Shown piece after piece: positions 1-64,000 of a DNA stretch of 64,000 nucleotides. The DNA is from a virus: IMG/VR virus record IMGVR_UViG_3300033148_004740, positions 62,473 to 126,472 of that record. One strand, 5' to 3'. The number at the start of each line of letters is the position of its first letter. Positions within the stretch are counted from its first letter, which is position 1. The notes beneath the pieces were generated by a model, which worked only from the letters and a program-made list of their open reading frames with translations, did no database searches and was not told the origin of the DNA. A program made the position numbers and the translations under genes.

Positions 1-1537
1 TAGCCGCACTCTTCTCAGATAAGACAAGTCTCTCGTGATAGGCTCTGGTCCATCCTAAGGGGAACAAAGGGAACACAGAAGACCTGATGAGAATGTCTTC
101 TGAACTGAAGTCACGCTTAGCTACCCAGTACTCTATACTTCCCCAAAATGGATAGAGCTCAGGGCTTGTAAAAGGTGTCTCAGCATACACAATCCCTCCC
201 GATCCATCCGTATAAGAACGGCGCTCTTTTGCTCTGATCCCTGCCTGTCCAACAATCTTACTTGTAAGAGGAGAAGAGACAAAAATCCCTTGTGACAAGT
301 ACTTAGCTATACCAATTCTAATGTTGTCAATGCCTGTAAGAAACTCGACGCCTTTGAATGTGATAGGGCCTTCACCATTAAACAAAGGTATTCCTACTGT
401 ATTCATAGCCTTAGAAGAAATAAGATCAGACAGCTGGGTCGTAGCGGCTACCTCAACGCTCAATATCTGCGAGCCCCCTCGGAGCGAGGCAATAGGATCA
501 AGAGCAATATCGAGGAAGGTAGACAACGAGGTTCTGTATTCAAATTGCAATGGAAGAGCATTTTCGTTTCGCAGAGTGAGGATTAGTCGTCTTGCAGAGA
601 TCTTGCGAAACTGTATTGAGGTTACACCTGATAACGAAACATCGATTTGCCCTAGAGAAACAGTTGTTCCCGTATCATCTTCAAAAGAGATAGACTCTAC
701 ATATATATCACGATGATGGACGGGTTCAATCTCGATATAGTTGACTTCTTTCCTTGTGCCTAGGTCGAGCTCGAGCTTCACCTTCATAGACTCAGGTTGA
801 CTAGAGAACAGGGTCGAGGTGACCCAATATGTTCCCGCAGTATTGTCAATCATCTTGTCTAGAGATGTTCCTGGGCGGTCTACTGAAATCTCTCCTTGGG
901 GAGATTCCGAATCAAAGATCTGTCGAATAGACCTGACTGGGTGAAAGATATTCCTCTCATATGGGAGAGTAAGGCGCTCACCCGATAGGTCAACGTGTGC
1001 GTCGAAGGTAGCTGAAATAGCCTTCTTGTTTCTTGGGTCAACGAAAAGTCCCTGTGTATCTACTTGTCGACCAGTGCGACCTTCCTTAGATTCACGGAAG
1101 GTTGAAAAGATAGCTGAGTCAAACCCTCTGCTATCACCATTGAGAAACTCATAGAGGTTTACCTTTGATTCAAGCTCGTCGACACCAGCTTTAAGATTCT
1201 TGAGAACTACGTCTCTAACAATAGCAACATGAGAAGACTGTACACTAGCGATATTATTAGCCTCTTCAAAGCCTGCACCAAGATCATCCTCGACTCTATC
1301 GAGCATGAAGTTGAACCGCTCCGAGTCAATAACCGAACTCTGTTCTCCAAGAAACAGTTTCAAAGAGGGGGTAAGGACAGTTCCTGTAAGCTCACGGACT
1401 AGAGAATCTAGCTCACGAGAGAACTCATCTATACTCTTGATTTGCCCCGTATTCTTCTTCTTGGTTAGAAGCTTCAAGATCTGGTCCGTCTGTCTCTTTC
1501 CCATGAGGCTACGGAACTTGTCAATATACTTACCCAT
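1..1537 (-). CDS. Large virion/baseplate-associated structural protein, 3'-truncated by the window edge (absent from the ORF track)
   Basis: ATG at 1537 overlaps the end of the 1530..1994 ORF. Manual translation (MGKYIDKFRSLMGKRQTDQILKLL...RLVLSEKSAA) stays open to position 2, about 512 codons. Same strand as the operon. Confidence 0.8.
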   Translation of the reverse strand, partial: MGKYIDKFRSLMGKRQTDQILKLLTKKKNTGQIKSIDEFSRELDSLVRELTGTVLTPSLKLFLGEQSSVIDSERFNFMLDRVEDDLGAGFEEANNIASVQSSHVAIVRDVVLKNLKAGVDELESKVNLYEFLNGDSRGFDSAIFSTFRESKEGRTGRQVDTQGLFVDPRNKKAISATFDAHVDLSGERLTLPYERNIFHPVRSIRQIFDSESPQGEISVDRPGTSLDKMIDNTAGTYWVTSTLFSSQPESMKVKLELDLGTRKEVNYIEIEPVHHRDIYVESISFEDDTGTTVSLGQIDVSLSGVTSIQFRKISARRLILTLRNENALPLQFEYRTSLSTFLDIALDPIASLRGGSQILSVEVAATTQLSDLISSKAMNTVGIPLFNGEGPITFKGVEFLTGIDNIRIGIAKYLSQGIFVSSPLTSKIVGQAGIRAKERRSYTDGSGGIVYAETPFTSPELYPFWGSIEYWVAKRDFSSEDILIRSSVFPLFPLGWTRAYHERLVLSEKSAA

Positions 1538-1994
1538 CTCGACTCCTAGAGAAGTACCAGTTGACCGGGTCAGGGAGACCAGGATTGTTTTCTAGGATCA
1601 ACCAGTTCCCTATGTCCTCAGAATGAATGACCTCAAGAGTATCACCAGGGAGCACAGAGCCTGCTGAGCCTGGGATATCAAGAACACGAAGCATGACCGA
1701 ATGGTCAGTTGAATAGATCTGCATCAGACGGTCGTTGGGACCAATGCGGCGAGCGAGTCGTCTAGCAATGAGGGTTGAGCCACTAGTGAATAATACGGCT
1801 TCGAACAAATCTGCTTGCCAAAATTCACCAGGCACGATACCTGACAATGCAATGTGTCGTCCAGCATGTGAGAGAGAGACAGATACCATGCTGTCCAAGC
1901 GGCCCTTGCTCCAGCTGGCTCTTCCGAGGTTGACGTCTGTATCGCTACCATGCTCTTCTGTTCCATCAGAAAAGTACTTTGTCCATCCATTCAT
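1530..1994 (-). CDS. Hypothetical protein, 154 aa
   Basis: TAATG stop/start overlap with the upstream gene; tiles the operon; no recognisable motif. Confidence 0.7.
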   Translation of the reverse strand: MNGWTKYFSDGTEEHGSDTDVNLGRASWSKGRLDSMVSVSLSHAGRHIALSGIVPGEFWQADLFEAVLFTSGSTLIARRLARRIGPNDRLMQIYSTDHSVMLRVLDIPGSAGSVLPGDTLEVIHSEDIGNWLILENNPGLPDPVNWYFSRSRDG

Positions 1995-2548
1995 TATGAT
2001 GTGTACGTGAAGCGAAGGCGCAGATCAAACTGCCTTGCTCCCGATGTCCCTTCGTTTGTAGGAGTAATAGATCTTATTTGAAAAGATGGCCAGGTTGTCA
2101 TACTAGCTGGAATGACGCCAGGGCTAAGCATCCATGCGTTCATGTCTGTTATCAGAATAACGCCGTTCGAAAACGTATCAGCTACGCCAGTTCTAACATG
2201 CTGACTCTTCCCGTGAGAAGGAGTCTTGTCGCCATAGGTAGGCCAAGAAGAAGCAAAGCCACCCTGGGTGTCCATGTTGATCTGGAGACCACCAAAGTCA
2301 GCCTCAGCTGCCTCGTCTCCCCAAGACACAATCTCAGAATAGTCCGCTGCAGCAGTAGCACCACCAGTATAGGAACCAGAGTACTCAGCTAGGTAGAGCC
2401 TACATCCCGTGATAGAGCTAACGCCATCATGTGAGATAAACAGTTGCTGGGCGGTAGCGGTACTGCCCGCACCTACACTCCCCAGGTTGACCGGTTCACC
2501 AACTGCGGCTCCTCCATTTGTTAAGCTCCAAGTGATGGAGACTGTCAT
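1994..2548 (-). CDS. Putative virion beta-sandwich structural protein, 184 aa
   Basis: AAGGAGGAG SD upstream; Ser/Thr/Gly-rich beta-strand pattern (QQLFISHDG, FQIRSITP, FDLRLRFTY). Confidence 0.6.
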   Translation of the reverse strand: MTVSITWSLTNGGAAVGEPVNLGSVGAGSTATAQQLFISHDGVSSITGCRLYLAEYSGSYTGGATAAADYSEIVSWGDEAAEADFGGLQINMDTQGGFASSWPTYGDKTPSHGKSQHVRTGVADTFSNGVILITDMNAWMLSPGVIPASMTTWPSFQIRSITPTNEGTSGARQFDLRLRFTYTS

Positions 2549-2558
2549 TGGCTCCTCC

Positions 2559-2882
2559 TTATGGGACAGTAAAGCTCATACCAAGAGCATCGGTAGTAGC
2601 TATTTCTACATACTTTACAATTACTTGATAACTCTTAGCTCTGGCCACTCCCATTCCCCAGGATGAAATTTCTTGTGGTCCAATTGGCTGAGGGACTAGA
2701 GCCTTGAAGTCACCGTTAACTAGTATACCCCCAACAACACTAATGTAATAGAGGGCACCATTGATCAGTCCAGTGATAACAAACTCGTTCCCAGCATCCA
2801 GATGATCAAGTGGAGACCCATTCGCTAGCGTCCATGGACCCTTGGGCGAAGTAGAGTAATAGATGTTGTACTTAAAATCCAT
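2559..2882 (-). CDS. Fibronectin type III-like virion accessory protein
   Basis: YNIYYSTS..GPWT ... FVITGLINGALYYISVVG matches the FN3 strand pattern (Y.I.Y ... GL..G..Y...V). Confidence 0.6.
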   Translation of the reverse strand: MDFKYNIYYSTSPKGPWTLANGSPLDHLDAGNEFVITGLINGALYYISVVGGILVNGDFKALVPQPIGPQEISSWGMGVARAKSYQVIVKYVEIATTDALGMSFTVP

Positions 2883-4833
2883 AACCTGTCCAAGAGATGT
2901 GAAGTCCAGAGCTTACCATATCCATCCCGCTTACTTCGATGTCGATACCATAGGCTTTTGCTACAGGGTAGGTCCCAAAGGCTACGTGCCTTTCGATTAC
3001 GTCCCTAACCTGATCTACCTGAAAACGACCACCAGCATCCTCGAGAACGCTTGCAGGCACTTCTACCATGAAGTTAGCATTGTGAGGATAAGGGATCCCA
3101 TCCCAACGGCCAATATCCCAGTACCAGCTAACCTCTGGCTGTCTGAGCTTGGCGTCATCTATCAGGTCCTGCCTAATCCCTCCGCCACGGCGGCGAACAT
3201 CTAGCCAGGTAATATCCTCAATGTCTTGGGCCTCTCCAATCGTCATGTCCCCGAGAACAAGATAAAGACCAGAGCCAACCACGCTAAGAGATTCTGTGAA
3301 AGTGAGCCAGGCCCCTGATGGCGTGACCTCCTCAGCCTTCCCGTCATAGTACATGTCGTTCCAGACACTTCCTACAAGCCAACCGCTCACAGTAACAAAG
3401 TCAGGGTGATCAGAGTCCGTAATCAGTCCAGTCTCATTTACACTTAGGTAATACAAAGTTTGGGTTGAGGGAGAGGCTAGGACATCTGGTTCTACAAACA
3501 GAACAGTCTTCAGAGGAATGATATTCCTGTTTAGTAGTGGGTTGAGATTGATGAGAGTAAACTCGTAGCTCTTTTCCTCATAGTAGTAGGTAGACTCGAG
3601 TACGTATGTGCTAAGGAGGGTGACTCCCTCAATATCTACAAAGCCTGTAGCTTTGTCAAAGCTCTTAATTCCTATACGACTAGATGTGTCCCAGTGTTTA
3701 TAAAGCTGGAGGTTGCTAGCTACTGTGCCCGCTAGAGAACTGTCTGTAGTAAACGCGGCTATACCTGCGCCAGTACTGTCATTCACAAGAATAGAGAGAT
3801 GGAGTTCATCGTCCACTACCACATCCCTATGGGCTAGTTTGATTAGCCGAGATGTCAGTATAGATGACATCTCCCCATCAATAAATTTGTATGGGACTTC
3901 AGGAAAGAAACTCTGGTCCAAAAATTGTGCTAGATGGTACCTATACTTGATCCCATCGATAGCCCAAAAGAATTTTCCGTTAGGGATACGGACATACCAC
4001 TGGTCAGTAGCAGTCGTCAGCGCTGGGGGTTGAACAGAAATCTTTGAATCTGAGATATGCTCGAAGGCATACTTTTTCACAGCCGGGAGACTAACCTCAT
4101 AACCATTCGGATCCTCATTAATAAAATAGACTTTACGTCCACTCTTGACCTGAAGAAACTCATCCAAATCCTCGAACGTTACTTCCTTATATACTAGCTC
4201 ATTGCTCAGAAGGTCAGTATACGTATAGATGTTGTCTCCGTTTCGTACACTGTACTTCACATAGTAGTATGTGAACCTGGAGGCTGACTCAAAGTCTGGA
4301 ACAAGATTGTTGTAAACAATACCTTGGTCTAGATCGATAGAGAGCTCAGAAAGAATAAGCACAGTAAAGTTGGAGTCGAGCACTTCAACACCAAGCAAAC
4401 TTACATCAGTAGCAAGGTCCCAGTCCTTATCAGAAGCATCCTCTCTGGGTAGTTTTTCGGTATCTATGACATGCCTATAGTAGAGAGGAGTATCCAGCAC
4501 TGTGCTTTCCGAGGCCACAAAGGTGTCTGTCAGCATAAAGTCCTGTGTCTGAACAAAGAAGGCTGAGGCGCTCTCCTTAACAACAGTCTGAGGATTTGGG
4601 ACTCTGTTAATCCCTATGGTCGTCGACTTGTCTATGATAGAAAGATTCCGAGTAGCAGAAACTTCATCTTCACAAGTAGCAAAAGAGATTGCTGCTGCGG
4701 CTGCTGATAAGGCAGGACGATAGACAATACTCTCTCTTCTCTTGGTGATGTTCAAAAATGAGTCTACAGACACAGAGCCAGAGACCTCGTTGACTGTAAA
4801 CTGTAGACCAAGAGAAGAATTACTATCTGACAT
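2872..4833 (-). CDS. Baseplate wedge / virion structural protein, 653 aa
   Basis: Acidic and beta-rich; lies in the baseplate cluster; C-terminal DVRRRGGG...YWDIGRWDG.PYP block resembles large-myovirus baseplate proteins (recalled, not searched). Confidence 0.55.
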   Translation of the reverse strand: MSDSNSSLGLQFTVNEVSGSVSVDSFLNITKRRESIVYRPALSAAAAAISFATCEDEVSATRNLSIIDKSTTIGINRVPNPQTVVKESASAFFVQTQDFMLTDTFVASESTVLDTPLYYRHVIDTEKLPREDASDKDWDLATDVSLLGVEVLDSNFTVLILSELSIDLDQGIVYNNLVPDFESASRFTYYYVKYSVRNGDNIYTYTDLLSNELVYKEVTFEDLDEFLQVKSGRKVYFINEDPNGYEVSLPAVKKYAFEHISDSKISVQPPALTTATDQWYVRIPNGKFFWAIDGIKYRYHLAQFLDQSFFPEVPYKFIDGEMSSILTSRLIKLAHRDVVVDDELHLSILVNDSTGAGIAAFTTDSSLAGTVASNLQLYKHWDTSSRIGIKSFDKATGFVDIEGVTLLSTYVLESTYYYEEKSYEFTLINLNPLLNRNIIPLKTVLFVEPDVLASPSTQTLYYLSVNETGLITDSDHPDFVTVSGWLVGSVWNDMYYDGKAEEVTPSGAWLTFTESLSVVGSGLYLVLGDMTIGEAQDIEDITWLDVRRRGGGIRQDLIDDAKLRQPEVSWYWDIGRWDGIPYPHNANFMVEVPASVLEDAGGRFQVDQVRDVIERHVAFGTYPVAKAYGIDIEVSGMDMVSSGLHISWTGYGF

Positions 4834-4844
4834 TTAAACCTCTT

Positions 4845-6638
4845 TTACGATTCCATGTTGGCTCCAGAAAGAATTCGCCAACGGCCATAAGTTCCACCAA
4901 AGTTTTCGGCGTCATATACGAACATACATATATGACCAGGCTGGAGGGTCCAGTCACTATCAACGAGGTCAAGCCGGTTTCCGTCAGCCGAGTCAACACT
5001 ATCATCTTTAAACGTTAATACATAAGCAGACTGGTTTAAAACTATAAGAATAGTGCCGGTTCTATTAGTCCCGACAAACCCAGTAATAGCAAAGGCCCCA
5101 CCAGCACCATTCGTAACCTGTAGATTCGAGGTGGTCACTGGAACATCATCGTTATCTCCAGCAGAAGGGACAAAGGTACAATGATCTATACCAAAAAGAC
5201 TATTGACCTGGACCGTCTTTGCATAACCCTGAATACTAGGCCCAGTAATGTCTCCAAAACAAACCTTAAAACTATCATTTGCTAGATCTTCATCAAGAGC
5301 TCGGCTTCGGTCAGCTAGAATAAGGTCACCAATCATGGCGTTATCTAGATTGTCTCGATGATAAGCACCAGAAGTTCCGTAGCTTCCTGCTCTACTAAGG
5401 AGAGAGGTATGGTCATCTCCGGCCCACCTTGAGCTTGGCCATTCGATACCAGACACAGGATAGGTCCCTGGATGCCCTGTATAGCTCTCACCTGGTGGGT
5501 TCAAGAACTTGAGCATCGAGTGCTCCATGGTTGCAGCAAAGTCACCCTTGTTCCCATGGTCATGGCTATAGACTGAGTTTGCTAATGTCCAGAAAGATCT
5601 AGACAGAGGAGCTCCAGCAGCAATCACAGATAGCTGTGTGGAATTGTAACTACTCTCTTGCTCATTAGTAGAGACATAAGCTTCCAGATCAGTACTGGCC
5701 GACTCAATAACAAAGACCCAACTATCTGAAGTCTTCTTAAAAATAGCATCAGCAATAACCTGGTCCGCTGCACGGTCCCAGAGATAGATAAATCCAGTTG
5801 GGAGAACGTCACCAACAGCAATCGCTCCCCACTGATCCTGTAGATCTTTAGGAAGGGCGTAACGATAGTGTTCATGATTTAGTGCATTAACGTCCGGGTC
5901 CTGCCAAAGTCTCTTATTCGCTTGAACAGTAGTATCGAAGTTGTCATCAACTCCACCACCATAATCTAAGGCATCTGGATATCGTTCAGGTCTCTCCCAC
6001 GAGCTAGAGAATGTGAGGGGTTGCCGTGGAGGAAAGTGTAGATAATAGATAGATCCAGACTTAGAGATACGACATCCCGTGTAGTCAGTTTGGCGGGAGT
6101 CTGGGACAACACCCGGTAAAGTCTCTGTTCCGACATTCCAGTCAGATGGGTCTACCGTATAGGTAACTGCTGTAGTCCCCGTGAGAGCAGAACCAAGACG
6201 CATTCGACCTGTCGAGTCGTCTACGAAATAATCGACAGCAGCATCAACTTCCCATGCGAGAGTCTTCTCTGTTGTGTACTGCTGATTCCAGGAGAACGCG
6301 CTTCCCGACTTTGGTTTGAATTGAAGATATACATCAGTCTCACCAGTAAACTTGTTGCCTACATTGTCTTCATAGAGGAACTCGCTAACAGAGGGAAACA
6401 GAGCTGGGTTAAGATAGCGCATCTCCCCCATGACCCTTGCGAGGCTAGTGATCTGCAAAGGAAAGTTGCTCATGACCGGGTCACCAGACTGGTTCCACAG
6501 ATCACCAACAGCCTTCTCGAGAACGTTAATACCCGTACGCCCTTGGCGAGCGACCGCAGTCAGCTTCGAGGGCGAAGGTTGTTCTCCTGCAGTAAAGGTA
6601 ATATCTAGCGGGGCTGTTGCCCTTAGTTTGTCAGCCAT
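4845..6638 (-). CDS. Tail-fibre-like / baseplate fibre protein, 597 aa
   Basis: N-terminal FTAGEQPSPSKL motif; C-terminal fibre-tip-like domain (ILIVLNQSAYVLTF...WTLQPGHICMFVYD...RWRI). Confidence 0.5.
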   Translation of the reverse strand: MADKLRATAPLDITFTAGEQPSPSKLTAVARQGRTGINVLEKAVGDLWNQSGDPVMSNFPLQITSLARVMGEMRYLNPALFPSVSEFLYEDNVGNKFTGETDVYLQFKPKSGSAFSWNQQYTTEKTLAWEVDAAVDYFVDDSTGRMRLGSALTGTTAVTYTVDPSDWNVGTETLPGVVPDSRQTDYTGCRISKSGSIYYLHFPPRQPLTFSSSWERPERYPDALDYGGGVDDNFDTTVQANKRLWQDPDVNALNHEHYRYALPKDLQDQWGAIAVGDVLPTGFIYLWDRAADQVIADAIFKKTSDSWVFVIESASTDLEAYVSTNEQESSYNSTQLSVIAAGAPLSRSFWTLANSVYSHDHGNKGDFAATMEHSMLKFLNPPGESYTGHPGTYPVSGIEWPSSRWAGDDHTSLLSRAGSYGTSGAYHRDNLDNAMIGDLILADRSRALDEDLANDSFKVCFGDITGPSIQGYAKTVQVNSLFGIDHCTFVPSAGDNDDVPVTTSNLQVTNGAGGAFAITGFVGTNRTGTILIVLNQSAYVLTFKDDSVDSADGNRLDLVDSDWTLQPGHICMFVYDAENFGGTYGRWRILSGANMES

Positions 6639-6650
6639 TACACACCTCTG

Positions 6651-9600
6651 TTATTCGTAGTATCCACTGATGAGATACTCGTTTGGATTGATATATGTTA
6701 CCTGGTCTATTTCTGATGCTACAGTGATCCCTGCTGATTTCAAGCGGAAGCCAAGTGGAATGTCACCAGGAGCCGCAGTTAACTCAATATGATCTAACCC
6801 AAGTGTTACTGAGTCTGCCTTATGGGTACGCCTAAACCAATTGATATAAGACTCTCCCACAAAATCATAGCCTGATACTGTCAAGGTTGTATTAGTAAGA
6901 CGAGCTCCATTTGAGAAACGGACTTCGTCATAAAGACCCAAGGGGGTTCCAATCGAATCAGTAGGATAACCAGCAAATATCCCTGAATCGGCACCATCGG
7001 CAATGGCGGCAGGACCACTAGTTAGCTCAACCCCTGAAGCTACCTCAATACCATCTATATGTATACCATATGAGAGGATTCCGCTAACAGAGGCACCATA
7101 ATAAGCAGGATCTATCTCGTCGAAGAGCCAAACCAATTTGTAGTGATGCCAGTCAAGTAACTCATCTCTAGAAGAGAAGAGATCATCAAGCTTGACTCCA
7201 ATCCAACCAATGTCATCATCTGATAGCTGCAGAACACAGCGCAAATAAGAGTCTCCAGTAGATGTCCATTTCCAGAAACCAAACAAAATTGTGTTGGAAT
7301 AACTCAGATTTCCCCAAGTATAGAGCAGCAACATGTCTGTCTTATCAGTATCTCCAACATAGAGCACGTTAGACTTGTAATTGAATTCAAAAGTTCCTTC
7401 TGCTCCTTGGTTTTCTGCTGCTGTCATAAGCCCTGAGGCTTGGAAGCATTGACCACTTGCCTGAACGTCATATGCTCCCTGAGACAGACCACTCGAAGTG
7501 GGGACTGCATCAATGTTTATCAGATTTAGTCCGTTACCAGACGAATCATTGGTATTCCCATCAAAGTGCCAGAGACCAATTGTTTCAATATCTTCTCCAC
7601 TAGTAGAAGTATAGGGAAGATACGATGCAATCATGTCTCCTGATCTCTCTTCAAGATAAGAACTATACCAGTCAGACTGAGTTGCTAAGATCTCTGTATC
7701 TATTACGTCATCAATGTCTCTGATCCTAGCTAAGACTCCACTAACAACATCGTCAATAGCAGAAACGTATTTGGTGCCGTTAGCTTCCTCGGTAATCAAG
7801 ATGTTCAGGTCAATAGTATTAGAGTAAATGCGTCGACCCGAGCGCTGGTTAACGACATATGCTCGAGCAGATGTACTTCCCTCAACAGCGACAAAGTATG
7901 ACTTGGTCAAGTTGATGCCAGGCTCTTCAAGAGCAGTGTCTGGAGTAAAAACTAAACTATAGACAGGGTCTTCATCTGAGCCTGTGTTGCTGATACTGTC
8001 TGAATATCTAGGACCAAGAGCAACACCAGTAAATGTTCCAGTACGAGGATCTATGATATCTTCTCCACTTACCGTAACCAGGGTTTTCTTACCTGTAGAT
8101 ATATCACCGACAGAGTAGGTCTCTGGTGTACCAAGCCCATGCATCTCTCGAAAGAGAATTTCATAGTCGATATCAGCCTGGCCGCTTACTGGCAAGTCGT
8201 TATCGTTCAAGTAGTCTGTGTAGTATGTCTCCAATCTGGCTTCTGGGATACCAAGGATCTTATCATCCTGCCATACCTTATAGACCCATACTCCACTAAC
8301 ACTAGTGGGCTCAGAAATACCACTCACTGAAACAGTTGCAGAAACGCCAGGATCAATGACAACATCTGTTGTGAACGTACCAATATCTTCAACAGTTGAT
8401 GGGGGACTATAGAGAGCAAAAGCTTTACCGCTTGCCCCCGTTGCTGAGCTGATTGAAGTCTCTGTCCCAAAGGTTCCAAGGATAGGAGCTTGTAGATCAA
8501 AGGTAACAGTCTGTCCCTCGAGTGCTTCGCCTGCTGAGTTCTTCACCGTAGCTACTAGACGACCGATATTGTTCCCAACATTGATCTGGTATGGACTTCC
8601 AGTCGGGAGCTCTGCGGTCAAAACGATAGAAGCTACTTCTGATTCAGCAGTCTGTACTTGAACGAACCCCTTGCTAAGAGCAGAAAGAGGATTCAGGTCT
8701 GCGTTAGAATCATTGATCCACTCCCCGGCAAAATTAGGTTCATAGAACACAGACTGGCCTGCCCAGTAGTGGACGACAATACGGTCACCTGCAGGAGGGA
8801 CGAGACTGACGTCTCCGAAGGCCAGGACACCACGTTCATTATCTATCCATACTTCTTGGCCACTTGAGGTGAACTCATCTAGACCAGAGATACTAGTCCA
8901 TTCAGTCAACATATCCGCATCGGAGTAAGACCAAACAGTAACCGTAGTATCCTCTGGGACAGGAGAGTAGACCAAATGAAACTGTTGTTCTACATCCCCT
9001 GATGAGATACCAACTAGCTCAAGACCAGAGACCTCGGTTACAGTAGGGGTTCCACCAGCTACACTACCAATCTCGTCGGTCCAGTCGTTGTTCAACCATA
9101 CGCGTGGAGGAGAGAAGTTTGTGGCATCTACCTTGAACTCAGGAGAGTCAGAGGTTGTAAGCTCGAGTCTCTTGCGGAAGTCGAGATCTGCATAGTGCTT
9201 GTTCTCAACCTTGTTGTATCTAAAGCGCCTAACCTGAATTGGGTATGTAGGCTTAGGGTCAAACTGCAGGTCAATGAACTGCAGACCACTTACCGTACTG
9301 TCCCTCAAGAAATCATGTGACTGATACTCATCACTGAAGAGGTACCACTCATCCTCATAGTTGTAGAAGTACCCGCTATGGACCCTGGGGACCCAAGCAC
9401 GCCAGTCGGATACGTACACAGGGAGTATTGTTGCTTGTGCTAAATCATCATTGTCTCCGTATCCCGACTGCCAAAGGTTGTCAGAGATACCTGAAGTAGT
9501 TGGATCCCAAAGGGTGGAAATTGTGGCAGAGGCCTGGAACTCCCTGTCGGTAGGCCAAGTACGCCTGTCCCACTGCCACCCTTGTATCTTCTTGTTCGAC

Positions 9601-9701
9601 CCTGGGTGCTCTTCGCTGACATAGATAGAGTTCTGTCCTACGACCGTACTAAAGGACGACCGAAAGACTGTGATCATTACGTCAGTATCTACGAAAGCCA
9701 T
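6651..9701 (-). CDS. Baseplate-associated adhesin with Ig-like (Big_1-type) and LamG/concanavalin-A-like domains, 1016 aa
   Basis: LVATVKNSAGEALEGQTVTF...TGASGKAFALY (Ig-like); GLWHFDGNTNDSSGNG...EGTFEF...WHHYKLVW...IHIDG...GLYDEVRFSNGAR (LamG-like). Confidence 0.65.
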   Translation of the reverse strand: MAFVDTDVMITVFRSSFSTVVGQNSIYVSEEHPGSNKKIQGWQWDRRTWPTDREFQASATISTLWDPTTSGISDNLWQSGYGDNDDLAQATILPVYVSDWRAWVPRVHSGYFYNYEDEWYLFSDEYQSHDFLRDSTVSGLQFIDLQFDPKPTYPIQVRRFRYNKVENKHYADLDFRKRLELTTSDSPEFKVDATNFSPPRVWLNNDWTDEIGSVAGGTPTVTEVSGLELVGISSGDVEQQFHLVYSPVPEDTTVTVWSYSDADMLTEWTSISGLDEFTSSGQEVWIDNERGVLAFGDVSLVPPAGDRIVVHYWAGQSVFYEPNFAGEWINDSNADLNPLSALSKGFVQVQTAESEVASIVLTAELPTGSPYQINVGNNIGRLVATVKNSAGEALEGQTVTFDLQAPILGTFGTETSISSATGASGKAFALYSPPSTVEDIGTFTTDVVIDPGVSATVSVSGISEPTSVSGVWVYKVWQDDKILGIPEARLETYYTDYLNDNDLPVSGQADIDYEILFREMHGLGTPETYSVGDISTGKKTLVTVSGEDIIDPRTGTFTGVALGPRYSDSISNTGSDEDPVYSLVFTPDTALEEPGINLTKSYFVAVEGSTSARAYVVNQRSGRRIYSNTIDLNILITEEANGTKYVSAIDDVVSGVLARIRDIDDVIDTEILATQSDWYSSYLEERSGDMIASYLPYTSTSGEDIETIGLWHFDGNTNDSSGNGLNLINIDAVPTSSGLSQGAYDVQASGQCFQASGLMTAAENQGAEGTFEFNYKSNVLYVGDTDKTDMLLLYTWGNLSYSNTILFGFWKWTSTGDSYLRCVLQLSDDDIGWIGVKLDDLFSSRDELLDWHHYKLVWLFDEIDPAYYGASVSGILSYGIHIDGIEVASGVELTSGPAAIADGADSGIFAGYPTDSIGTPLGLYDEVRFSNGARLTNTTLTVSGYDFVGESYINWFRRTHKADSVTLGLDHIELTAAPGDIPLGFRLKSAGITVASEIDQVTYINPNEYLISGYYE

Positions 9702-10567
9702 TACTTACCCCAAGTCGAAGGGAATACAGAAAGAAGCTCGTTCACAATATCTGCTCCGAGTTCATTCGGTAAACCGTCATATCCTGTTGGACTCTGTTCG
9801 AACATCTTAGTTTTGAAGTCATCAGACTGCAAGTTGTGTAAGATCACAGGACTTGCCTCGACAACAAGATCATCATTACGGTATTTGTATCGCACGGTGG
9901 AACCTGGCGCTGGAACCACTGTTGAAAAAATGGTACCAGAGCTGAGGTCGATGTAATACTGCCCAGCTCGAGTCATCAAGCTCTCAACTGCAACGCGCTG
10001 AGTCATGTTGGTAGACTCCACCGATACTGTGTCTGGGATCAGATTCACATTTGCCAGCTGAATCCGCACACCCTTGTCTGAAATATCCTCTATCTCTACC
10101 TGGACTATCGAGCTCTGGTCAAAAATAGTCATAGAACGATCAGTGGCTACAGCATCAGGAAGAAGGGTAACAGTAAACAAGCCAGTAGCATTAATTCGAT
10201 CTGCCAGCTCCTGAACAGTGCGTGCCCCTCCAGCCCTTTCGTACCTATCTAGCGTGACTAGGACTGTATCAGGATAGTCAGAATAGAGAGTACACTTGGT
10301 CTCTTCAAAGACTATGGCTGGCATAGTTAGCCCTGAGTTGGGGACTATTTGCATGACCTCAGTGACAGAGAGCCCTAGTTCTCGAGTGATACCATTGATG
10401 AGTCCACGATAGGAAGCATTGGCGCGATGCACAAAGACATCCATCAGCCGGAGACGATACTCGGCATTGGTCTCTTCCTCGAGACGTGCCAAGCTCATGG
10501 TCAGACCGTGCTGGTCAAACTCATTGAAGACATGATATGGAGCGGGTGTTGCAGTGATCTTAGCCAT
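9701..10567 (-). CDS. Baseplate wedge protein, P2 gpI-like
   Basis: LARLEEETNAEYRLRL is the 'R..gEtD..YR.Rl' motif of gpI-like wedge proteins; close to the gpJ-like gene. Confidence 0.6.
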   Translation of the reverse strand: MAKITATPAPYHVFNEFDQHGLTMSLARLEEETNAEYRLRLMDVFVHRANASYRGLINGITRELGLSVTEVMQIVPNSGLTMPAIVFEETKCTLYSDYPDTVLVTLDRYERAGGARTVQELADRINATGLFTVTLLPDAVATDRSMTIFDQSSIVQVEIEDISDKGVRIQLANVNLIPDTVSVESTNMTQRVAVESLMTRAGQYYIDLSSGTIFSTVVPAPGSTVRYKYRNDDLVVEASPVILHNLQSDDFKTKMFEQSPTGYDGLPNELGADIVNELLSVFPSTWGK

Positions 10568-12161
10568 CAGTCTCTACTGTTACCTCGCTGTAATCTTCTT
10601 TGAAATAGAGCAGTTTCTGTTGGTAATCTATCAGCATTATATCTGTGTGCAGACCAATTTGATAGTAACTAGAGGCAGTTCGAACCCACATCTTCTGATC
10701 AGCGTCAAAGTCAATACCAAGAATTGGGCTCAACACAAGGGAGCTTAGGTCGATAGTAGCCAGAGGAAGCCTGTGGTTGACAGAGACAAGTACTCGGTCT
10801 GAGTGCTCAGTCTCGTCTACATAGACGGCGTCGAGTCCTAATAGGTACTCTCCGTAGTTAGAAGCTGTGACGCTCAGGACATTAGTCAGTGTACGGACCA
10901 GTCCACGGTCTACGATATAGGAGTCGGCAATCCATGTCTGCCAGGCGCTCCCATCCCAGTAGTATTTGTCTCCATCAGGTTGCTGGTACCAGACACGATA
11001 TTTGAGCAGCTCTTGGATAGGACGGCGATACCAAGGGATGAAGTCTATACTCTCACCCTGGAGCACCCACCGCTCTTCTATGTCAATCTGAACATGGGTC
11101 CCATCGGTTCTGTCTCTGAGGAGGTTTACTCCACTGACCATTTCTGAGATAGCATCATAGCAGTAGAGAATATTGGCATCGTCTACGATCCAGGCTCTCT
11201 CTGTGAACGGCTGTAGTGCCATATCGACAGCAGTAACCGTAGCCCAGCTACTGTCCAAGAGTTCCCAGCTTTCGCTTGCCTCTTTTTCAACAACACCTAG
11301 GATCAGCTGCTCCCACTCGTCTGAGGTATAGCGGACCTTCTCGAGGTAGGATTTCCCTCCTGAGCTATCCAGTCCCCAGAAGGTATCGATCTTCTTGCGC
11401 TGCGCAGACCACTCGAGGTTCCACTTGTCAAGATAGTCCTCTTCTTCAAACTCAGCAGAGGCAATCGTGAAGACTACATCAGGCTCAACATCTCTGGCCT
11501 CAATCTTTGTCAGGGTCTTCCATTGTCTGAGGGACTTCTGTCTCTGGTCCCATGGGAAGATGATTGTCTCTTGGTCAGTAAGACCAAATCGAGTAGTTCC
11601 ATGAAGGATAAGCTTGGCACGTCGGAGCTCATCAGCCGAGACCTGAAGGTATTGTGTTCCTCCGTCTGCCTCGACAAAGATGTCACCTCCGCCCAGGTGA
11701 TGAGACCACTCACCAGATACACAGTAGTCAGAGGCCGTGAGCTCTACTAGGTTGTGGTCTCCGGTGACCGTGTCATCCAGGGTAGCCCTACTAGGGATAG
11801 AGTCATACCAAAAGCTCTCGATGTCATTACCCGCAGCCACAGGGACCTCATAGTATGTACTATCAACTAGGCCACTAACAGTAGGAGCAGTAGGGACTGG
11901 GCCAGCTGGGTCAGATACATCCTCATCAAAAGTGAAGGTGGTAGGAAGTGCAACACGATGGATCTGACCAATCTCGTTCATGTTGGCCGTAAGAAGAAAC
12001 TGATTAGCTCGCATCTTTGCAAGCGCACGGTCTACTGAGTCAAGAGGACCAGCCATACTATTGAGTAAACGATATCCGATGGACTGAGAATCCTCTCTAG
12101 TCCTTGACCAAGGAGGATAGATATTCGTGAGCTCTTGTGTTACTGGTCGTCTCTTCGCCAT
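10560..12161 (-). CDS. Baseplate structural protein, 533 aa
   Basis: Lies between the gpJ-like and gpI-like genes; acidic and Trp-rich; overlaps/abuts both neighbours. Confidence 0.55.
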   Translation of the reverse strand: MAKRRPVTQELTNIYPPWSRTREDSQSIGYRLLNSMAGPLDSVDRALAKMRANQFLLTANMNEIGQIHRVALPTTFTFDEDVSDPAGPVPTAPTVSGLVDSTYYEVPVAAGNDIESFWYDSIPSRATLDDTVTGDHNLVELTASDYCVSGEWSHHLGGGDIFVEADGGTQYLQVSADELRRAKLILHGTTRFGLTDQETIIFPWDQRQKSLRQWKTLTKIEARDVEPDVVFTIASAEFEEEDYLDKWNLEWSAQRKKIDTFWGLDSSGGKSYLEKVRYTSDEWEQLILGVVEKEASESWELLDSSWATVTAVDMALQPFTERAWIVDDANILYCYDAISEMVSGVNLLRDRTDGTHVQIDIEERWVLQGESIDFIPWYRRPIQELLKYRVWYQQPDGDKYYWDGSAWQTWIADSYIVDRGLVRTLTNVLSVTASNYGEYLLGLDAVYVDETEHSDRVLVSVNHRLPLATIDLSSLVLSPILGIDFDADQKMWVRTASSYYQIGLHTDIMLIDYQQKLLYFKEDYSEVTVETDG

Positions 12162-13385
12162 TTAGATAACCACCCTAAACAAGATAGGTGTTGCTCCCGC
12201 ATACTGATTTTCTACAAGTAGCTTTTCATCGGCCTCAGGCAAGAAGTCAGTCAGAAGAGTATTCCGCACCTTGTTATCCTCGAGGCTCGAGGGCCTATGA
12301 ATGAACACTTTGTCAAATGGTTTAGTAGTGGTCCCTACGTTCTTGATAAGATCGGAGGTAGAGAGAACGCGCTCTATCATCTCGTTGAAGATAAGCTGTT
12401 CTCCAATGTCTAGATTGTCGATATAGGTAGAAACATTGGTAGTCACTGAAGAGACGATCGATGCCTGTTCATCAGAGGTTGCGCGGTGCTTCAGAGTGAG
12501 GTCCCCAATCATTGAAACACCTATCTCTCTAGGACCTCGAACAGAAGACACGTTCCCATATCCTTGATTTTTCCAGACAGCCTGCCATACAGCCTGTTCT
12601 AGAGAAGCAGAGACCGAAGGAACCGTGGCCTTGATGAGAACATCAAAGCTTCCAATGCCATGGAAGTATGGAATGAGAGATACGTCTGCTACACCTGGCA
12701 CTGCCAGGGCTGTGAGGCGGATAGAGGTTTGGTTGGCTCTCTCAGCAGCGATGACCTGATTAGACAAGCGGAAGCGATAGTTAGTATCACCCTCGATCTC
12801 CCTCCCTACGTTGATCTCCCCTTCGTTGTTAACCTTCAGAGAGTTGTTCAATGAATCCGTGTAGTCAGTAAAATCATGATGAATAAGCTGACCCGCACCT
12901 ACGTTAGCAGCAGCCCCAGGCCTGATGGCCTCTACTGCTACAAAGCTCTCGGACTGGTCAGAGGGGAGCAGTGTCTGAAATGGAATCCGATAGGTGATAC
13001 CTGAGCCAGCACTACCTGTGCTAACCACTCTTCCTGCAGGAAGAATAATAGAGCTACTCGAGTTAATGGTCCCAAAGGTCCCAAGATCTACATAGAAGCG
13101 GACTAGACGGTCAGCTGCAGAGATAGAAGATGTGGTCTCTCCATGCCGAGGAAGACCAAGCATCTGGCCGATGAAATCTAGATACTTTGCGTTAGCACCG
13201 TCGATGAAACCAAGAGCAATGTTCTGATCAAAAGTCTTCCACTGACGACCTAGCTTCTTGCTGAGTGCCTGGACAAGTGCACGAGTCTTACTACCTGGAG
13301 AGGTTCTTGTGATGTTCGTATTGTTAACAACATCGAAGAGCAAGTCTCCAAATATCTTGCTCTCTGACTCAGCGAAAATAGGCAT
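12162..13385 (-). CDS. Baseplate J-like wedge protein (P2 gpJ / T4 gp6 family)
   Basis: ITRTSPGSKTRAL, ANAKYLDFIGQMLGLPR, VEAIRPGAAANV, GREIEGDTNYRFRL, ALAVPGVADV and GIGSFDVLI follow the Baseplate_J signature order. Confidence 0.88.
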   Translation of the reverse strand: MPIFAESESKIFGDLLFDVVNNTNITRTSPGSKTRALVQALSKKLGRQWKTFDQNIALGFIDGANAKYLDFIGQMLGLPRHGETTSSISAADRLVRFYVDLGTFGTINSSSSIILPAGRVVSTGSAGSGITYRIPFQTLLPSDQSESFVAVEAIRPGAAANVGAGQLIHHDFTDYTDSLNNSLKVNNEGEINVGREIEGDTNYRFRLSNQVIAAERANQTSIRLTALAVPGVADVSLIPYFHGIGSFDVLIKATVPSVSASLEQAVWQAVWKNQGYGNVSSVRGPREIGVSMIGDLTLKHRATSDEQASIVSSVTTNVSTYIDNLDIGEQLIFNEMIERVLSTSDLIKNVGTTTKPFDKVFIHRPSSLEDNKVRNTLLTDFLPEADEKLLVENQYAGATPILFRVVI

Positions 13386-13397
13386 CAGTCAAACTCC

Positions 13398-13868
13398 TTA
13401 AGCAAAGTCGAATTCAGTCTGGCCCCATGGAAGAACAAAGAGGCCCTGCTCAGTGCTATCAAATATGGTGGATACAACAATAGGATCTGATATGTCCAGC
13501 TGGTTATTAGTTGTTGCGATAGCCAGTATCGAGATCGCAATCATAACCTTATATACACCAACTGGAATCACCCGAACACTCACGTCTTCAGAAAGCACTA
13601 TACCAGCTGCTATGAGCGCTGTCTTCACTCTGTCCTGAATTAGTTGACCCATTTCACGGGTGTTGGGTTCCCCAAGGAAGTCTGACAGGTTCGCCCCAAT
13701 AGTAGGTTCACGCTCCCAGTCTAACAGTTCTGACCTAACAATGTTTGCAACCTCGTTGCGGATCGACTGGAGATAGTCATAGGAGGTGTCCCGAATGTCG
13801 CCATCGTCATCGATAGCATAGTCTCCGTCCCATGTGAATTCCAGATCAATACTGTCATAGTCACTCAT
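13398..13868 (-). CDS. Baseplate wedge subunit, T4 gp25 / P2 gpW-like (sheath initiator)
   Basis: GDYAIDDDGDI...LQSIRNEV...EREPTIGANLSDFLGEPN...IQDRVKTAL follows the GPW_gp25 pattern; directly precedes the gpJ-like gene. Confidence 0.8.
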   Translation of the reverse strand: MSDYDSIDLEFTWDGDYAIDDDGDIRDTSYDYLQSIRNEVANIVRSELLDWEREPTIGANLSDFLGEPNTREMGQLIQDRVKTALIAAGIVLSEDVSVRVIPVGVYKVMIAISILAIATTNNQLDISDPIVVSTIFDSTEQGLFVLPWGQTEFDFA

Positions 13869-13872
13869 GCGT

Positions 13873-14217
13873 TTATCCTAATGCGGCAATCATCACTACC
13901 AAGTTCTTTGCTGTAGAAGCAAATAGGGCAACGGGAGGAAAAGGAATACAGTTAGGGAACGGAGTCATCATGGTTTGAGGAATCATTCGGATCCAGTCGT
14001 TCATCTGGACAAACAAGCCTCCCATTCGAATATTCTCCGAGGTAGTACCAAAAGAGACAGAACCACCCATACTGATATAGACACCATTCTCATCTGCTGC
14101 AACGGCATTCTTCTTGTTGCCCACCAGGGCTACAGAGTTAGGGGTACACTGGAACCCTGCCTCTGCATTCTTAGTAGCTCGCCAAATTTTGAAGTTACGT
14201 TTCTGTGGATCAGCCAT
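13873..14217 (-). CDS. Putative central spike distal/tip protein
   Basis: Short beta-repeat segment (SVALVGNKKNAVAADENGVYISMGGSVSF) then a Pro-rich tail; between the OB-fold-like gene and gp25. Confidence 0.4.
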   Translation of the reverse strand: MADPQKRNFKIWRATKNAEAGFQCTPNSVALVGNKKNAVAADENGVYISMGGSVSFGTTSENIRMGGLFVQMNDWIRMIPQTMMTPFPNCIPFPPVALFASTAKNLVVMIAALG

Positions 14218-14633
14218 TAGAAAGACGTTAGACCTCCTCCCATTAATTTGTATGCTCCAGTCTTAACCTCATTCTCTCTATCTTCCTTGGTCAAGAAATC
14301 AACATCCTCGCCACCAATGATCTCAATCATGGGCTTCCTGGCCCCGTGTCTGCCACGCCAATAGATGCGACACTTCATCCCCTTGCGTACTTGTCCCCAG
14401 CGAGTAAAGACATCCTCGAGATCATTGAGCAAAGGGACGTAAGCTCCGTTAGCAATCGTCTCTCCTGTTGCATGGTCGATGACCTTGACCTGCAGGTCCT
14501 CTTTTCGAACATCTTCAATCATGCCATAGGACATTCTATCTTCAGTCACACTAGGCTGTTCGGCCTTAGTGTGAGCTCCTTCAATAGCCGTGTGGGCTTT
14601 CGAGCGAGGAGATGAATATCCAAAAGAAGACAT
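14217..14633 (-). CDS. Putative spike N-terminal OB-fold protein (gp5/gpV-like)
   Basis: YGMIEDVRKEDLQVKV...YVPLL...VRKGMKCRIYW resembles the OB-fold G.V..v....rVkV...p..G..V.v pattern; follows the hub gene. Confidence 0.5.
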   Translation of the reverse strand: MSSFGYSSPRSKAHTAIEGAHTKAEQPSVTEDRMSYGMIEDVRKEDLQVKVIDHATGETIANGAYVPLLNDLEDVFTRWGQVRKGMKCRIYWRGRHGARKPMIEIIGGEDVDFLTKEDRENEVKTGAYKLMGGGLTSF

Positions 14634-14635
14634 GA

Positions 14636-17600
14636 TTACCTCTCGGTCCCCGTTAACCAGGCAGAAAAACTACCTTGTGGTCGGAACCAGTTGTTTGGGT
14701 TGATTTTATCATACAGGTGTTCAGCGTATAGTGGGCTAGTTGCTCGAGTCCTGCTGCTCCAACGAGCAACACTCTGGGCGAAGGAACCTTTATTGCTTCG
14801 CGTCGGAACCCCACCAAGCATTGGTTTTCCTTGAAGAACCAGGGGACTGAAGCGAAGAGGGTGGGCCAATTGACTACGGGTCAATAGCTTATCTAGGATA
14901 AATGTACCAATGAAGTTATGGCGAACGGCACCAACGATAGCAGTTTTTGCCAGGGTAGTCGCCAGAGCTCCAAAAGAAACGCTTTCAGAAGATTGAGCAA
15001 ATGAGTTAGCTAAACCTTTAGCTGCGAGAGGGTTAGGGAGACCAAGACCAGGAACAAACACAGTGTGACCGCCTGTGCTGACGCCGGGCAAAGACCTTAA
15101 TCCTATCTTGTTCAAAGCATGTTCAGCAATTAGGCCCATAGCATCCATGGAAGCCATGGTAGTAACTTCGTTCACATGCACGCACATGCATGGAGTGATT
15201 TCCGTAATGAACCCATGCTGTTGCGAGAACTTATGGACGACCTGTTCTACCTCAATGGGGCCGAACATATCATTGTACTCATCAAGGACATAGCAGATGT
15301 CATAGGGCTTGATACGAGGATTCCCAATAATGATGATACTGCCACGATACCCATAGCCCATAGACTCCTTGAGCAGAGACTGGGCATACCGCTTAGCCGC
15401 TTCCTCCCCGATGCAGTTAGGATAGGACGCAAACATCTCTCTCTTCTCTTCGTCCGGGATAGCGTCATCTACCCTAAGAGTGAAGGTCTCTGCCTCGTCA
15501 AGCTTGAGGGACTGTGTCTTTTCATCCGGTGATGGTTCATCATCTTCATATTGTACGGTACAAATATTGAAGGTGTTCCAGGAGGTAGACTTTATGTCAT
15601 TGTGGATGATGTGCTGCGTGCTGGTTAGCACATGGTAGTTACGGAACGGCTTGATGATACCTCTGTCCTTCGACATCTGGAGCAAAGCTCGATTGACGAC
15701 AACCTCTCGTAGGTCATCGTCTACGGTCTTAGCCTTTCCGGTAACAATGGCCTTAACTCTCTTACTCAGAGACTGATTAGCCTTGGTAGCATCAGTCACT
15801 TCTTCAAGAGCATCTACACTCTTGTCTACAAATTTACTAACAGAATCATAAGCTCTGTCTTCTTTTCCTGTAGGCTTACGGGCAAAGTAGAGCTGGTTGG
15901 GGAGGCCAAAGAAGAGAGTCATGCGGGCACCCCAAACATCATCATAGGGGACGGGGTAGGCGATCCAACCTGGGTGGCGTAGAGTCATCTCTTGGATAAC
16001 GTCCCAAGCAGTCGCCCGATAGAGTTTGTATACTGTATTGTCGTACAGGCCATTCAGTCCAGAGTTACCAGTAGGAGCAAAGATGTTGTCGTCGGCAGGT
16101 GTAGGAATAATCTCCCACTTATTAGTCAACAAGGCACGGGACTTGTCCTTTGGGTCAGCTGGATCCCAACGACCAAAATGCGTTATCTCTGGGGCAGCCA
16201 TCATCTCTTCTAGAATTGTAGCCGTACTGGAGTCACCAGCACTGAACCAACCAGCACTAAATTCTTTGACATCTCCATAGACGTTCTGTACTAGCTCGAT
16301 ACCATAGCTCTGACAGGTGATCTCAATAATGTCGTCAGAAGGTGAGAAGGAAACATCTGTGATTACTCCATTGAGAACCTTCTCGAGCTCGTCAGGTTGA
16401 TTGTCGTACCCTAGTCTCAGCTGCATGGCAATGCCTGGCTGCAACATGAGAGAGGCAATTGGGTTCTCTAGGCCAGTATTAGCTGCGCCTGGTGCGAGAC
16501 TTTCCTTCGCTAAAGTGTCATCGGCTTTCCTTGGCTCGGTCTCTCGTCCCTGTCCCTGGAACTTCCGGTTACTAAGGACACCAGAAACATTGGTAAGTCG
16601 GATGATAGCAAGATCAGCAGGGAGCTTCTTGTTTCGGACCACCTCAATATCAACGACTGAGCTATAGCCAAAGAAGTCATCGAACTTATACTTCTTCCGC
16701 TCCCCCTCATCTGACTCAATGAAGTAGAGCTTGAAGGTAGGATAGGCTCTCATAATAGAGTAGCCCTGTGTCTTGATAAGATCCTTCTCTAGCTGCTCGA
16801 CACTCTTAGTGAACAAAGATTCGTTGGTGGGATCGAAGCCGACGATTGGGCCAGGAGACTTATGGAACTCACTATCTAGGACCTCGAGGGGAGGAAGGAC
16901 AGAAGTCTTGTTCGCATTGGCTCGGACTTCAAAATGAAGATGAGCTCCTGTCGAGTACCCTGTGTTCCCTACTTTACCAAGAGGATCTCCCTTCTTGACA
17001 TAGACTGGCTCGTTGCTCTCATAGAAACGCTTAGACAATGCCTGAATCATTGGTTCGTCTGGCCACTGGAGATGTGTGTAGACAGTGCGGTAGCCTCCTG
17101 CATGTATCAGACGAATGGTGACTGCCGTATCATGCTGCTTCAGCCGAATCTTTTCACGTAGTTTCAAAGGGTCTCTTCCCTGTGACTCTTTATACTCTCC
17201 CCAGGTCTCGTTGTAGGTAAGATACTTGTCCGGGATTACCTCTATCTTCCCATCTGCTGCGGCAAGGACCGTCAACAGTTTAGAAGTATTCCCAGGCCCA
17301 CCGTTACGGACGATGTCAATCCCTCTATGAGGAGCCGTGGAGATACCACCTCGGACCACACCGAAGTGACTAGATATATGCGTGTTCTCACTCTCAGATG
17401 TTGGCCAACCCCATTCAGGGTCTGCATTAGGATCTAGAGATGGAGGAGGCTTAACATAGGAAGAGGCAGGAAGATGGTCCAAGGTATCCTTGATTCCAAA
17501 GCGATGCTGTGCAACCTCTGCCCCGCGTGCACCTGTCATAGTCTTTTGGGGGCGAGTTTTTATGGTCTCGAGATAGAGATCTGCTCCAAGAGTAATTTTC

Positions 17601-20563
17601 TTCAGAGCCATCCCTCCTAACGTAGAGAGAGCTGACGAGAGGGCCCCTTCCTGATCGGGAGCTACGAGCACAGATTTTTTTCCAGCCTCTGTAGTACGAG
17701 AGTCAGCAGCTCGAGATTTGAGCGTGTTGATGGCTGTTTTTCTAGACTCAGGGAGAGTCTTTGATACTAGCCACTCAGCCCATTTCTTTATTCTAGTAGA
17801 AACTCTATCAGCATCACGACTGGGGCCCCCAGCAACAACATCTTCACGTATCTGTCCTGCGCGATCTGGACCAATAATTGTCCCCTCATAGACCTCTGTT
17901 AGCCAATCGTCCTCAGCCTGAAAACGCTTGTCTCCTTGTACAGTTATGATTGCAGTCTTCGCAGCATTGATTACATCGTTCCCAATCAGTTTGTCTGAGC
18001 CCTCTATCTGTGGGTTGTACAAATAGAAATCTGGATTGATCAGGCTTGCAATACCAATGTTATACAGCCCAAGGTTCTCTAGCTCATGAGTATCTTCAAG
18101 ATACTGAGCTACACGATCATAACTGTCATCCTGCTGAAGAGCGTTAACCACTTGAGAAAGAGGAAAGTCCGGATAGGCGTTGTTCCCACCGGCAGCTGTT
18201 GAAGCAGAGATAAGCTCACGGACACTTTCGAACTGCTTCAGCTCAATCAGTTCTGAGTTGAGAATGCGATCAGCTAATTCAGAGACCTTCCCAGTAAAGA
18301 GATTCATAGCCTCCTGGCCAGGACCGAGCGAAGCAATATCATGTGTCTCTTTTGTGCGATCTGCTATTAGAGTATTTAGCTGTTCTCTTTCTTCCGAAGA
18401 AAGGTCCTCTCCCTTACCAACCTTTTCCCAGAGGCCGAGAACTAAGCCAACATTCTTTTGTGGAGCTATTACTGGCTCAAAGTTAACAACACCGGCCAGA
18501 CCAGCAGTTCTGACTGGGGCACTACCAAATCCTTTCGGAGGGGGAGTTGGACCAATCTTAACCGCAGCGCGGCGTTCTTGAATAAACGGCAAGAGGTCCT
18601 CCGCTAATCTTTTCCCAGCTACTGCATTTCCATCCACAACATTAATAAGCATAAAGGCCAGATCTGCTATTGACGACTCAGTAATCAAGTTCAAATACTT
18701 TAGAACCTCCAACATAGTGAGATGTAGATAGAGCCCATATTGTGTAGCCGAATTAGCATAAGCATCTTCGGTTCCGTCCCGGGTCCCTCCATACCTATAG
18801 GAAGAAGCAACATCCCTGTTATATAGATGGATAGATCCTTCGTCATCTGGGGCCAAATCACCTGCTCCAATTAGAGGGAGACCAGCAAGCCCTAAGACAG
18901 GGCCTAAGGCTGCTGCTGCAACAGACCCAAGACCTGACACTCCTACTCTAGCCTTTCCTACTATTGGAAGTTTATCTGAATCTACACTGAAGCCAGACTT
19001 TGAGTTAAAACTAAAAGCATCTGAGACAAACTCGAGAGATTGACCAAGTACGTCGAGCACAGCATTCCTTAGCTGATAGCTAGAGGTAAACGATGTTCCT
19101 GCTACCAGTTTCTCTTGGGTCTCAGGGGTGACCGGGTTGTCGACCAGAGTGAAGACTGCACTGTAGGTTCCCGGTTTACCAGGAACAGTAGAGGTGCTCA
19201 TGTCCTCTACAATGAATTCTTTGAGCCCACAGAGATTAACGAGCTCGTTACGGAGACGTATGTTCCTCATACCAGCGGGGACCTGGCGCATCTTCCTTCC
19301 CTGGCTCTCTACCATGTTGTACCAGGTAGCAAGAGCTGCAATCCCGTCCTCATGAGGAGTCAGGATAGAAAGAGAGACGATACCATCTGTGCTTCCAATG
19401 TGTTGAAAGGTTGGATAACAGTGTCCGGTCATAGGAATGGTAGCAAGTGTATTCTCGAAACTGATTGAAATTCCTGTGATAATTAGACCCATGTCATCAA
19501 AGGCAAATACTTCCTCCTTCTGCATGAGTAACTTTGACTCTGCTCCTGTTCCTTCTCCCTTTGCTGCCTCCTCTAATGTGATATCTAGCCTGTCATGCCA
19601 TTCAATGATTGAACCACGCTTATCTGTTGTGACGTTCCAATCTGTTCCCTCTCCTACTAGGACACCCATAGAGGCAAGCTCTTTCTCCTTGCTTGCGATC
19701 TTTCCTCTGAGAACGCTCTTCACGTCTTCAAGACGAGGGGCTTCTTCAGGGAGATCGATAAAGGAGGAAGTATTCCAGACCTCTCTTACTGGGGCTATGT
19801 TCATGTCCAGTTGTTCTTTAACCTGGACGATGAGAGCACCGGGCATTCCAGCAAATTCACTTGTTCCAATCGCTGGAGTGAACTGTGTATACTTCACTAT
19901 CTCGCTGTCCATCTCTTTGAGGGCAGCTATGTCGCTCCTTAGAGCATTGAACATCTTCTTAGCGACTAGCATGTACTGGCTGACAAACATCTCTGTACCA
20001 GGAGTAGAGAGGTGACCCACTTCAGCGTCTCCAGGATAGGGACCGCGCATCTGCTCAGCCTTATAGAGGAGCCTCCAAGCCTTAGAATGCTTAGGGTTCC
20101 GGACGCCCTTGGGAATGAAGATGTCCTCACGGAAGATGAAGTCGTTAGAATAAGGGAAGTAATTGAACCAGGAAAACATTAGATTCAGTGTGAGAACATT
20201 AGTATCTGAACCAGCAGCATCAACTATCTCGAGCTGCTTGAGTGCAAGAACCATGGCTTGGTCATTCTTATCGTTGGCGAGACCTAGGACACTCTTACGG
20301 ATGAAAGCATTCTCAACCCAGCAGAAGGGAGTGACGCGAATCTGGGAGACAAGGTCACGTAGCTTCTTTAGCTCATCACCTTGATCAACTATCTGAATTG
20401 TGACAGCAATATCAATCTGTGAGTATTCAGAGCTCAGCTTGATAGACGAACGGGTACGCAGAGTCGACCAGTAGTTGTTACTGGAGTTCCTCATGACCCT
20501 GATGTTCTCTGGAGGAACTACAAAGTCAATGTCGTTGATTTGGAAACTGCCGGTATCGGTCAT
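14636..20563 (-). CDS. Baseplate hub (gp27/gpD-like) fused to N-terminal tube-fold-like domains and an internal M23 zinc endopeptidase, 1975 aa
   Basis: M23 motifs PHRGIDI, LAAADGKI, TVYTHL, VKKGDPLGKVGNTGYSTGAHLHFEV (about 16925-17340). Hub motifs MQLRLGY...VLNGVITDV...IEITCQSYG and GSIIIIGNPRIKPYD...IEVEQVVHKF...FITEIT. Confidence 0.85.
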   Translation of the reverse strand: MTDTGSFQINDIDFVVPPENIRVMRNSSNNYWSTLRTRSSIKLSSEYSQIDIAVTIQIVDQGDELKKLRDLVSQIRVTPFCWVENAFIRKSVLGLANDKNDQAMVLALKQLEIVDAAGSDTNVLTLNLMFSWFNYFPYSNDFIFREDIFIPKGVRNPKHSKAWRLLYKAEQMRGPYPGDAEVGHLSTPGTEMFVSQYMLVAKKMFNALRSDIAALKEMDSEIVKYTQFTPAIGTSEFAGMPGALIVQVKEQLDMNIAPVREVWNTSSFIDLPEEAPRLEDVKSVLRGKIASKEKELASMGVLVGEGTDWNVTTDKRGSIIEWHDRLDITLEEAAKGEGTGAESKLLMQKEEVFAFDDMGLIITGISISFENTLATIPMTGHCYPTFQHIGSTDGIVSLSILTPHEDGIAALATWYNMVESQGRKMRQVPAGMRNIRLRNELVNLCGLKEFIVEDMSTSTVPGKPGTYSAVFTLVDNPVTPETQEKLVAGTSFTSSYQLRNAVLDVLGQSLEFVSDAFSFNSKSGFSVDSDKLPIVGKARVGVSGLGSVAAAALGPVLGLAGLPLIGAGDLAPDDEGSIHLYNRDVASSYRYGGTRDGTEDAYANSATQYGLYLHLTMLEVLKYLNLITESSIADLAFMLINVVDGNAVAGKRLAEDLLPFIQERRAAVKIGPTPPPKGFGSAPVRTAGLAGVVNFEPVIAPQKNVGLVLGLWEKVGKGEDLSSEEREQLNTLIADRTKETHDIASLGPGQEAMNLFTGKVSELADRILNSELIELKQFESVRELISASTAAGGNNAYPDFPLSQVVNALQQDDSYDRVAQYLEDTHELENLGLYNIGIASLINPDFYLYNPQIEGSDKLIGNDVINAAKTAIITVQGDKRFQAEDDWLTEVYEGTIIGPDRAGQIREDVVAGGPSRDADRVSTRIKKWAEWLVSKTLPESRKTAINTLKSRAADSRTTEAGKKSVLVAPDQEGALSSALSTLGGMALKKITLGADLYLETIKTRPQKTMTGARGAEVAQHRFGIKDTLDHLPASSYVKPPPSLDPNADPEWGWPTSESENTHISSHFGVVRGGISTAPHRGIDIVRNGGPGNTSKLLTVLAAADGKIEVIPDKYLTYNETWGEYKESQGRDPLKLREKIRLKQHDTAVTIRLIHAGGYRTVYTHLQWPDEPMIQALSKRFYESNEPVYVKKGDPLGKVGNTGYSTGAHLHFEVRANANKTSVLPPLEVLDSEFHKSPGPIVGFDPTNESLFTKSVEQLEKDLIKTQGYSIMRAYPTFKLYFIESDEGERKKYKFDDFFGYSSVVDIEVVRNKKLPADLAIIRLTNVSGVLSNRKFQGQGRETEPRKADDTLAKESLAPGAANTGLENPIASLMLQPGIAMQLRLGYDNQPDELEKVLNGVITDVSFSPSDDIIEITCQSYGIELVQNVYGDVKEFSAGWFSAGDSSTATILEEMMAAPEITHFGRWDPADPKDKSRALLTNKWEIIPTPADDNIFAPTGNSGLNGLYDNTVYKLYRATAWDVIQEMTLRHPGWIAYPVPYDDVWGARMTLFFGLPNQLYFARKPTGKEDRAYDSVSKFVDKSVDALEEVTDATKANQSLSKRVKAIVTGKAKTVDDDLREVVVNRALLQMSKDRGIIKPFRNYHVLTSTQHIIHNDIKSTSWNTFNICTVQYEDDEPSPDEKTQSLKLDEAETFTLRVDDAIPDEEKREMFASYPNCIGEEAAKRYAQSLLKESMGYGYRGSIIIIGNPRIKPYDICYVLDEYNDMFGPIEVEQVVHKFSQQHGFITEITPCMCVHVNEVTTMASMDAMGLIAEHALNKIGLRSLPGVSTGGHTVFVPGLGLPNPLAAKGLANSFAQSSESVSFGALATTLAKTAIVGAVRHNFIGTFILDKLLTRSQLAHPLRFSPLVLQGKPMLGGVPTRSNKGSFAQSVARWSSRTRATSPLYAEHLYDKINPNNWFRPQGSFSAWLTGTER

Positions 20564-20569
20564 GCGCTC

Positions 20570-23500
20570 CTACCCGAATATCTTGTCAGCCATAGTGTAT
20601 GGATTGTTGCTAGACCTACTGTCCCTGACGTTTAGATTAACAGAACTTCCACCACCCGTCATCCCCGATATAGAGGAGGCCAGGCTAGATGGAGTCACCA
20701 TGAAGTTGGATCGAGCTCGAACATGTGCTCGTGTACGAGGAGGACCAGCCAAATGTACAGCATTCTGATGCATCATACCAGGGGCAGAAGGAGAACCCAT
20801 CTGGGCAGAGACCTGCATATCGTCTTGCTTCATGCGACCAGCTCCCTTTCCTCTATTCAGACTCACTCGTGTCTGCATCCCTCGTCCTGAGCCTACAGTC
20901 TCATTAGGAGAAGAGAGAGCAAGGGACAGAGCGATAGCACCAGCAAGGCCATAGCCAATAGGCTTATGGTGACGGATCATCCCGCGCCCTGCCTTGCCTA
21001 GCAAGTTCTCTATCGTCCCTCGAGCCCCAACAGCTTCTCCCATTGCGTGACCACCAGAGAAGCTCACAGTCTGTAGGAACTGCTTAATCGCACCAGGCTG
21101 GAACAATCGTCCACCAGTGCCACTGATCAGCTGAGCCTTAGCGAGCTCTCCAGATTTTTCAAACTTGTGTAGTGACGACATGAGTCCCTTAGCGGTTCCC
21201 TCTACGTCAATGCCACTTAGTTTGTTTCCAAGACTAAAGCCCAAAGCCTTCTCTGCGTCACGAGCTCCAGAGATAGCCAGGTCCTGACTCAATAGCTTTT
21301 GGCCAGCGGTCCCCGGCTTAACAATCTCGTTGATCTCTCCGATTAGAGAGGTGGCATCCCGCTGAGTAAATGAGCGACGGATAGCTTCCATCTGTGCTTC
21401 AAAGGAAAGGGTCTTCTCTCCAGCAATATGTTTACCAGAGATAGGTGTCTGTTCTAACCACTCGAGCAGGAACTGAGCATCAGCTAATTTCTTCCCTTTC
21501 ATATGCTGGAGGGAAGCTCTGCGGGCTGTAGTCAATTCAGTGGAGAGGAAGGGGACCTCGCGTTGAGTAATCCCCAGCTTTGCGATATCTCCATATACGT
21601 TCTTCTCTATTTGTGCCAAGGTCATAGCCCCTGCGCTCTTCTTAGCCTTAACTAGCTGTAGCCTCATCTGATGCTGAGCATAGGCAACCTGGTATTCGTT
21701 ACCAGCCATTTGGTTAAAGTGGGCCAGCTGTTTAGCTGACTTAGGGCTAACCAAGAATGCAGACAAGGCATCAGCGTCTTTATCAGCTGCCATACCTAAC
21801 ATAGGAGAAAGATTCATCTGGTGGACCTCTCCACCGATGTTCATGCGGACCTTCTTCTCTGCTACAGCAATACTGTCCTCGAGAGTATCTACTGCCTCAA
21901 ACATTACAGGCTGTAGAGAGAAGGCCCCAATAAGTGGGTCACGAGCCACCATTCCCTGTACCTTTCCTGTGCTCTTGAACTGCTCGAACATCTCGGTAAG
22001 CTCTGAGCCATACATGCCAGTGCGTCTCATCTCACCAAACATATTCTCGATGTGGCTCTTCGATATGCCAACAGTGTTTAGGTCAGTGGGAGTATAGTTC
22101 CCTATCTGGGAAACTGCTTTGAGGCGTCGAGAGCCAGTGACCTTTCCTCTTAGAAAGCCACCAAGGCCTTTACCAGCAGGGGCTGCTTGGCCTGCAAGCT
22201 CAGCCATTGCTTTCTTCATATAAGAGTCCATGGCCCCTGCGCCTAGATCACCAGAAGCAAAGGCTCCACCTCTCTCTGCTATACGGTGATAGACGTCAGG
22301 GAGGTAACCGGCAATCTTCCCGGTAGGTGTAGCATGCGGCTGCATAGCTGGGGTATTGACACCTGGGACAAAGACATCTGGGCGTCCCTCTCCCATCTTC
22401 ATCCACCCTCCACCGCGTTCAATGAAGTTCTGGAAATCACCTCGAGAATATGGATGCTTAGAAACGTCCCAGTCAGCAGTACCAGGCATACTAATCTGGC
22501 CCTGCATAGAAGAAAGACTCTTAGTGATATCTTCAAAAGCAGACACTTTCTCAGGAGAGGTAATAGCAACTCGGCGAGCGAGATCATCTGCTAGTTCACT
22601 TGCAAACGGAGTGTCTCTATACGGAGCTCCTTCAAGGATATCAAACACACGAGGTTCAATATTTCCCAGGCCTCCTACGCCCTCGTGAGGTCCACCCCAC
22701 GTAAGCTGAGCCCCACCAACAGCAATGCCACGGAACATTTCGCGGAAAGTCTGCGTACTGGTAACACCTGCACTGGAGGCCATTTGGTATGCTGCCTTAG
22801 CTCCAAACACTTTGGGAACAGCACCAAAGATTCGACCGAACTCCTCTCCAGTAACATTCCCGTGTCTGACAGCAAATCCCATGGCCCTCTCAACAAAAGC
22901 TTGTTGAGACTTCTGTGTACGATCCCAAGTGTGAGCAAACGACAGGGGCTTACGCATGAAGCGCTCTCCCCATGGGCCGAGATCCTTATCTAACATAGTC
23001 TGGTACATACCAGTCATGATCTGTTTGTTCAGCTTGGCCGGATCTTTTACAAGGTCATCGAAGGATGCGAGTACATCTACTGGAGCTCGCATTCCGAATC
23101 CACGGCCAGTAGAGAAACGCATCAGGTCGTCTTCAGTAAATCTAGCGAGAGCCTTTAGGTCACCAAACCACTTCTCTTGCTGACCAAGGCGACGACGATT
23201 CATCTGCCACAGTGTGACAAAGTCTCCCTTATTAACGTCTTTGAAATTCTCGATGCCCATGATGGCACCCTCTGCAGCTGAAGGGGCGGTGACCAATGCT
23301 CCAGTCTTTGCGCTCCTTCCAAGAACAGTACCTGGAGCAACAGTCTCTCCTGCACGAATTGCGTTCATTACGTCTCTGTCTACAGCAGTAAGATGAGTAG
23401 AAGTAGCATACTCTTGTTGCATGATACCTTTAACGCGAGAGCTCATAAGAGCTTCACCCTCATTAACCCCTAGTCTCTCTAACTCGCCAGCATACTTCTC

Positions 23501-24871
23501 TGGATCGACATAGGCTGTTGTAAGGTAAGGGGCAGAGGCATAAGCTTCCCGAGCTGCTGTGTCAAAGGCTCCTAGCTCAGCGACGGAGGCTGCTCGAGCT
23601 TGAGCTTCTCCTGTGTATCCCCACGCACGAACTGCCTGTTGTGGCGACCTTCCCATTGCTGTGCGACGTGGCGTTGGGTACAAATCAGCGATGTCGAATG
23701 TTTGTGCCCGGCCCTTTGATACACCAGTTGCACCCACTCCACCAAACAGTTTCCTCTCTTCCATAATCGACATGTACTCAGCAGTCCTAGGATCTCTAGT
23801 AGAAGCTTTCCAATTGAATGGTCCCGTCTGATCAACTGCCTCTGTCGCTATTCTGATATCAACTTGCTGGCCACGAAAATCTCTGTAGCCTTGCATCCAT
23901 GATGGTTCTAATCCTTCTGGCATATTGGGCAGTGTCTCTAGTTCACGGAAGATAGAAGTGCTCATCGATTTGATGGCAACATCGAGCTCACCTTGAGAAC
24001 GAATGCGACCTTCTTTGAGAGCAGGCATAATAGTTGTTTCAAATTCTCTCAGGAAATACTCATGGCGAGCCATCGACTTGTACTTGAAACCGCCTCCGTC
24101 TTGAGGCGTAGCAAGAAGAATATCAGGAGAGATATAACGAGTCTGGAGAGACTGGCCCATGAGCATGGTCCCATCACGGGTAATAGGAAGATTGAACCCT
24201 ACCTCGAGCCCTCCTGCTGCTTGCCAATGAAAACGATAGGCTTCTCCAGGAAGGCCTGGGCGTGTGATCTGTTGAGCGAGCCCCCCTGTTGCTCCAAGAC
24301 CTTTTGTAATATCATTGAAATAACTAGAGACTCCGGGAATCATATCCACAGGGTTAATGGTCGAGGGCTTGAGCCTCAATTCGCGAACAGAGGAGATGTC
24401 TGGAAGGTTTCCTAGCTTGGACTGCTGCCAGCTGAGGACATCTACGTTCTCTCTGAAACGCGCGGTCACCCTCTGCATCAGGTTAGACTGGTTACGACCT
24501 ACCGTCTCTCTAATAGCCGTATATACGTCCTGAGGATTCTTATAGGTTCCTAGCTTTGAGGTAAAGGACAGGAGCTTCTGCTTGGACATAGGATCTGCCG
24601 CTGCCATAGCTTGTTCCCATGCCTGTTGGGCTACCCGTGCCCCTTCCTTCTCTAGGAAGAACTTCTCCTTACCTCCCATATAGCGTAGGAAGTCAGCAAC
24701 AGAAGCCTCCCCTTTAGCAGCAGAGCCTGTTCTCATAGCTCCTAGAAGAGAAGAGGTAGTACCTACTTCTGTGGTACCTGCACGGGATTGCCTTACAGCA
24801 GCCGCTACACCCGCTACAACAGGAGCACCTATGATGGCAGACTCTAGTAGACCTGGGCCGTCATTAGCCAT
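20570..24871 (-). CDS. Single-chain two-barrel (beta+beta'-like) RNA polymerase with hydrophobic N- and C-terminal segments; putative virion RNAP, 1433 aa
   Basis: Colinear degenerate RNAP motifs: RRTAMGRSPQQAV, GVNEGEALMSSRV, IRAGETVAPGTVLGR, RRLGQQEKWFGDLKAL, PVDVL, GGLGNIEPRVFDIL, LPDVYHRIAE, FLRGKVTGSRR, LNTVGISKSHIENMF, MVARDPLI, MAADKDADAL (21770-21784), VPFLSTEL, EQTPISGKH. Confidence 0.85.
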   Translation of the reverse strand: MANDGPGLLESAIIGAPVVAGVAAAVRQSRAGTTEVGTTSSLLGAMRTGSAAKGEASVADFLRYMGGKEKFFLEKEGARVAQQAWEQAMAAADPMSKQKLLSFTSKLGTYKNPQDVYTAIRETVGRNQSNLMQRVTARFRENVDVLSWQQSKLGNLPDISSVRELRLKPSTINPVDMIPGVSSYFNDITKGLGATGGLAQQITRPGLPGEAYRFHWQAAGGLEVGFNLPITRDGTMLMGQSLQTRYISPDILLATPQDGGGFKYKSMARHEYFLREFETTIMPALKEGRIRSQGELDVAIKSMSTSIFRELETLPNMPEGLEPSWMQGYRDFRGQQVDIRIATEAVDQTGPFNWKASTRDPRTAEYMSIMEERKLFGGVGATGVSKGRAQTFDIADLYPTPRRTAMGRSPQQAVRAWGYTGEAQARAASVAELGAFDTAAREAYASAPYLTTAYVDPEKYAGELERLGVNEGEALMSSRVKGIMQQEYATSTHLTAVDRDVMNAIRAGETVAPGTVLGRSAKTGALVTAPSAAEGAIMGIENFKDVNKGDFVTLWQMNRRRLGQQEKWFGDLKALARFTEDDLMRFSTGRGFGMRAPVDVLASFDDLVKDPAKLNKQIMTGMYQTMLDKDLGPWGERFMRKPLSFAHTWDRTQKSQQAFVERAMGFAVRHGNVTGEEFGRIFGAVPKVFGAKAAYQMASSAGVTSTQTFREMFRGIAVGGAQLTWGGPHEGVGGLGNIEPRVFDILEGAPYRDTPFASELADDLARRVAITSPEKVSAFEDITKSLSSMQGQISMPGTADWDVSKHPYSRGDFQNFIERGGGWMKMGEGRPDVFVPGVNTPAMQPHATPTGKIAGYLPDVYHRIAERGGAFASGDLGAGAMDSYMKKAMAELAGQAAPAGKGLGGFLRGKVTGSRRLKAVSQIGNYTPTDLNTVGISKSHIENMFGEMRRTGMYGSELTEMFEQFKSTGKVQGMVARDPLIGAFSLQPVMFEAVDTLEDSIAVAEKKVRMNIGGEVHQMNLSPMLGMAADKDADALSAFLVSPKSAKQLAHFNQMAGNEYQVAYAQHQMRLQLVKAKKSAGAMTLAQIEKNVYGDIAKLGITQREVPFLSTELTTARRASLQHMKGKKLADAQFLLEWLEQTPISGKHIAGEKTLSFEAQMEAIRRSFTQRDATSLIGEINEIVKPGTAGQKLLSQDLAISGARDAEKALGFSLGNKLSGIDVEGTAKGLMSSLHKFEKSGELAKAQLISGTGGRLFQPGAIKQFLQTVSFSGGHAMGEAVGARGTIENLLGKAGRGMIRHHKPIGYGLAGAIALSLALSSPNETVGSGRGMQTRVSLNRGKGAGRMKQDDMQVSAQMGSPSAPGMMHQNAVHLAGPPRTRAHVRARSNFMVTPSSLASSISGMTGGGSSVNLNVRDSRSSNNPYTMADKIFG

Positions 24872-27800
24872 TAGAACCAGTCCCTCCTAGCTAAGCTATT
24901 GTAGTTAGGTTGTTCGTATACCTGCATTTGAACGGAATCTGTACCAGCAGGATCGAAGACTGTTCTCGTAAACACGTCTCCCTCCATCCGGTTTGTCATT
25001 AGTAACCCACTGATTCTATCATGGATTTCCCCTCGAGACAGAGTTCCCTCTCCTACAATAGGTTCAATTGCCTGATTATTAATGTAAGGCTTGTTAGCCA
25101 TAGCCTGTGCTCGGCCTGGCCAGAGGTCATACTCGTGCATATCCTCTCCCCAGTTCTGAATAACCTTTAGCTTTACGTCATCAAGGTCCACAGAAGGGTG
25201 CCACCCTACCCAGTCTGGGCCAGGAAGGGTAGATAATTGGGTCAGCAAATGGGTCTTGCGATACCAATCGCCATAGTTTTCTCCAGGTGAACGACTCTGC
25301 AGGTATGCCGAGTTCAGATCTTTGCTTGTCGGGAAGCCTTCAGTAGCAGCTTCATCGTAAATCTTGTCGATGAGCACGTCTGCTTCAGCTAATTCAGAGC
25401 CACTGAGCAGTTCATCCTTCTTCGCGCGACGTACTTCGTCCGCAAACATGACCTTCCACTGTGCAACATACAGTGCTTTTTCGTTTCGAGGGACCATCTC
25501 AAGGATCTTGGCACGTTCAGCTTCGGTTTCTGCACCTGCAAACGCGTTGAAGTAGTCTCGATCACGTCTCGGTAGAGCTCGGAAGATGGCACTGAAGTTT
25601 CTCGTGTACGGATTCAGACCAAATAGGGTCTGGTCCTTCTGACTTTCGAACTCTCGGAGTGCTGCAGAGTCCTGATTCTCTCGAGCAATGTTAGATAGAC
25701 GAGAGTATTTCACATATTTTAGGACATCAAAGTAGTCTTCGAGCTCACGACGACGTGCAATGTGACTGGGAACTCCTTCATATCCAACAGCTTGTGCCCC
25801 TAACCAGAACGATGGGCGCATGAAGTCACGGAAAGGATGGTTCCAGAATGCATTCTCGGTTCCATAAAGCTGAGTTCTTTCATAGTGCTCAATAGCAGTA
25901 CGCTGGTGAACCAGCTTAGCACCAGGAGAGATAGGTGTCATCTGGTCCAATGCAGTCTCGGCATTGTGAGACAAGGCCTCCCAGTAGCCACCGAAGTACT
26001 TTGCAAATAGGCCACTTTCTCCATCCTTGTCAGCCTTGAGTCTATTTATAGCCCCTATGATATTGGAAGAATCTTCCCCATCGTAATAAACCTTATCTCC
26101 AAAGAGCCCACCAGTAGAGGTAAGGTGCTTATATTCCTGGAACTCTACCCTAGTCTTCTTCTGCTGCAGCTGGTCCTGGGTCTGTTGGAATACCATCTCC
26201 TGACTCTCAGTCCAGCTCTCCTCCTTACGGGCCCTATTCACCATCCTAAGATGGTCTTTATAGTTCTCTGTATAGGGAGCAACATCAGCTAGTATCTTAT
26301 ACTTGTGAATTAGTGGGTAGTCCTCTGGGGAAACACCTTCGAGCTCTGGGTAACGGGCCTCATAACCTCGTCCTGGGAGCCGTAGCTCGCCCTCAGGGAT
26401 CTTTATATAGGGGTCACCATGTAGGAAGTCTGGAGACTTCGACCCGGGGCCTGGGAGCCATCCTGGCATCATGTTTGGAATCGGGTTGTACAGGGGGATC
26501 TGGCGACGTCTATGGGGGTACAAACGACGGAAGGCTTCTGTAGTACCCATGAGTCCACCAAGCTCGAGGTCCCAGTAACTACGCTCAAAACCAAACATAC
26601 GACGGGCACTCTCAAGCCTCTGTGTTTGGTCAAACCAGTCTGGGGTACCAGTCATCTGCTCTTTCATACTCATCATAGTAAAGCCTGGAAGACCTATCAT
26701 CTCCTGTAGGCGATAGATCTGTTCACCGACTATACCTGTTGTGTCATATGGAGTAGTGGGGACACCTCCGGGTGTCTCCCCAATCTCTGTAGCAATCCTC
26801 TGTCCGAACCTAGGAGGCTCAACTAGAGCTCCTTCTGAAGAGAGCCAGTCATCTTCGTGCATGATACGCTCAGGTTTGATAGCTCTGCCAACAGTCGCAG
26901 CAAGCAATGGTCCGACAAAGGGGACATCTTCAAGTGGCAAAGCGGAAACAGGGTATGGGCGCTCCTCATAATGTTTCTCTTCTAGGGCATAGGTGAACTC
27001 AGACTGGAACCAACGCTGGATCGGAGACAGAGCTTCTGCGTCATCGCCCCAGATACCTTCGTTCTTTGCATCCATCCTCATGCGTGCGTACCAGTGAGGA
27101 CGGAAGTAGGCAATGCGTTGTCCCTCAAAAGCTGATCGACCAAACTCCCACCAACGACCACGGCGAACAGGGACTTCCTGTGCTCCAGAGTAGATGGCTT
27201 CGAGTTCTTCAGGACTCTTCTCTGGAATCAGAGAGCCTGGAAGGAAAGGTACGATTGATAGTGCGCCGGCAAGACCGCCGATGATACCTGCCAGCTTGAC
27301 TGGACCAACCTTTCTGAACAGCTTGAAGGAGAGCTCACCTGTTCCTTCGGCAACTGGCTTCGCAATTCGACGCCAGAGATCTCCCATCTTCCCAGGGCGA
27401 GCATAGATACCAGACTCTTGAGTAAGAGAGCGACCCCACTGAGCAAGGCGAGTTTGTTTTCCATACTCAGATGCCCACTCTTCAGCTGCGGCTCGAGCTT
27501 GTACTGCAGTGGCTCCCCGGGTTTGTTCCCGAGCCATGTACCCAACCTTGAGACCATAGGCTGCGCCGGTACCGAACATGGCTCCCATCAATGGGAAGGC
27601 CATTAGTCGAGAGAAGTCTGTGCTACCAGGGGCAAGATCCTCTTGCCAATTCCTGTAGTCCTGTAGTCCAGTAGCCTGAGCAACTCGAGATGCTAGCAGG
27701 TTAGCTCTGGTGATAGCTGTGCCGGCAGCAACTGAAGTTCCCTCTTCGAGAATGGTCCCTTGAGTTAGAGCGCTCCCACTGGTCATCCAGTCCAGTGTCT

Positions 27801-28773
27801 GGTAACCCATGTAGGCGAGAGGAAGATAGAGACCATACTTTTTGAGCAGGCCTCCCATCATTCTGCCACCAGTAGATTCTGGTACTGCTAGTGTTGGCCT
27901 GATTCCTTTACCAAAGATCTTCTCAGTAGCCTTCTCAACAAAGCTTTGCCCTTTGGAGAAAGCAGTATCGAATGGAGGCATCTGTGCAGGGAGACGAAGG
28001 AGAGTATTAAAACGGGAAACCATAGCGGTTCCCCAGGCGCTTGCATGTCTCCAGGCTGCCTGTCCTCTAGTGTGTCCACCTACTACTGTTGTGGGCATAC
28101 CTCCTACGAGAGGAGGCTTGAATTCTGGGAACCCTTTAAGAGGTTGCACCTTACCGTAGAAGACTTCTGGATTATCGACTGGGGCTCCAACTACACGCGC
28201 CCACGAAGAAGTTAGCTTAGCGCTAGCATCTGGAGCAGTTCTGATCCCAGAAGCAAAAGGCAGTGCGACTTCGTCACTCTGTCCCCAGAAGAGCTTCGAG
28301 TCTCTGAATGCTAGACCCTCAGAGAGGACACGGCGGTAGGTAGTCCCAACACCAGGGTAGTTGCGCTTACCTATTAGTGAAGTGTAGTACTCGGCAAGCT
28401 GTTTTGTCCCTGTTCCCTCGGCCGCAAACAACGATGGTGGCAGCTGGAAACCAGCTCGGGTTGATGTCTCAAACTGTGAGAGAAAAGGACCAGCAGAAAA
28501 TGTACGAAAGATATGAGCAGGAGAGTACTCCTCGAGGACACGAGCTCCTCGAGCATACAGGTCCCAGACACGACCACCTTTCCAAGGAGCATACCCAAGA
28601 GCTACTACTCCTGCAACAGCTCCAGCCTTACCGAGCATGCCAGTTGCTGGATAGTCTTTCCTATAGAAATCTTCTTGCTGGTCGGCTGTCCACATAGGTG
28701 GAGATCGACGAGGATCTTGCAAAGAAGACCCATAATAAGGGCGACCATAACCTGGAGTATAATTATCTGGCAC
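24871..28773 (-). CDS. Tape-measure-like / DNA-ejection membrane protein, 1300 aa
   Basis: Immediately follows the two tail-assembly chaperones (the canonical TMP slot); several Gly/Ala-rich hydrophobic segments (GAVAGVVALGY, YGLYLPLAYMGY, LMAFPLMGAMFGTGAAYGL, LAGIIGGLAGALSIVPFL); helical C-terminal half. Confidence 0.6.
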   Translation of the reverse strand: MPDNYTPGYGRPYYGSSLQDPRRSPPMWTADQQEDFYRKDYPATGMLGKAGAVAGVVALGYAPWKGGRVWDLYARGARVLEEYSPAHIFRTFSAGPFLSQFETSTRAGFQLPPSLFAAEGTGTKQLAEYYTSLIGKRNYPGVGTTYRRVLSEGLAFRDSKLFWGQSDEVALPFASGIRTAPDASAKLTSSWARVVGAPVDNPEVFYGKVQPLKGFPEFKPPLVGGMPTTVVGGHTRGQAAWRHASAWGTAMVSRFNTLLRLPAQMPPFDTAFSKGQSFVEKATEKIFGKGIRPTLAVPESTGGRMMGGLLKKYGLYLPLAYMGYQTLDWMTSGSALTQGTILEEGTSVAAGTAITRANLLASRVAQATGLQDYRNWQEDLAPGSTDFSRLMAFPLMGAMFGTGAAYGLKVGYMAREQTRGATAVQARAAAEEWASEYGKQTRLAQWGRSLTQESGIYARPGKMGDLWRRIAKPVAEGTGELSFKLFRKVGPVKLAGIIGGLAGALSIVPFLPGSLIPEKSPEELEAIYSGAQEVPVRRGRWWEFGRSAFEGQRIAYFRPHWYARMRMDAKNEGIWGDDAEALSPIQRWFQSEFTYALEEKHYEERPYPVSALPLEDVPFVGPLLAATVGRAIKPERIMHEDDWLSSEGALVEPPRFGQRIATEIGETPGGVPTTPYDTTGIVGEQIYRLQEMIGLPGFTMMSMKEQMTGTPDWFDQTQRLESARRMFGFERSYWDLELGGLMGTTEAFRRLYPHRRRQIPLYNPIPNMMPGWLPGPGSKSPDFLHGDPYIKIPEGELRLPGRGYEARYPELEGVSPEDYPLIHKYKILADVAPYTENYKDHLRMVNRARKEESWTESQEMVFQQTQDQLQQKKTRVEFQEYKHLTSTGGLFGDKVYYDGEDSSNIIGAINRLKADKDGESGLFAKYFGGYWEALSHNAETALDQMTPISPGAKLVHQRTAIEHYERTQLYGTENAFWNHPFRDFMRPSFWLGAQAVGYEGVPSHIARRRELEDYFDVLKYVKYSRLSNIARENQDSAALREFESQKDQTLFGLNPYTRNFSAIFRALPRRDRDYFNAFAGAETEAERAKILEMVPRNEKALYVAQWKVMFADEVRRAKKDELLSGSELAEADVLIDKIYDEAATEGFPTSKDLNSAYLQSRSPGENYGDWYRKTHLLTQLSTLPGPDWVGWHPSVDLDDVKLKVIQNWGEDMHEYDLWPGRAQAMANKPYINNQAIEPIVGEGTLSRGEIHDRISGLLMTNRMEGDVFTRTVFDPAGTDSVQMQVYEQPNYNSLARRDWF

Positions 28774-29699
28774 TACTTAGTCTTGGCAGACCTGCGGCGT
28801 TTTCGAGACTTCTTGGGTTTTACCTTACTAACCTTAGCTTCAAGCTCAGCTATCCTTGTCTGTTCTTCCTGGACCATGAGCAGATTTGCTTTCTTGTTTT
28901 CTTGTTTTTGTTCTTCCAGGGCTGCCAATCTCTCCTCTGGGCTCATGATCTTAACCTTCTCTCCTTTCTTCATCTGTTCTATGTATTCATGATAGACACT
29001 AGGAACATCATCCATTGATTGCTTCTCAAAGATTACAGCATCAACTTTATCATGCCCAGCCAACGCTGCCAGGTGCTCAACATGGTCCTTCTGGCCGATG
29101 ATTGTCTGCTCCTCCTGAGGAGCTGCTGGCTGTTGCTCTCTCCAGGCTCTCTCGAGCTCTTCTGGAGGAGGTAGTTTTTCAACACGGGGCCTCTTCTGAT
29201 CCTGCTGGTCAGTAAAGGAAATAGGCTGTTGGAGAACTCCTACCTGTATAAGCTTACGTTCAGCCTGAGCCAGCCTTGTCATGAAGGTGTCATAGTCCAT
29301 AGCATAGACCTGATCAGGGGTATATGCCGGGAAAGCTTGAGTTATCAAAGCTGCCATGTCATGGACTACAGAGGTAGCGTCATGTCGACATACAACAAGG
29401 CGCTGTTCGATATCATCTAATGTGGATGGCCCAGAGTGAGCCATGATTGCCTGAGCAACTGCTGATACAGTCCCTGCTGGGAGCTTGCTCATGTTATCGA
29501 CGAAGACTTGGTTGAGAACACACTTCTTGAAGGCCTCATCCTCGAGCACAGCATGAGGATATGCCCGAAGAGCAAAGCGTGTTTGCAAGTCTAGGAACTC
29601 ACCGATAGTTAGAGGGCGCCACGGAATAGTCTCCCCATCTGGGAATACAGAAGCGAAGACTGAATCGTGCTGCTCCCTTAGCAGGAACAGCTCTCTCAT
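28773..29699 (-). CDS. Tail assembly chaperone, long paralogue (gpGT-like)
   Basis: QHDSVFA...IPWRPLTIGEF...AFKKCVL...PAGTVSAVAQAIM, then AFPAYTPDQVYAMDYDTFMTRLAQAE; position directly before the TMP-like gene. Confidence 0.7.
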   Translation of the reverse strand: MRELFLLREQHDSVFASVFPDGETIPWRPLTIGEFLDLQTRFALRAYPHAVLEDEAFKKCVLNQVFVDNMSKLPAGTVSAVAQAIMAHSGPSTLDDIEQRLVVCRHDATSVVHDMAALITQAFPAYTPDQVYAMDYDTFMTRLAQAERKLIQVGVLQQPISFTDQQDQKRPRVEKLPPPEELERAWREQQPAAPQEEQTIIGQKDHVEHLAALAGHDKVDAVIFEKQSMDDVPSVYHEYIEQMKKGEKVKIMSPEERLAALEEQKQENKKANLLMVQEEQTRIAELEAKVSKVKPKKSRKRRRSAKTK

Positions 29700-30139
29700 T
29701 ACAACTTGATTACGATCTGAGATGCAATCCGTGGATCCAAGAAGTTAGAGTTGACCATGATCTGCTCGTGGAGCAGAGTGATAGTCCCACCCTTCTGGGC
29801 CATAGCTATCATCCCTAGGGGAGAACCCCAAAGAACGCACCTGTGTACTACCTCAGCTTCTACAGCGAGCTGTGTCAGTTGCTGTTCAACAGCGGCAACA
29901 CTAACCTCTGTGAACTCGGTACGGGTAACAGGGCGCCAGATAAACATCTCTGTATCGCTGGTGCCAGAGGCATAGACCGATCCGTGCTCTTGCTTCCATC
30001 CTTCCATGATCTCCTGGGTAGGAGCTCCTGGGAAAACAGCAAGGGCCTCGGCCAGATTCTTAATCTGCTCCTCGACTGCTTGTTCTTCCTGAGTCTGTTC
30101 TTGTTCTTCGACCTTAGCGGTTTCTTCTAGAGCTTCCAT
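29699..30139 (-). CDS. Tail assembly chaperone, short paralogue (gpG-like)
   Basis: WKQEHGSVY...FIWRPVTRTEF...VVHRCVLW...GGTITLLHEQIM. Start moved from 30166 to ATG 30139, which is preceded by AAGGAGGAG. Confidence 0.75.
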   Translation of the reverse strand: MEALEETAKVEEQEQTQEEQAVEEQIKNLAEALAVFPGAPTQEIMEGWKQEHGSVYASGTSDTEMFIWRPVTRTEFTEVSVAAVEQQLTQLAVEAEVVHRCVLWGSPLGMIAMAQKGGTITLLHEQIMVNSNFLDPRIASQIVIKL

Positions 30140-30169
30140 TGCTCCTCCTTTATGACTGGTCTCCAAGTG

Positions 30170-30973
30170 TTATAGCAAATCCCTTGCGATAAAGGAATAG
30201 GCCTCCTGGATTGGGAGGCCATCAATAGCCACTTGTTTTGATTGACCAAGAATATAAACGTCTTCTAGCTTCTGGACAGTGTGGTGGATATTATCATCCC
30301 CCACATAGTCTCCAAAAGCGACATAGATGTCAAAAGGATTCAACGCTGGATCGTCAACATGTCGACCCATCCCTGTGTCAACAGTAATGGATCCTATATT
30401 TTCCTTCTTTGGTGCGCCCCAGACTCTGTTCTCGAACATCTCAAAAGCATTCTCTGCTCTACCTACTTTCCCAGCGGCACGTTGAGAGCTAGAGAAGCCC
30501 GTTAAAGAAGCATGGGCAGCTAGCTCTTGTAGCTGATCGACAGGGAGCCCGAGATTACCATTAATGACTTTTTCAATATTTGCCGTAACTGTCTCTTCTC
30601 CAATATACTTTCCCTTGTCTGATTTCACAGCAGAGAAGGGAGTAAACTCGCCCTTTACTAGAGCCTTATAGCGTTGTAGGACAAGCCACAAATAGCCAGC
30701 CTCTTTGAAGTTGATAGTGAACTGGCCCTGTACAATTACGTTCCCCTCCGCCACGGCGTCAAATAGACGAGAGGCATATCCATAGAGAGGAGTACGAGAC
30801 TGAGTGACAGCATAAGACATACTAGTGACCTCATCTATAAGTACATCGCCAATATAGATAGCCACCTGTGCGCCCGAGAAGTAATCATTGTTGTAGATAC
30901 CCCTTCGGTCTAAGGTAGCCCCATGAGTATCCCAAAAGGATTTCTCTGATTCGCCCTGAGGATCAATAGCCAT
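30170..30973 (-). CDS. Tail tube-fold protein (tube initiator, gp48/gp54-like)
   Basis: YFSGAQVAIYIG...VTSMSYAVTQSRTPLYGY...EGNVIVQGQFTINF parallels the major tube motifs. Confidence 0.7.
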   Translation of the reverse strand: MAIDPQGESEKSFWDTHGATLDRRGIYNNDYFSGAQVAIYIGDVLIDEVTSMSYAVTQSRTPLYGYASRLFDAVAEGNVIVQGQFTINFKEAGYLWLVLQRYKALVKGEFTPFSAVKSDKGKYIGEETVTANIEKVINGNLGLPVDQLQELAAHASLTGFSSSQRAAGKVGRAENAFEMFENRVWGAPKKENIGSITVDTGMGRHVDDPALNPFDIYVAFGDYVGDDNIHHTVQKLEDVYILGQSKQVAIDGLPIQEAYSFIARDLL

Positions 30974-32178
30974 TAGAGCCTTCTCCCTGAGCGCCTAAGC
31001 CCCATACTCTCCAGGTATCTAACATATCTTCTTCCACCTGCTACAAGAAGCTCGGACGCAGTCCTTTCTCTTCCTTTACTCCAAATACCTCTATCATTCT
31101 GAGAGAGCTTCATTCTGCCTACAGAGGTCATGATGTCTACATCTCGAGCGACAAAGTTAATCACCTGTTCTGTCAGTAGATCTTCTACGGACATAGTAAC
31201 TCCATCATTCATGAACTCAACACCATAGATCCCCATACGGGAAATGGAACCATATTCATTAGCGAAGAGAACGGTAAGATCCATTGGAGGAAGTTGATCA
31301 GGAATGAGAGTTGAGACTTCAGTATCTGCTCCCATTTCTCCTGCAGTCCTGGCGTCTCCCATCGCACGAATCAAGGGAGCAAGGGCATGCTCATTGAAGA
31401 GAGTGAAGATCATCGAACCACCAATAGTCCTAGGTCCACGGGTATATCCCTTTACATAGCCTTGGCCCAGAGCCCTTACCCCCATCTTCTCACGGTGGCT
31501 CTGGACACTGATAGTCTGTAGGGTAGCCAAAGTAAGAGTATTGGTAGCTGCATCATCCATCTCTTTGATGTGATCAATGCGGCGCTGTAGGCCATCCTTG
31601 ATGAACTGATGTTCTGCCTTCATAGCAAAGGCTACACGAATCATTCTCTCGTACCCAGCTGCAGAAAAGCCGTGTCTGTTGAATATTCCGAGGACGATAG
31701 GAACAGCAAGATCCTTAGCTGGACTGTCTGTCCCGTCTGCGGCACCTCTTATATATAGACCAGCAACTGTGAGAAAGTGTCGCTTGAGATCCTCATAGCT
31801 AGAACGGATGACGGCGTCAACATCCAGCGGATTCATGTTGTTGATGATATTCTCACAAGCAGCTACAACCTCTACTGAGGTATCGACCTCTTCCTTGAGA
31901 GCCGCGATCTGTACGTCCTTGTCCACTCTGCCGTACAAATGGGCCACAACCTTGATGTCGCTTCCAGAAAAGCTACTACCAACCCACTTGATCTCACTAT
32001 GTTTGTCTTGTTCGACAGGAAGATTATCCTTTTCTCTATGATATTCCTGTCGGATTAAGGCAGGGAAAGAGTCTTCTTGAAGGAGGACTTCACCGGGTTG
32101 GAACTGTTGCGCCTCGACGGCAGCAAGATCAGGAGGGCCAGAGTCTGATTTAACATTGATTGGTCGATCGCCTGGCAT
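30973..32178 (-). CDS. Tail tube-fold protein with a large helical insertion
   Basis: SSFSGSDIKVV ... (about 130-aa insert) ... LQTISVQSHREKMGVRALG..YVKGYTRGPRTIGGSMIF...DQLPPMDLTVLFANEYG...IYGVEFMNDG.TMSVEDL. Confidence 0.75.
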   Translation of the reverse strand: MPGDRPINVKSDSGPPDLAAVEAQQFQPGEVLLQEDSFPALIRQEYHREKDNLPVEQDKHSEIKWVGSSFSGSDIKVVAHLYGRVDKDVQIAALKEEVDTSVEVVAACENIINNMNPLDVDAVIRSSYEDLKRHFLTVAGLYIRGAADGTDSPAKDLAVPIVLGIFNRHGFSAAGYERMIRVAFAMKAEHQFIKDGLQRRIDHIKEMDDAATNTLTLATLQTISVQSHREKMGVRALGQGYVKGYTRGPRTIGGSMIFTLFNEHALAPLIRAMGDARTAGEMGADTEVSTLIPDQLPPMDLTVLFANEYGSISRMGIYGVEFMNDGVTMSVEDLLTEQVINFVARDVDIMTSVGRMKLSQNDRGIWSKGRERTASELLVAGGRRYVRYLESMGLRRSGRRL

Positions 32179-32189
32179 CAGAACTCCTT

Positions 32190-32217
32190 GTGAGAAGCAC
32201 CGGGATTAACCGATGCT
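32190..32217 (-). terminator. Stem-loop downstream of the major tube gene (probable terminator/attenuator)
   Basis: Minus strand AGCATCGG-TTAATC-CCGGTGCT (8 bp, one G.U) followed by TCTCAC; weak U-tract. Confidence 0.45.
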
Positions 32218-32233
32218 CCTCTGTATCTTAGAA

Positions 32234-32926
32234 TTATGTATATAGTTGACTAGTTAGACCAGGAAGCTCAACCTTCTGCCAAGGTACGAGTGTCCTAGCG
32301 ATATAAGTGTTCTGCATCTCAGACGTAATGTCGTCAATCGAAACACCATATCCCTCATTGAGTAGCTCAACACCGAAGATCCTCATGACAGCAAAGCTGC
32401 CGTACTCGTTAGCCGCTGCTAGTGTGATATCAAACGGAGGAATTTGATCTGAGAACCATGGAGCCATGGCAACCTGATCAGATCCAACATTAGTGATATC
32501 CGACTCGATATTAAAATCTGGATCGTCAAAGTCTACTGCCACATTAGGGTCAGAGACTTGAGCAATCGGTAGAGTCGTCACCGAAGCGTCATTGGTATTC
32601 TGAGGAATGAAGTCATCCTTATCGGCCAAAAACTTCGGAGCAGTTCCTGCACCATGTTTTCGATCAGCGATCATTCCAAAGAGACCAAGTAGAGCATGTT
32701 CATCGAACATGAGGAAAATTAGGGTACCAGCAATGCCACGTTTACCGCGCGAGAAGGATCTAGGATCCGCTGATCCCATAGTATACAGAGGGGCTTTCTC
32801 TCTCGTAACCGAGTACGAGATAGCCTGAATCTCTGCAATAACCTTGCTCCCGAAAACAGCCTTAATGTCTACGCCGGAAAAACTGTGGTAGCTCTTTCCA
32901 AATTGATTATCTGCTGTGTTGGCCAT
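32234..32926 (-). CDS. Major tail tube protein
   Basis: Directly after the sheath; SFSGVDIKAVF...IQAISYSVTREKAPLYTMGSADPRSFSRGKRGIAGTLIF...DQIPPFDITL.AANEYG...IFGVELLNEG; AAGGAG SD. Confidence 0.85.
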   Translation of the reverse strand: MANTADNQFGKSYHSFSGVDIKAVFGSKVIAEIQAISYSVTREKAPLYTMGSADPRSFSRGKRGIAGTLIFLMFDEHALLGLFGMIADRKHGAGTAPKFLADKDDFIPQNTNDASVTTLPIAQVSDPNVAVDFDDPDFNIESDITNVGSDQVAMAPWFSDQIPPFDITLAAANEYGSFAVMRIFGVELLNEGYGVSIDDITSEMQNTYIARTLVPWQKVELPGLTSQLYT

Positions 32927-32936
32927 TTACTTCTCC

Positions 32937-34841
32937 TTATACCGCCGCCAAAGCTACGGAGACAGTGATTCTACGTAGTTCGAAGGCTGGTACTAGTTTT
33001 AGTTCAACTGTGGCTTGTCCTAGTACCCTCTGTTGTGGTGTGATAATGAGCTGGAACTCAAAGCGACGTATTACCCCATTCTTAACAAGGTTCTGCAATA
33101 CACGCTCAAGAGCCGTCTCGAGAGCTGCAGTTTGAGCTCCCGTCATTGCTTCGCCTAGGAATGGTTCTCCTACGTCGCGAATCGCGTCCATCGAAGCCTT
33201 GACCTGACGCATGGTTGACAGACGCTGATAATCAGAATCTGGACGTGCTGCTGTTGGACCATCGCTGACTACGATTCCACGCTTCTTAGCATGGAAGGTA
33301 ACAAAGCGATAGCCTGCAAGCGTGTCAATCTTAGCTAGATTAAGACGGAATGGCAGTCTAACACTGTTCAACAGTTTGTTTGTAGGCGCACTGTTAACAG
33401 CTAGTGCAGAGTAGAACCCTGCATAAGTGGCAGCACCAGACGCAACGTAGGCTGACGTTCTGCTTGAGTTAGCCAGAACAGGCCATGTCGCCACGACACT
33501 GAGATACTTACCAATATCGACCAGGTGATCGTTGTCATCCTCTAGCTGGGTACCATCCAACCAATGATCATCAGTAGCGATGAAACCACCGTATGCCAGA
33601 CCCTCGACTCCGTCGATGGTAAATCCTGGCGTACCAGTTACTCCTCCACTTGCTAGACGACCGGCTAGGAACTTGTTCCCTAGCAGTCCAGTACCATTGC
33701 CACCAGAAGCCACAACTCTATTACCGTTTGCGTCGGTTTCTAGAGTTGGTGCGGTTCCTACCCACTGTGCTGCTCCCTTGAGAGAGTAACTCGTAGGTGG
33801 CTTGACACCAATTACACCTGTCATGTCCATGTTGTCTGTAGCCTGGCGGTAACAGAAATCAGCCAGCTGATAACCGAAGTTGACTTCATGGAAGTCTCCT
33901 GCGGTCAAAGCCGTTCCGTCAGTCGTCGCAGATGCAGTTGCCGATCCTACCCCAGAAGAGGTAAAGACCTGTGCTACAGTGAACGACGGAGACGATGCGT
34001 TGGGCTGTTCTGGGAACCACCACCAAAAATAGTTAGTTCCTTCAAACTCTTCTGTGTACAGCATACCGAGAGCGTCGTCAGACGCTGCGGCAACTGGGTA
34101 CCCAGTAAGAGCAGCAAGGCTCAGGCCAGAAACGGTTGCTTCATTCATATCCCTAACGTTGAGGTCATCTAGATAAACATCCATGGGGACTACTACGTCA
34201 ATTTCCTGATCCTCGAGCAGTTCATATGCGTTATACAAATGCTCGTATAGTTTCATTCGGGATACGGTAAGACCGTCTGTACCTGCTGTGTATACCGCGC
34301 CGCCAACTGCATCTGCTGCAGCTAGTGTTACTGGCACAGAAAGGGTTCCGATGTCCCCTGCGCCAGTAGTTGCGGTACCAGTTACGTCAAGCTCCCTAAG
34401 GTCAACGCGATCCGATGGAGATGATGGGATGTTGTCATAGACAAGTTCATCATCCGAAGCGCGCCAAAGTCTTAGCCTAAGGCCAGTGTCATCCCAGAAG
34501 ATTAAGTAATCAGTGCCGGCAGAGTCATCCTTTGAGACAGTCTCAACAGTGATTCCAGTACCAACACCTGTAAGAGTAGCTGAAGTAGCACCAGTCCTAA
34601 ATAGGTTGACGTTCTCAGCCCCTCCAACAGAAACTTCATACATACCTCTTGTGAGAGTTCCTTCGGCCTTGCCAAACTCGCTTGCCGCGTCTGCTACGCG
34701 TTGCACCCCGTACAAAGTCTCGGACCTACCCTTTGAGGCAGTTCCAAGAATTAGAGAAACGGGATCACTATTAACAGAGTTGGTGATAGTATTGCCATCT
34801 TGCTTTACTTCAACAATCCCTGGCAGGTTTTCGCGAGCCAT
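32937..34841 (-). CDS. Contractile tail sheath protein
   Basis: N-terminal LPGI.EV.QDG and ILGTASKG; C-terminal YQRLSTMRQVKASMDAIRDVGEPFLGE...LETALERVLQNL...VELKLVPAFELRRITVSV; AGGAGG SD. Confidence 0.92.
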   Translation of the reverse strand: MARENLPGIVEVKQDGNTITNSVNSDPVSLILGTASKGRSETLYGVQRVADAASEFGKAEGTLTRGMYEVSVGGAENVNLFRTGATSATLTGVGTGITVETVSKDDSAGTDYLIFWDDTGLRLRLWRASDDELVYDNIPSSPSDRVDLRELDVTGTATTGAGDIGTLSVPVTLAAADAVGGAVYTAGTDGLTVSRMKLYEHLYNAYELLEDQEIDVVVPMDVYLDDLNVRDMNEATVSGLSLAALTGYPVAAASDDALGMLYTEEFEGTNYFWWWFPEQPNASSPSFTVAQVFTSSGVGSATASATTDGTALTAGDFHEVNFGYQLADFCYRQATDNMDMTGVIGVKPPTSYSLKGAAQWVGTAPTLETDANGNRVVASGGNGTGLLGNKFLAGRLASGGVTGTPGFTIDGVEGLAYGGFIATDDHWLDGTQLEDDNDHLVDIGKYLSVVATWPVLANSSRTSAYVASGAATYAGFYSALAVNSAPTNKLLNSVRLPFRLNLAKIDTLAGYRFVTFHAKKRGIVVSDGPTAARPDSDYQRLSTMRQVKASMDAIRDVGEPFLGEAMTGAQTAALETALERVLQNLVKNGVIRRFEFQLIITPQQRVLGQATVELKLVPAFELRRITVSVALAAV

Positions 34842-34867
34842 TTAGCAATTCCTCCTTGTAAACATTC

Positions 34868-35587
34868 TTAAGTAGTATCCATCGCTGGGTTTAGTCTAAT
34901 GATGATTTCTTCGAGTGTCTTCTGCTTAAATGTGCTTACCTTTTCTGTCTTTACGAAGAAGTCGATCGGTCGGCCATACCATTTGTTCTCGTTTACTCGA
35001 ACAACAATATCGCTTCCCTGACCTTCCCAGAATACTCTATTGACGCCTTGCATAACAAACCACCAATTGTACTCTGCCATCAAACTCTCAAACCAAAGAG
35101 CGCGCCGGTTAGCTGCCTTATTGGTTCGAGCCCAACATGTGAAACGCACTACATTGTCGTACCAGAACCCAAAACTCAGGTTCTTGTACTTTGGATTCTC
35201 AGGGTCGTCTAACTCCTCTCTAAACATAGGTCTACGATTGTGGACCTTTGCTTGTCCAGGAGGACCCTGTCCAAAAGCTCCAGGCTGTCTACTGACCAAA
35301 CTGAAGGTGATTGACTCAGTCATAGACTTGACGTCAGGTTCCTCCTCAGTAAAGGTCACCCGGTTCTTTTGAGATGTTCCGGCTCTATCTTCATAGTTAT
35401 CTATAGCTTGGCGAACCAAATCATGAAATTCCAGAAGAGATTTCGCCTTGCCAACAGTTGTGGACTTCCCAGGTTGGTACCCGAACACGTCCTCAGTGAT
35501 CGCAGAATAGACTTGTTGGACTTCGATCCTCGGCCCATCATCTACCAGTTCTTCATCTAGAAGATCTAGAAGTAGACTATCTGTCAT
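34868..35587 (-). CDS. Tail completion / sheath terminator protein (gp15-like slot)
   Basis: Directly upstream of the sheath; YDNVVRFTCWARTNKAANRRALWFESLM resembles tail-terminator folds. Confidence 0.6.
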   Translation of the reverse strand: MTDSLLLDLLDEELVDDGPRIEVQQVYSAITEDVFGYQPGKSTTVGKAKSLLEFHDLVRQAIDNYEDRAGTSQKNRVTFTEEEPDVKSMTESITFSLVSRQPGAFGQGPPGQAKVHNRRPMFREELDDPENPKYKNLSFGFWYDNVVRFTCWARTNKAANRRALWFESLMAEYNWWFVMQGVNRVFWEGQGSDIVVRVNENKWYGRPIDFFVKTEKVSTFKQKTLEEIIIRLNPAMDTT

Positions 35588-36169
35588 TTAGCCAACTCCA
35601 TTAAGGAACTTCTTCTCTTCCTTATAGCAGTCGAGTTTCCAATACTCGAGCCTACCCTTGTCGGATCGCAAGTCCAATGCACTTGATATACGGTAAAGAG
35701 CTTCCCTCTGATATGGACGGACGGGCTGTCCCTCCTCATCCCTAACCAGCTCTACAATCTTGTCATCAGGGGTAATAGAAACGCTGGATCTCAGATAGAA
35801 TACCATAAGGGGCACGTTCATCAACCCAGGCGGAATGATTTGCTCCCTAATGGCCTGACCAATGTCACTACCGAGGACTACCCGATAGACACTGATAAAG
35901 GTTTCGTCCCAGAAGAAACCTTCACCATGACAAAAGGGACAAAAGGTATCGCGGTCGGGCTCATGAGTAACCAAATCAACACAGGGACATCCAAGTAAGA
36001 TACCATTATTCCTACGCATTTTACGTAGAACCGCTGGCTGACCCTTAGCTATCTCTGGCCATTTTCCATCAAGGAAGTTGATGAGCTCCTGTCTCATATT
36101 AGGTTCTGTTCGTCCGTCACCAAAAAGAGTTCTCTGAGCTGGGTTCTTGTCCCAAAAACGACTACTCAT
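35588..36169 (-). CDS. Head-closure / neck protein with a Cys4 cluster
   Basis: CPCVD...CPFCHGEG, then FYLRSSV.ITPDDKIVEL...YRISSALDLRSDKGRLEYWKL (stopper-like beta-barrel); neck position. Confidence 0.6.
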   Translation of the reverse strand: MSSRFWDKNPAQRTLFGDGRTEPNMRQELINFLDGKWPEIAKGQPAVLRKMRRNNGILLGCPCVDLVTHEPDRDTFCPFCHGEGFFWDETFISVYRVVLGSDIGQAIREQIIPPGLMNVPLMVFYLRSSVSITPDDKIVELVRDEEGQPVRPYQREALYRISSALDLRSDKGRLEYWKLDCYKEEKKFLNGVG

Positions 36170-36172
36170 TTT

Positions 36173-37156
36173 TTACCACCACTTCTTCCTATTAACGTTA
36201 TAGGTTCTTAAATGGCGACGATGACCCGTTGGTCTTACTCTAGTATTCGCAGCAGGATAACGTCTCGAGATGTCGCCAGAGTCAGTACTCTCCCAAGAGC
36301 GACTCACATCTGGTCTGTCAACATCCATCTCCCCCTTCACTACATAGGAGGGATTGGTTGCTGCCTTAGCCCAGCCGCCAGCAATCAACTGACCTTCCCA
36401 TCGGGCCATACACTCTCTCACTCTATTCATACTGTCTCTTACTGTATTAGAGTCATATTCTACACTTAGGTTATCAAGGGTCTTAGACCTGATCGTTCCT
36501 GCAGTAATGTTGTTAAGGAGAATAGATGAAGAGAAACAGGAAACATACTCACGGCGAGCATGTTCGTAAAGAGCCGTATTGATCTGGCCGATCTTAAAGG
36601 TGAGAACATTAGCCTCGAGACTAGCTTCTAAGATAGCAGTCTGAATAACGTCATCATAGAGGTCTACGATATGTCTACCAATCTCCAACCTGACCTTACG
36701 AACGTTGGTATAAGCAGGGCTAGTTGTAGTCATGAACTCAAAGATCTCTTCGTCCTCGAGCACGCTACCATCCTCTGCTTGGATCCCAGAAGCCAATGTC
36801 ACCTGGACTACATTGTTCACATTGAGCTGAGCAGGGAGACTGAAAATTTGGCCGGAGGCTGAGACGTTGAAGGCCATGACACCAGAGATTGTCTGGGCCG
36901 GCAGATCCCCTATCCACTGGTCATGCCAGGCACCACCAGGACCTATGCTAGGGACAGCATAGTCATACTCAAAGATACCTTCCCCAAAATAGGTAGCCAC
37001 ACCAGAGACGACTACAGCATTTGCTGGAACAAATTCCTCTGCATCAGGATCGTAGATATGGACAATAACATTCTGGGCCTGCTGGGATTTCCCTAGGTCG
37101 TCCTTGAACCTAGTCCGTAAAGTAATGGTATCTCCGGCCCTTACATTTCTACTCAA
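36173..37156 (-). CDS. Head-tail adaptor / neck protein with an N-terminal Ig-like domain
   Basis: TTG start with AGGAGG SD; C-terminal helical adaptor pattern (YTNVRKVRL...ARREYVSC...RSKTLDNLSVEY); N-terminal beta-sandwich (GEGIFEYDY...WHDQW). Confidence 0.6.
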   Translation of the reverse strand: MSRNVRAGDTITLRTRFKDDLGKSQQAQNVIVHIYDPDAEEFVPANAVVVSGVATYFGEGIFEYDYAVPSIGPGGAWHDQWIGDLPAQTISGVMAFNVSASGQIFSLPAQLNVNNVVQVTLASGIQAEDGSVLEDEEIFEFMTTTSPAYTNVRKVRLEIGRHIVDLYDDVIQTAILEASLEANVLTFKIGQINTALYEHARREYVSCFSSSILLNNITAGTIRSKTLDNLSVEYDSNTVRDSMNRVRECMARWEGQLIAGGWAKAATNPSYVVKGEMDVDRPDVSRSWESTDSGDISRRYPAANTRVRPTGHRRHLRTYNVNRKKWW

Positions 37157-37207
37157 CGGCCTGCCCTCCTATTAGTGTTGTTTGTCATTATATCTTAACT
37201 CTGTCTC

Positions 37208-40200
37208 TTAGCTAGCGGCGGCTGTACAGTCCAAATAATGAACAGTAATACGAACTGCTCCATCGTCAAAACCAGGATCCCCACCGATGGCAGTTAAACG
37301 AACCTCGTCTCCAGCCGCAAAATTTTGAATCGTCGAATTAGTCCAATCTGTATTGTCACTAGTTGTCCCAAGTGCCCCTGAGATTTCACTACCCCAATCT
37401 TCGTTACCAAAACCAGTAAGTGGAGCTATGCTATAACTATCTGCTCCTTCAATTGAGCTTGTTACACGAGTAGAAACTGCCACCACAACCGCGCCAGCTG
37501 GAATAAAAATGCCCGTAGTGGTGTCACTTGCACCATCCAAGCTACTCAAGACAGTACTAACAGATTTGATATTCAGAGTTTGGCTGTTAGATAAATCATT
37601 AGAAATTTCTATATCACCATCACCAAGAACAGCCATACGTGTATTGTCTCCATGTGTCTGCAACAAGATACTCCCTGTACTAGAGCTCCCAGCGTCTGCT
37701 TCTCCAGTTCTAATAGAGACATCACCAGTCTCTCCAACTGTATCGCTGTTTCCAGTCCATAGACGAAGTTCTCCACTATCATAATCACCTGCATTTTCAG
37801 AGTCCCCAGTCCTAATAGTTATCATTCCACTACTATATGCAGGAGATACATCATTTGTGCGGAGATCTAACGTGCCACGACCTGCGTTATAAAAATCAAC
37901 ATTCGAATCACTATAGAGTCTAAGGGCGGTTGAGGTGAAATAGGTAATAGGACCAATAGAAATTTTATTGCTGGCACCAAGTGCTAAGTCTAAACCGTCC
38001 CAGGTCAAGTTACTGTCACCGCTAACAGTATTTGAATCAGAAAAAACAGCTATCTCATTTTGTGCTGGAGTTTCAGCAGCATCGATAGCCACGCTAGTTT
38101 CCCATGCACATGTGCCGTCGCCCACGGCAGTCAATAGGTAACCATCAGCAATAGCAGTTGCTGCTAAATCATCGGCCTCAATCTCGTCTGCTCCACCATC
38201 ATGATGTCGTGAGCCATGGGCAGATACATCTACACCGTCAACATTTCCAGTGACTGTAATTGCTCCAGTAATGGCCAATGTCGACCCGTCCCATGTAAAA
38301 TTCGTATCACCTTCAATGCTGTCGCTACCGGTGAATACTGCAATACGGTCGTCTTCGCCATCCGTTGCATCAACGCCAGTCCCGCTGAGACCGGATGCAG
38401 TCAGGTCAATCTCGGCACCATCATGAGGCTTGTAGTACAAGGCGCCGTCAGTCTTGGCATAGAGAGCTCCATACCCGGCAGTGATACCGGTCGCTTCCGT
38501 AGCAAGTTCTTCCAGCTCAAGGAACCCGGTCGGAGTGATAGCCAGCCGTGTATTGGTGCCATGGGTTTGGAAGTAGATTCCACCCGCGTCAGCCACACCT
38601 ACAACAGCAGCACCGGTCCTTAATGTGATATCTCCTGTATTGCCGTCAGTGTCAGTTGTCGCACCTGTTACAAGGGTGATAGCCCCACTGGCATAGTCGC
38701 CCGCATTGGTCTGATCCCCCGTGTAGAAGTCGAGGGAACCAGAATCTATGGCAGTAGAGGCATCAGCAGTGAAGAACTCAGTATCTCCACCGATATAGTA
38801 ATTGTTCATTCGGCCAAGGGAGGCATAAAGAGACAGCCGATTCGCAGCAAAGTACGCACTGTCTATGCTTGTCGCCCAGGAGTTGGCTTTTACGTTGCCG
38901 AGGGCTCCGCCGGCATCCTGAAACGTAAGGAACGATGACCCAACAAGCAGGCGAAACGAGTACGTCCCTGCAGCGTTCCAGATCTTGAGCGCCCCATCGG
39001 CAGGCGCTGACAACCTCGTCAAGCCACCTAGCTGGACGGTACTATCGCTCGCATCGATGCGGAGCTGCTCGACTGTACCATGAGTCTGGAAGATAATGTC
39101 TCCCGCATCGGCAGCACCAACAACAGCAACACCCGTTTTTAGAATAATGCTTCCCGAATCACCGATGGTATTTGTCGTCGCACCCGTCTCGAGAGTAATC
39201 GAACCGCTATCGTAGTTGCCCACGTTGGTTTGATCACCGGTCCATAAGTGCAAAGAGCCACTATCACCAGTGAAAGAATGGTTGGACGAATAGATGTTGA
39301 GGCCCCAGTAGGTATGGCTTTGGTAAATTGAAGCATTCATCGCAGCAGAGAACTTCACTGCCGCGTCGCTTATATATGCAGTTGAGCCACAATAAAAAGC
39401 TGACCCCTGTACGGAAGCCGTATACCCATCCTCGTCTAGAACAATAAGTCGAGCATTTGTGGTTGAGGTATCAAGCCTGATGCCCTGGCCACTGGCTGCA
39501 TTGTTGATGATAAGATCACCGTCGGCAGGAGCCGTGAGTCTCGTCGTTCCTGCGAGCTGGATCCCGGACGTGGTTAGAGTGACGCCGTCCCAAGTGAAAG
39601 TAGAGTCGCCCTCGATTGTATCCCCATCCGTAAAAACAGCGATTTGATTATCAGCAGGTGAGCCAGAAGTATCTACGCCACCAGCAGCTTGTACGTCAAG
39701 GTCTACCCAATCGACTCCATCATGTCCCTGGAAGTTAGATCCATCCCACTGAATATCACCAGCTGTCGTTGAAGACGTAGAACCAACTCGGATACCGTTG
39801 GCGAACTGAACATCTTGGTTGAAATCGATCCGCATTGCTTCAAACAATCCAGTCGTGTTACCGGTACTAAACACCAGATCGGCGGACACCGAGTCCACAG
39901 CAGAACCGTTCTGGATGCACCTAATTCTAGCACCCTCATCCCAATTCGGCCCAGATGATCGAACACCTCGGAAATTGATTGATGCAAGAATATCTTCGTC
40001 AGCGGTAGCCGTGAGGGTTCCAACACTAGTTCCCCTGGAACGACGAAGGTCCAATGCACTGTAATCATTTGCTCCAGTACCATAAGCACTGACTCTCGTA
40101 GCACAGGTACTCACATTAGCAACCTCAAGCTTGCCTCCAGGCGAAGCAGTACCAATACCAATACCAACATTGCCCTCATAATCAAGCACCATATAATCTT

Positions 40201-41332
40201 GAAGATCTGAACCATCATTGGTGCGAAAGACTAGCTTGCCCTGGTCGTCTGCCCCGTTACGCTGTCCCTCAACTGTAGCAATAGTATTGCCACCGGAACC
40301 ATCTTTGAGAGTAAAGCTAATTGCGACACCAAAACCATCCACCATCACAGCATCAGTTTCGTGCACGATGTTGAGCGGCGACCTAGCAGTATTTGTGTAA
40401 GAGGCAGCATACTCCAATCGGCAAGAAGTCGAAGAATCACGGACAGTAAGCCGATTCCCTAAAGTTTCAGTGCCAATACCAACGCGCTGGCTGGAGTCGA
40501 TCCGCATGGCCTCTACGAACATAGAGCCGCTGTCAGTCTCAAAGATCAGTGCACCCTGGCCGTCTGCCCCATCCCGTATACCAGCGATAGCAGCAATTGA
40601 CTGGACAGCTCCGGGGTCCTTGATCGAAAACACAACACCGGCACCGAAGCCATCCACCATGTTTCCGTCAGTAACATGACGGACACTGAGTACAGACCGG
40701 TACACACTTGTGAGACTGGAAGAAAACTCAGCCAAAATTGGCCAATTTGCTGAAGCCGCGTTGTTAACGTATAGCTGATTGCTGTCCCAAGTCAGATTTG
40801 CATCACCTTCAAGGGTTCCATTACCAGTCCATACGGCAACCTGGTCATCAACTGGCGTATCTACCTTGGTAACAGCAATCAAGATGTGAGAATCTATCTG
40901 AGTATGGGTATTAGAACCAACATTTTGGATACTTAGATGGCTGATATCAGTAGTCAGATTATGTGTGTTAGTAATTAAGGCGTGATCAATATCGGTCGTT
41001 AGATTATGTGTATTGAGGATACTGTTGTGATCAATAGATGCTTCTGTAAAGTGAATATCAGTATCAGCAGCATGAGAAGTATAGTTAGAGCTAAGAGTAG
41101 AGACATCTACTCCATCTACATTACCGACATTGGTGACAGCGCTGGCCCCCATATCTAGGTCACCAGTCATTGCTCGAGAGCCAGTCACCAGCAAGTACTG
41201 AGTATGGTCGTCATCTAGAAGACCATCTAGTTCGCCATGGTTAGTGACAATCCCACTAACAGTGGTTCCTCCGCCGCTGGTCACGCCGAGAATATCATGT
41301 ATTCTCTTATGTTCCACAATAGGGTTAGGCAC
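37208..41332 (-). CDS. Long modular fibre protein (neck/collar or tail fibre), 1374 aa
   Basis: G/D/T/S-rich beta-repeats; HGELDGLLDDDHTQYLL and MTGDLDMG fibre motifs; several internally repeated modules. Confidence 0.75.
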   Translation of the reverse strand: MPNPIVEHKRIHDILGVTSGGGTTVSGIVTNHGELDGLLDDDHTQYLLVTGSRAMTGDLDMGASAVTNVGNVDGVDVSTLSSNYTSHAADTDIHFTEASIDHNSILNTHNLTTDIDHALITNTHNLTTDISHLSIQNVGSNTHTQIDSHILIAVTKVDTPVDDQVAVWTGNGTLEGDANLTWDSNQLYVNNAASANWPILAEFSSSLTSVYRSVLSVRHVTDGNMVDGFGAGVVFSIKDPGAVQSIAAIAGIRDGADGQGALIFETDSGSMFVEAMRIDSSQRVGIGTETLGNRLTVRDSSTSCRLEYAASYTNTARSPLNIVHETDAVMVDGFGVAISFTLKDGSGGNTIATVEGQRNGADDQGKLVFRTNDGSDLQDYMVLDYEGNVGIGIGTASPGGKLEVANVSTCATRVSAYGTGANDYSALDLRRSRGTSVGTLTATADEDILASINFRGVRSSGPNWDEGARIRCIQNGSAVDSVSADLVFSTGNTTGLFEAMRIDFNQDVQFANGIRVGSTSSTTAGDIQWDGSNFQGHDGVDWVDLDVQAAGGVDTSGSPADNQIAVFTDGDTIEGDSTFTWDGVTLTTSGIQLAGTTRLTAPADGDLIINNAASGQGIRLDTSTTNARLIVLDEDGYTASVQGSAFYCGSTAYISDAAVKFSAAMNASIYQSHTYWGLNIYSSNHSFTGDSGSLHLWTGDQTNVGNYDSGSITLETGATTNTIGDSGSIILKTGVAVVGAADAGDIIFQTHGTVEQLRIDASDSTVQLGGLTRLSAPADGALKIWNAAGTYSFRLLVGSSFLTFQDAGGALGNVKANSWATSIDSAYFAANRLSLYASLGRMNNYYIGGDTEFFTADASTAIDSGSLDFYTGDQTNAGDYASGAITLVTGATTDTDGNTGDITLRTGAAVVGVADAGGIYFQTHGTNTRLAITPTGFLELEELATEATGITAGYGALYAKTDGALYYKPHDGAEIDLTASGLSGTGVDATDGEDDRIAVFTGSDSIEGDTNFTWDGSTLAITGAITVTGNVDGVDVSAHGSRHHDGGADEIEADDLAATAIADGYLLTAVGDGTCAWETSVAIDAAETPAQNEIAVFSDSNTVSGDSNLTWDGLDLALGASNKISIGPITYFTSTALRLYSDSNVDFYNAGRGTLDLRTNDVSPAYSSGMITIRTGDSENAGDYDSGELRLWTGNSDTVGETGDVSIRTGEADAGSSSTGSILLQTHGDNTRMAVLGDGDIEISNDLSNSQTLNIKSVSTVLSSLDGASDTTTGIFIPAGAVVVAVSTRVTSSIEGADSYSIAPLTGFGNEDWGSEISGALGTTSDNTDWTNSTIQNFAAGDEVRLTAIGGDPGFDDGAVRITVHYLDCTAAAS
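37655..40865 (-). repeat. Three families of internal protein-level repeats in the fibre gene
   Basis: A: D.Q(I/V)AV(F/W)T...(T)IEGD..(F/L)TWD x4 (about 40786-40865, 39585-39660, 38285-38360, 37997-38065). B: TGD..N.G.Y.SG.I.L.TG...QTHG x3 (about 39075-39270, 38555-38740, 37655-37830). C: MVDGFG...GAD.QG.L.F.T x2 (about 40490-40710, 40170-40390). Confidence 0.8.
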
Positions 41333-41827
41333 TTATTTAGCTCCTAGATACTTAGCAAACGTCAGCAACTTTCTTCCTACCCACTCACCAAATGAACCAG
41401 ATACAACATGGTCTGTCCGAGCTGCGTCCCAAACAGCAGCAGCGATTTCGGTTGGAGTGATGACATTAATCAAACCTGCGCTATTTGCCGCACGAACCGA
41501 AACTTGGTTTGCATTAGTAACTTCGAGAACATTTGAGTTAGCACCAACTAGATTTACAACATACTGGCCATCTTCAAAGGTGACTGTATAGCCATTGATA
41601 ATCTCAATAATTCGAGCATAGGTTACGCCGCCCAAAAGAACCTCAGTATTATGATTGTGGGTATCAAGAAAAGGCATTCCCTCTGGGTCCCACTCTGCTG
41701 CTCTTAGCCAGAGGTGAAAATCATTGAGATCTAGTTCTCTAATTTCGGGAGGCCCTGCGTCAATCAACGTTAGGTCAGCCTTAGGGACAGTGATGACTCT
41801 TGTTCCCCAGTCAATTGAAATAGCCAT
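41333..41827 (-). CDS. Virion accessory protein, 164 aa
   Basis: Abuts the fibre gene; C-terminal IAAAVWD...GSFGEW motif is common in phage virion proteins. Confidence 0.55.
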   Translation of the reverse strand: MAISIDWGTRVITVPKADLTLIDAGPPEIRELDLNDFHLWLRAAEWDPEGMPFLDTHNHNTEVLLGGVTYARIIEIINGYTVTFEDGQYVVNLVGANSNVLEVTNANQVSVRAANSAGLINVITPTEIAAAVWDAARTDHVVSGSFGEWVGRKLLTFAKYLGAK

Positions 41828-41839
41828 CAGCTGCTCCTA

Positions 41840-42151
41840 TTAGTCTTCGTCGCCGGGGTCTGACTTTAGTCCTTTCTCCATTCGAAAGGCCTTGATCTTC
41901 GACCTAAGGCCAGCAATCTCTTGTTCTAGCTGTCTCTTTTCATTTGAGCTCTGCATCAAATGATTGGAGACAATTGTCTGCTGCTGGCTTATCCCCGCCT
42001 GTAGACTTTGTATTTGAACAGCTAGCTGGCGATTCTCTGCTGCAGCAATATTGAGAGCCTTATGTAGGTTCTCTACTGCCTCATTTGTTGAGGTGTGAAT
42101 CTCCTGCAGGCGCTTATACTTTACCTCTAACGGAATTTCTTTTTCAGACAT
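41840..42151 (-). CDS. Small coiled-coil protein (possible fibre-assembly chaperone)
   Basis: Continuous heptad pattern; start reassigned to ATG 42151, preceded by AAAGGGAG. Confidence 0.55.
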   Translation of the reverse strand: MSEKEIPLEVKYKRLQEIHTSTNEAVENLHKALNIAAAENRQLAVQIQSLQAGISQQQTIVSNHLMQSSNEKRQLEQEIAGLRSKIKAFRMEKGLKSDPGDED

Positions 42152-42199
42152 TGTACTCCCTTTCAAATTACTGACCTGTCGCTGCCTAGAATAGCACCA

Positions 42200-44056
42200 T
42201 TACTCATCCTTCACCAAGAAAGATGTTTGAGAGAAGCCTCCCGACCCAATTGCTCCTACCAGAGGAGCTGCCTTATAGAGAGGAGTTGTAGTCCCTCGGC
42301 GAACAATGCCCTCAACTGGCTGAGAGCTCGTATAGACAAATGCGATCGCGAGCTCGCCATCTATATCCGTATCTCCATCTAGGATAACTGCTGTAGCAGT
42401 TGGTGAGCCAGTAGCTGGCGAGTCAGGTGTACCAGTCACAGTATAGGTATAGGTACTTGCTCCAGTAACAGTTATCGTCGTGACAGAGTTATATTCCTGC
42501 TCTGCAGCCCCTTTAATCAAGACCTTATCGTCGGTCTCGAATGGATGAGAGGAGTGTGTCACAGTCGCTGTAGAGCCAGAGCGCTCAATGTCCACCGATA
42601 TCTGATAGGGTAGGTCACCACCAGTATCAGCAAGCAGGAGAGCACGAGCAGTCTCGATGTTCGTAAGTAAGGCAGCATCCTTTGCAATAATCTTCACCTC
42701 AACTTGGTTAACGTTCATAATAACTGTTGCGGTACCTGGAGCAGTCTTATAGGTAAAATTGCCATTGCCACCGAAGACATTGATAGTCACAGTGCCACTA
42801 GTACGCGCTACATAGATAGTCGAGTCGTCCTCTTCGTTACCTGCGTTAAAGCCAGTTGTTGTCCAACCACGTAGATTGATCGTTGTCGGAGAGCTGGTTC
42901 CGAGCTCGATTGCATGGTGAGCATTCGTTCCTTTGGAGAACGTCATGTCGTCCAGATAACCATCTGGATCTGTTGCTACATCCCAAATGAACGCTGAGGT
43001 ATTAGTTGCGACCGTGGAAGTGATGACCTTTGATCCTGTAAAGGTTCCACCGGCTGCCGTGATGGCTCCACACGAAGTCCAGATTGTATTGGTCGAGGTA
43101 GCGTTGGTACCGCCAAATACAAATGTATTCATCCCAGTAAACTGGCAGGCATCCCAGTTCAGATCTGCATCGACCCCGGCCGAAGAGAATGTCCCGGGGC
43201 AGTACGTACCAAGCGCGGTGAACTTGACGTTGGACCAGTCAATGCGCGAACTGGCATTGGTTACTACGATCGCGTTGAAGACATCGGCCGTTGCCTTGGG
43301 CGTGTCGGCAATCTTGATGTCGACATTGCTGTCTCGCATATCGACGATGTTGTTCGTGCCGAGTGACAGGAGCCCCTTCCACACGTAACTGCCGCCGACC
43401 TCCTGAAACAAACCCCACCTGGCAGCGACGGCATCGTTTGCTGCAGCAATCCCGGCGAACGTCGCATAGTTGTCCGCCCCCTCTCCGTACTCAACGATCA
43501 ACTCACCGCGACCCCACCGGAACACGTCGAGCCCAAACGGTCGCCCACGGGAAAGACCCGCAGCGATCGACATCGCTCCACCGAAGAACTGGTAGACGGT
43601 GGCCGATGGTGAGCCAACGCTGTCGTCCTCGGACTCTTCCGGGTTGACCACCACGTTCACCCAGCCGCCGTATGGGTTCGGCTCACGATCGCTGCCGCCA
43701 GTATCCCACGCGCGGAAGTCACCACGACTAGACCCGATGATCACCCGTTGCCCGCCAGCGGTGTAGATGGCGAGCGCGTTCGGCACACCGAAGAACTGCC
43801 ACACGAACAGGCAGTCCGTGCCGTCCCACGCGCTAATGTCGGTACCGTAGTCGGCGATCATCGTGCCCACGCCGGCCTTGGTACACTGCGCAGAGATGCA
43901 CTGGGCGCCGCCGTTCACGTTGGCGATGTAGTATTCGCCCTCATCATCCGGTGCGCCCTGGTCGTCCCAGGCAGCATTGGTCGACTCATCCCACGACGTT
44001 ACGTCTTCGGCATCATCGACTACAAGCAGATCCGTTGTATAGCTAGGTGCCGTCAT
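42200..44056 (-). CDS. Virion fibre/appendage protein, 618 aa, with a GC-rich N-terminal half
   Basis: beta-helix-like Gly/Thr/Asn stretch; C-terminal HPFETDDKVLIKGAAEQEYN...TYTYTV small beta-barrel motif seen in phage fibres; GGAG SD. Confidence 0.6.
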   Translation of the reverse strand: MTAPSYTTDLLVVDDAEDVTSWDESTNAAWDDQGAPDDEGEYYIANVNGGAQCISAQCTKAGVGTMIADYGTDISAWDGTDCLFVWQFFGVPNALAIYTAGGQRVIIGSSRGDFRAWDTGGSDREPNPYGGWVNVVVNPEESEDDSVGSPSATVYQFFGGAMSIAAGLSRGRPFGLDVFRWGRGELIVEYGEGADNYATFAGIAAANDAVAARWGLFQEVGGSYVWKGLLSLGTNNIVDMRDSNVDIKIADTPKATADVFNAIVVTNASSRIDWSNVKFTALGTYCPGTFSSAGVDADLNWDACQFTGMNTFVFGGTNATSTNTIWTSCGAITAAGGTFTGSKVITSTVATNTSAFIWDVATDPDGYLDDMTFSKGTNAHHAIELGTSSPTTINLRGWTTTGFNAGNEEDDSTIYVARTSGTVTINVFGGNGNFTYKTAPGTATVIMNVNQVEVKIIAKDAALLTNIETARALLLADTGGDLPYQISVDIERSGSTATVTHSSHPFETDDKVLIKGAAEQEYNSVTTITVTGASTYTYTVTGTPDSPATGSPTATAVILDGDTDIDGELAIAFVYTSSQPVEGIVRRGTTTPLYKAAPLVGAIGSGGFSQTSFLVKDE

Positions 44057-44075
44057 ACGATCTCCAGATCCCTAG

Positions 44076-44106
44076 GTCCAGGATCACCCGGCTGGTGACC
44101 CTGGAC
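44076..44106 (-). other. Intergenic RNA hairpin (13-bp stem with one G.U, 5-nt loop)
   Basis: Minus strand GTCCAGGGTCACC-AGCCG-GGTGATCCTGGAC in one of the longest intergenic gaps of the window; no U-tract. Confidence 0.55.
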
Positions 44107-44159
44107 ACGAGGAATAGCTTGCAACAGAGTGTGCATCCATCGCATTCCACAATTATTCC

Positions 44160-46118
44160 TTATGCATCCGACGCTCTAATAGCGGTAACGGAACCACCAC
44201 CAGAGCCTAGGGTACCCTGAGACTCGAAGGTCTTAATCGGGGTAGGCCCACCATCTCTTACTCGAATCCACAGTGTACGAGGAGAGTCATAAACCGTAGT
44301 AAACGACATGCTCGAAACAACCGCTGCCTTATCAAGGTACGAGATGAAGATGTTTTTACCTGCTGTTGAGTCATCTGGATCCAAGAAGTCATATCCACTG
44401 ATGGAGAAAGTAGAAGCAGCCCATGAGTAGTAGTTGATTCTACGATAAGTTAAGACATCAAGCTGAATACGAATGGTGCCAGCCGTTGGAGTATCGTCCG
44501 GAATCTGCGTCGTAGAAACAACAGCGTTTTCCGTGCCTGCGTCAAGAGTGGTGTCCAACACCATCTGATCCTTCTCGAAGTCAGCACCAGTATCCTTTGG
44601 TCCTACCAAGACATAGTCACCGGCAGTCAATCCATCAACTGTAAAGGTAACATTGTTAGGAGCAGGATTAGTGTCACCTTCAAGGTCCTGTACGGTATCT
44701 GGGAAGCTTAGGTCATCCTGATCTACGCCGATACCGAAGGCACCGATGAGAGAACCAGTAAACGCGCCCAAGAAGATCTTAGGAATAGTACGTGAAGTAG
44801 ATGCTCCATTTACATCAGCTGTGCAATCTGAGTCTCTTCCGCGAAGAGGAAGACCGGTTGCTGGAGCAACTCCAGAGATGAGCTGAATCCACAAAGTTCC
44901 CTCTGCTACGTTGTCATACAGAGCTAGAAGAACACCTTCTCCTCCATCCTTATCTCCATTGGTAACTGCTCCATCGACAGCCGCTGTGACGCCTGTAACA
45001 GCACCAGTAGAAACGCTCCACTCAGTCATTACTTCCGTAGTAGCAGGAGCCGCTGAGGTATCCTCGAGGGCTATTCTACAATCAGTACTGCCATTGTCGT
45101 ACAATACCTTTCCGGCATTACCGCCAGCAAATACGACGTAGTTTCCCTCAGCAAAGGTTCCACCAACTAGAGAAGTATAGGTAACATCAGTTCCCCATGT
45201 AATAATCTCTTGCTCCTGGAATGGGCCGCTAAGCTCATTGTTATAGTCAAACTCATGGGTAATACCAAGGAACAAGTCTCCAATAACACCATCAGTAGTT
45301 CTAGTCGTTCCACTACCCGTTAGTGCCTTAAGGTATTCATAGACACCCTTTAGCTGATCAGCTGAGCTATCTGCACCATAAGTCCACTTAGAATAGTAAG
45401 GCTGGTCACCATTACCATCATTGATGTCGATCAACTGATAGCCACCTGTTGGGGCCGCAGCTGATCCACCACTGTTGACAACATGGGTATATCCAGATAC
45501 CTCAAGCTGAGCAGTGTCGTTCTGTGCATCTGGAGTAGTCGAGACAGCAGCAACTGCTTCTCCTGTCCCTAGCTGCACATTAAAGAAGTCATATGTATCG
45601 CCCCAATGTCGGGCCTGGACACGGACCTTCTGCAAGTCAACGTCATGAGCGTTCTGGCGAGTCTTCACCAAAACACGCATGAGAATACCAGCAGTAGAGT
45701 CACCGTTGTATCCACCACCAGACTGGGTTCCCCAGAAAGGAACCGTGTCACTATCGTAGAAATCGTTATCCCTAACGATAGTAAGCTGGGTTACGCTGTT
45801 ATTTACAGCTCCAAGAACTCGTAGGCCAGAATAGATTGTTCCTCCACTGGCCTGCGTAATTGATCCTCCATACAAAAACTTAGCTGCATCATCGTCGATA
45901 TTGTAAGTTCCTAGGAGAGTGATGATCTGGTCCGTAATACGTTCAGACGGAGTGCTTGAAACGATATCGATCAGATCGTTACCACTTGTGCTCGCCGCTG
46001 GATCATCAGCCAAATCCTGAAGCCAACGGTGTAGTGCAAGAACGGTATAGTGTGTCGCTCCACTGACGTGGCGAATGTCGCCATTTACCGCAGCAGAAAA
46101 GTCGTCGCCAATAGCCAT
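44160..46118 (-). CDS. Virion accessory structural protein, 652 aa
   Basis: Gly/Thr/Asp-rich beta protein; GGGAG SD; in the accessory cassette between capsid and neck genes. Confidence 0.6.
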   Translation of the reverse strand: MAIGDDFSAAVNGDIRHVSGATHYTVLALHRWLQDLADDPAASTSGNDLIDIVSSTPSERITDQIITLLGTYNIDDDAAKFLYGGSITQASGGTIYSGLRVLGAVNNSVTQLTIVRDNDFYDSDTVPFWGTQSGGGYNGDSTAGILMRVLVKTRQNAHDVDLQKVRVQARHWGDTYDFFNVQLGTGEAVAAVSTTPDAQNDTAQLEVSGYTHVVNSGGSAAAPTGGYQLIDINDGNGDQPYYSKWTYGADSSADQLKGVYEYLKALTGSGTTRTTDGVIGDLFLGITHEFDYNNELSGPFQEQEIITWGTDVTYTSLVGGTFAEGNYVVFAGGNAGKVLYDNGSTDCRIALEDTSAAPATTEVMTEWSVSTGAVTGVTAAVDGAVTNGDKDGGEGVLLALYDNVAEGTLWIQLISGVAPATGLPLRGRDSDCTADVNGASTSRTIPKIFLGAFTGSLIGAFGIGVDQDDLSFPDTVQDLEGDTNPAPNNVTFTVDGLTAGDYVLVGPKDTGADFEKDQMVLDTTLDAGTENAVVSTTQIPDDTPTAGTIRIQLDVLTYRRINYYSWAASTFSISGYDFLDPDDSTAGKNIFISYLDKAAVVSSMSFTTVYDSPRTLWIRVRDGGPTPIKTFESQGTLGSGGGSVTAIRASDA

Positions 46119-46159
46119 TGTGTTTTACTCCCTGACCCCTCCACCGAGGCCTTCAAAAA

Positions 46160-46187
46160 AGAATATAGTGTTCGAAGTTAGTGTCAA
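46160..46187 (-). promoter_or_regulatory. Sigma70/SigA-like promoter candidate
   Basis: Minus strand TTGACA (46187-46182), 16-nt spacer, TATTCT (46165-46160), about 40 nt upstream of the 46118 start. Confidence 0.4.
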
Positions 46188-46198
46188 GTAAGAGTAAC

Positions 46199-46723
46199 TT
46201 AGTACGAGAAGGAACCGCGATTGTTCCAGATATGGACAAATGCCGCGTCTCCATTGGCATACTTCTTTAGTAGTTCTTCATCACCTGACTCAGACTCATC
46301 GAGCCTGAAAACTCGCCAAACTGCCGAGCTCGATGACGATCCCGGAGCAGCTTCTCCAATGTATGTATAGTCTCCATCTTCATCGAGCAATAGATCTAGT
46401 TTTGTTGCCACGTCATCTGCCCTCTGGAAATCTTCATAGATTTCCTCAATGAAAAGATAATTAGCCGAATAGTCAGCTGGAGCCTCTATGATTAGTGAGT
46501 CCCCTGACCACTCAAGGCCACTGCTCGTAATACCGTCGTATAAGTCTCTAGAATCTCTAATCTCTGTAGCCGTGAACTGACCTGAGGCCTCGAGCGGAAC
46601 ACCTTCCATCATCGAAGACATCTCGGTCCAGTCAACACCAGAAACTATGTTAACACCCAGGTCGAGGATTTCAACATCGATCCCAGTCCCTGCACTAGCA
46701 GTTCTTACGAATAAACGACCCAT
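46199..46723 (-). CDS. Virion accessory protein, 174 aa
   Basis: C-terminal YTYIGEAAPGS...AVWRVFRL...YANGDAAF.HIWNNR..FSY module recurrent in phage structural cassettes. Confidence 0.55.
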   Translation of the reverse strand: MGRLFVRTASAGTGIDVEILDLGVNIVSGVDWTEMSSMMEGVPLEASGQFTATEIRDSRDLYDGITSSGLEWSGDSLIIEAPADYSANYLFIEEIYEDFQRADDVATKLDLLLDEDGDYTYIGEAAPGSSSSSAVWRVFRLDESESGDEELLKKYANGDAAFVHIWNNRGSFSY

Positions 46724-47241
46724 TAGAGACTATCATTCCTCCAAGCAATTTGTATCCAGACAACTGGATCTCTGACTCCAAAGACACCAGTTGTCTCTGC
46801 GTATATCTGGATGTAGTCCCCTGCAGCAAAATCAACGTCTATGTCAGTATCATGATCACCAGCACTTGCGGCAATAGCTAGGCTGGCAAGATCAGTGGCA
46901 CTGTCATTCTTTCGTATCTGTACGGTCCATGTCTCAGCTGTGCGAGTCTGGGCTGCTATCGCTATAAGAGTAGCATCGCGTGGCAGCCTATATCCACTAA
47001 CTCCGAGCTCTAGTCCGTCCCAAGTGCTCAGATACCTGTTCTTCGCCCTACCTGCGCTTGCTACTCCAAAGGTAGCTCGATCAGCACTGAGCCACTTAGA
47101 CCTACTTGTATCCTCATACCAGAGAACTCCGTCTGCTTGCCAGAGCCCAGAGACTGTAACCCCGGCGCTGCCAGTGTCGTCAATACCAAGGATCTCATGC
47201 TCAATGATGTGATCCGCTATAGAGTCTGGACTGACTGGCAT
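46723..47241 (-). CDS. Virion accessory beta-sandwich protein, 172 aa
   Basis: TAATG coupling on both sides; GVLWYEDTSRSKWLS and GYRLPRDATLIAI...WTVQIRKN fibre-tip-like pattern. Confidence 0.5.
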   Translation of the reverse strand: MPVSPDSIADHIIEHEILGIDDTGSAGVTVSGLWQADGVLWYEDTSRSKWLSADRATFGVASAGRAKNRYLSTWDGLELGVSGYRLPRDATLIAIAAQTRTAETWTVQIRKNDSATDLASLAIAASAGDHDTDIDVDFAAGDYIQIYAETTGVFGVRDPVVWIQIAWRNDSL

Positions 47242-47588
47242 TACAGAGTATCCCCAATCATTGCTCCGACTGTACGGAACGAGATCTCTACATCATTATA
47301 GCCTGTGTTCTGCGCAGGCCAGGTAGCAGTGAGGTGATCTCCAGAATCGTCAGTGAGAGTAGTAAAGTCACCCATAACTAAGATAGAAGCAACTACGCGG
47401 GTTCCTACCCCAAGATAGAGTAGAGTACGCTTGCTTGTAGGATGTGCAGAGAAATGGAACTTGGTAGCTGAAATCTTGCGTGTTTCTGCAACAACCGCAA
47501 TGTTATCTATTGCGATAACTTTACCAGCTGAGTTTTTGTAGATCCTCATCGCAGAACCGATCTGACGAGAGTTAGCGTGAGCAGCCAT
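47241..47588 (-). CDS. Hypothetical protein, 115 aa
   Basis: AAGGAGG SD; tiles the operon; no motif. Confidence 0.65.
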   Translation of the reverse strand: MAAHANSRQIGSAMRIYKNSAGKVIAIDNIAVVAETRKISATKFHFSAHPTSKRTLLYLGVGTRVVASILVMGDFTTLTDDSGDHLTATWPAQNTGYNDVEISFRTVGAMIGDTL

Positions 47589-47598
47589 AGGAACCTCC

Positions 47599-48345
47599 TT
47601 AGACCTTGATCTTCAGCCGATTCCCTTCTACAGTCAGCTCCTTGGCTAGCTCGCCATGCGCGTTCGCAGATGCACCAGGATGGTCTGTCGCAGGTATAGT
47701 CTCTACAGTGACGTTATCATCAGTGATTGAGTCAGAGTCCAGATTCTTGTTGAACTCTACTACTATCTCTTCTATGTCGACATCATTCTGCACAGAATGA
47801 TCAGCTGGAATAGTCTTCCCTATGGTAAGGGGAGTCTGTGAAGCCAGCTGTGATAGAGCCTGAGGAGAGGCAGCAAGAATTGAGCTCGAGATGTTACTCG
47901 GGAGCTCCTCAATAGAACCAGTTCCTGTCTCAAAACTCCAGGTTACCGAACCGGTAAGAGTATTTCCGTCTGCATCCAGTGTCTCTCCAATGAAAGCAGT
48001 ATACAGAGTCAGGGGAGCCATAGGGTTAGTTGGAGAGAATGTCAGCTCTGTACTAACACCTGAGACTGTTACAAAGCTGAATGTTCCCTGAACAATGCCT
48101 GTGTAGCCAGGAGACTGGAGAAAGTCGTCCAAATCCCCTTGTGAGATATTGCTTGGGTCAATGAGCTCGGCCATAAAGGGGCCAACGAACTGGTCCGTAT
48201 CAGGCCCCTGCAGAAAGAAATCTTCTTCAAGCCGGTCAGTATCCATCTCGATACTAAACTGGACTGTGACCTCACTCTGCAAAGGAATGGATACCCCAGA
48301 TGCAGGAGGGAAATAATCAGAGATAACGTCAATGAGGTCGGCCAT
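47599..48345 (-). CDS. Tandem Ig-like (Big_5/SbsA-type) domain capsid accessory protein
   Basis: Two copies of 'P.....V.....I.V.F...(M/L)D': FPPASGVSIPLQSEVTVQFSIEMD and IPADHSVQNDVDIEEIVVEFNKNLD; LTFSPTNPMAPLTLYT. Confidence 0.7.
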   Translation of the reverse strand: MADLIDVISDYFPPASGVSIPLQSEVTVQFSIEMDTDRLEEDFFLQGPDTDQFVGPFMAELIDPSNISQGDLDDFLQSPGYTGIVQGTFSFVTVSGVSTELTFSPTNPMAPLTLYTAFIGETLDADGNTLTGSVTWSFETGTGSIEELPSNISSSILAASPQALSQLASQTPLTIGKTIPADHSVQNDVDIEEIVVEFNKNLDSDSITDDNVTVETIPATDHPGASANAHGELAKELTVEGNRLKIKV

Positions 48346-48354
48346 TTGTGGCTA

Positions 48355-48978
48355 TTATTCCTCGAGAGTTGGATTTAGAACAATTTGCTCTACTTCCGAT
48401 TCTACTATATCTGATAGCTGTGTCGACACAGCTGCAACACGATCTTGGGCATGAATACCCGCCATATCTGAAAGATCAGAAGCTCCTACTCGATCAGTCA
48501 CCTGTTTCTCATGTCCCTTGATAATCTGCTCGAGCATCGCTATTACTTTCTTTCGTGCCTTCTTTGATTTTTCAATCTCAAGGAGCTTACGAAGTTCTCC
48601 CATTCTGAGAGTTGGGAGGGCGGCTTTGATGGTAGGAATCCGTCCCGAAAGAAGCTTGCGAAGCTGTTTGGCACTCTCTTCCTGAGTCTCCTGAGGGGAC
48701 TTAGAAATAGGCTTTGCAGGATCGATTGGAGGTGGAGGAGAAGCCAGTGGAGCATACCCTTGCGCGCTGGCAGGAGCTTCCTGTCCGTGCCTTTTAAGCT
48801 CGCTCTCGTCATCAACGACGAGAACATTCTGCCTCCAATTGTAAAGGATTTGTTCGATCTGATCCTGAGAAAAGTTTTTCAACTCAATCTCTTTAGGACC
48901 AGGATCATCATACGAAAACGATAGTGGGCCAATAAACAACATAGATCTTCTATTTCTGTCTGCTAGAGCTACTTTCAT
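48355..48978 (-). CDS. Post-capsid hypothetical protein with a small helical motif
   Basis: Start moved from 49029 to ATG 48978 (GGGAG SD; the longer start runs through the terminator). LRKLLEIEKSKKARKKVIAML motif is common in genes following the MCP. Confidence 0.65.
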   Translation of the reverse strand: MKVALADRNRRSMLFIGPLSFSYDDPGPKEIELKNFSQDQIEQILYNWRQNVLVVDDESELKRHGQEAPASAQGYAPLASPPPPIDPAKPISKSPQETQEESAKQLRKLLSGRIPTIKAALPTLRMGELRKLLEIEKSKKARKKVIAMLEQIIKGHEKQVTDRVGASDLSDMAGIHAQDRVAAVSTQLSDIVESEVEQIVLNPTLEE

Positions 48979-48994
48979 GTAGTTCTCCCTTCTA

Positions 48995-49027
48995 GATAAA
49001 AGAATGGGGAGGTTGCCCTCCCCATTC
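48995..49027 (-). terminator. Rho-independent terminator after the major capsid gene
   Basis: Minus strand GAATGGGGAGG-GCAA-CCTCCCCATTC-TTTTAT: perfect 11-bp stem, GNRA tetraloop, U-tract. Confidence 0.85.
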
Positions 49028-49060
49028 ATTATATTAGCTATTCGCTAATCTTACTAGAGA

Positions 49061-50290
49061 TTAGCTCAAAACGCTATCAGTTGCACCAATCTTCTCGATG
49101 CTACCAGAAACACTGATTGTGGTCTGTGCCGGTAGAACGATTTCGTTTGGTACCACATGGACGTTCTTCAGCGTTGCGATTGCCATACCCTCATTGAGGA
49201 TTCCGATCGCATAACGTTCACGCATCTTGATCTTCTTGATGTCTACGCGTGGGTCATCAAACTCTTCAGTCATCAGATCCTCATCGACAATCAGAACGCC
49301 AAGCTCTGATGAGTCGAACATGTAGATATCAGTCAGCTTAGTTGCGGGATCGTATGGAACGAATGGGCTAACGATAATCCTAAATGGAATGTTCATATAG
49401 CCCGGCAACTGCGGTGCCGAATTGAGTGTCTGTGGATAGTCAGCTAGTGGGCTGGCTTGGTCTCCAGATGCTGCATCTGGAGGCGTAATCAGCTGTCCGC
49501 CTGACATTCCTAGACCGCCCTGACTAGAGCTGTCCCATGGGGCACGCCCCGCAGGATTTCCAGTCCAAGTAGCGAAGAAGGTTCCGCCGCCGTTATTAAG
49601 AACGAACGCACGGAGAGTCGCATCCTTCACAAACATAACCCAAGTCAAGGGATGCATAAGCAGTGTGTTAGGGAAGAATCCCTGGGTAATGATCTGAGCA
49701 TAAGCATCAAATAGATCGTCCATAGTGACGGCTCCATTTCCTGCTCCACTTATATCACGTCCCGTACACACGCCCCTGACAGAGGCTGCTGGTGTGACGT
49801 TATCGAAAACGGGCACACCCATCGCACGGATGTAGTTAAAGATCTTGACCTCTTTATGACGGGCCAATGCGCGTCCTGCCGCACGTAGATGCATACCAAT
49901 TACGTCGAACTGCGAGTACCTGATCATTTCCTCAGTGATCTTCACTGCGAGACCAGTCTTCCCGATAGTTGCCGTAACTGTGCTTCCACCCATCTGTAGG
50001 CTGCGCTCTGGGTACTCTTGACCCTCAGCAACATCTGCTGCTACTAGAGCTCCTACAGCTGGGAAAGTGATTGTCTGTCCGTAAGAATAGTTGATTCTCT
50101 GGAGCAGGCTAGTACCAACTAGAAGGGGCTCTTGAGCTTCCTTCACGATGTTGGAAATCACCTTCGGCATAAGCATTGGTGCATTGGGAACCGAAAGAGC
50201 ATCCTCGAGCTTTATTTCAGTGCCATCCTCGAGTCGGCCGTTATTTCGCCACATGAACTCGAGTTGTCTGGCGTCTTTAAATTCGAGCAT
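49061..50290 (-). CDS. Major capsid protein (HK97 fold)
   Basis: 409 aa after protease and decoration genes; AADVAEGQEYPE...KTGLAVKITEEMIRYSQFDVI...GRALAR...LLMHP...IIVSPFVP...ERYAIGILN; AGGAGG SD; followed by a strong terminator. Confidence 0.92.
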   Translation of the reverse strand: MLEFKDARQLEFMWRNNGRLEDGTEIKLEDALSVPNAPMLMPKVISNIVKEAQEPLLVGTSLLQRINYSYGQTITFPAVGALVAADVAEGQEYPERSLQMGGSTVTATIGKTGLAVKITEEMIRYSQFDVIGMHLRAAGRALARHKEVKIFNYIRAMGVPVFDNVTPAASVRGVCTGRDISGAGNGAVTMDDLFDAYAQIITQGFFPNTLLMHPLTWVMFVKDATLRAFVLNNGGGTFFATWTGNPAGRAPWDSSSQGGLGMSGGQLITPPDAASGDQASPLADYPQTLNSAPQLPGYMNIPFRIIVSPFVPYDPATKLTDIYMFDSSELGVLIVDEDLMTEEFDDPRVDIKKIKMRERYAIGILNEGMAIATLKNVHVVPNEIVLPAQTTISVSGSIEKIGATDSVLS

Positions 50291-50312
50291 TGTCTCGGTT
50301 ACCTCCTATAAA

Positions 50313-51560
50313 TTACCTGGAAATCAGGTTGATCCTTACGACCAGGTCTGCTGCACCTGCGTAATGTACCTTGTCAGATACACCACCAGTAGCTGAGCCA
50401 GGCATCTGGTCCATCTGTCCAGCATAAGCTGGCAGGGAACCGGAAGCATCTGTGCCCAGACTTGGATACGCTGTACGTACCCTATCAAGAGCATCCTTGC
50501 CCTTGACGTTCTCAACTTCTAGTACCTGGCCAACAATGTCAGCATGGGTGTCGAAGTTGTCCGTTTGTGAAGCGCCATAGGTCTTTGGGACTGCAACAAC
50601 GAAGTTGGAGTCGACATTGGCCTTAACGAAATCACCAGCGGAGAGATCTCCGAGAGCAGAACAGAATCTACTAACGTTCGAGCCAGTTGGAGCTGATCCA
50701 TAGTGGCTGTAACTCAGAGTGTAGAGATTGCCCGCGCCTAGAGAGTTATCGGCGAAGCAACTAACCACACCAGTGGTGAGGTTAATATACCAGTCGCCCT
50801 TAGCAGATATTTCTGCTAGTGCATCCTTTTGGATTACAAAGCGCTCATCTGAATCTGACAGAATTCCGTCAGCCCACGTTAGTGGAGTGCGTGCCGTGTT
50901 GGTTGCAACAGGCAGATTGTCCACTGCAGTAAAGGTAGAGACATTGCTTGCAAAAGAACTTTGGTCCATATTCTCTGTTGATGCCGATGCCGGCACCAAA
51001 GGAACCTCTAGCACGTAGTCACAAAGAATTGCGACCTGATGCTGTAGGTTATAGTTGTGCTGACGGAGCCCAGCTGGGTTAAAGCCGTCATCAAATGCAC
51101 TCGAGTCACCTGCCCACTGCCAGAAAGCGTACGGAGCAACTCCGACCATCTTGCTGACTGAAAGGGCAATGCCCGCACGACCCATGAAGTGATAAGTGCT
51201 GCCTTCGACCTGCGACAGGGTAACCGTGCCAATGGCGCCGATTAGTAATACTACTCCTGTTCGAATATCGATGACACCTGAGTTAACATCATTTGCCGTA
51301 TAAACAATGGTCGCGCCAGAGACACCTAGGCCTGCTGGAACCAAATAACCATCATTTTCAAATGCCAGGGGTTTACCCGGCATAATTACGAACCAGTCCT
51401 CAAAGAACTTATCGTAAAATTGTACTGGAAGCCACGAAGCTGGCCTGAATTCACCATGTGGGCGAATACCCTCAGAATGTTCAACCTGAGGGATAATATT
51501 ACCCACGTGATCCCAGGACTTATGGCTCGCAGCGTATCTTCCCAGACTGTCGAAAGCCAT
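50313..51560 (-). CDS. Capsid decoration/cement protein
   Basis: Between protease/scaffold and MCP; AGGAGG SD; IMPGKPLAF...GYLVPAG and GDFVK.N.DSNFV...IVGQVL beta-tulip-like patterns. Confidence 0.6.
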   Translation of the reverse strand: MAFDSLGRYAASHKSWDHVGNIIPQVEHSEGIRPHGEFRPASWLPVQFYDKFFEDWFVIMPGKPLAFENDGYLVPAGLGVSGATIVYTANDVNSGVIDIRTGVVLLIGAIGTVTLSQVEGSTYHFMGRAGIALSVSKMVGVAPYAFWQWAGDSSAFDDGFNPAGLRQHNYNLQHQVAILCDYVLEVPLVPASASTENMDQSSFASNVSTFTAVDNLPVATNTARTPLTWADGILSDSDERFVIQKDALAEISAKGDWYINLTTGVVSCFADNSLGAGNLYTLSYSHYGSAPTGSNVSRFCSALGDLSAGDFVKANVDSNFVVAVPKTYGASQTDNFDTHADIVGQVLEVENVKGKDALDRVRTAYPSLGTDASGSLPAYAGQMDQMPGSATGGVSDKVHYAGAADLVVRINLISR

Positions 51561-51581
51561 TGATACTTTCCTCCTACTTTA

Positions 51582-53834
51582 TTAACTCCTCATGTTGGGC
51601 TCAATATGCCCTTCGGCAATAGCCCAATCAATGAGGCTGTTTGCTTCTCCCTGCTTTCCGGAAAAGACCAGACGGTAGACGCGATTCTGGAATTTTGCCT
51701 TCTCTTCAGGAGAAAATCTCTTCTGATTGGTTGGAGTGTTTTGTTCCGCGTTGTCGGAAACCTCAAGGGGACTTTCTACTGTTTCAGTAGGTACCCTTGA
51801 CATTCCATCCCCAAGCTTATCAGCTATCTTAGTCATGTCAACATCTCGCTCGAGTCTCTCGACATCGGCCGACAAGTCAGCATCAGATAGCTTAGTGAAG
51901 TCTGTCTCAGACACAGAACCTTCCTTGACTACCTTTAGAACACCAAAGAATCGTTCCTTCATCTTGCGACTATCGGCAACGAATTCGGTGTGGGCATCTT
52001 GGAGTGAGTCCATATCCTTGAATAGACTATTGTACTCTTTGCGCAACGCATCTAGCTCATCACGGAGCTCACAGATAGTCTCCTCATTGCGAACGACCTC
52101 ATCTGCGAGAGCCTGTTCACATGAAGGAGCAACTGCTAGCTCATTAGCAACTACTGCATTGGTAATGTTTTCCTTTCCTACTAGAGCCACAAGGGCAATA
52201 AGAACTGACTTGAGAGCTTCAAGATCGTCACCCTCAAAAGGTGTTTCCTCAAGACCCGCCGCTATGTCCTTATCAATCCCAGCAATAGCAGACTGAACCT
52301 GTGCCAAAAGAGCTTTATGATCAACTGGCTTAGCTTCGGTCGATGTTGCATCCTCTAGCTTCCAGCCATGAGCTCGACCTTTTCTTTCCACATTTCCCTT
52401 GAGAATGGAAAGATCAATTACTTCACTATGTCGATCAACGAACCTTAGAACTGCACGATAGTGAAACTCATCTGGAACAGGGAAGCTGCGATTTGGACCA
52501 CAGAAAACAGATAGAGGAAAAGCTCCCCTCTGTTCTGCAGTAGCTACAAATTCAGCTTGCGCGCCGCTCGAGTCATCCTGAGACCCTTCGGTGTTGTCCC
52601 CAAGTTCTTCCTCGGAGACTTTATCTATAGGAACCATTTCTCTAATGACCAGGTCATAGAGGCGTGGCTCATCTTCCTCGGTCAGCTTTTCGCTCAGGGT
52701 TGAAAAGACACGAGTAAGAAAATCTGCATCGGTTTCGACGGCATCTTCAACTTCCTCGATCTGTTCGTCAGTCGCCTGAACTTCTTCATCAGCTGGCTTA
52801 GGAGTTTCTTCTTCTTCAACAGAATCTTGGACCTGAGTCTGATCAACAACTTCTGCCTTCTTTTTCTTCCCGGCCATCTTTGTTTCCTCCTGCATAGTAT
52901 CCTCATCATATTGAGGGAAGCTTAGCTGCACCTCATAGAGAGGACCACGAAAATCTTGTGCGATCTCGATCTTTTGTACTGAGTCATTGTAGTGTAGCTC
53001 CAAAACCTTAGAGTGTCTATCGGCTGGAGCGTTAACAAAGGAGTATTCATCATAGTCCAGGCGACCAGCAATAATGAAGCATTTAGCTCCATCGTACAAA
53101 GCTCCTGGCTGATGCTCACAAGGACCTCCTTCTGTCCAATCCTGGCGGCAAACAGAACAGATAGCCTGATCTGTAGTAGCTCCGACAGAACCAGTCAAAT
53201 AGCGGCCATCCATCAGTTTCTGAATAGCCTCTGGGTCCACGACATCTCCGACCAACTGGATAAATCCAAGGCCAGAATAGCCCTCATCCTCTAGTAACAC
53301 ACTATCTCGGAACAAGGAAACCACTGTGTCGACCTGCATCCCATGAGGCATGCGACCTTCACAGAAGTCCTTAATAAGGAGCTCGTTGATGACCCCCTTC
53401 TTTCTTCCGCTTCTGTCCTTAACGACAATGCCCTTTACGAGGTCAAAATTGTCATGAAGAGCCCCAGACGTGTCGATATAGTCTGCCTTAACAATACGGC
53501 CGATGCTATCTTCTCGATCATTGTGATGGAGCAATAAGGGCTTGCCATAGTCTTCGGTAAAAGAGGGGGCGCCCTTTGACATTTTATCAGGCAAGTAAAA
53601 ACCATTGTTGCGAGTAATGATACCAGAGTGGGTTGCTGCGATACGGACTAGGAGACCTCGAGCAACAGATTGATCTTGTGCTCCAGGTTCCTGAGTTCCT
53701 AAGCCGCTTCCGTGTAGCTCCTCTCCTTCATTCGATGGCTTAAATGCGCCATAGTAATCGTCCTTAACCTTAATCAAGGCACGATTAGTGAGGGAAAAAG
53801 AAACAACGTCATTGAACTTTAATTTGTTACCCAC
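51582..53834 (-). CDS. Prohead protease fused to a scaffold
   Basis: GTG start with AAGGAG; ATHSG..TRNNGFY, PLLLHHN, IGRI, YLTGSVG, CSVC...CEHQPG, EYSFVNAPAD; acidic linker and C-terminal coiled coil. Confidence 0.85.
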   Translation of the reverse strand: MGNKLKFNDVVSFSLTNRALIKVKDDYYGAFKPSNEGEELHGSGLGTQEPGAQDQSVARGLLVRIAATHSGIITRNNGFYLPDKMSKGAPSFTEDYGKPLLLHHNDREDSIGRIVKADYIDTSGALHDNFDLVKGIVVKDRSGRKKGVINELLIKDFCEGRMPHGMQVDTVVSLFRDSVLLEDEGYSGLGFIQLVGDVVDPEAIQKLMDGRYLTGSVGATTDQAICSVCRQDWTEGGPCEHQPGALYDGAKCFIIAGRLDYDEYSFVNAPADRHSKVLELHYNDSVQKIEIAQDFRGPLYEVQLSFPQYDEDTMQEETKMAGKKKKAEVVDQTQVQDSVEEEETPKPADEEVQATDEQIEEVEDAVETDADFLTRVFSTLSEKLTEEDEPRLYDLVIREMVPIDKVSEEELGDNTEGSQDDSSGAQAEFVATAEQRGAFPLSVFCGPNRSFPVPDEFHYRAVLRFVDRHSEVIDLSILKGNVERKGRAHGWKLEDATSTEAKPVDHKALLAQVQSAIAGIDKDIAAGLEETPFEGDDLEALKSVLIALVALVGKENITNAVVANELAVAPSCEQALADEVVRNEETICELRDELDALRKEYNSLFKDMDSLQDAHTEFVADSRKMKERFFGVLKVVKEGSVSETDFTKLSDADLSADVERLERDVDMTKIADKLGDGMSRVPTETVESPLEVSDNAEQNTPTNQKRFSPEEKAKFQNRVYRLVFSGKQGEANSLIDWAIAEGHIEPNMRS

Positions 53835-53878
53835 CTTTATCTCTCCTTGAGTGATGTTGTACTTTTGTGCATAGTAAT

Positions 53879-56488
53879 CTATCCTTCTTCATCTTCATCT
53901 TGGAGAAGGTGGTCACAGGCCGTTTCGGCATGCATTTTAACCGTACCTTCATCCCACTTGGGATTCTGTGTTCTCAAACGGGCCTTGGCTTTCTGAACAC
54001 ACTTGAGCCACCTGGCACGTTTACTCTTCGGGCCACCAAGCTCTCCTGCATCTTCTGTCTTCTCTTCCTTTTGCCAGGAATGTTTACAAGCCGGGCAATT
54101 ATAGAGATCTGCAGTGCCTGTCTTCAGTAATGCAGTTTTATCACACTTTGGGCATTTTTCTATTCCGCCCGTGTCAGGAAGAGGGACATCTGCTGGCTCG
54201 TCACTCATTGGAGTGCCAGGAGGTGGTGGAGGAAGAGATCTCTCTGAGTCTCTGATCGAATCCTCAATACCAGATAGAGGTTCTAGAGAACAGTAACAAT
54301 GAGCATGATATGGAGGAACAGTTTCGAGTGTCAGATTCTTTAGTCTGACCGATCCGTTGTGCCTCTTACAATCTTCACATACTGTCAAAGGAGCTCCAGC
54401 TGTAGACTCTACTTCTTTGACTTCCTTGGCACGCCAAGCAACTACCTGTCCCCAGGTAAACGCCTTCCTGATCTCTACATCTTCTATGAAGTCAGTCCTG
54501 TAGTTGAAAGCATCAAACACAGCTCTGACCTGCTCAGCTAGCTCTTCAGAACTAGTTAGCTCACGAGTTCTCTTCTTGAGAGCAGAAATCACATGATTAA
54601 CTAGGCGAGCCACATAGTGGTTAGCTCTGGTAGAGAATCGATTGCGGGCTACCGAAACAGTCTGTGGTTGGTTTTCTAAATAGGAGAAGGAGACAGAGTT
54701 GAAGCCTTGGCGAAATGCCATGACCTGCTCAGCAATTAGCCTTTGAATAGACGTATCCATAGCAGTCCGAATTAGCTGTGCTGTCCAGTCCTCATTGAAA
54801 CGTGCCTCCATAGCAGTCCTAAGGACCAGATCATTTGCCAGTTGTTCATAGGTTGCCTTGAGATAACCATCCTTCCTCTTAGGCTTAGACGGACGGGTAT
54901 TCGTATTGGGCTTCGGCTTAGCTTTAGCAACAGCTACCTTAGCCTTGGTTCTTTCCTTCTCTACAGCAATCTCAGCCTCTTGCTTCTGCTTGCCAGACTC
55001 ATCGATATCACCCTGTGTGGTCTCGAGAGAAGAACTCCTTGCTACTGCTCTAGCAGTCGGAGTCCAAGGTTCATCGAGAGACTGGATGATGAGAGTTGGT
55101 TCCTCAAAAAGCTTCCAACGCGTACGATGCCATTCTGGATAGAGCTCAGCAGTATCCTGCTCTGATTCAATTTCCTTCCTAGAAGGAATCTGTAGAGGCT
55201 CATAGCCAGATGCACGACGTGCCTCATCATGTGTAATGACGTCTTTATTGAACTGATCTGCATGATGAGCGTCTTTCTTGATCTGAGCGTCAACATCAAT
55301 CTCCTTGAACTTCAAGAAGCAGACATTGTCGTCATTGAGGACATCGTCACCAAAAGTAGATTCCAGAAGGAGCTCATTGAGCACAAATTCGTTAACAAAG
55401 GTCTCTGCCACCTGCTGAAAGTCTTTGACTGCATCAATAAGGTTACGAGACATATTGTCAGCCGTTGCACGGTTAGCGGTCTCTCCTTCACCCATATCAA
55501 CAGCAGAGATGGCTAGGCCGGCAAAGACACGCTTCTTGAAATGCTCAAGGTACCCCTCTGCTCGCAGTGCCTGATTCTCTGCTCCAATGACACGTATCTC
55601 ATGTCGGAACGGAGTGACAATACCACCCTCGGTAGGCATGAACTCAATCTCTTGCTTTACTACATCGATTTCACGACGACCATCTTCGGTCATGCCTGCA
55701 GGTGATTCCTTAGTCCCTACTACGTATTGGAACATAGGAAAGAGATGAGCATAGACAAGGAGCTCAACATTCTCTTCAATCTTTCGAAGAGCTCGAACAT
55801 CATCTACGACTGGAGTTAGAACTGGGGTACCAAAGATAAATCCTTCTTTCCTGTCATAATGGAAATGGACTACATCTTTAGGGCTAAAGTCCTTATAGTC
55901 ACCAGAGGGCATCCTTTGTCGCCATCGAGTAATCTTGTTCCCACTCCCCATTTTGAAGCTCATCGTTTCAGCAGGAGCAACAAAGTAGCCAGCGATTGGC
56001 TTCAGATCAACGTTAGCCCCAGGTTCCCTGCGGAGTCGACCACCAGATGACTCAGTCTTACGGACCTTGATGAGAAAAGCGTTTGATTTACGGATCAATC
56101 CAGATCCAATATCTCTCATGAGGCTACGGGTGGGGACCCCAGTCGCTCGAGATATCTGAGCAAAACGCATCTTAAGATATTTGATAGTTCGCAGATTCTT
56201 TCCAGTGATATCCCAGCCCTCTTTGAACATGAGGGCAACCTTCTTGTCAAAAGCCTGACGAACATAGCTATCGGTATCTTCGACTCTACCAATCTCGGCC
56301 AAATTATATTCAGCCTGTTCAAAGGCACCGCGACCAATTACTCGCGAACTCTGATAACCCAGGGTTGGGTTATTGATTCGCTTGATCATAGCGGGCTTCT
56401 TGGTGTCGGGAATCGAGACCTCGATATCAGGAACTTTGTCCTGTACCTCGTTCTTCTTCTCGAAGAGTCTCAGCCCAAAGATTTTCAA
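53879..56488 (-). CDS. Portal protein with a C-terminal MuF-like (SPP1 gp7) and Zn-ribbon extension
   Basis: TTG start with AAGGAG; portal motifs LIRKSNAFL, DVVHFHYDR..GFIFGTP, FKKRVFAGLAIS..DMGEGETANRATA, DVITHDEARR..GYEP; CEDCKRHNG...VPPYHAHCYC; CPKC...CPAC. Confidence 0.88.
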   Translation of the reverse strand: MKIFGLRLFEKKNEVQDKVPDIEVSIPDTKKPAMIKRINNPTLGYQSSRVIGRGAFEQAEYNLAEIGRVEDTDSYVRQAFDKKVALMFKEGWDITGKNLRTIKYLKMRFAQISRATGVPTRSLMRDIGSGLIRKSNAFLIKVRKTESSGGRLRREPGANVDLKPIAGYFVAPAETMSFKMGSGNKITRWRQRMPSGDYKDFSPKDVVHFHYDRKEGFIFGTPVLTPVVDDVRALRKIEENVELLVYAHLFPMFQYVVGTKESPAGMTEDGRREIDVVKQEIEFMPTEGGIVTPFRHEIRVIGAENQALRAEGYLEHFKKRVFAGLAISAVDMGEGETANRATADNMSRNLIDAVKDFQQVAETFVNEFVLNELLLESTFGDDVLNDDNVCFLKFKEIDVDAQIKKDAHHADQFNKDVITHDEARRASGYEPLQIPSRKEIESEQDTAELYPEWHRTRWKLFEEPTLIIQSLDEPWTPTARAVARSSSLETTQGDIDESGKQKQEAEIAVEKERTKAKVAVAKAKPKPNTNTRPSKPKRKDGYLKATYEQLANDLVLRTAMEARFNEDWTAQLIRTAMDTSIQRLIAEQVMAFRQGFNSVSFSYLENQPQTVSVARNRFSTRANHYVARLVNHVISALKKRTRELTSSEELAEQVRAVFDAFNYRTDFIEDVEIRKAFTWGQVVAWRAKEVKEVESTAGAPLTVCEDCKRHNGSVRLKNLTLETVPPYHAHCYCSLEPLSGIEDSIRDSERSLPPPPPGTPMSDEPADVPLPDTGGIEKCPKCDKTALLKTGTADLYNCPACKHSWQKEEKTEDAGELGGPKSKRARWLKCVQKAKARLRTQNPKWDEGTVKMHAETACDHLLQDEDEEG

Positions 56489-56500
56489 GAGGCTTTCTCC

Positions 56501-59029
56501 TTATACGGTATTCAGCTCTCTAATCCATGTATTGACCTTCTCTGCATCCGCGACCGAAGTCACAAGTGGACACTTGAAGGTTACAGAGACTGGAGTCTCT
56601 ACTGCGTCGGCCAATCTCGCAATCTCGGAGTCTAAGACCGGATCACCGGTAAATTCTATCAAAGACTTTAAGTTCTGCCTAGTGCCAGCCGGTTGACCAG
56701 CCGACTGGCCAGCCTCGAGAGAGGCTACAACATCATCAATGGCACCTTTTACAGCATCAGAGTCCTCGATAATATTGATGTTCCCAAACTCATCAGTAAG
56801 CACAGTGAACCCTTGGCGCTGTGGAACAAGGGAATGTACCTCTACTTCATTTGCCAGATCGTCGCAATCAAGTCCCTTAGACAGGGCCACAACTATGGCA
56901 ATGATAATTGAAATGAGCTTGATGATCTCGAGTTTCTTGAAGAGCTTGATAGAGATCATATTGTTGGTTCCAAAGATGTCCCCCATTAGTTTCTTGAACT
57001 CGTCAACTAGTTCTACAAAAAAGGTCTCAATCGCTTCGATAATCTCACGCACATACTGAATAATTTTTTGGAAGAGAGAGCGCACCATTTGTTTTAGCTC
57101 CCTTAACTCCTGAGCTCTCTGCTGTGCTTCAGAGAAGCTTTGTTCTGAGACGGCTTCGTTGAGCTCAGCTCGAGCCTTCTCTAGTTCGTCATAATACTGC
57201 TTACGCTGCTTATCATCGCGCATGTCAACATCACCAAGCTTTTTGCGAATCTTGGCGAGAGCAGCATTTGCATCGTCTACATCCTGCTGTTCCTTTTTCT
57301 TTTGTGCAGAGACTGTAAACTCTGTCCCAGGAATACCAAGATAAGGACTAACCTCTTCATGAATATTGAACTCTGCTCGTGGAACCTTCAGGTCCAGATC
57401 AGGGAGACGCTTATTTGTAAAGGGAAGAGGAATCTTTGAAGCTGCGACATGGACACCTGGTCCCTCTGTTCCAAATTGCACATTGAATGCCGCCCCTCCT
57501 TGGAAGAGTTGGCTCCAGTCAGCTTTCTCCAAGAAGGCGATCATGGAGTCAATTAGACAGTTCAGTGGCTTAAGAATCAGCATCAGGAACTGGGTTACTG
57601 TATTGATGATCACACTCAAGAACGGAGTAATCAACGGAGCAATCAAGCCTAGGATGATATCAAAAAGATTAGTTAGTTCAAAAGCTAGTTTCATCAACAG
57701 GGCCATGAATGCTGCGATAAGCTTTGCCAGATCTGGAATACAGACGAACTTGGTGAAGAAGTCCTTCAGTGCACACAGGTCTATATATGACTCTTCGAAG
57801 TCCCAGAACTTGAGCATATTGGCAAGCTGTTTCAGCTGGTTGAGGTACTGGTCCTTGATAAAGAGGAGCTGTTCATAGATCTCTTCCCAAATCTTTCCAA
57901 ACCCCAGCTCGCCAAAATCTATCCTATCTAGACACGGAATACAGTCCTTGATCCAATCGGCGAACCAGTCTTTCTTCTTGTAAGCTTCTGCATCTTCCTC
58001 TGCTTCACCCTGACCTTTCATCCCAGACTCTCTATCAACCATGATTTGGTTTGCCTGAGCTTGTATCAAGAAGGCGTTAGCATTAGTACGCATACCATTC
58101 AAGGTTGGGGTCATCATAGCAAAGACGGACTCTTCTGTTGTACAGAAATGGGCGGCTCGCTCAAATGTCTTAGTAAGGTTTTGACAATCCTGGAACTTGA
58201 ATGGTTCACTAACCTTTGGTTCTCGAGCTGCTATCCCTGTCAGGTCAGGGGCCTGACTTGACCTTACAGACTCAAGGGTGGCCTCGGTAAGACTATCAAT
58301 CTGGACCTTAGGGATCTTCTTAACAGAATCTTCTGCTGCACCAATAAATTGCTCTGCTCTAGTATTTTTTGGAACCTTTGCAATCTTCTTTGGAAGGAAG
58401 GGGAGAGGGATGATAGGACGAATAAAGTTCTCCCAAAGAAAGTTCACGAAAAGCTTGATTAGAAGGTCCTGGGTCTCTTCCATGTCCAGAGGAGGAACAA
58501 TCTGAGCATTCTTGTTCAGCTCTGGTCGAAGCCCACCATTTGCAGCTTCAGGGGAACCAAAGCCGCCAATTTGGCTTAGGTTCGTCTTCTGGACATCATC
58601 AGCATTATCAAGATCCTTTCTGGCCTTGTTAATATCATCAGCTGAGATTGCTGCCTTCTTAGCTGTCTCAATGCCATGATCTCTCTGCTGGTCTTTACAG
58701 TTCCTATACTGATCATAGTTGATCTCGTTGGGGTTATCATCTGGATAGAGACGGCGCATAGAGGAGATAGCGGCAGCGTCTATCCCTGGGTCAAGAGCAA
58801 TGACCATTCCGGACGCTCGTAGGTCTGCTCGAGCCTGTACAGCTGCTGCAAGAGTATCTACTGCCTTAGCAAGAGCAACAGTTTGATCAACCTCTTTTTG
58901 GATGCCTTCTATCTGTAAAGGTTGAGGAATAGGAGTCGGAACAACAGAGGTAACCTCCGGCTCAACAAATTCAATGTTGGGCCGAAACTCGAGTATATCT
59001 CTACTGTCTTTGTCCAATCTCTTAGACAT
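56501..59029 (-). CDS. Large helical Cys-containing protein with hydrophobic segments, function unknown, 842 aa
   Basis: Between terminase and portal; LAKLIAAFMALLMKLAF...IILGLIAPLITPFLSVII; IIKLISIIIAIVVAL; CIPC and other Cys motifs. Confidence 0.7.
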   Translation of the reverse strand: MSKRLDKDSRDILEFRPNIEFVEPEVTSVVPTPIPQPLQIEGIQKEVDQTVALAKAVDTLAAAVQARADLRASGMVIALDPGIDAAAISSMRRLYPDDNPNEINYDQYRNCKDQQRDHGIETAKKAAISADDINKARKDLDNADDVQKTNLSQIGGFGSPEAANGGLRPELNKNAQIVPPLDMEETQDLLIKLFVNFLWENFIRPIIPLPFLPKKIAKVPKNTRAEQFIGAAEDSVKKIPKVQIDSLTEATLESVRSSQAPDLTGIAAREPKVSEPFKFQDCQNLTKTFERAAHFCTTEESVFAMMTPTLNGMRTNANAFLIQAQANQIMVDRESGMKGQGEAEEDAEAYKKKDWFADWIKDCIPCLDRIDFGELGFGKIWEEIYEQLLFIKDQYLNQLKQLANMLKFWDFEESYIDLCALKDFFTKFVCIPDLAKLIAAFMALLMKLAFELTNLFDIILGLIAPLITPFLSVIINTVTQFLMLILKPLNCLIDSMIAFLEKADWSQLFQGGAAFNVQFGTEGPGVHVAASKIPLPFTNKRLPDLDLKVPRAEFNIHEEVSPYLGIPGTEFTVSAQKKKEQQDVDDANAALAKIRKKLGDVDMRDDKQRKQYYDELEKARAELNEAVSEQSFSEAQQRAQELRELKQMVRSLFQKIIQYVREIIEAIETFFVELVDEFKKLMGDIFGTNNMISIKLFKKLEIIKLISIIIAIVVALSKGLDCDDLANEVEVHSLVPQRQGFTVLTDEFGNINIIEDSDAVKGAIDDVVASLEAGQSAGQPAGTRQNLKSLIEFTGDPVLDSEIARLADAVETPVSVTFKCPLVTSVADAEKVNTWIRELNTV

Positions 59030-59038
59030 TCAAACTCC

Positions 59039-59455
59039 TTACGACTCGTCGAAGTCAATTCTCAATGAGACACTCTGAAAGGAAGAGACAGGAGCTCGAA
59101 GTGGAACCTCTATCCGCACCCAAAAAGGGGCATAGGTGGTTGTGTCCAAAATATCACTCAGAGAAATCGTATTACCATCTGATTCATTGGCCCATTGTGT
59201 AGAAGTAGGCTTTGAATCGCCAGCAATAAACTTCCAAGAATACCCAGTCGAACCGTCTACGAGGTCATCACCACCGTCAACGGCAAGAACTTGAATACTC
59301 GAATAATTTTTTGCGCCATTGTCATTTCTGACATAGAGCCTCTTCTCGATTGCTCCACCAGTCACACCGTCTATCGAGACAGAAAACGGAGTGGCAAAAC
59401 CACCATCGTCACTGAACTTGCTACCAGAGTCCGCAGAACTGTAGATTCCTAACAT
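59039..59455 (-). CDS. Small beta-sandwich virion protein, 138 aa
   Basis: KRLYVRND...PFWVRIEVP...LRID pattern, loosely like 1994..2548. Confidence 0.55.
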   Translation of the reverse strand: MLGIYSSADSGSKFSDDGGFATPFSVSIDGVTGGAIEKRLYVRNDNGAKNYSSIQVLAVDGGDDLVDGSTGYSWKFIAGDSKPTSTQWANESDGNTISLSDILDTTTYAPFWVRIEVPLRAPVSSFQSVSLRIDFDES

Positions 59456-59476
59456 GTTCTCACCTCAGAGAAGGCA

Positions 59477-61516
59477 TTATATATGCTTTCGGCTAGGCCT
59501 TCTACTTCTTCTTGACCCAAACCCCAATCTTTTTCGTGTATTTGCTGAGTCAGGAATCCCTCGTGCACCAGGTTTTGGTTCGTCACGATTAAAGCCTGAG
59601 GGATCCCACAACTTAACAGAAGTCTCCCTAAGGTTACCAGCAGGCAGACCCTTGTCCGCAAACAAGGTCTGTTGCCGCATAGGCTCTGATCGAGCCATTG
59701 TTGGCCTCGTTCTATCCCTAGCTGTCTCATTCTTTTGCTTAAGATCTCCCTGGATGATAAGGTCTCCCTCCCCAGTTAGAGGAGTAAGCTTATCTCCAAA
59801 GTAACCAGAGAAAGCAACATCTGTTGCATACTGAGGCTGACCAAAAGGAGAAGACTCGAGGACAAAGGCTACCAGAGCACACATCACAGAGTCAAGGACA
59901 TGGTCGCCAGCTGATTCGTCTGCTGCTGCATAAATTGGAACCCCGCTCTGAGAAATATTTTTGACAACATACCCAAGTAGCTGACGCTCAAAGAGATCAT
60001 CCTTCTCCGGGAATATGAAGTCCCCAGACTCAAAACGACGCACAGTGCTCTCTACCAGGAACGACTTTGCTGGCTTCTTCACAGGCTGCTTAGTAAACAG
60101 GTCTCTTACCTCTATAGTGCTACCAAACTTGTACTGCTTAACAATGTCCTTGAGCTTAGCATCTGGATGGTTTGGTCCCTTAGTCCCATCGATAGTTGAG
60201 TCAAAGCCATATTTGCGGAGGATCTCAAACTGAGTTCCGCCAAAGCCTGAGTCAACATAGATAGCCATCGGATGCCAGATCCTATTCAGTTCAGCAACTT
60301 TCTGACAAGCAGCTAGCTGTGTCCAACCATCTCTCGAGACTGTGTGACGATCTACCAGCACAAATTTGTTTCTGCTGGGATCAAATCCCACAACTGCAAT
60401 ACAGCTACCATTCTTAGTATCGTTCCAGTCCACCCCAAAGGTATAGGTCCAGTGCTTGTAGTACTTGAACTCACCATACTGAAAACGTCTCTTAGCATTC
60501 TGTACATACGTGTTCTGGAAGACACCCTCTTCTTGCTCTCCAAACTCAGCAAGGACTTCATGCTGATACCCAATCTCTGTGTAGGCTGTACGGAACTGCC
60601 TTTCTGTCTCGTCTGTGAACATCGGGTTAATAGAAGATGGATAGTAGAACTCGCGATAGGTCTTATCGAAGCAAGTGTGATAGAAGCGCTCTCTCCTTCC
60701 AGAAGGAGTAGAGCTCATCCACACGTGAGCCTTTGGGAAGTTGGTAGTGATAGCCATCGCAGAATCCAAGTCTCCAGATGACAGATAGTCAGCCTCATCA
60801 AAGATCAACATGTGAGCATGCTGACCACGGATGTTCTGCGCGTCACCACCAGACTTCGTTCCTGCGGTAAAACCACGAACCTCAGATTTGTTGTGTAGCT
60901 TGATACTATAGTTAGGGGCCTTGACTGAACGCTGAATAGAGCTAGCAGTCAAAGGCGATGAAGAGATAAGGTCGTATATCCGATTGAAGACAACCTCAAT
61001 CTGTGTCTGCATTGGGGCTACCAAACAAACTTCAAATCCTTCGTTCTCTGCACAGTTCGGCTGAGTGAACATATGGTAAAGGATTGAGACAACAATCGCC
61101 TCAGTCTTTCCTGCCTGACGACCAATGCGGAAGATCTTGTACTTAGCTGAGCATCTAAGCATCTCTGCCTGATAGGGACGGTGGTAGCGAGACTTCCCTA
61201 AGATAGAGGCACCAGGGTTATCGTCCACCCACTCTTGGTACTCGGCTGGATTCTTTCTCTTCCAAATAGCTCCATCAGGATCGAGACAATGCCAATCCAA
61301 GACTTGTATCGCCCACTCAACAGGATCGAGAACAGACAGAGCAGTCAGCTGCTCTTCGTCATTCATTCCACTGAATAGAGATAGCTGCCTTCTGTGATCA
61401 GTGATTCCGTCACAACGGATGTCAAATGATTCGCCCGCCTCTAGCTTGTGCTTCCCTTTGTATCCTCGGATACAGGTAATACAGTCGTTACTGCACTGTT
61501 GTAGATCTAACGCCAT
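59477..61516 (-). CDS. terL: Terminase large subunit
   Basis: RPYQ; Walker A RIGRQAGKTE; Walker B LIFDEAD; coupling motif MSSTP; nuclease FGVDWN, YVDSG, DHVLDS. Confidence 0.95.
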   Translation of the reverse strand: MALDLQQCSNDCITCIRGYKGKHKLEAGESFDIRCDGITDHRRQLSLFSGMNDEEQLTALSVLDPVEWAIQVLDWHCLDPDGAIWKRKNPAEYQEWVDDNPGASILGKSRYHRPYQAEMLRCSAKYKIFRIGRQAGKTEAIVVSILYHMFTQPNCAENEGFEVCLVAPMQTQIEVVFNRIYDLISSSPLTASSIQRSVKAPNYSIKLHNKSEVRGFTAGTKSGGDAQNIRGQHAHMLIFDEADYLSSGDLDSAMAITTNFPKAHVWMSSTPSGRRERFYHTCFDKTYREFYYPSSINPMFTDETERQFRTAYTEIGYQHEVLAEFGEQEEGVFQNTYVQNAKRRFQYGEFKYYKHWTYTFGVDWNDTKNGSCIAVVGFDPSRNKFVLVDRHTVSRDGWTQLAACQKVAELNRIWHPMAIYVDSGFGGTQFEILRKYGFDSTIDGTKGPNHPDAKLKDIVKQYKFGSTIEVRDLFTKQPVKKPAKSFLVESTVRRFESGDFIFPEKDDLFERQLLGYVVKNISQSGVPIYAAADESAGDHVLDSVMCALVAFVLESSPFGQPQYATDVAFSGYFGDKLTPLTGEGDLIIQGDLKQKNETARDRTRPTMARSEPMRQQTLFADKGLPAGNLRETSVKLWDPSGFNRDEPKPGARGIPDSANTRKRLGFGSRRSRRPSRKHI

Positions 61517-61519
61517 TAA

Positions 61520-61930
61520 TTATAGGCCCATCGCCGTAAAGGCATTGATCCCTTCGTTGGTTACTATTCTCCTACCTGAGCGGAAGTTCCCTCGTGCATG
61601 TGAGAACATAGAGCGGCCAGCAAGACCAGCACTTCTTCCGACGCCAAGACCTCGAGCTCGTGAGTGAGCAAAACGTCTAGCTCCAAAGCCTCCATAATAT
61701 CCTACACCTGCTCCCATAGCTGCGCCGCCAAGAACACTCGTGTCACTAGACATCATACCCCATCCAGCTCCTGCTCCTGCTCCGATAATAGCTCGCCTAC
61801 CATGGGGACTAGCCCAAGCACCGCGTGCTGCATTATTCAAATAGCCACCTCGAGCCACAGAGGCGCTTGCTCGTCCCCAAAGACGATCAGCACCGGCTCG
61901 TCCAGCTGCCCAAGCTCCTCCAATCATCAC
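61520..61930 (-). CDS. Small Gly/Ala/Arg-rich protein with glycine-zipper segments
   Basis: AIIGAGAGAGWGMM and VLGGAAMGAGVGYYGGF; basic. Confidence 0.6.
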   Translation of the reverse strand: MMIGGAWAAGRAGADRLWGRASASVARGGYLNNAARGAWASPHGRRAIIGAGAGAGWGMMSSDTSVLGGAAMGAGVGYYGGFGARRFAHSRARGLGVGRSAGLAGRSMFSHARGNFRSGRRIVTNEGINAFTAMGL

Positions 61931-62850
61931 TACCTCCTGTAGGCCCCGTCATGCATTAGGATACCTTCGTTACCCATAGCCATTCTACCGTTGATGTGCG
62001 TATTGTTCAACGCCATCAAACTTCTCTGTCTAGTTGTCGCCACTGTCCCGAATGGGTCTACAATAGGAGCTCCCATCTCTAGGCTCTTCATTTGCTTACC
62101 ATACTCTTGAGCTGCTTCTCCAAACTGATAGAAGCCATAGGCTCCACCAGCAGCGATAGCAAGAGGAGCAAGAACACCTGCACCAATACCAGCTTTAGCT
62201 AGAAGAGCAATACCGGCGCGCATAGCTCCCCACTCTGCTCCAAACCTAACCCCTGCTCCAACCGCTCCAGTAACTCCACCTTCCTGATAGCCAGTGTACA
62301 TAGCATGGGCAGCAAACCCAACACCAAGAGCATGCCCTGCTATACCCATGCCTCCCATCTTTCCACCAGCACCCTTGAACGCCGCCCTTACCCCTCTCTC
62401 TTTGATAAAGTGTCCAGCTGCACGGAATTGACCAGCTTTCTGAGCAGCTCCCCTTAGGGCTTGACCTCTAAGACCAGCTGTCCTAGCTCCAGTAGAGATT
62501 TGACCATGGATGGAGTGGCTTCTTGTCTGAAAGCTTCCCATTCCCCAACTAGGAGCATGGCCTTGACCAAACATCCTGCCATATCTTCCAGCTGCCGATG
62601 TTCCCATACCTAAGAAGCCAGCAGAACTATACTGTCCAGTACGACTGAACATGGTTCCTTTACCAGATCCGAGTAGCCCCTGACCACGTGGGTCTTGCAT
62701 GAAACCAAACGACTCAGCAAAGCCGACGCCCATTTCCTTTCCTATGGTGGTTCCGCCAGCAAAGCTAAGAGCTTGTGATCCAGCACGATGAGCACTACCT
62801 GCCCATGTCCCCGCTACTGCTCTAAACTTAGCTGCTTGATCAGAAGCCAT
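61930..62850 (-). CDS. Gly/Ala-rich membrane-type protein (putative ejection/pilot protein), 306 aa
   Basis: GIAGHALGVGFAAHAMY, GAVGAGV, AGIALLAKAGIGAGVLAPLAIAAGGAYGFY; TAATG coupling. Confidence 0.6.
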   Translation of the reverse strand: MASDQAAKFRAVAGTWAGSAHRAGSQALSFAGGTTIGKEMGVGFAESFGFMQDPRGQGLLGSGKGTMFSRTGQYSSAGFLGMGTSAAGRYGRMFGQGHAPSWGMGSFQTRSHSIHGQISTGARTAGLRGQALRGAAQKAGQFRAAGHFIKERGVRAAFKGAGGKMGGMGIAGHALGVGFAAHAMYTGYQEGGVTGAVGAGVRFGAEWGAMRAGIALLAKAGIGAGVLAPLAIAAGGAYGFYQFGEAAQEYGKQMKSLEMGAPIVDPFGTVATTRQRSLMALNNTHINGRMAMGNEGILMHDGAYRR

Positions 62851-63998
62851 TAGCCATGCCTCCCTCTACTGAGTCCTTGGACTAGTCCATCGGTACTCTC
62901 TCTAAAGGATCGTTGCTGAGGCCCCATCATTACAGGAGCTGGCCCAACCTGACCTGTTGGAGCATAGTTTCCTCGAGACATGAAGTCAGTCGCTGCCATC
63001 TGTGCATCATAGTTAGTATTCACCTGAGCTCCTTGTAAGGTAGGGGAGTCTGTGCCGCCTGAGGCAGAAAGCATACTGTACCCACCGTAGGCAGCTCCAG
63101 CTCCGCCTACTGTCATAAAGGGATGCTTGAGAGCAAAGCCAGCAGCTGTTCCAGCTGCATTAACGGCTCCAGCTCCGCCTCGAGCGGCAGAGCCAAGAAT
63201 ATTCGGTGCATTCATCACAGCCCCGGGAAGAAGTCTACCAGGATCATCCCAGGCTTTTTGTGCCCAGCCGCCAATCCCCTTCACTCCTTTCCAGGCTAAC
63301 TTCCCTGCCCCTACGGCCCCACCAGCGGTCCCCTTGAAGGCTATGCCAGCAGCATTAGCCAATGGGCTCTGGGCAAAGACGTTAGCATTGAACCGAGCAG
63401 CACCAGGGGATATAGGAGTTCCGGCCTGAGTTCGGAGAAGCCCAAGAGGCTCCTCTCCTACTGAAGGCTTTCTGAAACGCCCAGTGATAAACGACCGTGA
63501 CCGGCTGTTGGTATGACTGGGAAATGTGGCGGCTTTGCTAAAGCGTCCAGTGGTAAACACCCGAGCTCCTCTCTCAGGGACTTCGCTTCTGAGCATCGTA
63601 AGGTTAGGAGAGTCGAATGGAGCCATGACTACATCGTCAGTAACACTTGACGAGCTAAATGAGGCAGCTTCTTGTACTGGACGAAGAGAACTCTTTGTCT
63701 TCCAAGGCAAGGCTAAAGCTCTGCGTTGGCCAACAGCTCGATTTACCGCTAATCCAGCTCCTGCCATACCGACGCCGAGACCAATAGCTCCACCAGCAAT
63801 CGCTCCGCGAATACCAGACTGAGCTCGTAAGTTGAAGCTGTCATAATCGCTAGAGGCAAACCCGTAGGCACCTCCGACGCCTGCCCCGATTAGAGGAGAA
63901 GCTCCTCCTCTCAATAGCATCGAGCCGCCGGTACTCCATCCACTTTTAATGGCCCCTCCCTTAGTCAGAGCCTTTAATACTCCTGGTAGTAATGGCAT
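62850..63998 (-). CDS. Gly/Ala-rich membrane-type protein (putative ejection/pilot protein), at least 382 aa; start at the window edge
   Basis: LIGAGVGGAYGFA, GAIAGGAIGLGVGMAGAGL, KHPFMTVGGAGAAYGGYSML. The ATG is 2 nt from the window end, so it may be 5'-truncated. Confidence 0.6.
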   Translation of the reverse strand: MPLLPGVLKALTKGGAIKSGWSTGGSMLLRGGASPLIGAGVGGAYGFASSDYDSFNLRAQSGIRGAIAGGAIGLGVGMAGAGLAVNRAVGQRRALALPWKTKSSLRPVQEAASFSSSSVTDDVVMAPFDSPNLTMLRSEVPERGARVFTTGRFSKAATFPSHTNSRSRSFITGRFRKPSVGEEPLGLLRTQAGTPISPGAARFNANVFAQSPLANAAGIAFKGTAGGAVGAGKLAWKGVKGIGGWAQKAWDDPGRLLPGAVMNAPNILGSAARGGAGAVNAAGTAAGFALKHPFMTVGGAGAAYGGYSMLSASGGTDSPTLQGAQVNTNYDAQMAATDFMSRGNYAPTGQVGPAPVMMGPQQRSFRESTDGLVQGLSRGRHG

Positions 63999-64000
63999 GG

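What the first reader, a model, noticed from the sequence alone, without database searches (positions are those of the whole stretch)
14636..28773. Candidate tail-delivered, membrane-tethered transcription system: TMP-like protein, RNAP and hub/M23 translationally linked
Seen: the RNAP gene sits between the TMP-slot gene (TAATG overlap at 24871) and the baseplate hub (6-nt gap). It has a hydrophobic N-terminus (LLESAIIGAPVVAGVAAAV) and a C-terminal TM-like segment (HHKPIGYGLAGAIALSLALS, about 20915-20965) followed by a disordered tail. Established: Thermus siphophage P23-45 carries its virion RNAP fused to the tape-measure protein, and crAss-like phages eject a vRNAP. Inference: here a separate, membrane-anchorable RNAP is packaged in or near the tail of a myovirus, exits with the TMP after the M23 domain breaches the wall, and transcribes early genes, possibly helping to pull DNA in.
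Basis: inference. Interest (0 to 1): 0.8.

Follow-up and report, generated by a model that had tools for sequence, protein, structure and literature searches.

The report
RNA polymerase in the tape-measure slot
In this large uncultured contractile-tailed phage, the gene where the tail tape measure protein normally sits encodes a complete two-barrel RNA polymerase, most likely injected through the tail to start phage transcription, and most phages with the same upstream gene share this layout.

Summary
The sequence facts hold. The 1433-aa gene at 20570-24871 (-) is a real single-chain two-barrel RNA polymerase (RNAP). The AlphaFold2 model has pLDDT 88.5. Structure searches return almost only RNAP subunits. 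The DxDxD triad is invariant across the family.

The TAATG overlap, the 6-nt gap and both hydrophobic segments are present. Such tight gene junctions are normal in this operon.

The labelling needs correction. The upstream 1300-aa gene is not TMP-like. It is the ortholog of 0305phi8-36 gp145, a virion protein confirmed by mass spectrometry. Its model is globular, and its relatives carry inteins at four or more sites.

The RNAP itself occupies the tape-measure slot: two tail chaperones, gp145-like gene, RNAP, M23 baseplate hub. Its last 60-70 residues match the C-terminal end of 0305phi8-36 gp146, the virion tape measure protein.

The arrangement is widespread. In 59 of 73 IMG/VR loci holding a gp145-like gene, the next gene has an RNAP signature. 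Cultured phages vB_AbaM_ME3 (Acinetobacter) and KLEB27-3 (Bacillus) have it too.

Best reading (about 0.6): a tail-delivered virion RNAP standing where the tape measure stands, a contractile-tail counterpart of Thermus phage P23-45 gp96. Presence in the virion, membrane anchoring and enzyme activity are untested. The scan's first readers had already noted this same gene as a hidden RNAP.

The parts
29699..30166 (-). 155-aa protein, first of a two-gene tail assembly chaperone pair
   Evidence: Its C-terminal part is homologous to the N-terminal part of the next protein (BLASTP E 4e-9). The same arrangement was described for 0305phi8-36 gp143/gp144 (PMC2147016).
28773..29699 (-). 308-aa protein, second of the chaperone pair
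   Evidence: Its TAG stop overlaps the GTG start of the next gene.
24871..28773 (-). P0001, 1300 aa: gp145-family virion protein, not a tape measure protein. Hydrophobic segments at residues 390-408 and 494-512.
   Evidence: Family profile matches ME3_35 (E 1.5e-141) and 0305phi8-36 gp145 (E 1.2e-121). gp145 is a virion protein by mass spectrometry (record annotation). AlphaFold2 model of residues 101-1300: pLDDT 83.7, pTM 0.79, globular. No clear match in PDB. Homologs are 38-78% identical, and many carry inteins at four or more sites.
20570..24871 (-). P0002, 1433 aa: single-chain two-barrel RNA polymerase in the tape-measure slot
   Evidence: Synteny.
24794..24850 (-). N-terminal hydrophobic segment, residues 8-26
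   Evidence: Kyte-Doolittle score 1.97 over 19 aa. A Pro-containing hydrophobic segment recurs across the family (median 1.44 over 17 aa).
22667..24100 (-). Beta (Rpb2)-like half of the RNAP core, residues 258-735. Includes the near-invariant lysines K567 and K573 (within 23194-23132).
   Evidence: Model residues 1-478 align to second-largest RNAP subunits: Z 11-13.7 over 320-400 residues. K567/K573 are conserved in 90% or more of sequences.
21032..22504 (-). Beta-prime (Rpb1)-like half of the RNAP core, residues 790-1280
   Evidence: Model residues 533-1023 align to largest RNAP subunits at Z about 11.
21935..21943 (-). R-x-P motif, R977-D978-P979
   Evidence: R977 is conserved in 90% or more of sequences and P979 is invariant. 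It corresponds to Rpb1 R446/P448, two of the eight residues conserved in all two-barrel RNAPs (PMC2919709).
21770..21784 (-). DxDxD metal-binding triad, D1030-K-D-A-D1034
   Evidence: Invariant in alignments of 61, 107 and 53 sequences that go down to 18-20% identity.
20912..20971 (-). C-terminal Gly/Ala-rich hydrophobic segment, residues 1301-1320
   Evidence: Across the family the 17-aa Kyte-Doolittle median is 1.75, and 90% of members reach 1.5 or more.
20591..20764 (-). C-terminal module of about 60 aa, shared with the end of tape-measure-slot proteins of related phages
   Evidence: The family profile matches the extreme C-terminus of 0305phi8-36 gp146 (HMMER 19.3 bits, E 6e-8 in a 6-sequence set; hhalign E 2.7e-4). 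It also matches KLEB27-3 gp034 (E 3.8e-5) and MTATph1 CDS0031 (E 1.2e-5).
14636..20563 (-). P0003, 1975 aa: enlarged baseplate hub carrying an M23 peptidase (residues 1149-1219, window 16907-17119)
   Evidence: Pfam PF01551 E 4e-10. PHROG hub and endolysin families. tblastn matches the ME3 baseplate hub and relatives. NCBIfam peptidoglycan endopeptidases.
32937..34841 (-). Tail sheath, which shows the tail is contractile
   Evidence: phrog_16991 tail sheath, E 3.3e-78.

Best explanation
P0002 is a catalytically competent single-chain two-barrel RNA polymerase. It has a beta-like half followed by a beta-prime-like half.

In this lineage of large contractile-tailed phages it occupies the tape measure protein's place in the tail module. 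The gene order is two-gene chaperone pair, gp145-like virion protein, RNAP, M23 hub.

Proposed mechanism (inferred):
1. The protein is built into the tail. Its conserved C-terminal module anchors it at the hub end, as in other tape-measure-slot proteins of the lineage.
2. It is stored in a non-native, extended state.
3. On sheath contraction it is expelled, after the hub's M23 peptidase has opened the peptidoglycan.
4. Its conserved N- and C-terminal hydrophobic segments engage the cytoplasmic membrane.
5. The refolded polymerase core transcribes the first-entering genes, possibly helping DNA entry.

Shown here: the RNAP fold and catalytic motifs, the synteny, the C-terminal module shared with a virion TMP, and the conservation of the hydrophobic segments. 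Inferred: virion and tail location, ejection, membrane insertion and early transcription.
For: RNAP identity:
- AlphaFold2 model of residues 258-1304: pLDDT 88.5, pTM 0.88.
- All 50 Foldseek rows shown are RNAP large subunits.
- VIA-align gives beta-like subunits Z 11-13.7 on the N-terminal half and beta-prime-like subunits Z about 11 on the C-terminal half. Across both halves: QDE-1 Z 10.9 (413 aa), P74-26 gp62 Z 9.6, P23-45 gp96 Z 8.0.
- D1030/D1032/D1034 and P979 are invariant. R977, K567 and K573 are conserved in 90% or more of sequences, in a family with about 20% mean identity.

Tape-measure slot:
- The two upstream small proteins share a domain, like gp143/gp144 of 0305phi8-36 (PMC2147016).
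- P0001 is orthologous to gp145 and ME3_35.
- In 0305phi8-36 the gene between gp145 and the hub is gp146, the TMP, detected in virions by mass spectrometry.
- The C-terminal module of P0002 matches the gp146 C-terminus.

Conservation of the arrangement:
- The same gene order appears in relatives at 24-56% identity.
- All 36 family-profile hits among 568 ORFs in 78 IMG/VR loci are the first ORF after the gp145-like gene.
- 59 of 73 distinct loci have an RNAP signature in that ORF. The chance rate from shuffled sequences is 0.6%.

Cultured relatives:
- The ME3_36 group is homologous to the P0002 family: hhalign probability 99.3%, E 5e-20, 620 columns.
- The KLEB27-3 gp034 family is homologous: probability 96.5%, E 9e-10. 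Two of its members carry Pfam RNA_pol_Rpb1_2. gp034 is annotated 'structural protein'.

Other support:
- No canonical TMP family was found in the record or in four complete relatives.
- Precedent: P23-45 gp96 is a TMP-fused virion RNAP that transcribes pre-early genes (PMC10770324).
Against: - There is no direct evidence that P0002 or any close homolog is in virions.
- About 73% of the protein is predicted to be a compact globule that would not fit folded in a tail-tube lumen (established knowledge of tail geometry). Storage in the lumen requires an unfolded, metastable state.
- Only about 257 N-terminal and about 140 C-terminal residues lie outside the polymerase core. How tail length would be measured is therefore unclear.
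- The C-terminal module match is short and modest (19 bits).
- The hydrophobic segments are short and Gly/Ala-rich. They could be protein-protein contacts rather than membrane helices.
- Failure to detect a TMP by Pfam is weak evidence, because TMPs diverge quickly.
- The window's own record is only 66% complete.
Confidence: 0.6

Rival explanations
1. The RNAP is packaged in the capsid and ejected from there, as with N4 gp50, the crAss-like gp66 or the phiKZ virion RNAP. It is ejected through the tail but is not a tail-lumen component. Its position in the tail module would reflect co-expression only, and the C-terminal module would be an ejection or docking signal.
For: The globular 115-kDa core fits a capsid better than a tube lumen. 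Large virion RNAPs of other phages are capsid cargo (discussion in PMC10770324). No length-measuring segment is evident.
Against: The gene is always the one between the gp145-like gene and the hub, after a tail chaperone pair. Its C-terminal module is shared with the 0305phi8-36 TMP. No separate TMP was detected in complete relatives.
Confidence: 0.15
2. One reading: the upstream 1300-aa protein is the tape measure protein, and the RNAP is a separate passenger that leaves with it.
For: The upstream gene follows the chaperone pair directly. It has hydrophobic segments. Its ortholog gp145 is a virion protein.
Against: The P0001 model is globular (pTM 0.79). The family is 38-78% identical across its members (unlike fast-diverging TMPs) and is a target for inteins. 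In 0305phi8-36 its ortholog gp145 coexists with a distinct TMP, gp146, in the next slot.
Confidence: 0.08
3. A non-virion RNAP that is simply encoded in the late operon. It transcribes middle or late genes and is not packaged.
For: No virion data exist. In complete relatives it is the only RNAP detected, so it might serve general transcription.
Against: A polymerase made only with tail genes could not act early unless it is packaged. The strict slot conservation, the TMP-type C-terminal module and the conserved terminal hydrophobic segments have no role in a soluble enzyme.
Confidence: 0.08
4. A structural tape measure protein that keeps an RNAP fold which is no longer catalytic.
For: It sits in the TMP slot. 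0305phi8-36 gp146, in the same slot, has no DxDxD. A minority of loci lack the signature.
Against: DxDxD and P979 are invariant, and R977 and the lysine pair are near-invariant, in a family at about 20% identity. That is the pattern expected for a working active site.
Confidence: 0.05

Closest known systems
Thermus phage P23-45 gp96, a tape-measure-fused virion RNAP (PMC10770324)
   Same: Both are two-barrel RNAPs with DxDxD, encoded in the tape-measure gene of the tail module. Both have hydrophobic or transmembrane segments in the same protein. gp96 is proposed to be ejected and to transcribe pre-early genes at the entry pore. Structural match: Z 8.0 over 347 residues.
   Different: P23-45 has a non-contractile tail. 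gp96 is 5,002 aa, the RNAP is only its N-terminal part, and a metallopeptidase lies in the same chain. Here the tail is contractile, the RNAP core makes up about 73% of a 1433-aa protein, and the M23 peptidase sits on the hub. There is no detectable sequence similarity. The fold is at least as close to multisubunit beta/beta-prime and to QDE-1.
Bacillus phage 0305phi8-36 tail module (gp143/144 chaperones, gp145, gp146 TMP, gp147 hub)
   Same: Same gene order. P0001 is orthologous to gp145. The hubs are related. The C-terminal 60-70 aa of P0002 match the gp146 C-terminus.
   Different: gp146 is 2537 aa and has no DxDxD or detectable RNAP core. That phage's YonO-like RNAP is orf99, located elsewhere in the genome.
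Acinetobacter phage vB_AbaM_ME3 ME3_36 and Bacillus phage KLEB27-3 gp034
   Same: Both occupy the same slot between the gp145-like gene and the hub. Both are homologous to the P0002 family by profile comparison. Both have RxP...DxDxD motifs.
   Different: They are annotated only as hypothetical or structural proteins. They are too divergent for tblastn to find. The KLEB27-3 protein is 2434 aa and has an extra N-terminal region of about 1100 aa with DEDDh-exonuclease-like motifs.
Single-chain two-barrel RNAPs: QDE-1/RDR, YonO, crAss-like gp66
   Same: Both DPBB barrels lie in one chain with a DxDxD triad. QDE-1 matches at Z 10.9 over 413 residues spanning both halves.
   Different: No Pfam RdRP (PF05183) match. 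The beta-like half aligns over 320-400 residues to Rpb2/beta. The genomic context differs: here the gene is in the tail module.

Membership tests
Two-barrel (DPBB) RNA polymerase superfamily | Two double-psi beta-barrel domains forming a beta-like plus beta-prime-like core | tested here: met
   High-confidence model. RNAP large subunits fill the match lists. Isolated DPBB domains also match model residues 654-792.
Two-barrel (DPBB) RNA polymerase superfamily | DxDxD metal-binding triad in the beta-prime-like barrel, preceded by R-x-P | tested here: met
   D1030/D1032/D1034 and P979 are invariant and R977 is conserved in 90% or more of sequences. Positions verified.
Two-barrel (DPBB) RNA polymerase superfamily | Two conserved basic residues in the beta-like barrel (Rpb2 K979/K987) and a fourth acidic residue (Rpb2 D837) | tested here: inconclusive
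   K567 and K573 are near-invariant and lie on predicted strands in the beta-like half. No residue-level superposition was available. No invariant Asp was found in that half; E739 is near-invariant.
Two-barrel (DPBB) RNA polymerase superfamily | Template-dependent RNA synthesis | not testable with these tools
   Needs recombinant protein.
Tape-measure-fused virion RNAP (P23-45 gp96 type) | RNAP encoded within the gene in the tape-measure position of the tail module | tested here: met
   Order is chaperone pair, gp145-like gene, RNAP, hub. The order is conserved.
Tape-measure-fused virion RNAP (P23-45 gp96 type) | Protein present in virions and ejected | not testable with these tools
   Only indirect evidence: the C-terminal module is shared with gp146, which is confirmed in virions by mass spectrometry.
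Tape-measure-fused virion RNAP (P23-45 gp96 type) | Long non-polymerase tape portion with a metallopeptidase in the same chain | tested here: not met
   Only about 257 plus about 140 residues lie outside the core. The M23 peptidase is on the hub protein.
Classical tail tape measure protein | Gene directly upstream of the hub, with a conserved C-terminal end | tested here: met
Classical tail tape measure protein | Mostly extended helical polypeptide, or a match to TMP sequence families | tested here: not met
   Globular model with pTM 0.88. No Pfam or PHROG TMP match. Only a sub-threshold TMP_3 hit of 12.9 bits.
0305phi8-36 gp145 family (for the upstream gene P0001) | Full-length profile similarity and the same position before the tape-measure slot | tested here: met
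   E 1.2e-121 to gp145 and 1.5e-141 to ME3_35. Position.

The most novel reading that the evidence does not exclude
In a large clade of contractile-tailed phages the tape measure has been replaced by a complete RNA polymerase. One polypeptide is stored unfolded in the tail tube and sets or fills the tail. It is shot into the cell, anchors in the membrane by its two hydrophobic ends, refolds, and transcribes (and perhaps reels in) the entering genome. The conserved gp145-like protein would be its co-ejected partner.
Probability: 0.35. Interest if true: 0.85.

Novelty: new variant of a known kind. Interest (0 to 1): 0.72.

Why it matters
So far a tape-measure-linked virion RNAP is known from one group of Thermus siphoviruses. 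Here the same idea appears in a sequence-unrelated family in contractile-tailed phages of about 190-230 kb.

It is the rule rather than the exception in that lineage, with 153 clusters at 50% identity. Two cultured phages, vB_AbaM_ME3 and KLEB27-3, carry it unannotated, so the hypothesis can be tested directly.

It bears on several open questions:
- how large phages start transcription independently of the host;
- how a folded enzyme could travel through a tail;
- what measures tail length when the slot protein is mostly an enzyme.

It also gives a function to a large, previously unannotated protein family.

Tried and rejected
- Sequence searches of P0002 found nothing: Pfam, PHROGs and NCBIfam, PDB sequences with the single protein and with the family profile, megablast and tblastn against GenBank phages, and a peptide-pattern scan of IMG/VR.
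- The ESM Atlas gave only low-scoring leads for P0002 (0.84, including TMP-type clusters) and nothing for P0001. I did not use these as evidence.
- P0001 had no clear match in PDB: Foldseek best E 0.07, VIA best Z 5.7 on a small helical piece. BFVD returned only likely homologs. Its function stays unknown.
- 0305phi8-36 gp146 shows no RNAP core against either RNAP-family profile, so I dropped the idea that every slot protein in the lineage is an RNAP.
- I searched the window's record and five (near-)complete relatives for a second RNAP. There was no paralog and no Rpb1 domain 2. The RdRP and T7-type searches also found nothing, but their controls did not ring at that setting, so they are uninformative.
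- I found no published virion proteome for ME3 or KLEB27-3. The supplements of the P23-45 paper do not mention these phages.
- I did not run complex prediction on the C-terminal module with the hub. The hub's gp27-like parts are split by insertions, and the contact is probably trimeric, so a pass would have moved my odds little.


Full report
**Context.** The window is the last 64 kb of a 126,472-bp IMG/VR virus record that CheckV rates 66% complete. All genes run on the minus strand as one structural operon. In transcription order they are:
- large terminase (59477-61516);
- portal (53879-56488);
- major capsid protein (49061-50290);
- tail sheath (32937-34841);
- three paralogous small proteins;
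- a 155-aa and a 308-aa protein;
- the three large genes of the finding;
- baseplate wedge genes.

The sheath shows that the tail is contractile.

**Observation.** The coordinates are right.
- P0001 (24871-28773) ends in TAA, which overlaps the ATG of P0002 (20570-24871) by one base.
- P0002 ends in TAG, followed by 6 nt and the ATG of P0003 (14636-20563).
- P0003 has a Peptidase_M23 domain (E 4e-10) and hub-type similarity.
- The tight junctions are ordinary here. Of 44 junctions in the window, 17 overlap or abut and 16 more have gaps of 1-12 nt.

**Is P0002 an RNA polymerase?**

Sequence libraries give nothing. An exhaustive phmmer search of residues 258-1304 found 153 cluster representatives, nearly all 1430-1600 aa long.

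Alignments go down to 18-20% identity. Very few columns are invariant, and they include D1030, D1032, D1034 and P979. R977, K567 and K573 are conserved in 90% or more of sequences. Together these form an R-x-P ... DxDxD pattern plus a lysine pair. These are among the residues listed as common to all two-barrel RNAPs (PMC2919709).

AlphaFold2 on a 53-sequence alignment gave pLDDT 88.5 and pTM 0.88. The structure searches agree:
- All 50 Foldseek rows shown are RNAP large subunits.
- An independent all-against-representatives search placed beta/Rpb2-type subunits on model residues 1-478 (Z 11-11.6).
- The same search placed beta-prime/Rpb1-type subunits on model residues 533-1023 (Z about 11).
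- Single-chain enzymes matched across both halves: QDE-1 Z 10.9 over 413 residues at rmsd 4.2, RDR2 Z 10.3, P74-26 gp62 Z 9.6, P23-45 gp96 Z 8.0.
- A second look at Foldseek's top 1000 chains gave 863 chains with Z of 8 or more, best 13.7.

I conclude that the RNAP assignment is correct and that the active site is under selection.

**What is the upstream gene?**

P0001 is not tape-measure-like.
- Its family is large and unusually conserved, at 38-78% identity.
- Many homologs carry inteins at four or more different positions: near residues 547-555, 745, 790 and 1189-1193.
- The model of residues 101-1300 is globular (pLDDT 83.7, pTM 0.79). It has no clear match in PDB.
- Its family profile matches vB_AbaM_ME3 protein ME3_35 (E 1.5e-141) and 0305phi8-36 gp145 (E 1.2e-121). 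The 0305phi8-36 record marks gp145 as a virion protein identified by mass spectrometry.

**Which gene is in the tape-measure slot?**

In 0305phi8-36 the order is gp143 and gp144 (a two-gene tail chaperone), gp145, gp146 (the tape measure, a virion protein by mass spectrometry), then gp147 (hub) (PMC2147016).

The window has the same layout. The 155-aa and 308-aa proteins share a domain, C-terminal in the first and N-terminal in the second (E 4e-9). This is exactly as described for gp143/gp144. Then come P0001 (the gp145 ortholog), P0002, and the hub.

P0002 therefore sits where gp146 sits. The P0002 family profile also matches the extreme C-terminus of gp146, residues 2453-2519 of 2537. HMMER gives 19.3 bits, E 6e-8 in a 6-sequence set, and hhalign gives E 2.7e-4.

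The same C-terminal module ends two other slot proteins. One is KLEB27-3 gp034. The other is MTATph1 CDS0031, a remnant gene directly upstream of the Moorella phage hub, in a slot now interrupted by a transposase. The 2007 comparison of 0305phi8-36 with its prophage relatives likewise found only the last 60 residues of the tape measure conserved.

**How general is it?**
- Relatives at 56%, 24% and about 30% identity have the same three-gene order.
- I collected 78 IMG/VR loci using the P0001 family. Every one of the 36 ORFs that hit the P0002 family profile is the first ORF after the gp145-like gene, out of 568 ORFs scanned.
- Of 73 distinct loci with a downstream ORF, 34 are P0002-family members.
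- 25 more carry R-x-P, then 20-80 residues, then DxDxD, at 55-92% of their length. Shuffled sequences do this in 0.6% of trials.
- 6 loci have long ORFs without the signature, and 8 have short or truncated ORFs.
- The divergent group, which includes ME3_36 of the cultured Acinetobacter phage, is homologous to the P0002 family over 620 columns (hhalign probability 99.3%, E 5e-20).
- The KLEB27-3 gp034 family is also homologous (probability 96.5%, E 9e-10). Two of its members carry Pfam RNA_pol_Rpb1_2.
- 0305phi8-36 gp146 itself shows no RNAP core. The slot therefore holds either a classical tape measure or, more often, an RNAP-bearing protein with the same C-terminal end.

**Other checks.**
- Four relatives are complete genomes with terminal repeats, 188-198 kb long.
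- Those with a P0002-family gene have exactly one, and none shows Rpb1 domain 2.
- The RdRP and T7-type searches were uninformative because their controls did not ring.
- No PhageMin_Tail or TMP_3 family member was found in the record or in the four complete relatives. The one sub-threshold TMP_3 hit falls inside P0002 itself.
- Both terminal hydrophobic segments recur across the family.

**Mechanism.**

Shown: an RNAP with a conserved active site occupies the tape-measure position, ends in the lineage's tape-measure C-terminal module, and has conserved hydrophobic ends.

Inferred, by analogy with P23-45 gp96 (PMC10770324): it is assembled into the tail, ejected on contraction after the hub's M23 domain cuts peptidoglycan, associates with the membrane, and transcribes the leading genes.

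The main difficulty is physical. A compact core of about 1050 residues cannot sit folded in a tube lumen, and little non-enzymatic 'tape' is left.

**Literature.** Full-text searches found the P23-45 work as the only description of a tape-measure-linked RNAP. The known RNAP of 0305phi8-36 is orf99, which lies elsewhere in that genome. I found no description of RNAPs in the tape-measure slot of contractile-tailed phages. The library is incomplete, so this is not proof of novelty.

**Verdict.** The interpretation needs one correction: the RNAP, not the upstream gene, is in the tape-measure slot. With that correction it becomes stronger and more general. Virion location and function remain to be shown.

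Noticed in passing
window 24871-28773 and its homologs (P0163, P0169, P0172, P0185, P0206, P0212 and others): Homologs of the gp145-like virion protein carry inteins (Pfam LAGLIDADG_3, Intein_splicing, Hint) at four or more separate sites, near P0001 residues 547-555, 745, 790 and 1189-1193. Some carry two or three inteins at once. This is unusual for a virion protein and suggests functionally critical motifs, perhaps an unrecognised enzyme.
   Followed up: partly
L010:6197-13501 (Bacillus phage KLEB27-3 gp034) and alignment A5: The 2434-aa slot protein of this family has N-terminal motifs resembling a DEDDh 3'-5' exonuclease (YDTE, NFDQPMM, HHALSDV), invariant in 22 sequences. These are fused upstream of the RNAP region.
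   Followed up: no
L011 (Moorella phage MTATph1), about 4961-12317: The tape-measure slot seems to be interrupted by a transposase gene. A 1309-aa ORF lies upstream, and a 313-aa ORF that keeps the C-terminal module lies just before the hub.
   Followed up: partly
window 30170-32926: Three consecutive paralogous proteins (230, 401 and 267 aa) directly after the sheath all hit phrog_9206, which is labelled 'major head protein'. By position they are more likely tube or tube-associated proteins.
   Followed up: no
window 22736-22894 (P0002 residues about 660-712): The only hit to the Pfam tape-measure family TMP_3 in the whole record falls inside the RNAP, in the helical region between the two barrels. 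It is sub-threshold (12.9 bits, E 0.004).
   Followed up: no
P0171 (homolog of P0001): One homolog is deposited in NCBI as a protein of a 'Candidatus Bathyarchaeota archaeon' MAG. This is probably a phage contig binned with an archaeal genome.
   Followed up: no
window 14636-20563 (P0003): The hub has strongly hydrophobic Gly/Ala/Leu-rich segments of its own, at residues 548-566 and 1862-1880. Its N-terminal roughly 1100 residues have no family match.
   Followed up: no
window 37208-41332 and 56501-59029: Two further large structural-module proteins (1374 and 842 aa) have no Pfam match. The 842-aa protein, between the terminase and the portal, has a marginal PHROG tape-measure hit (E 7e-4).
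   Followed up: partly
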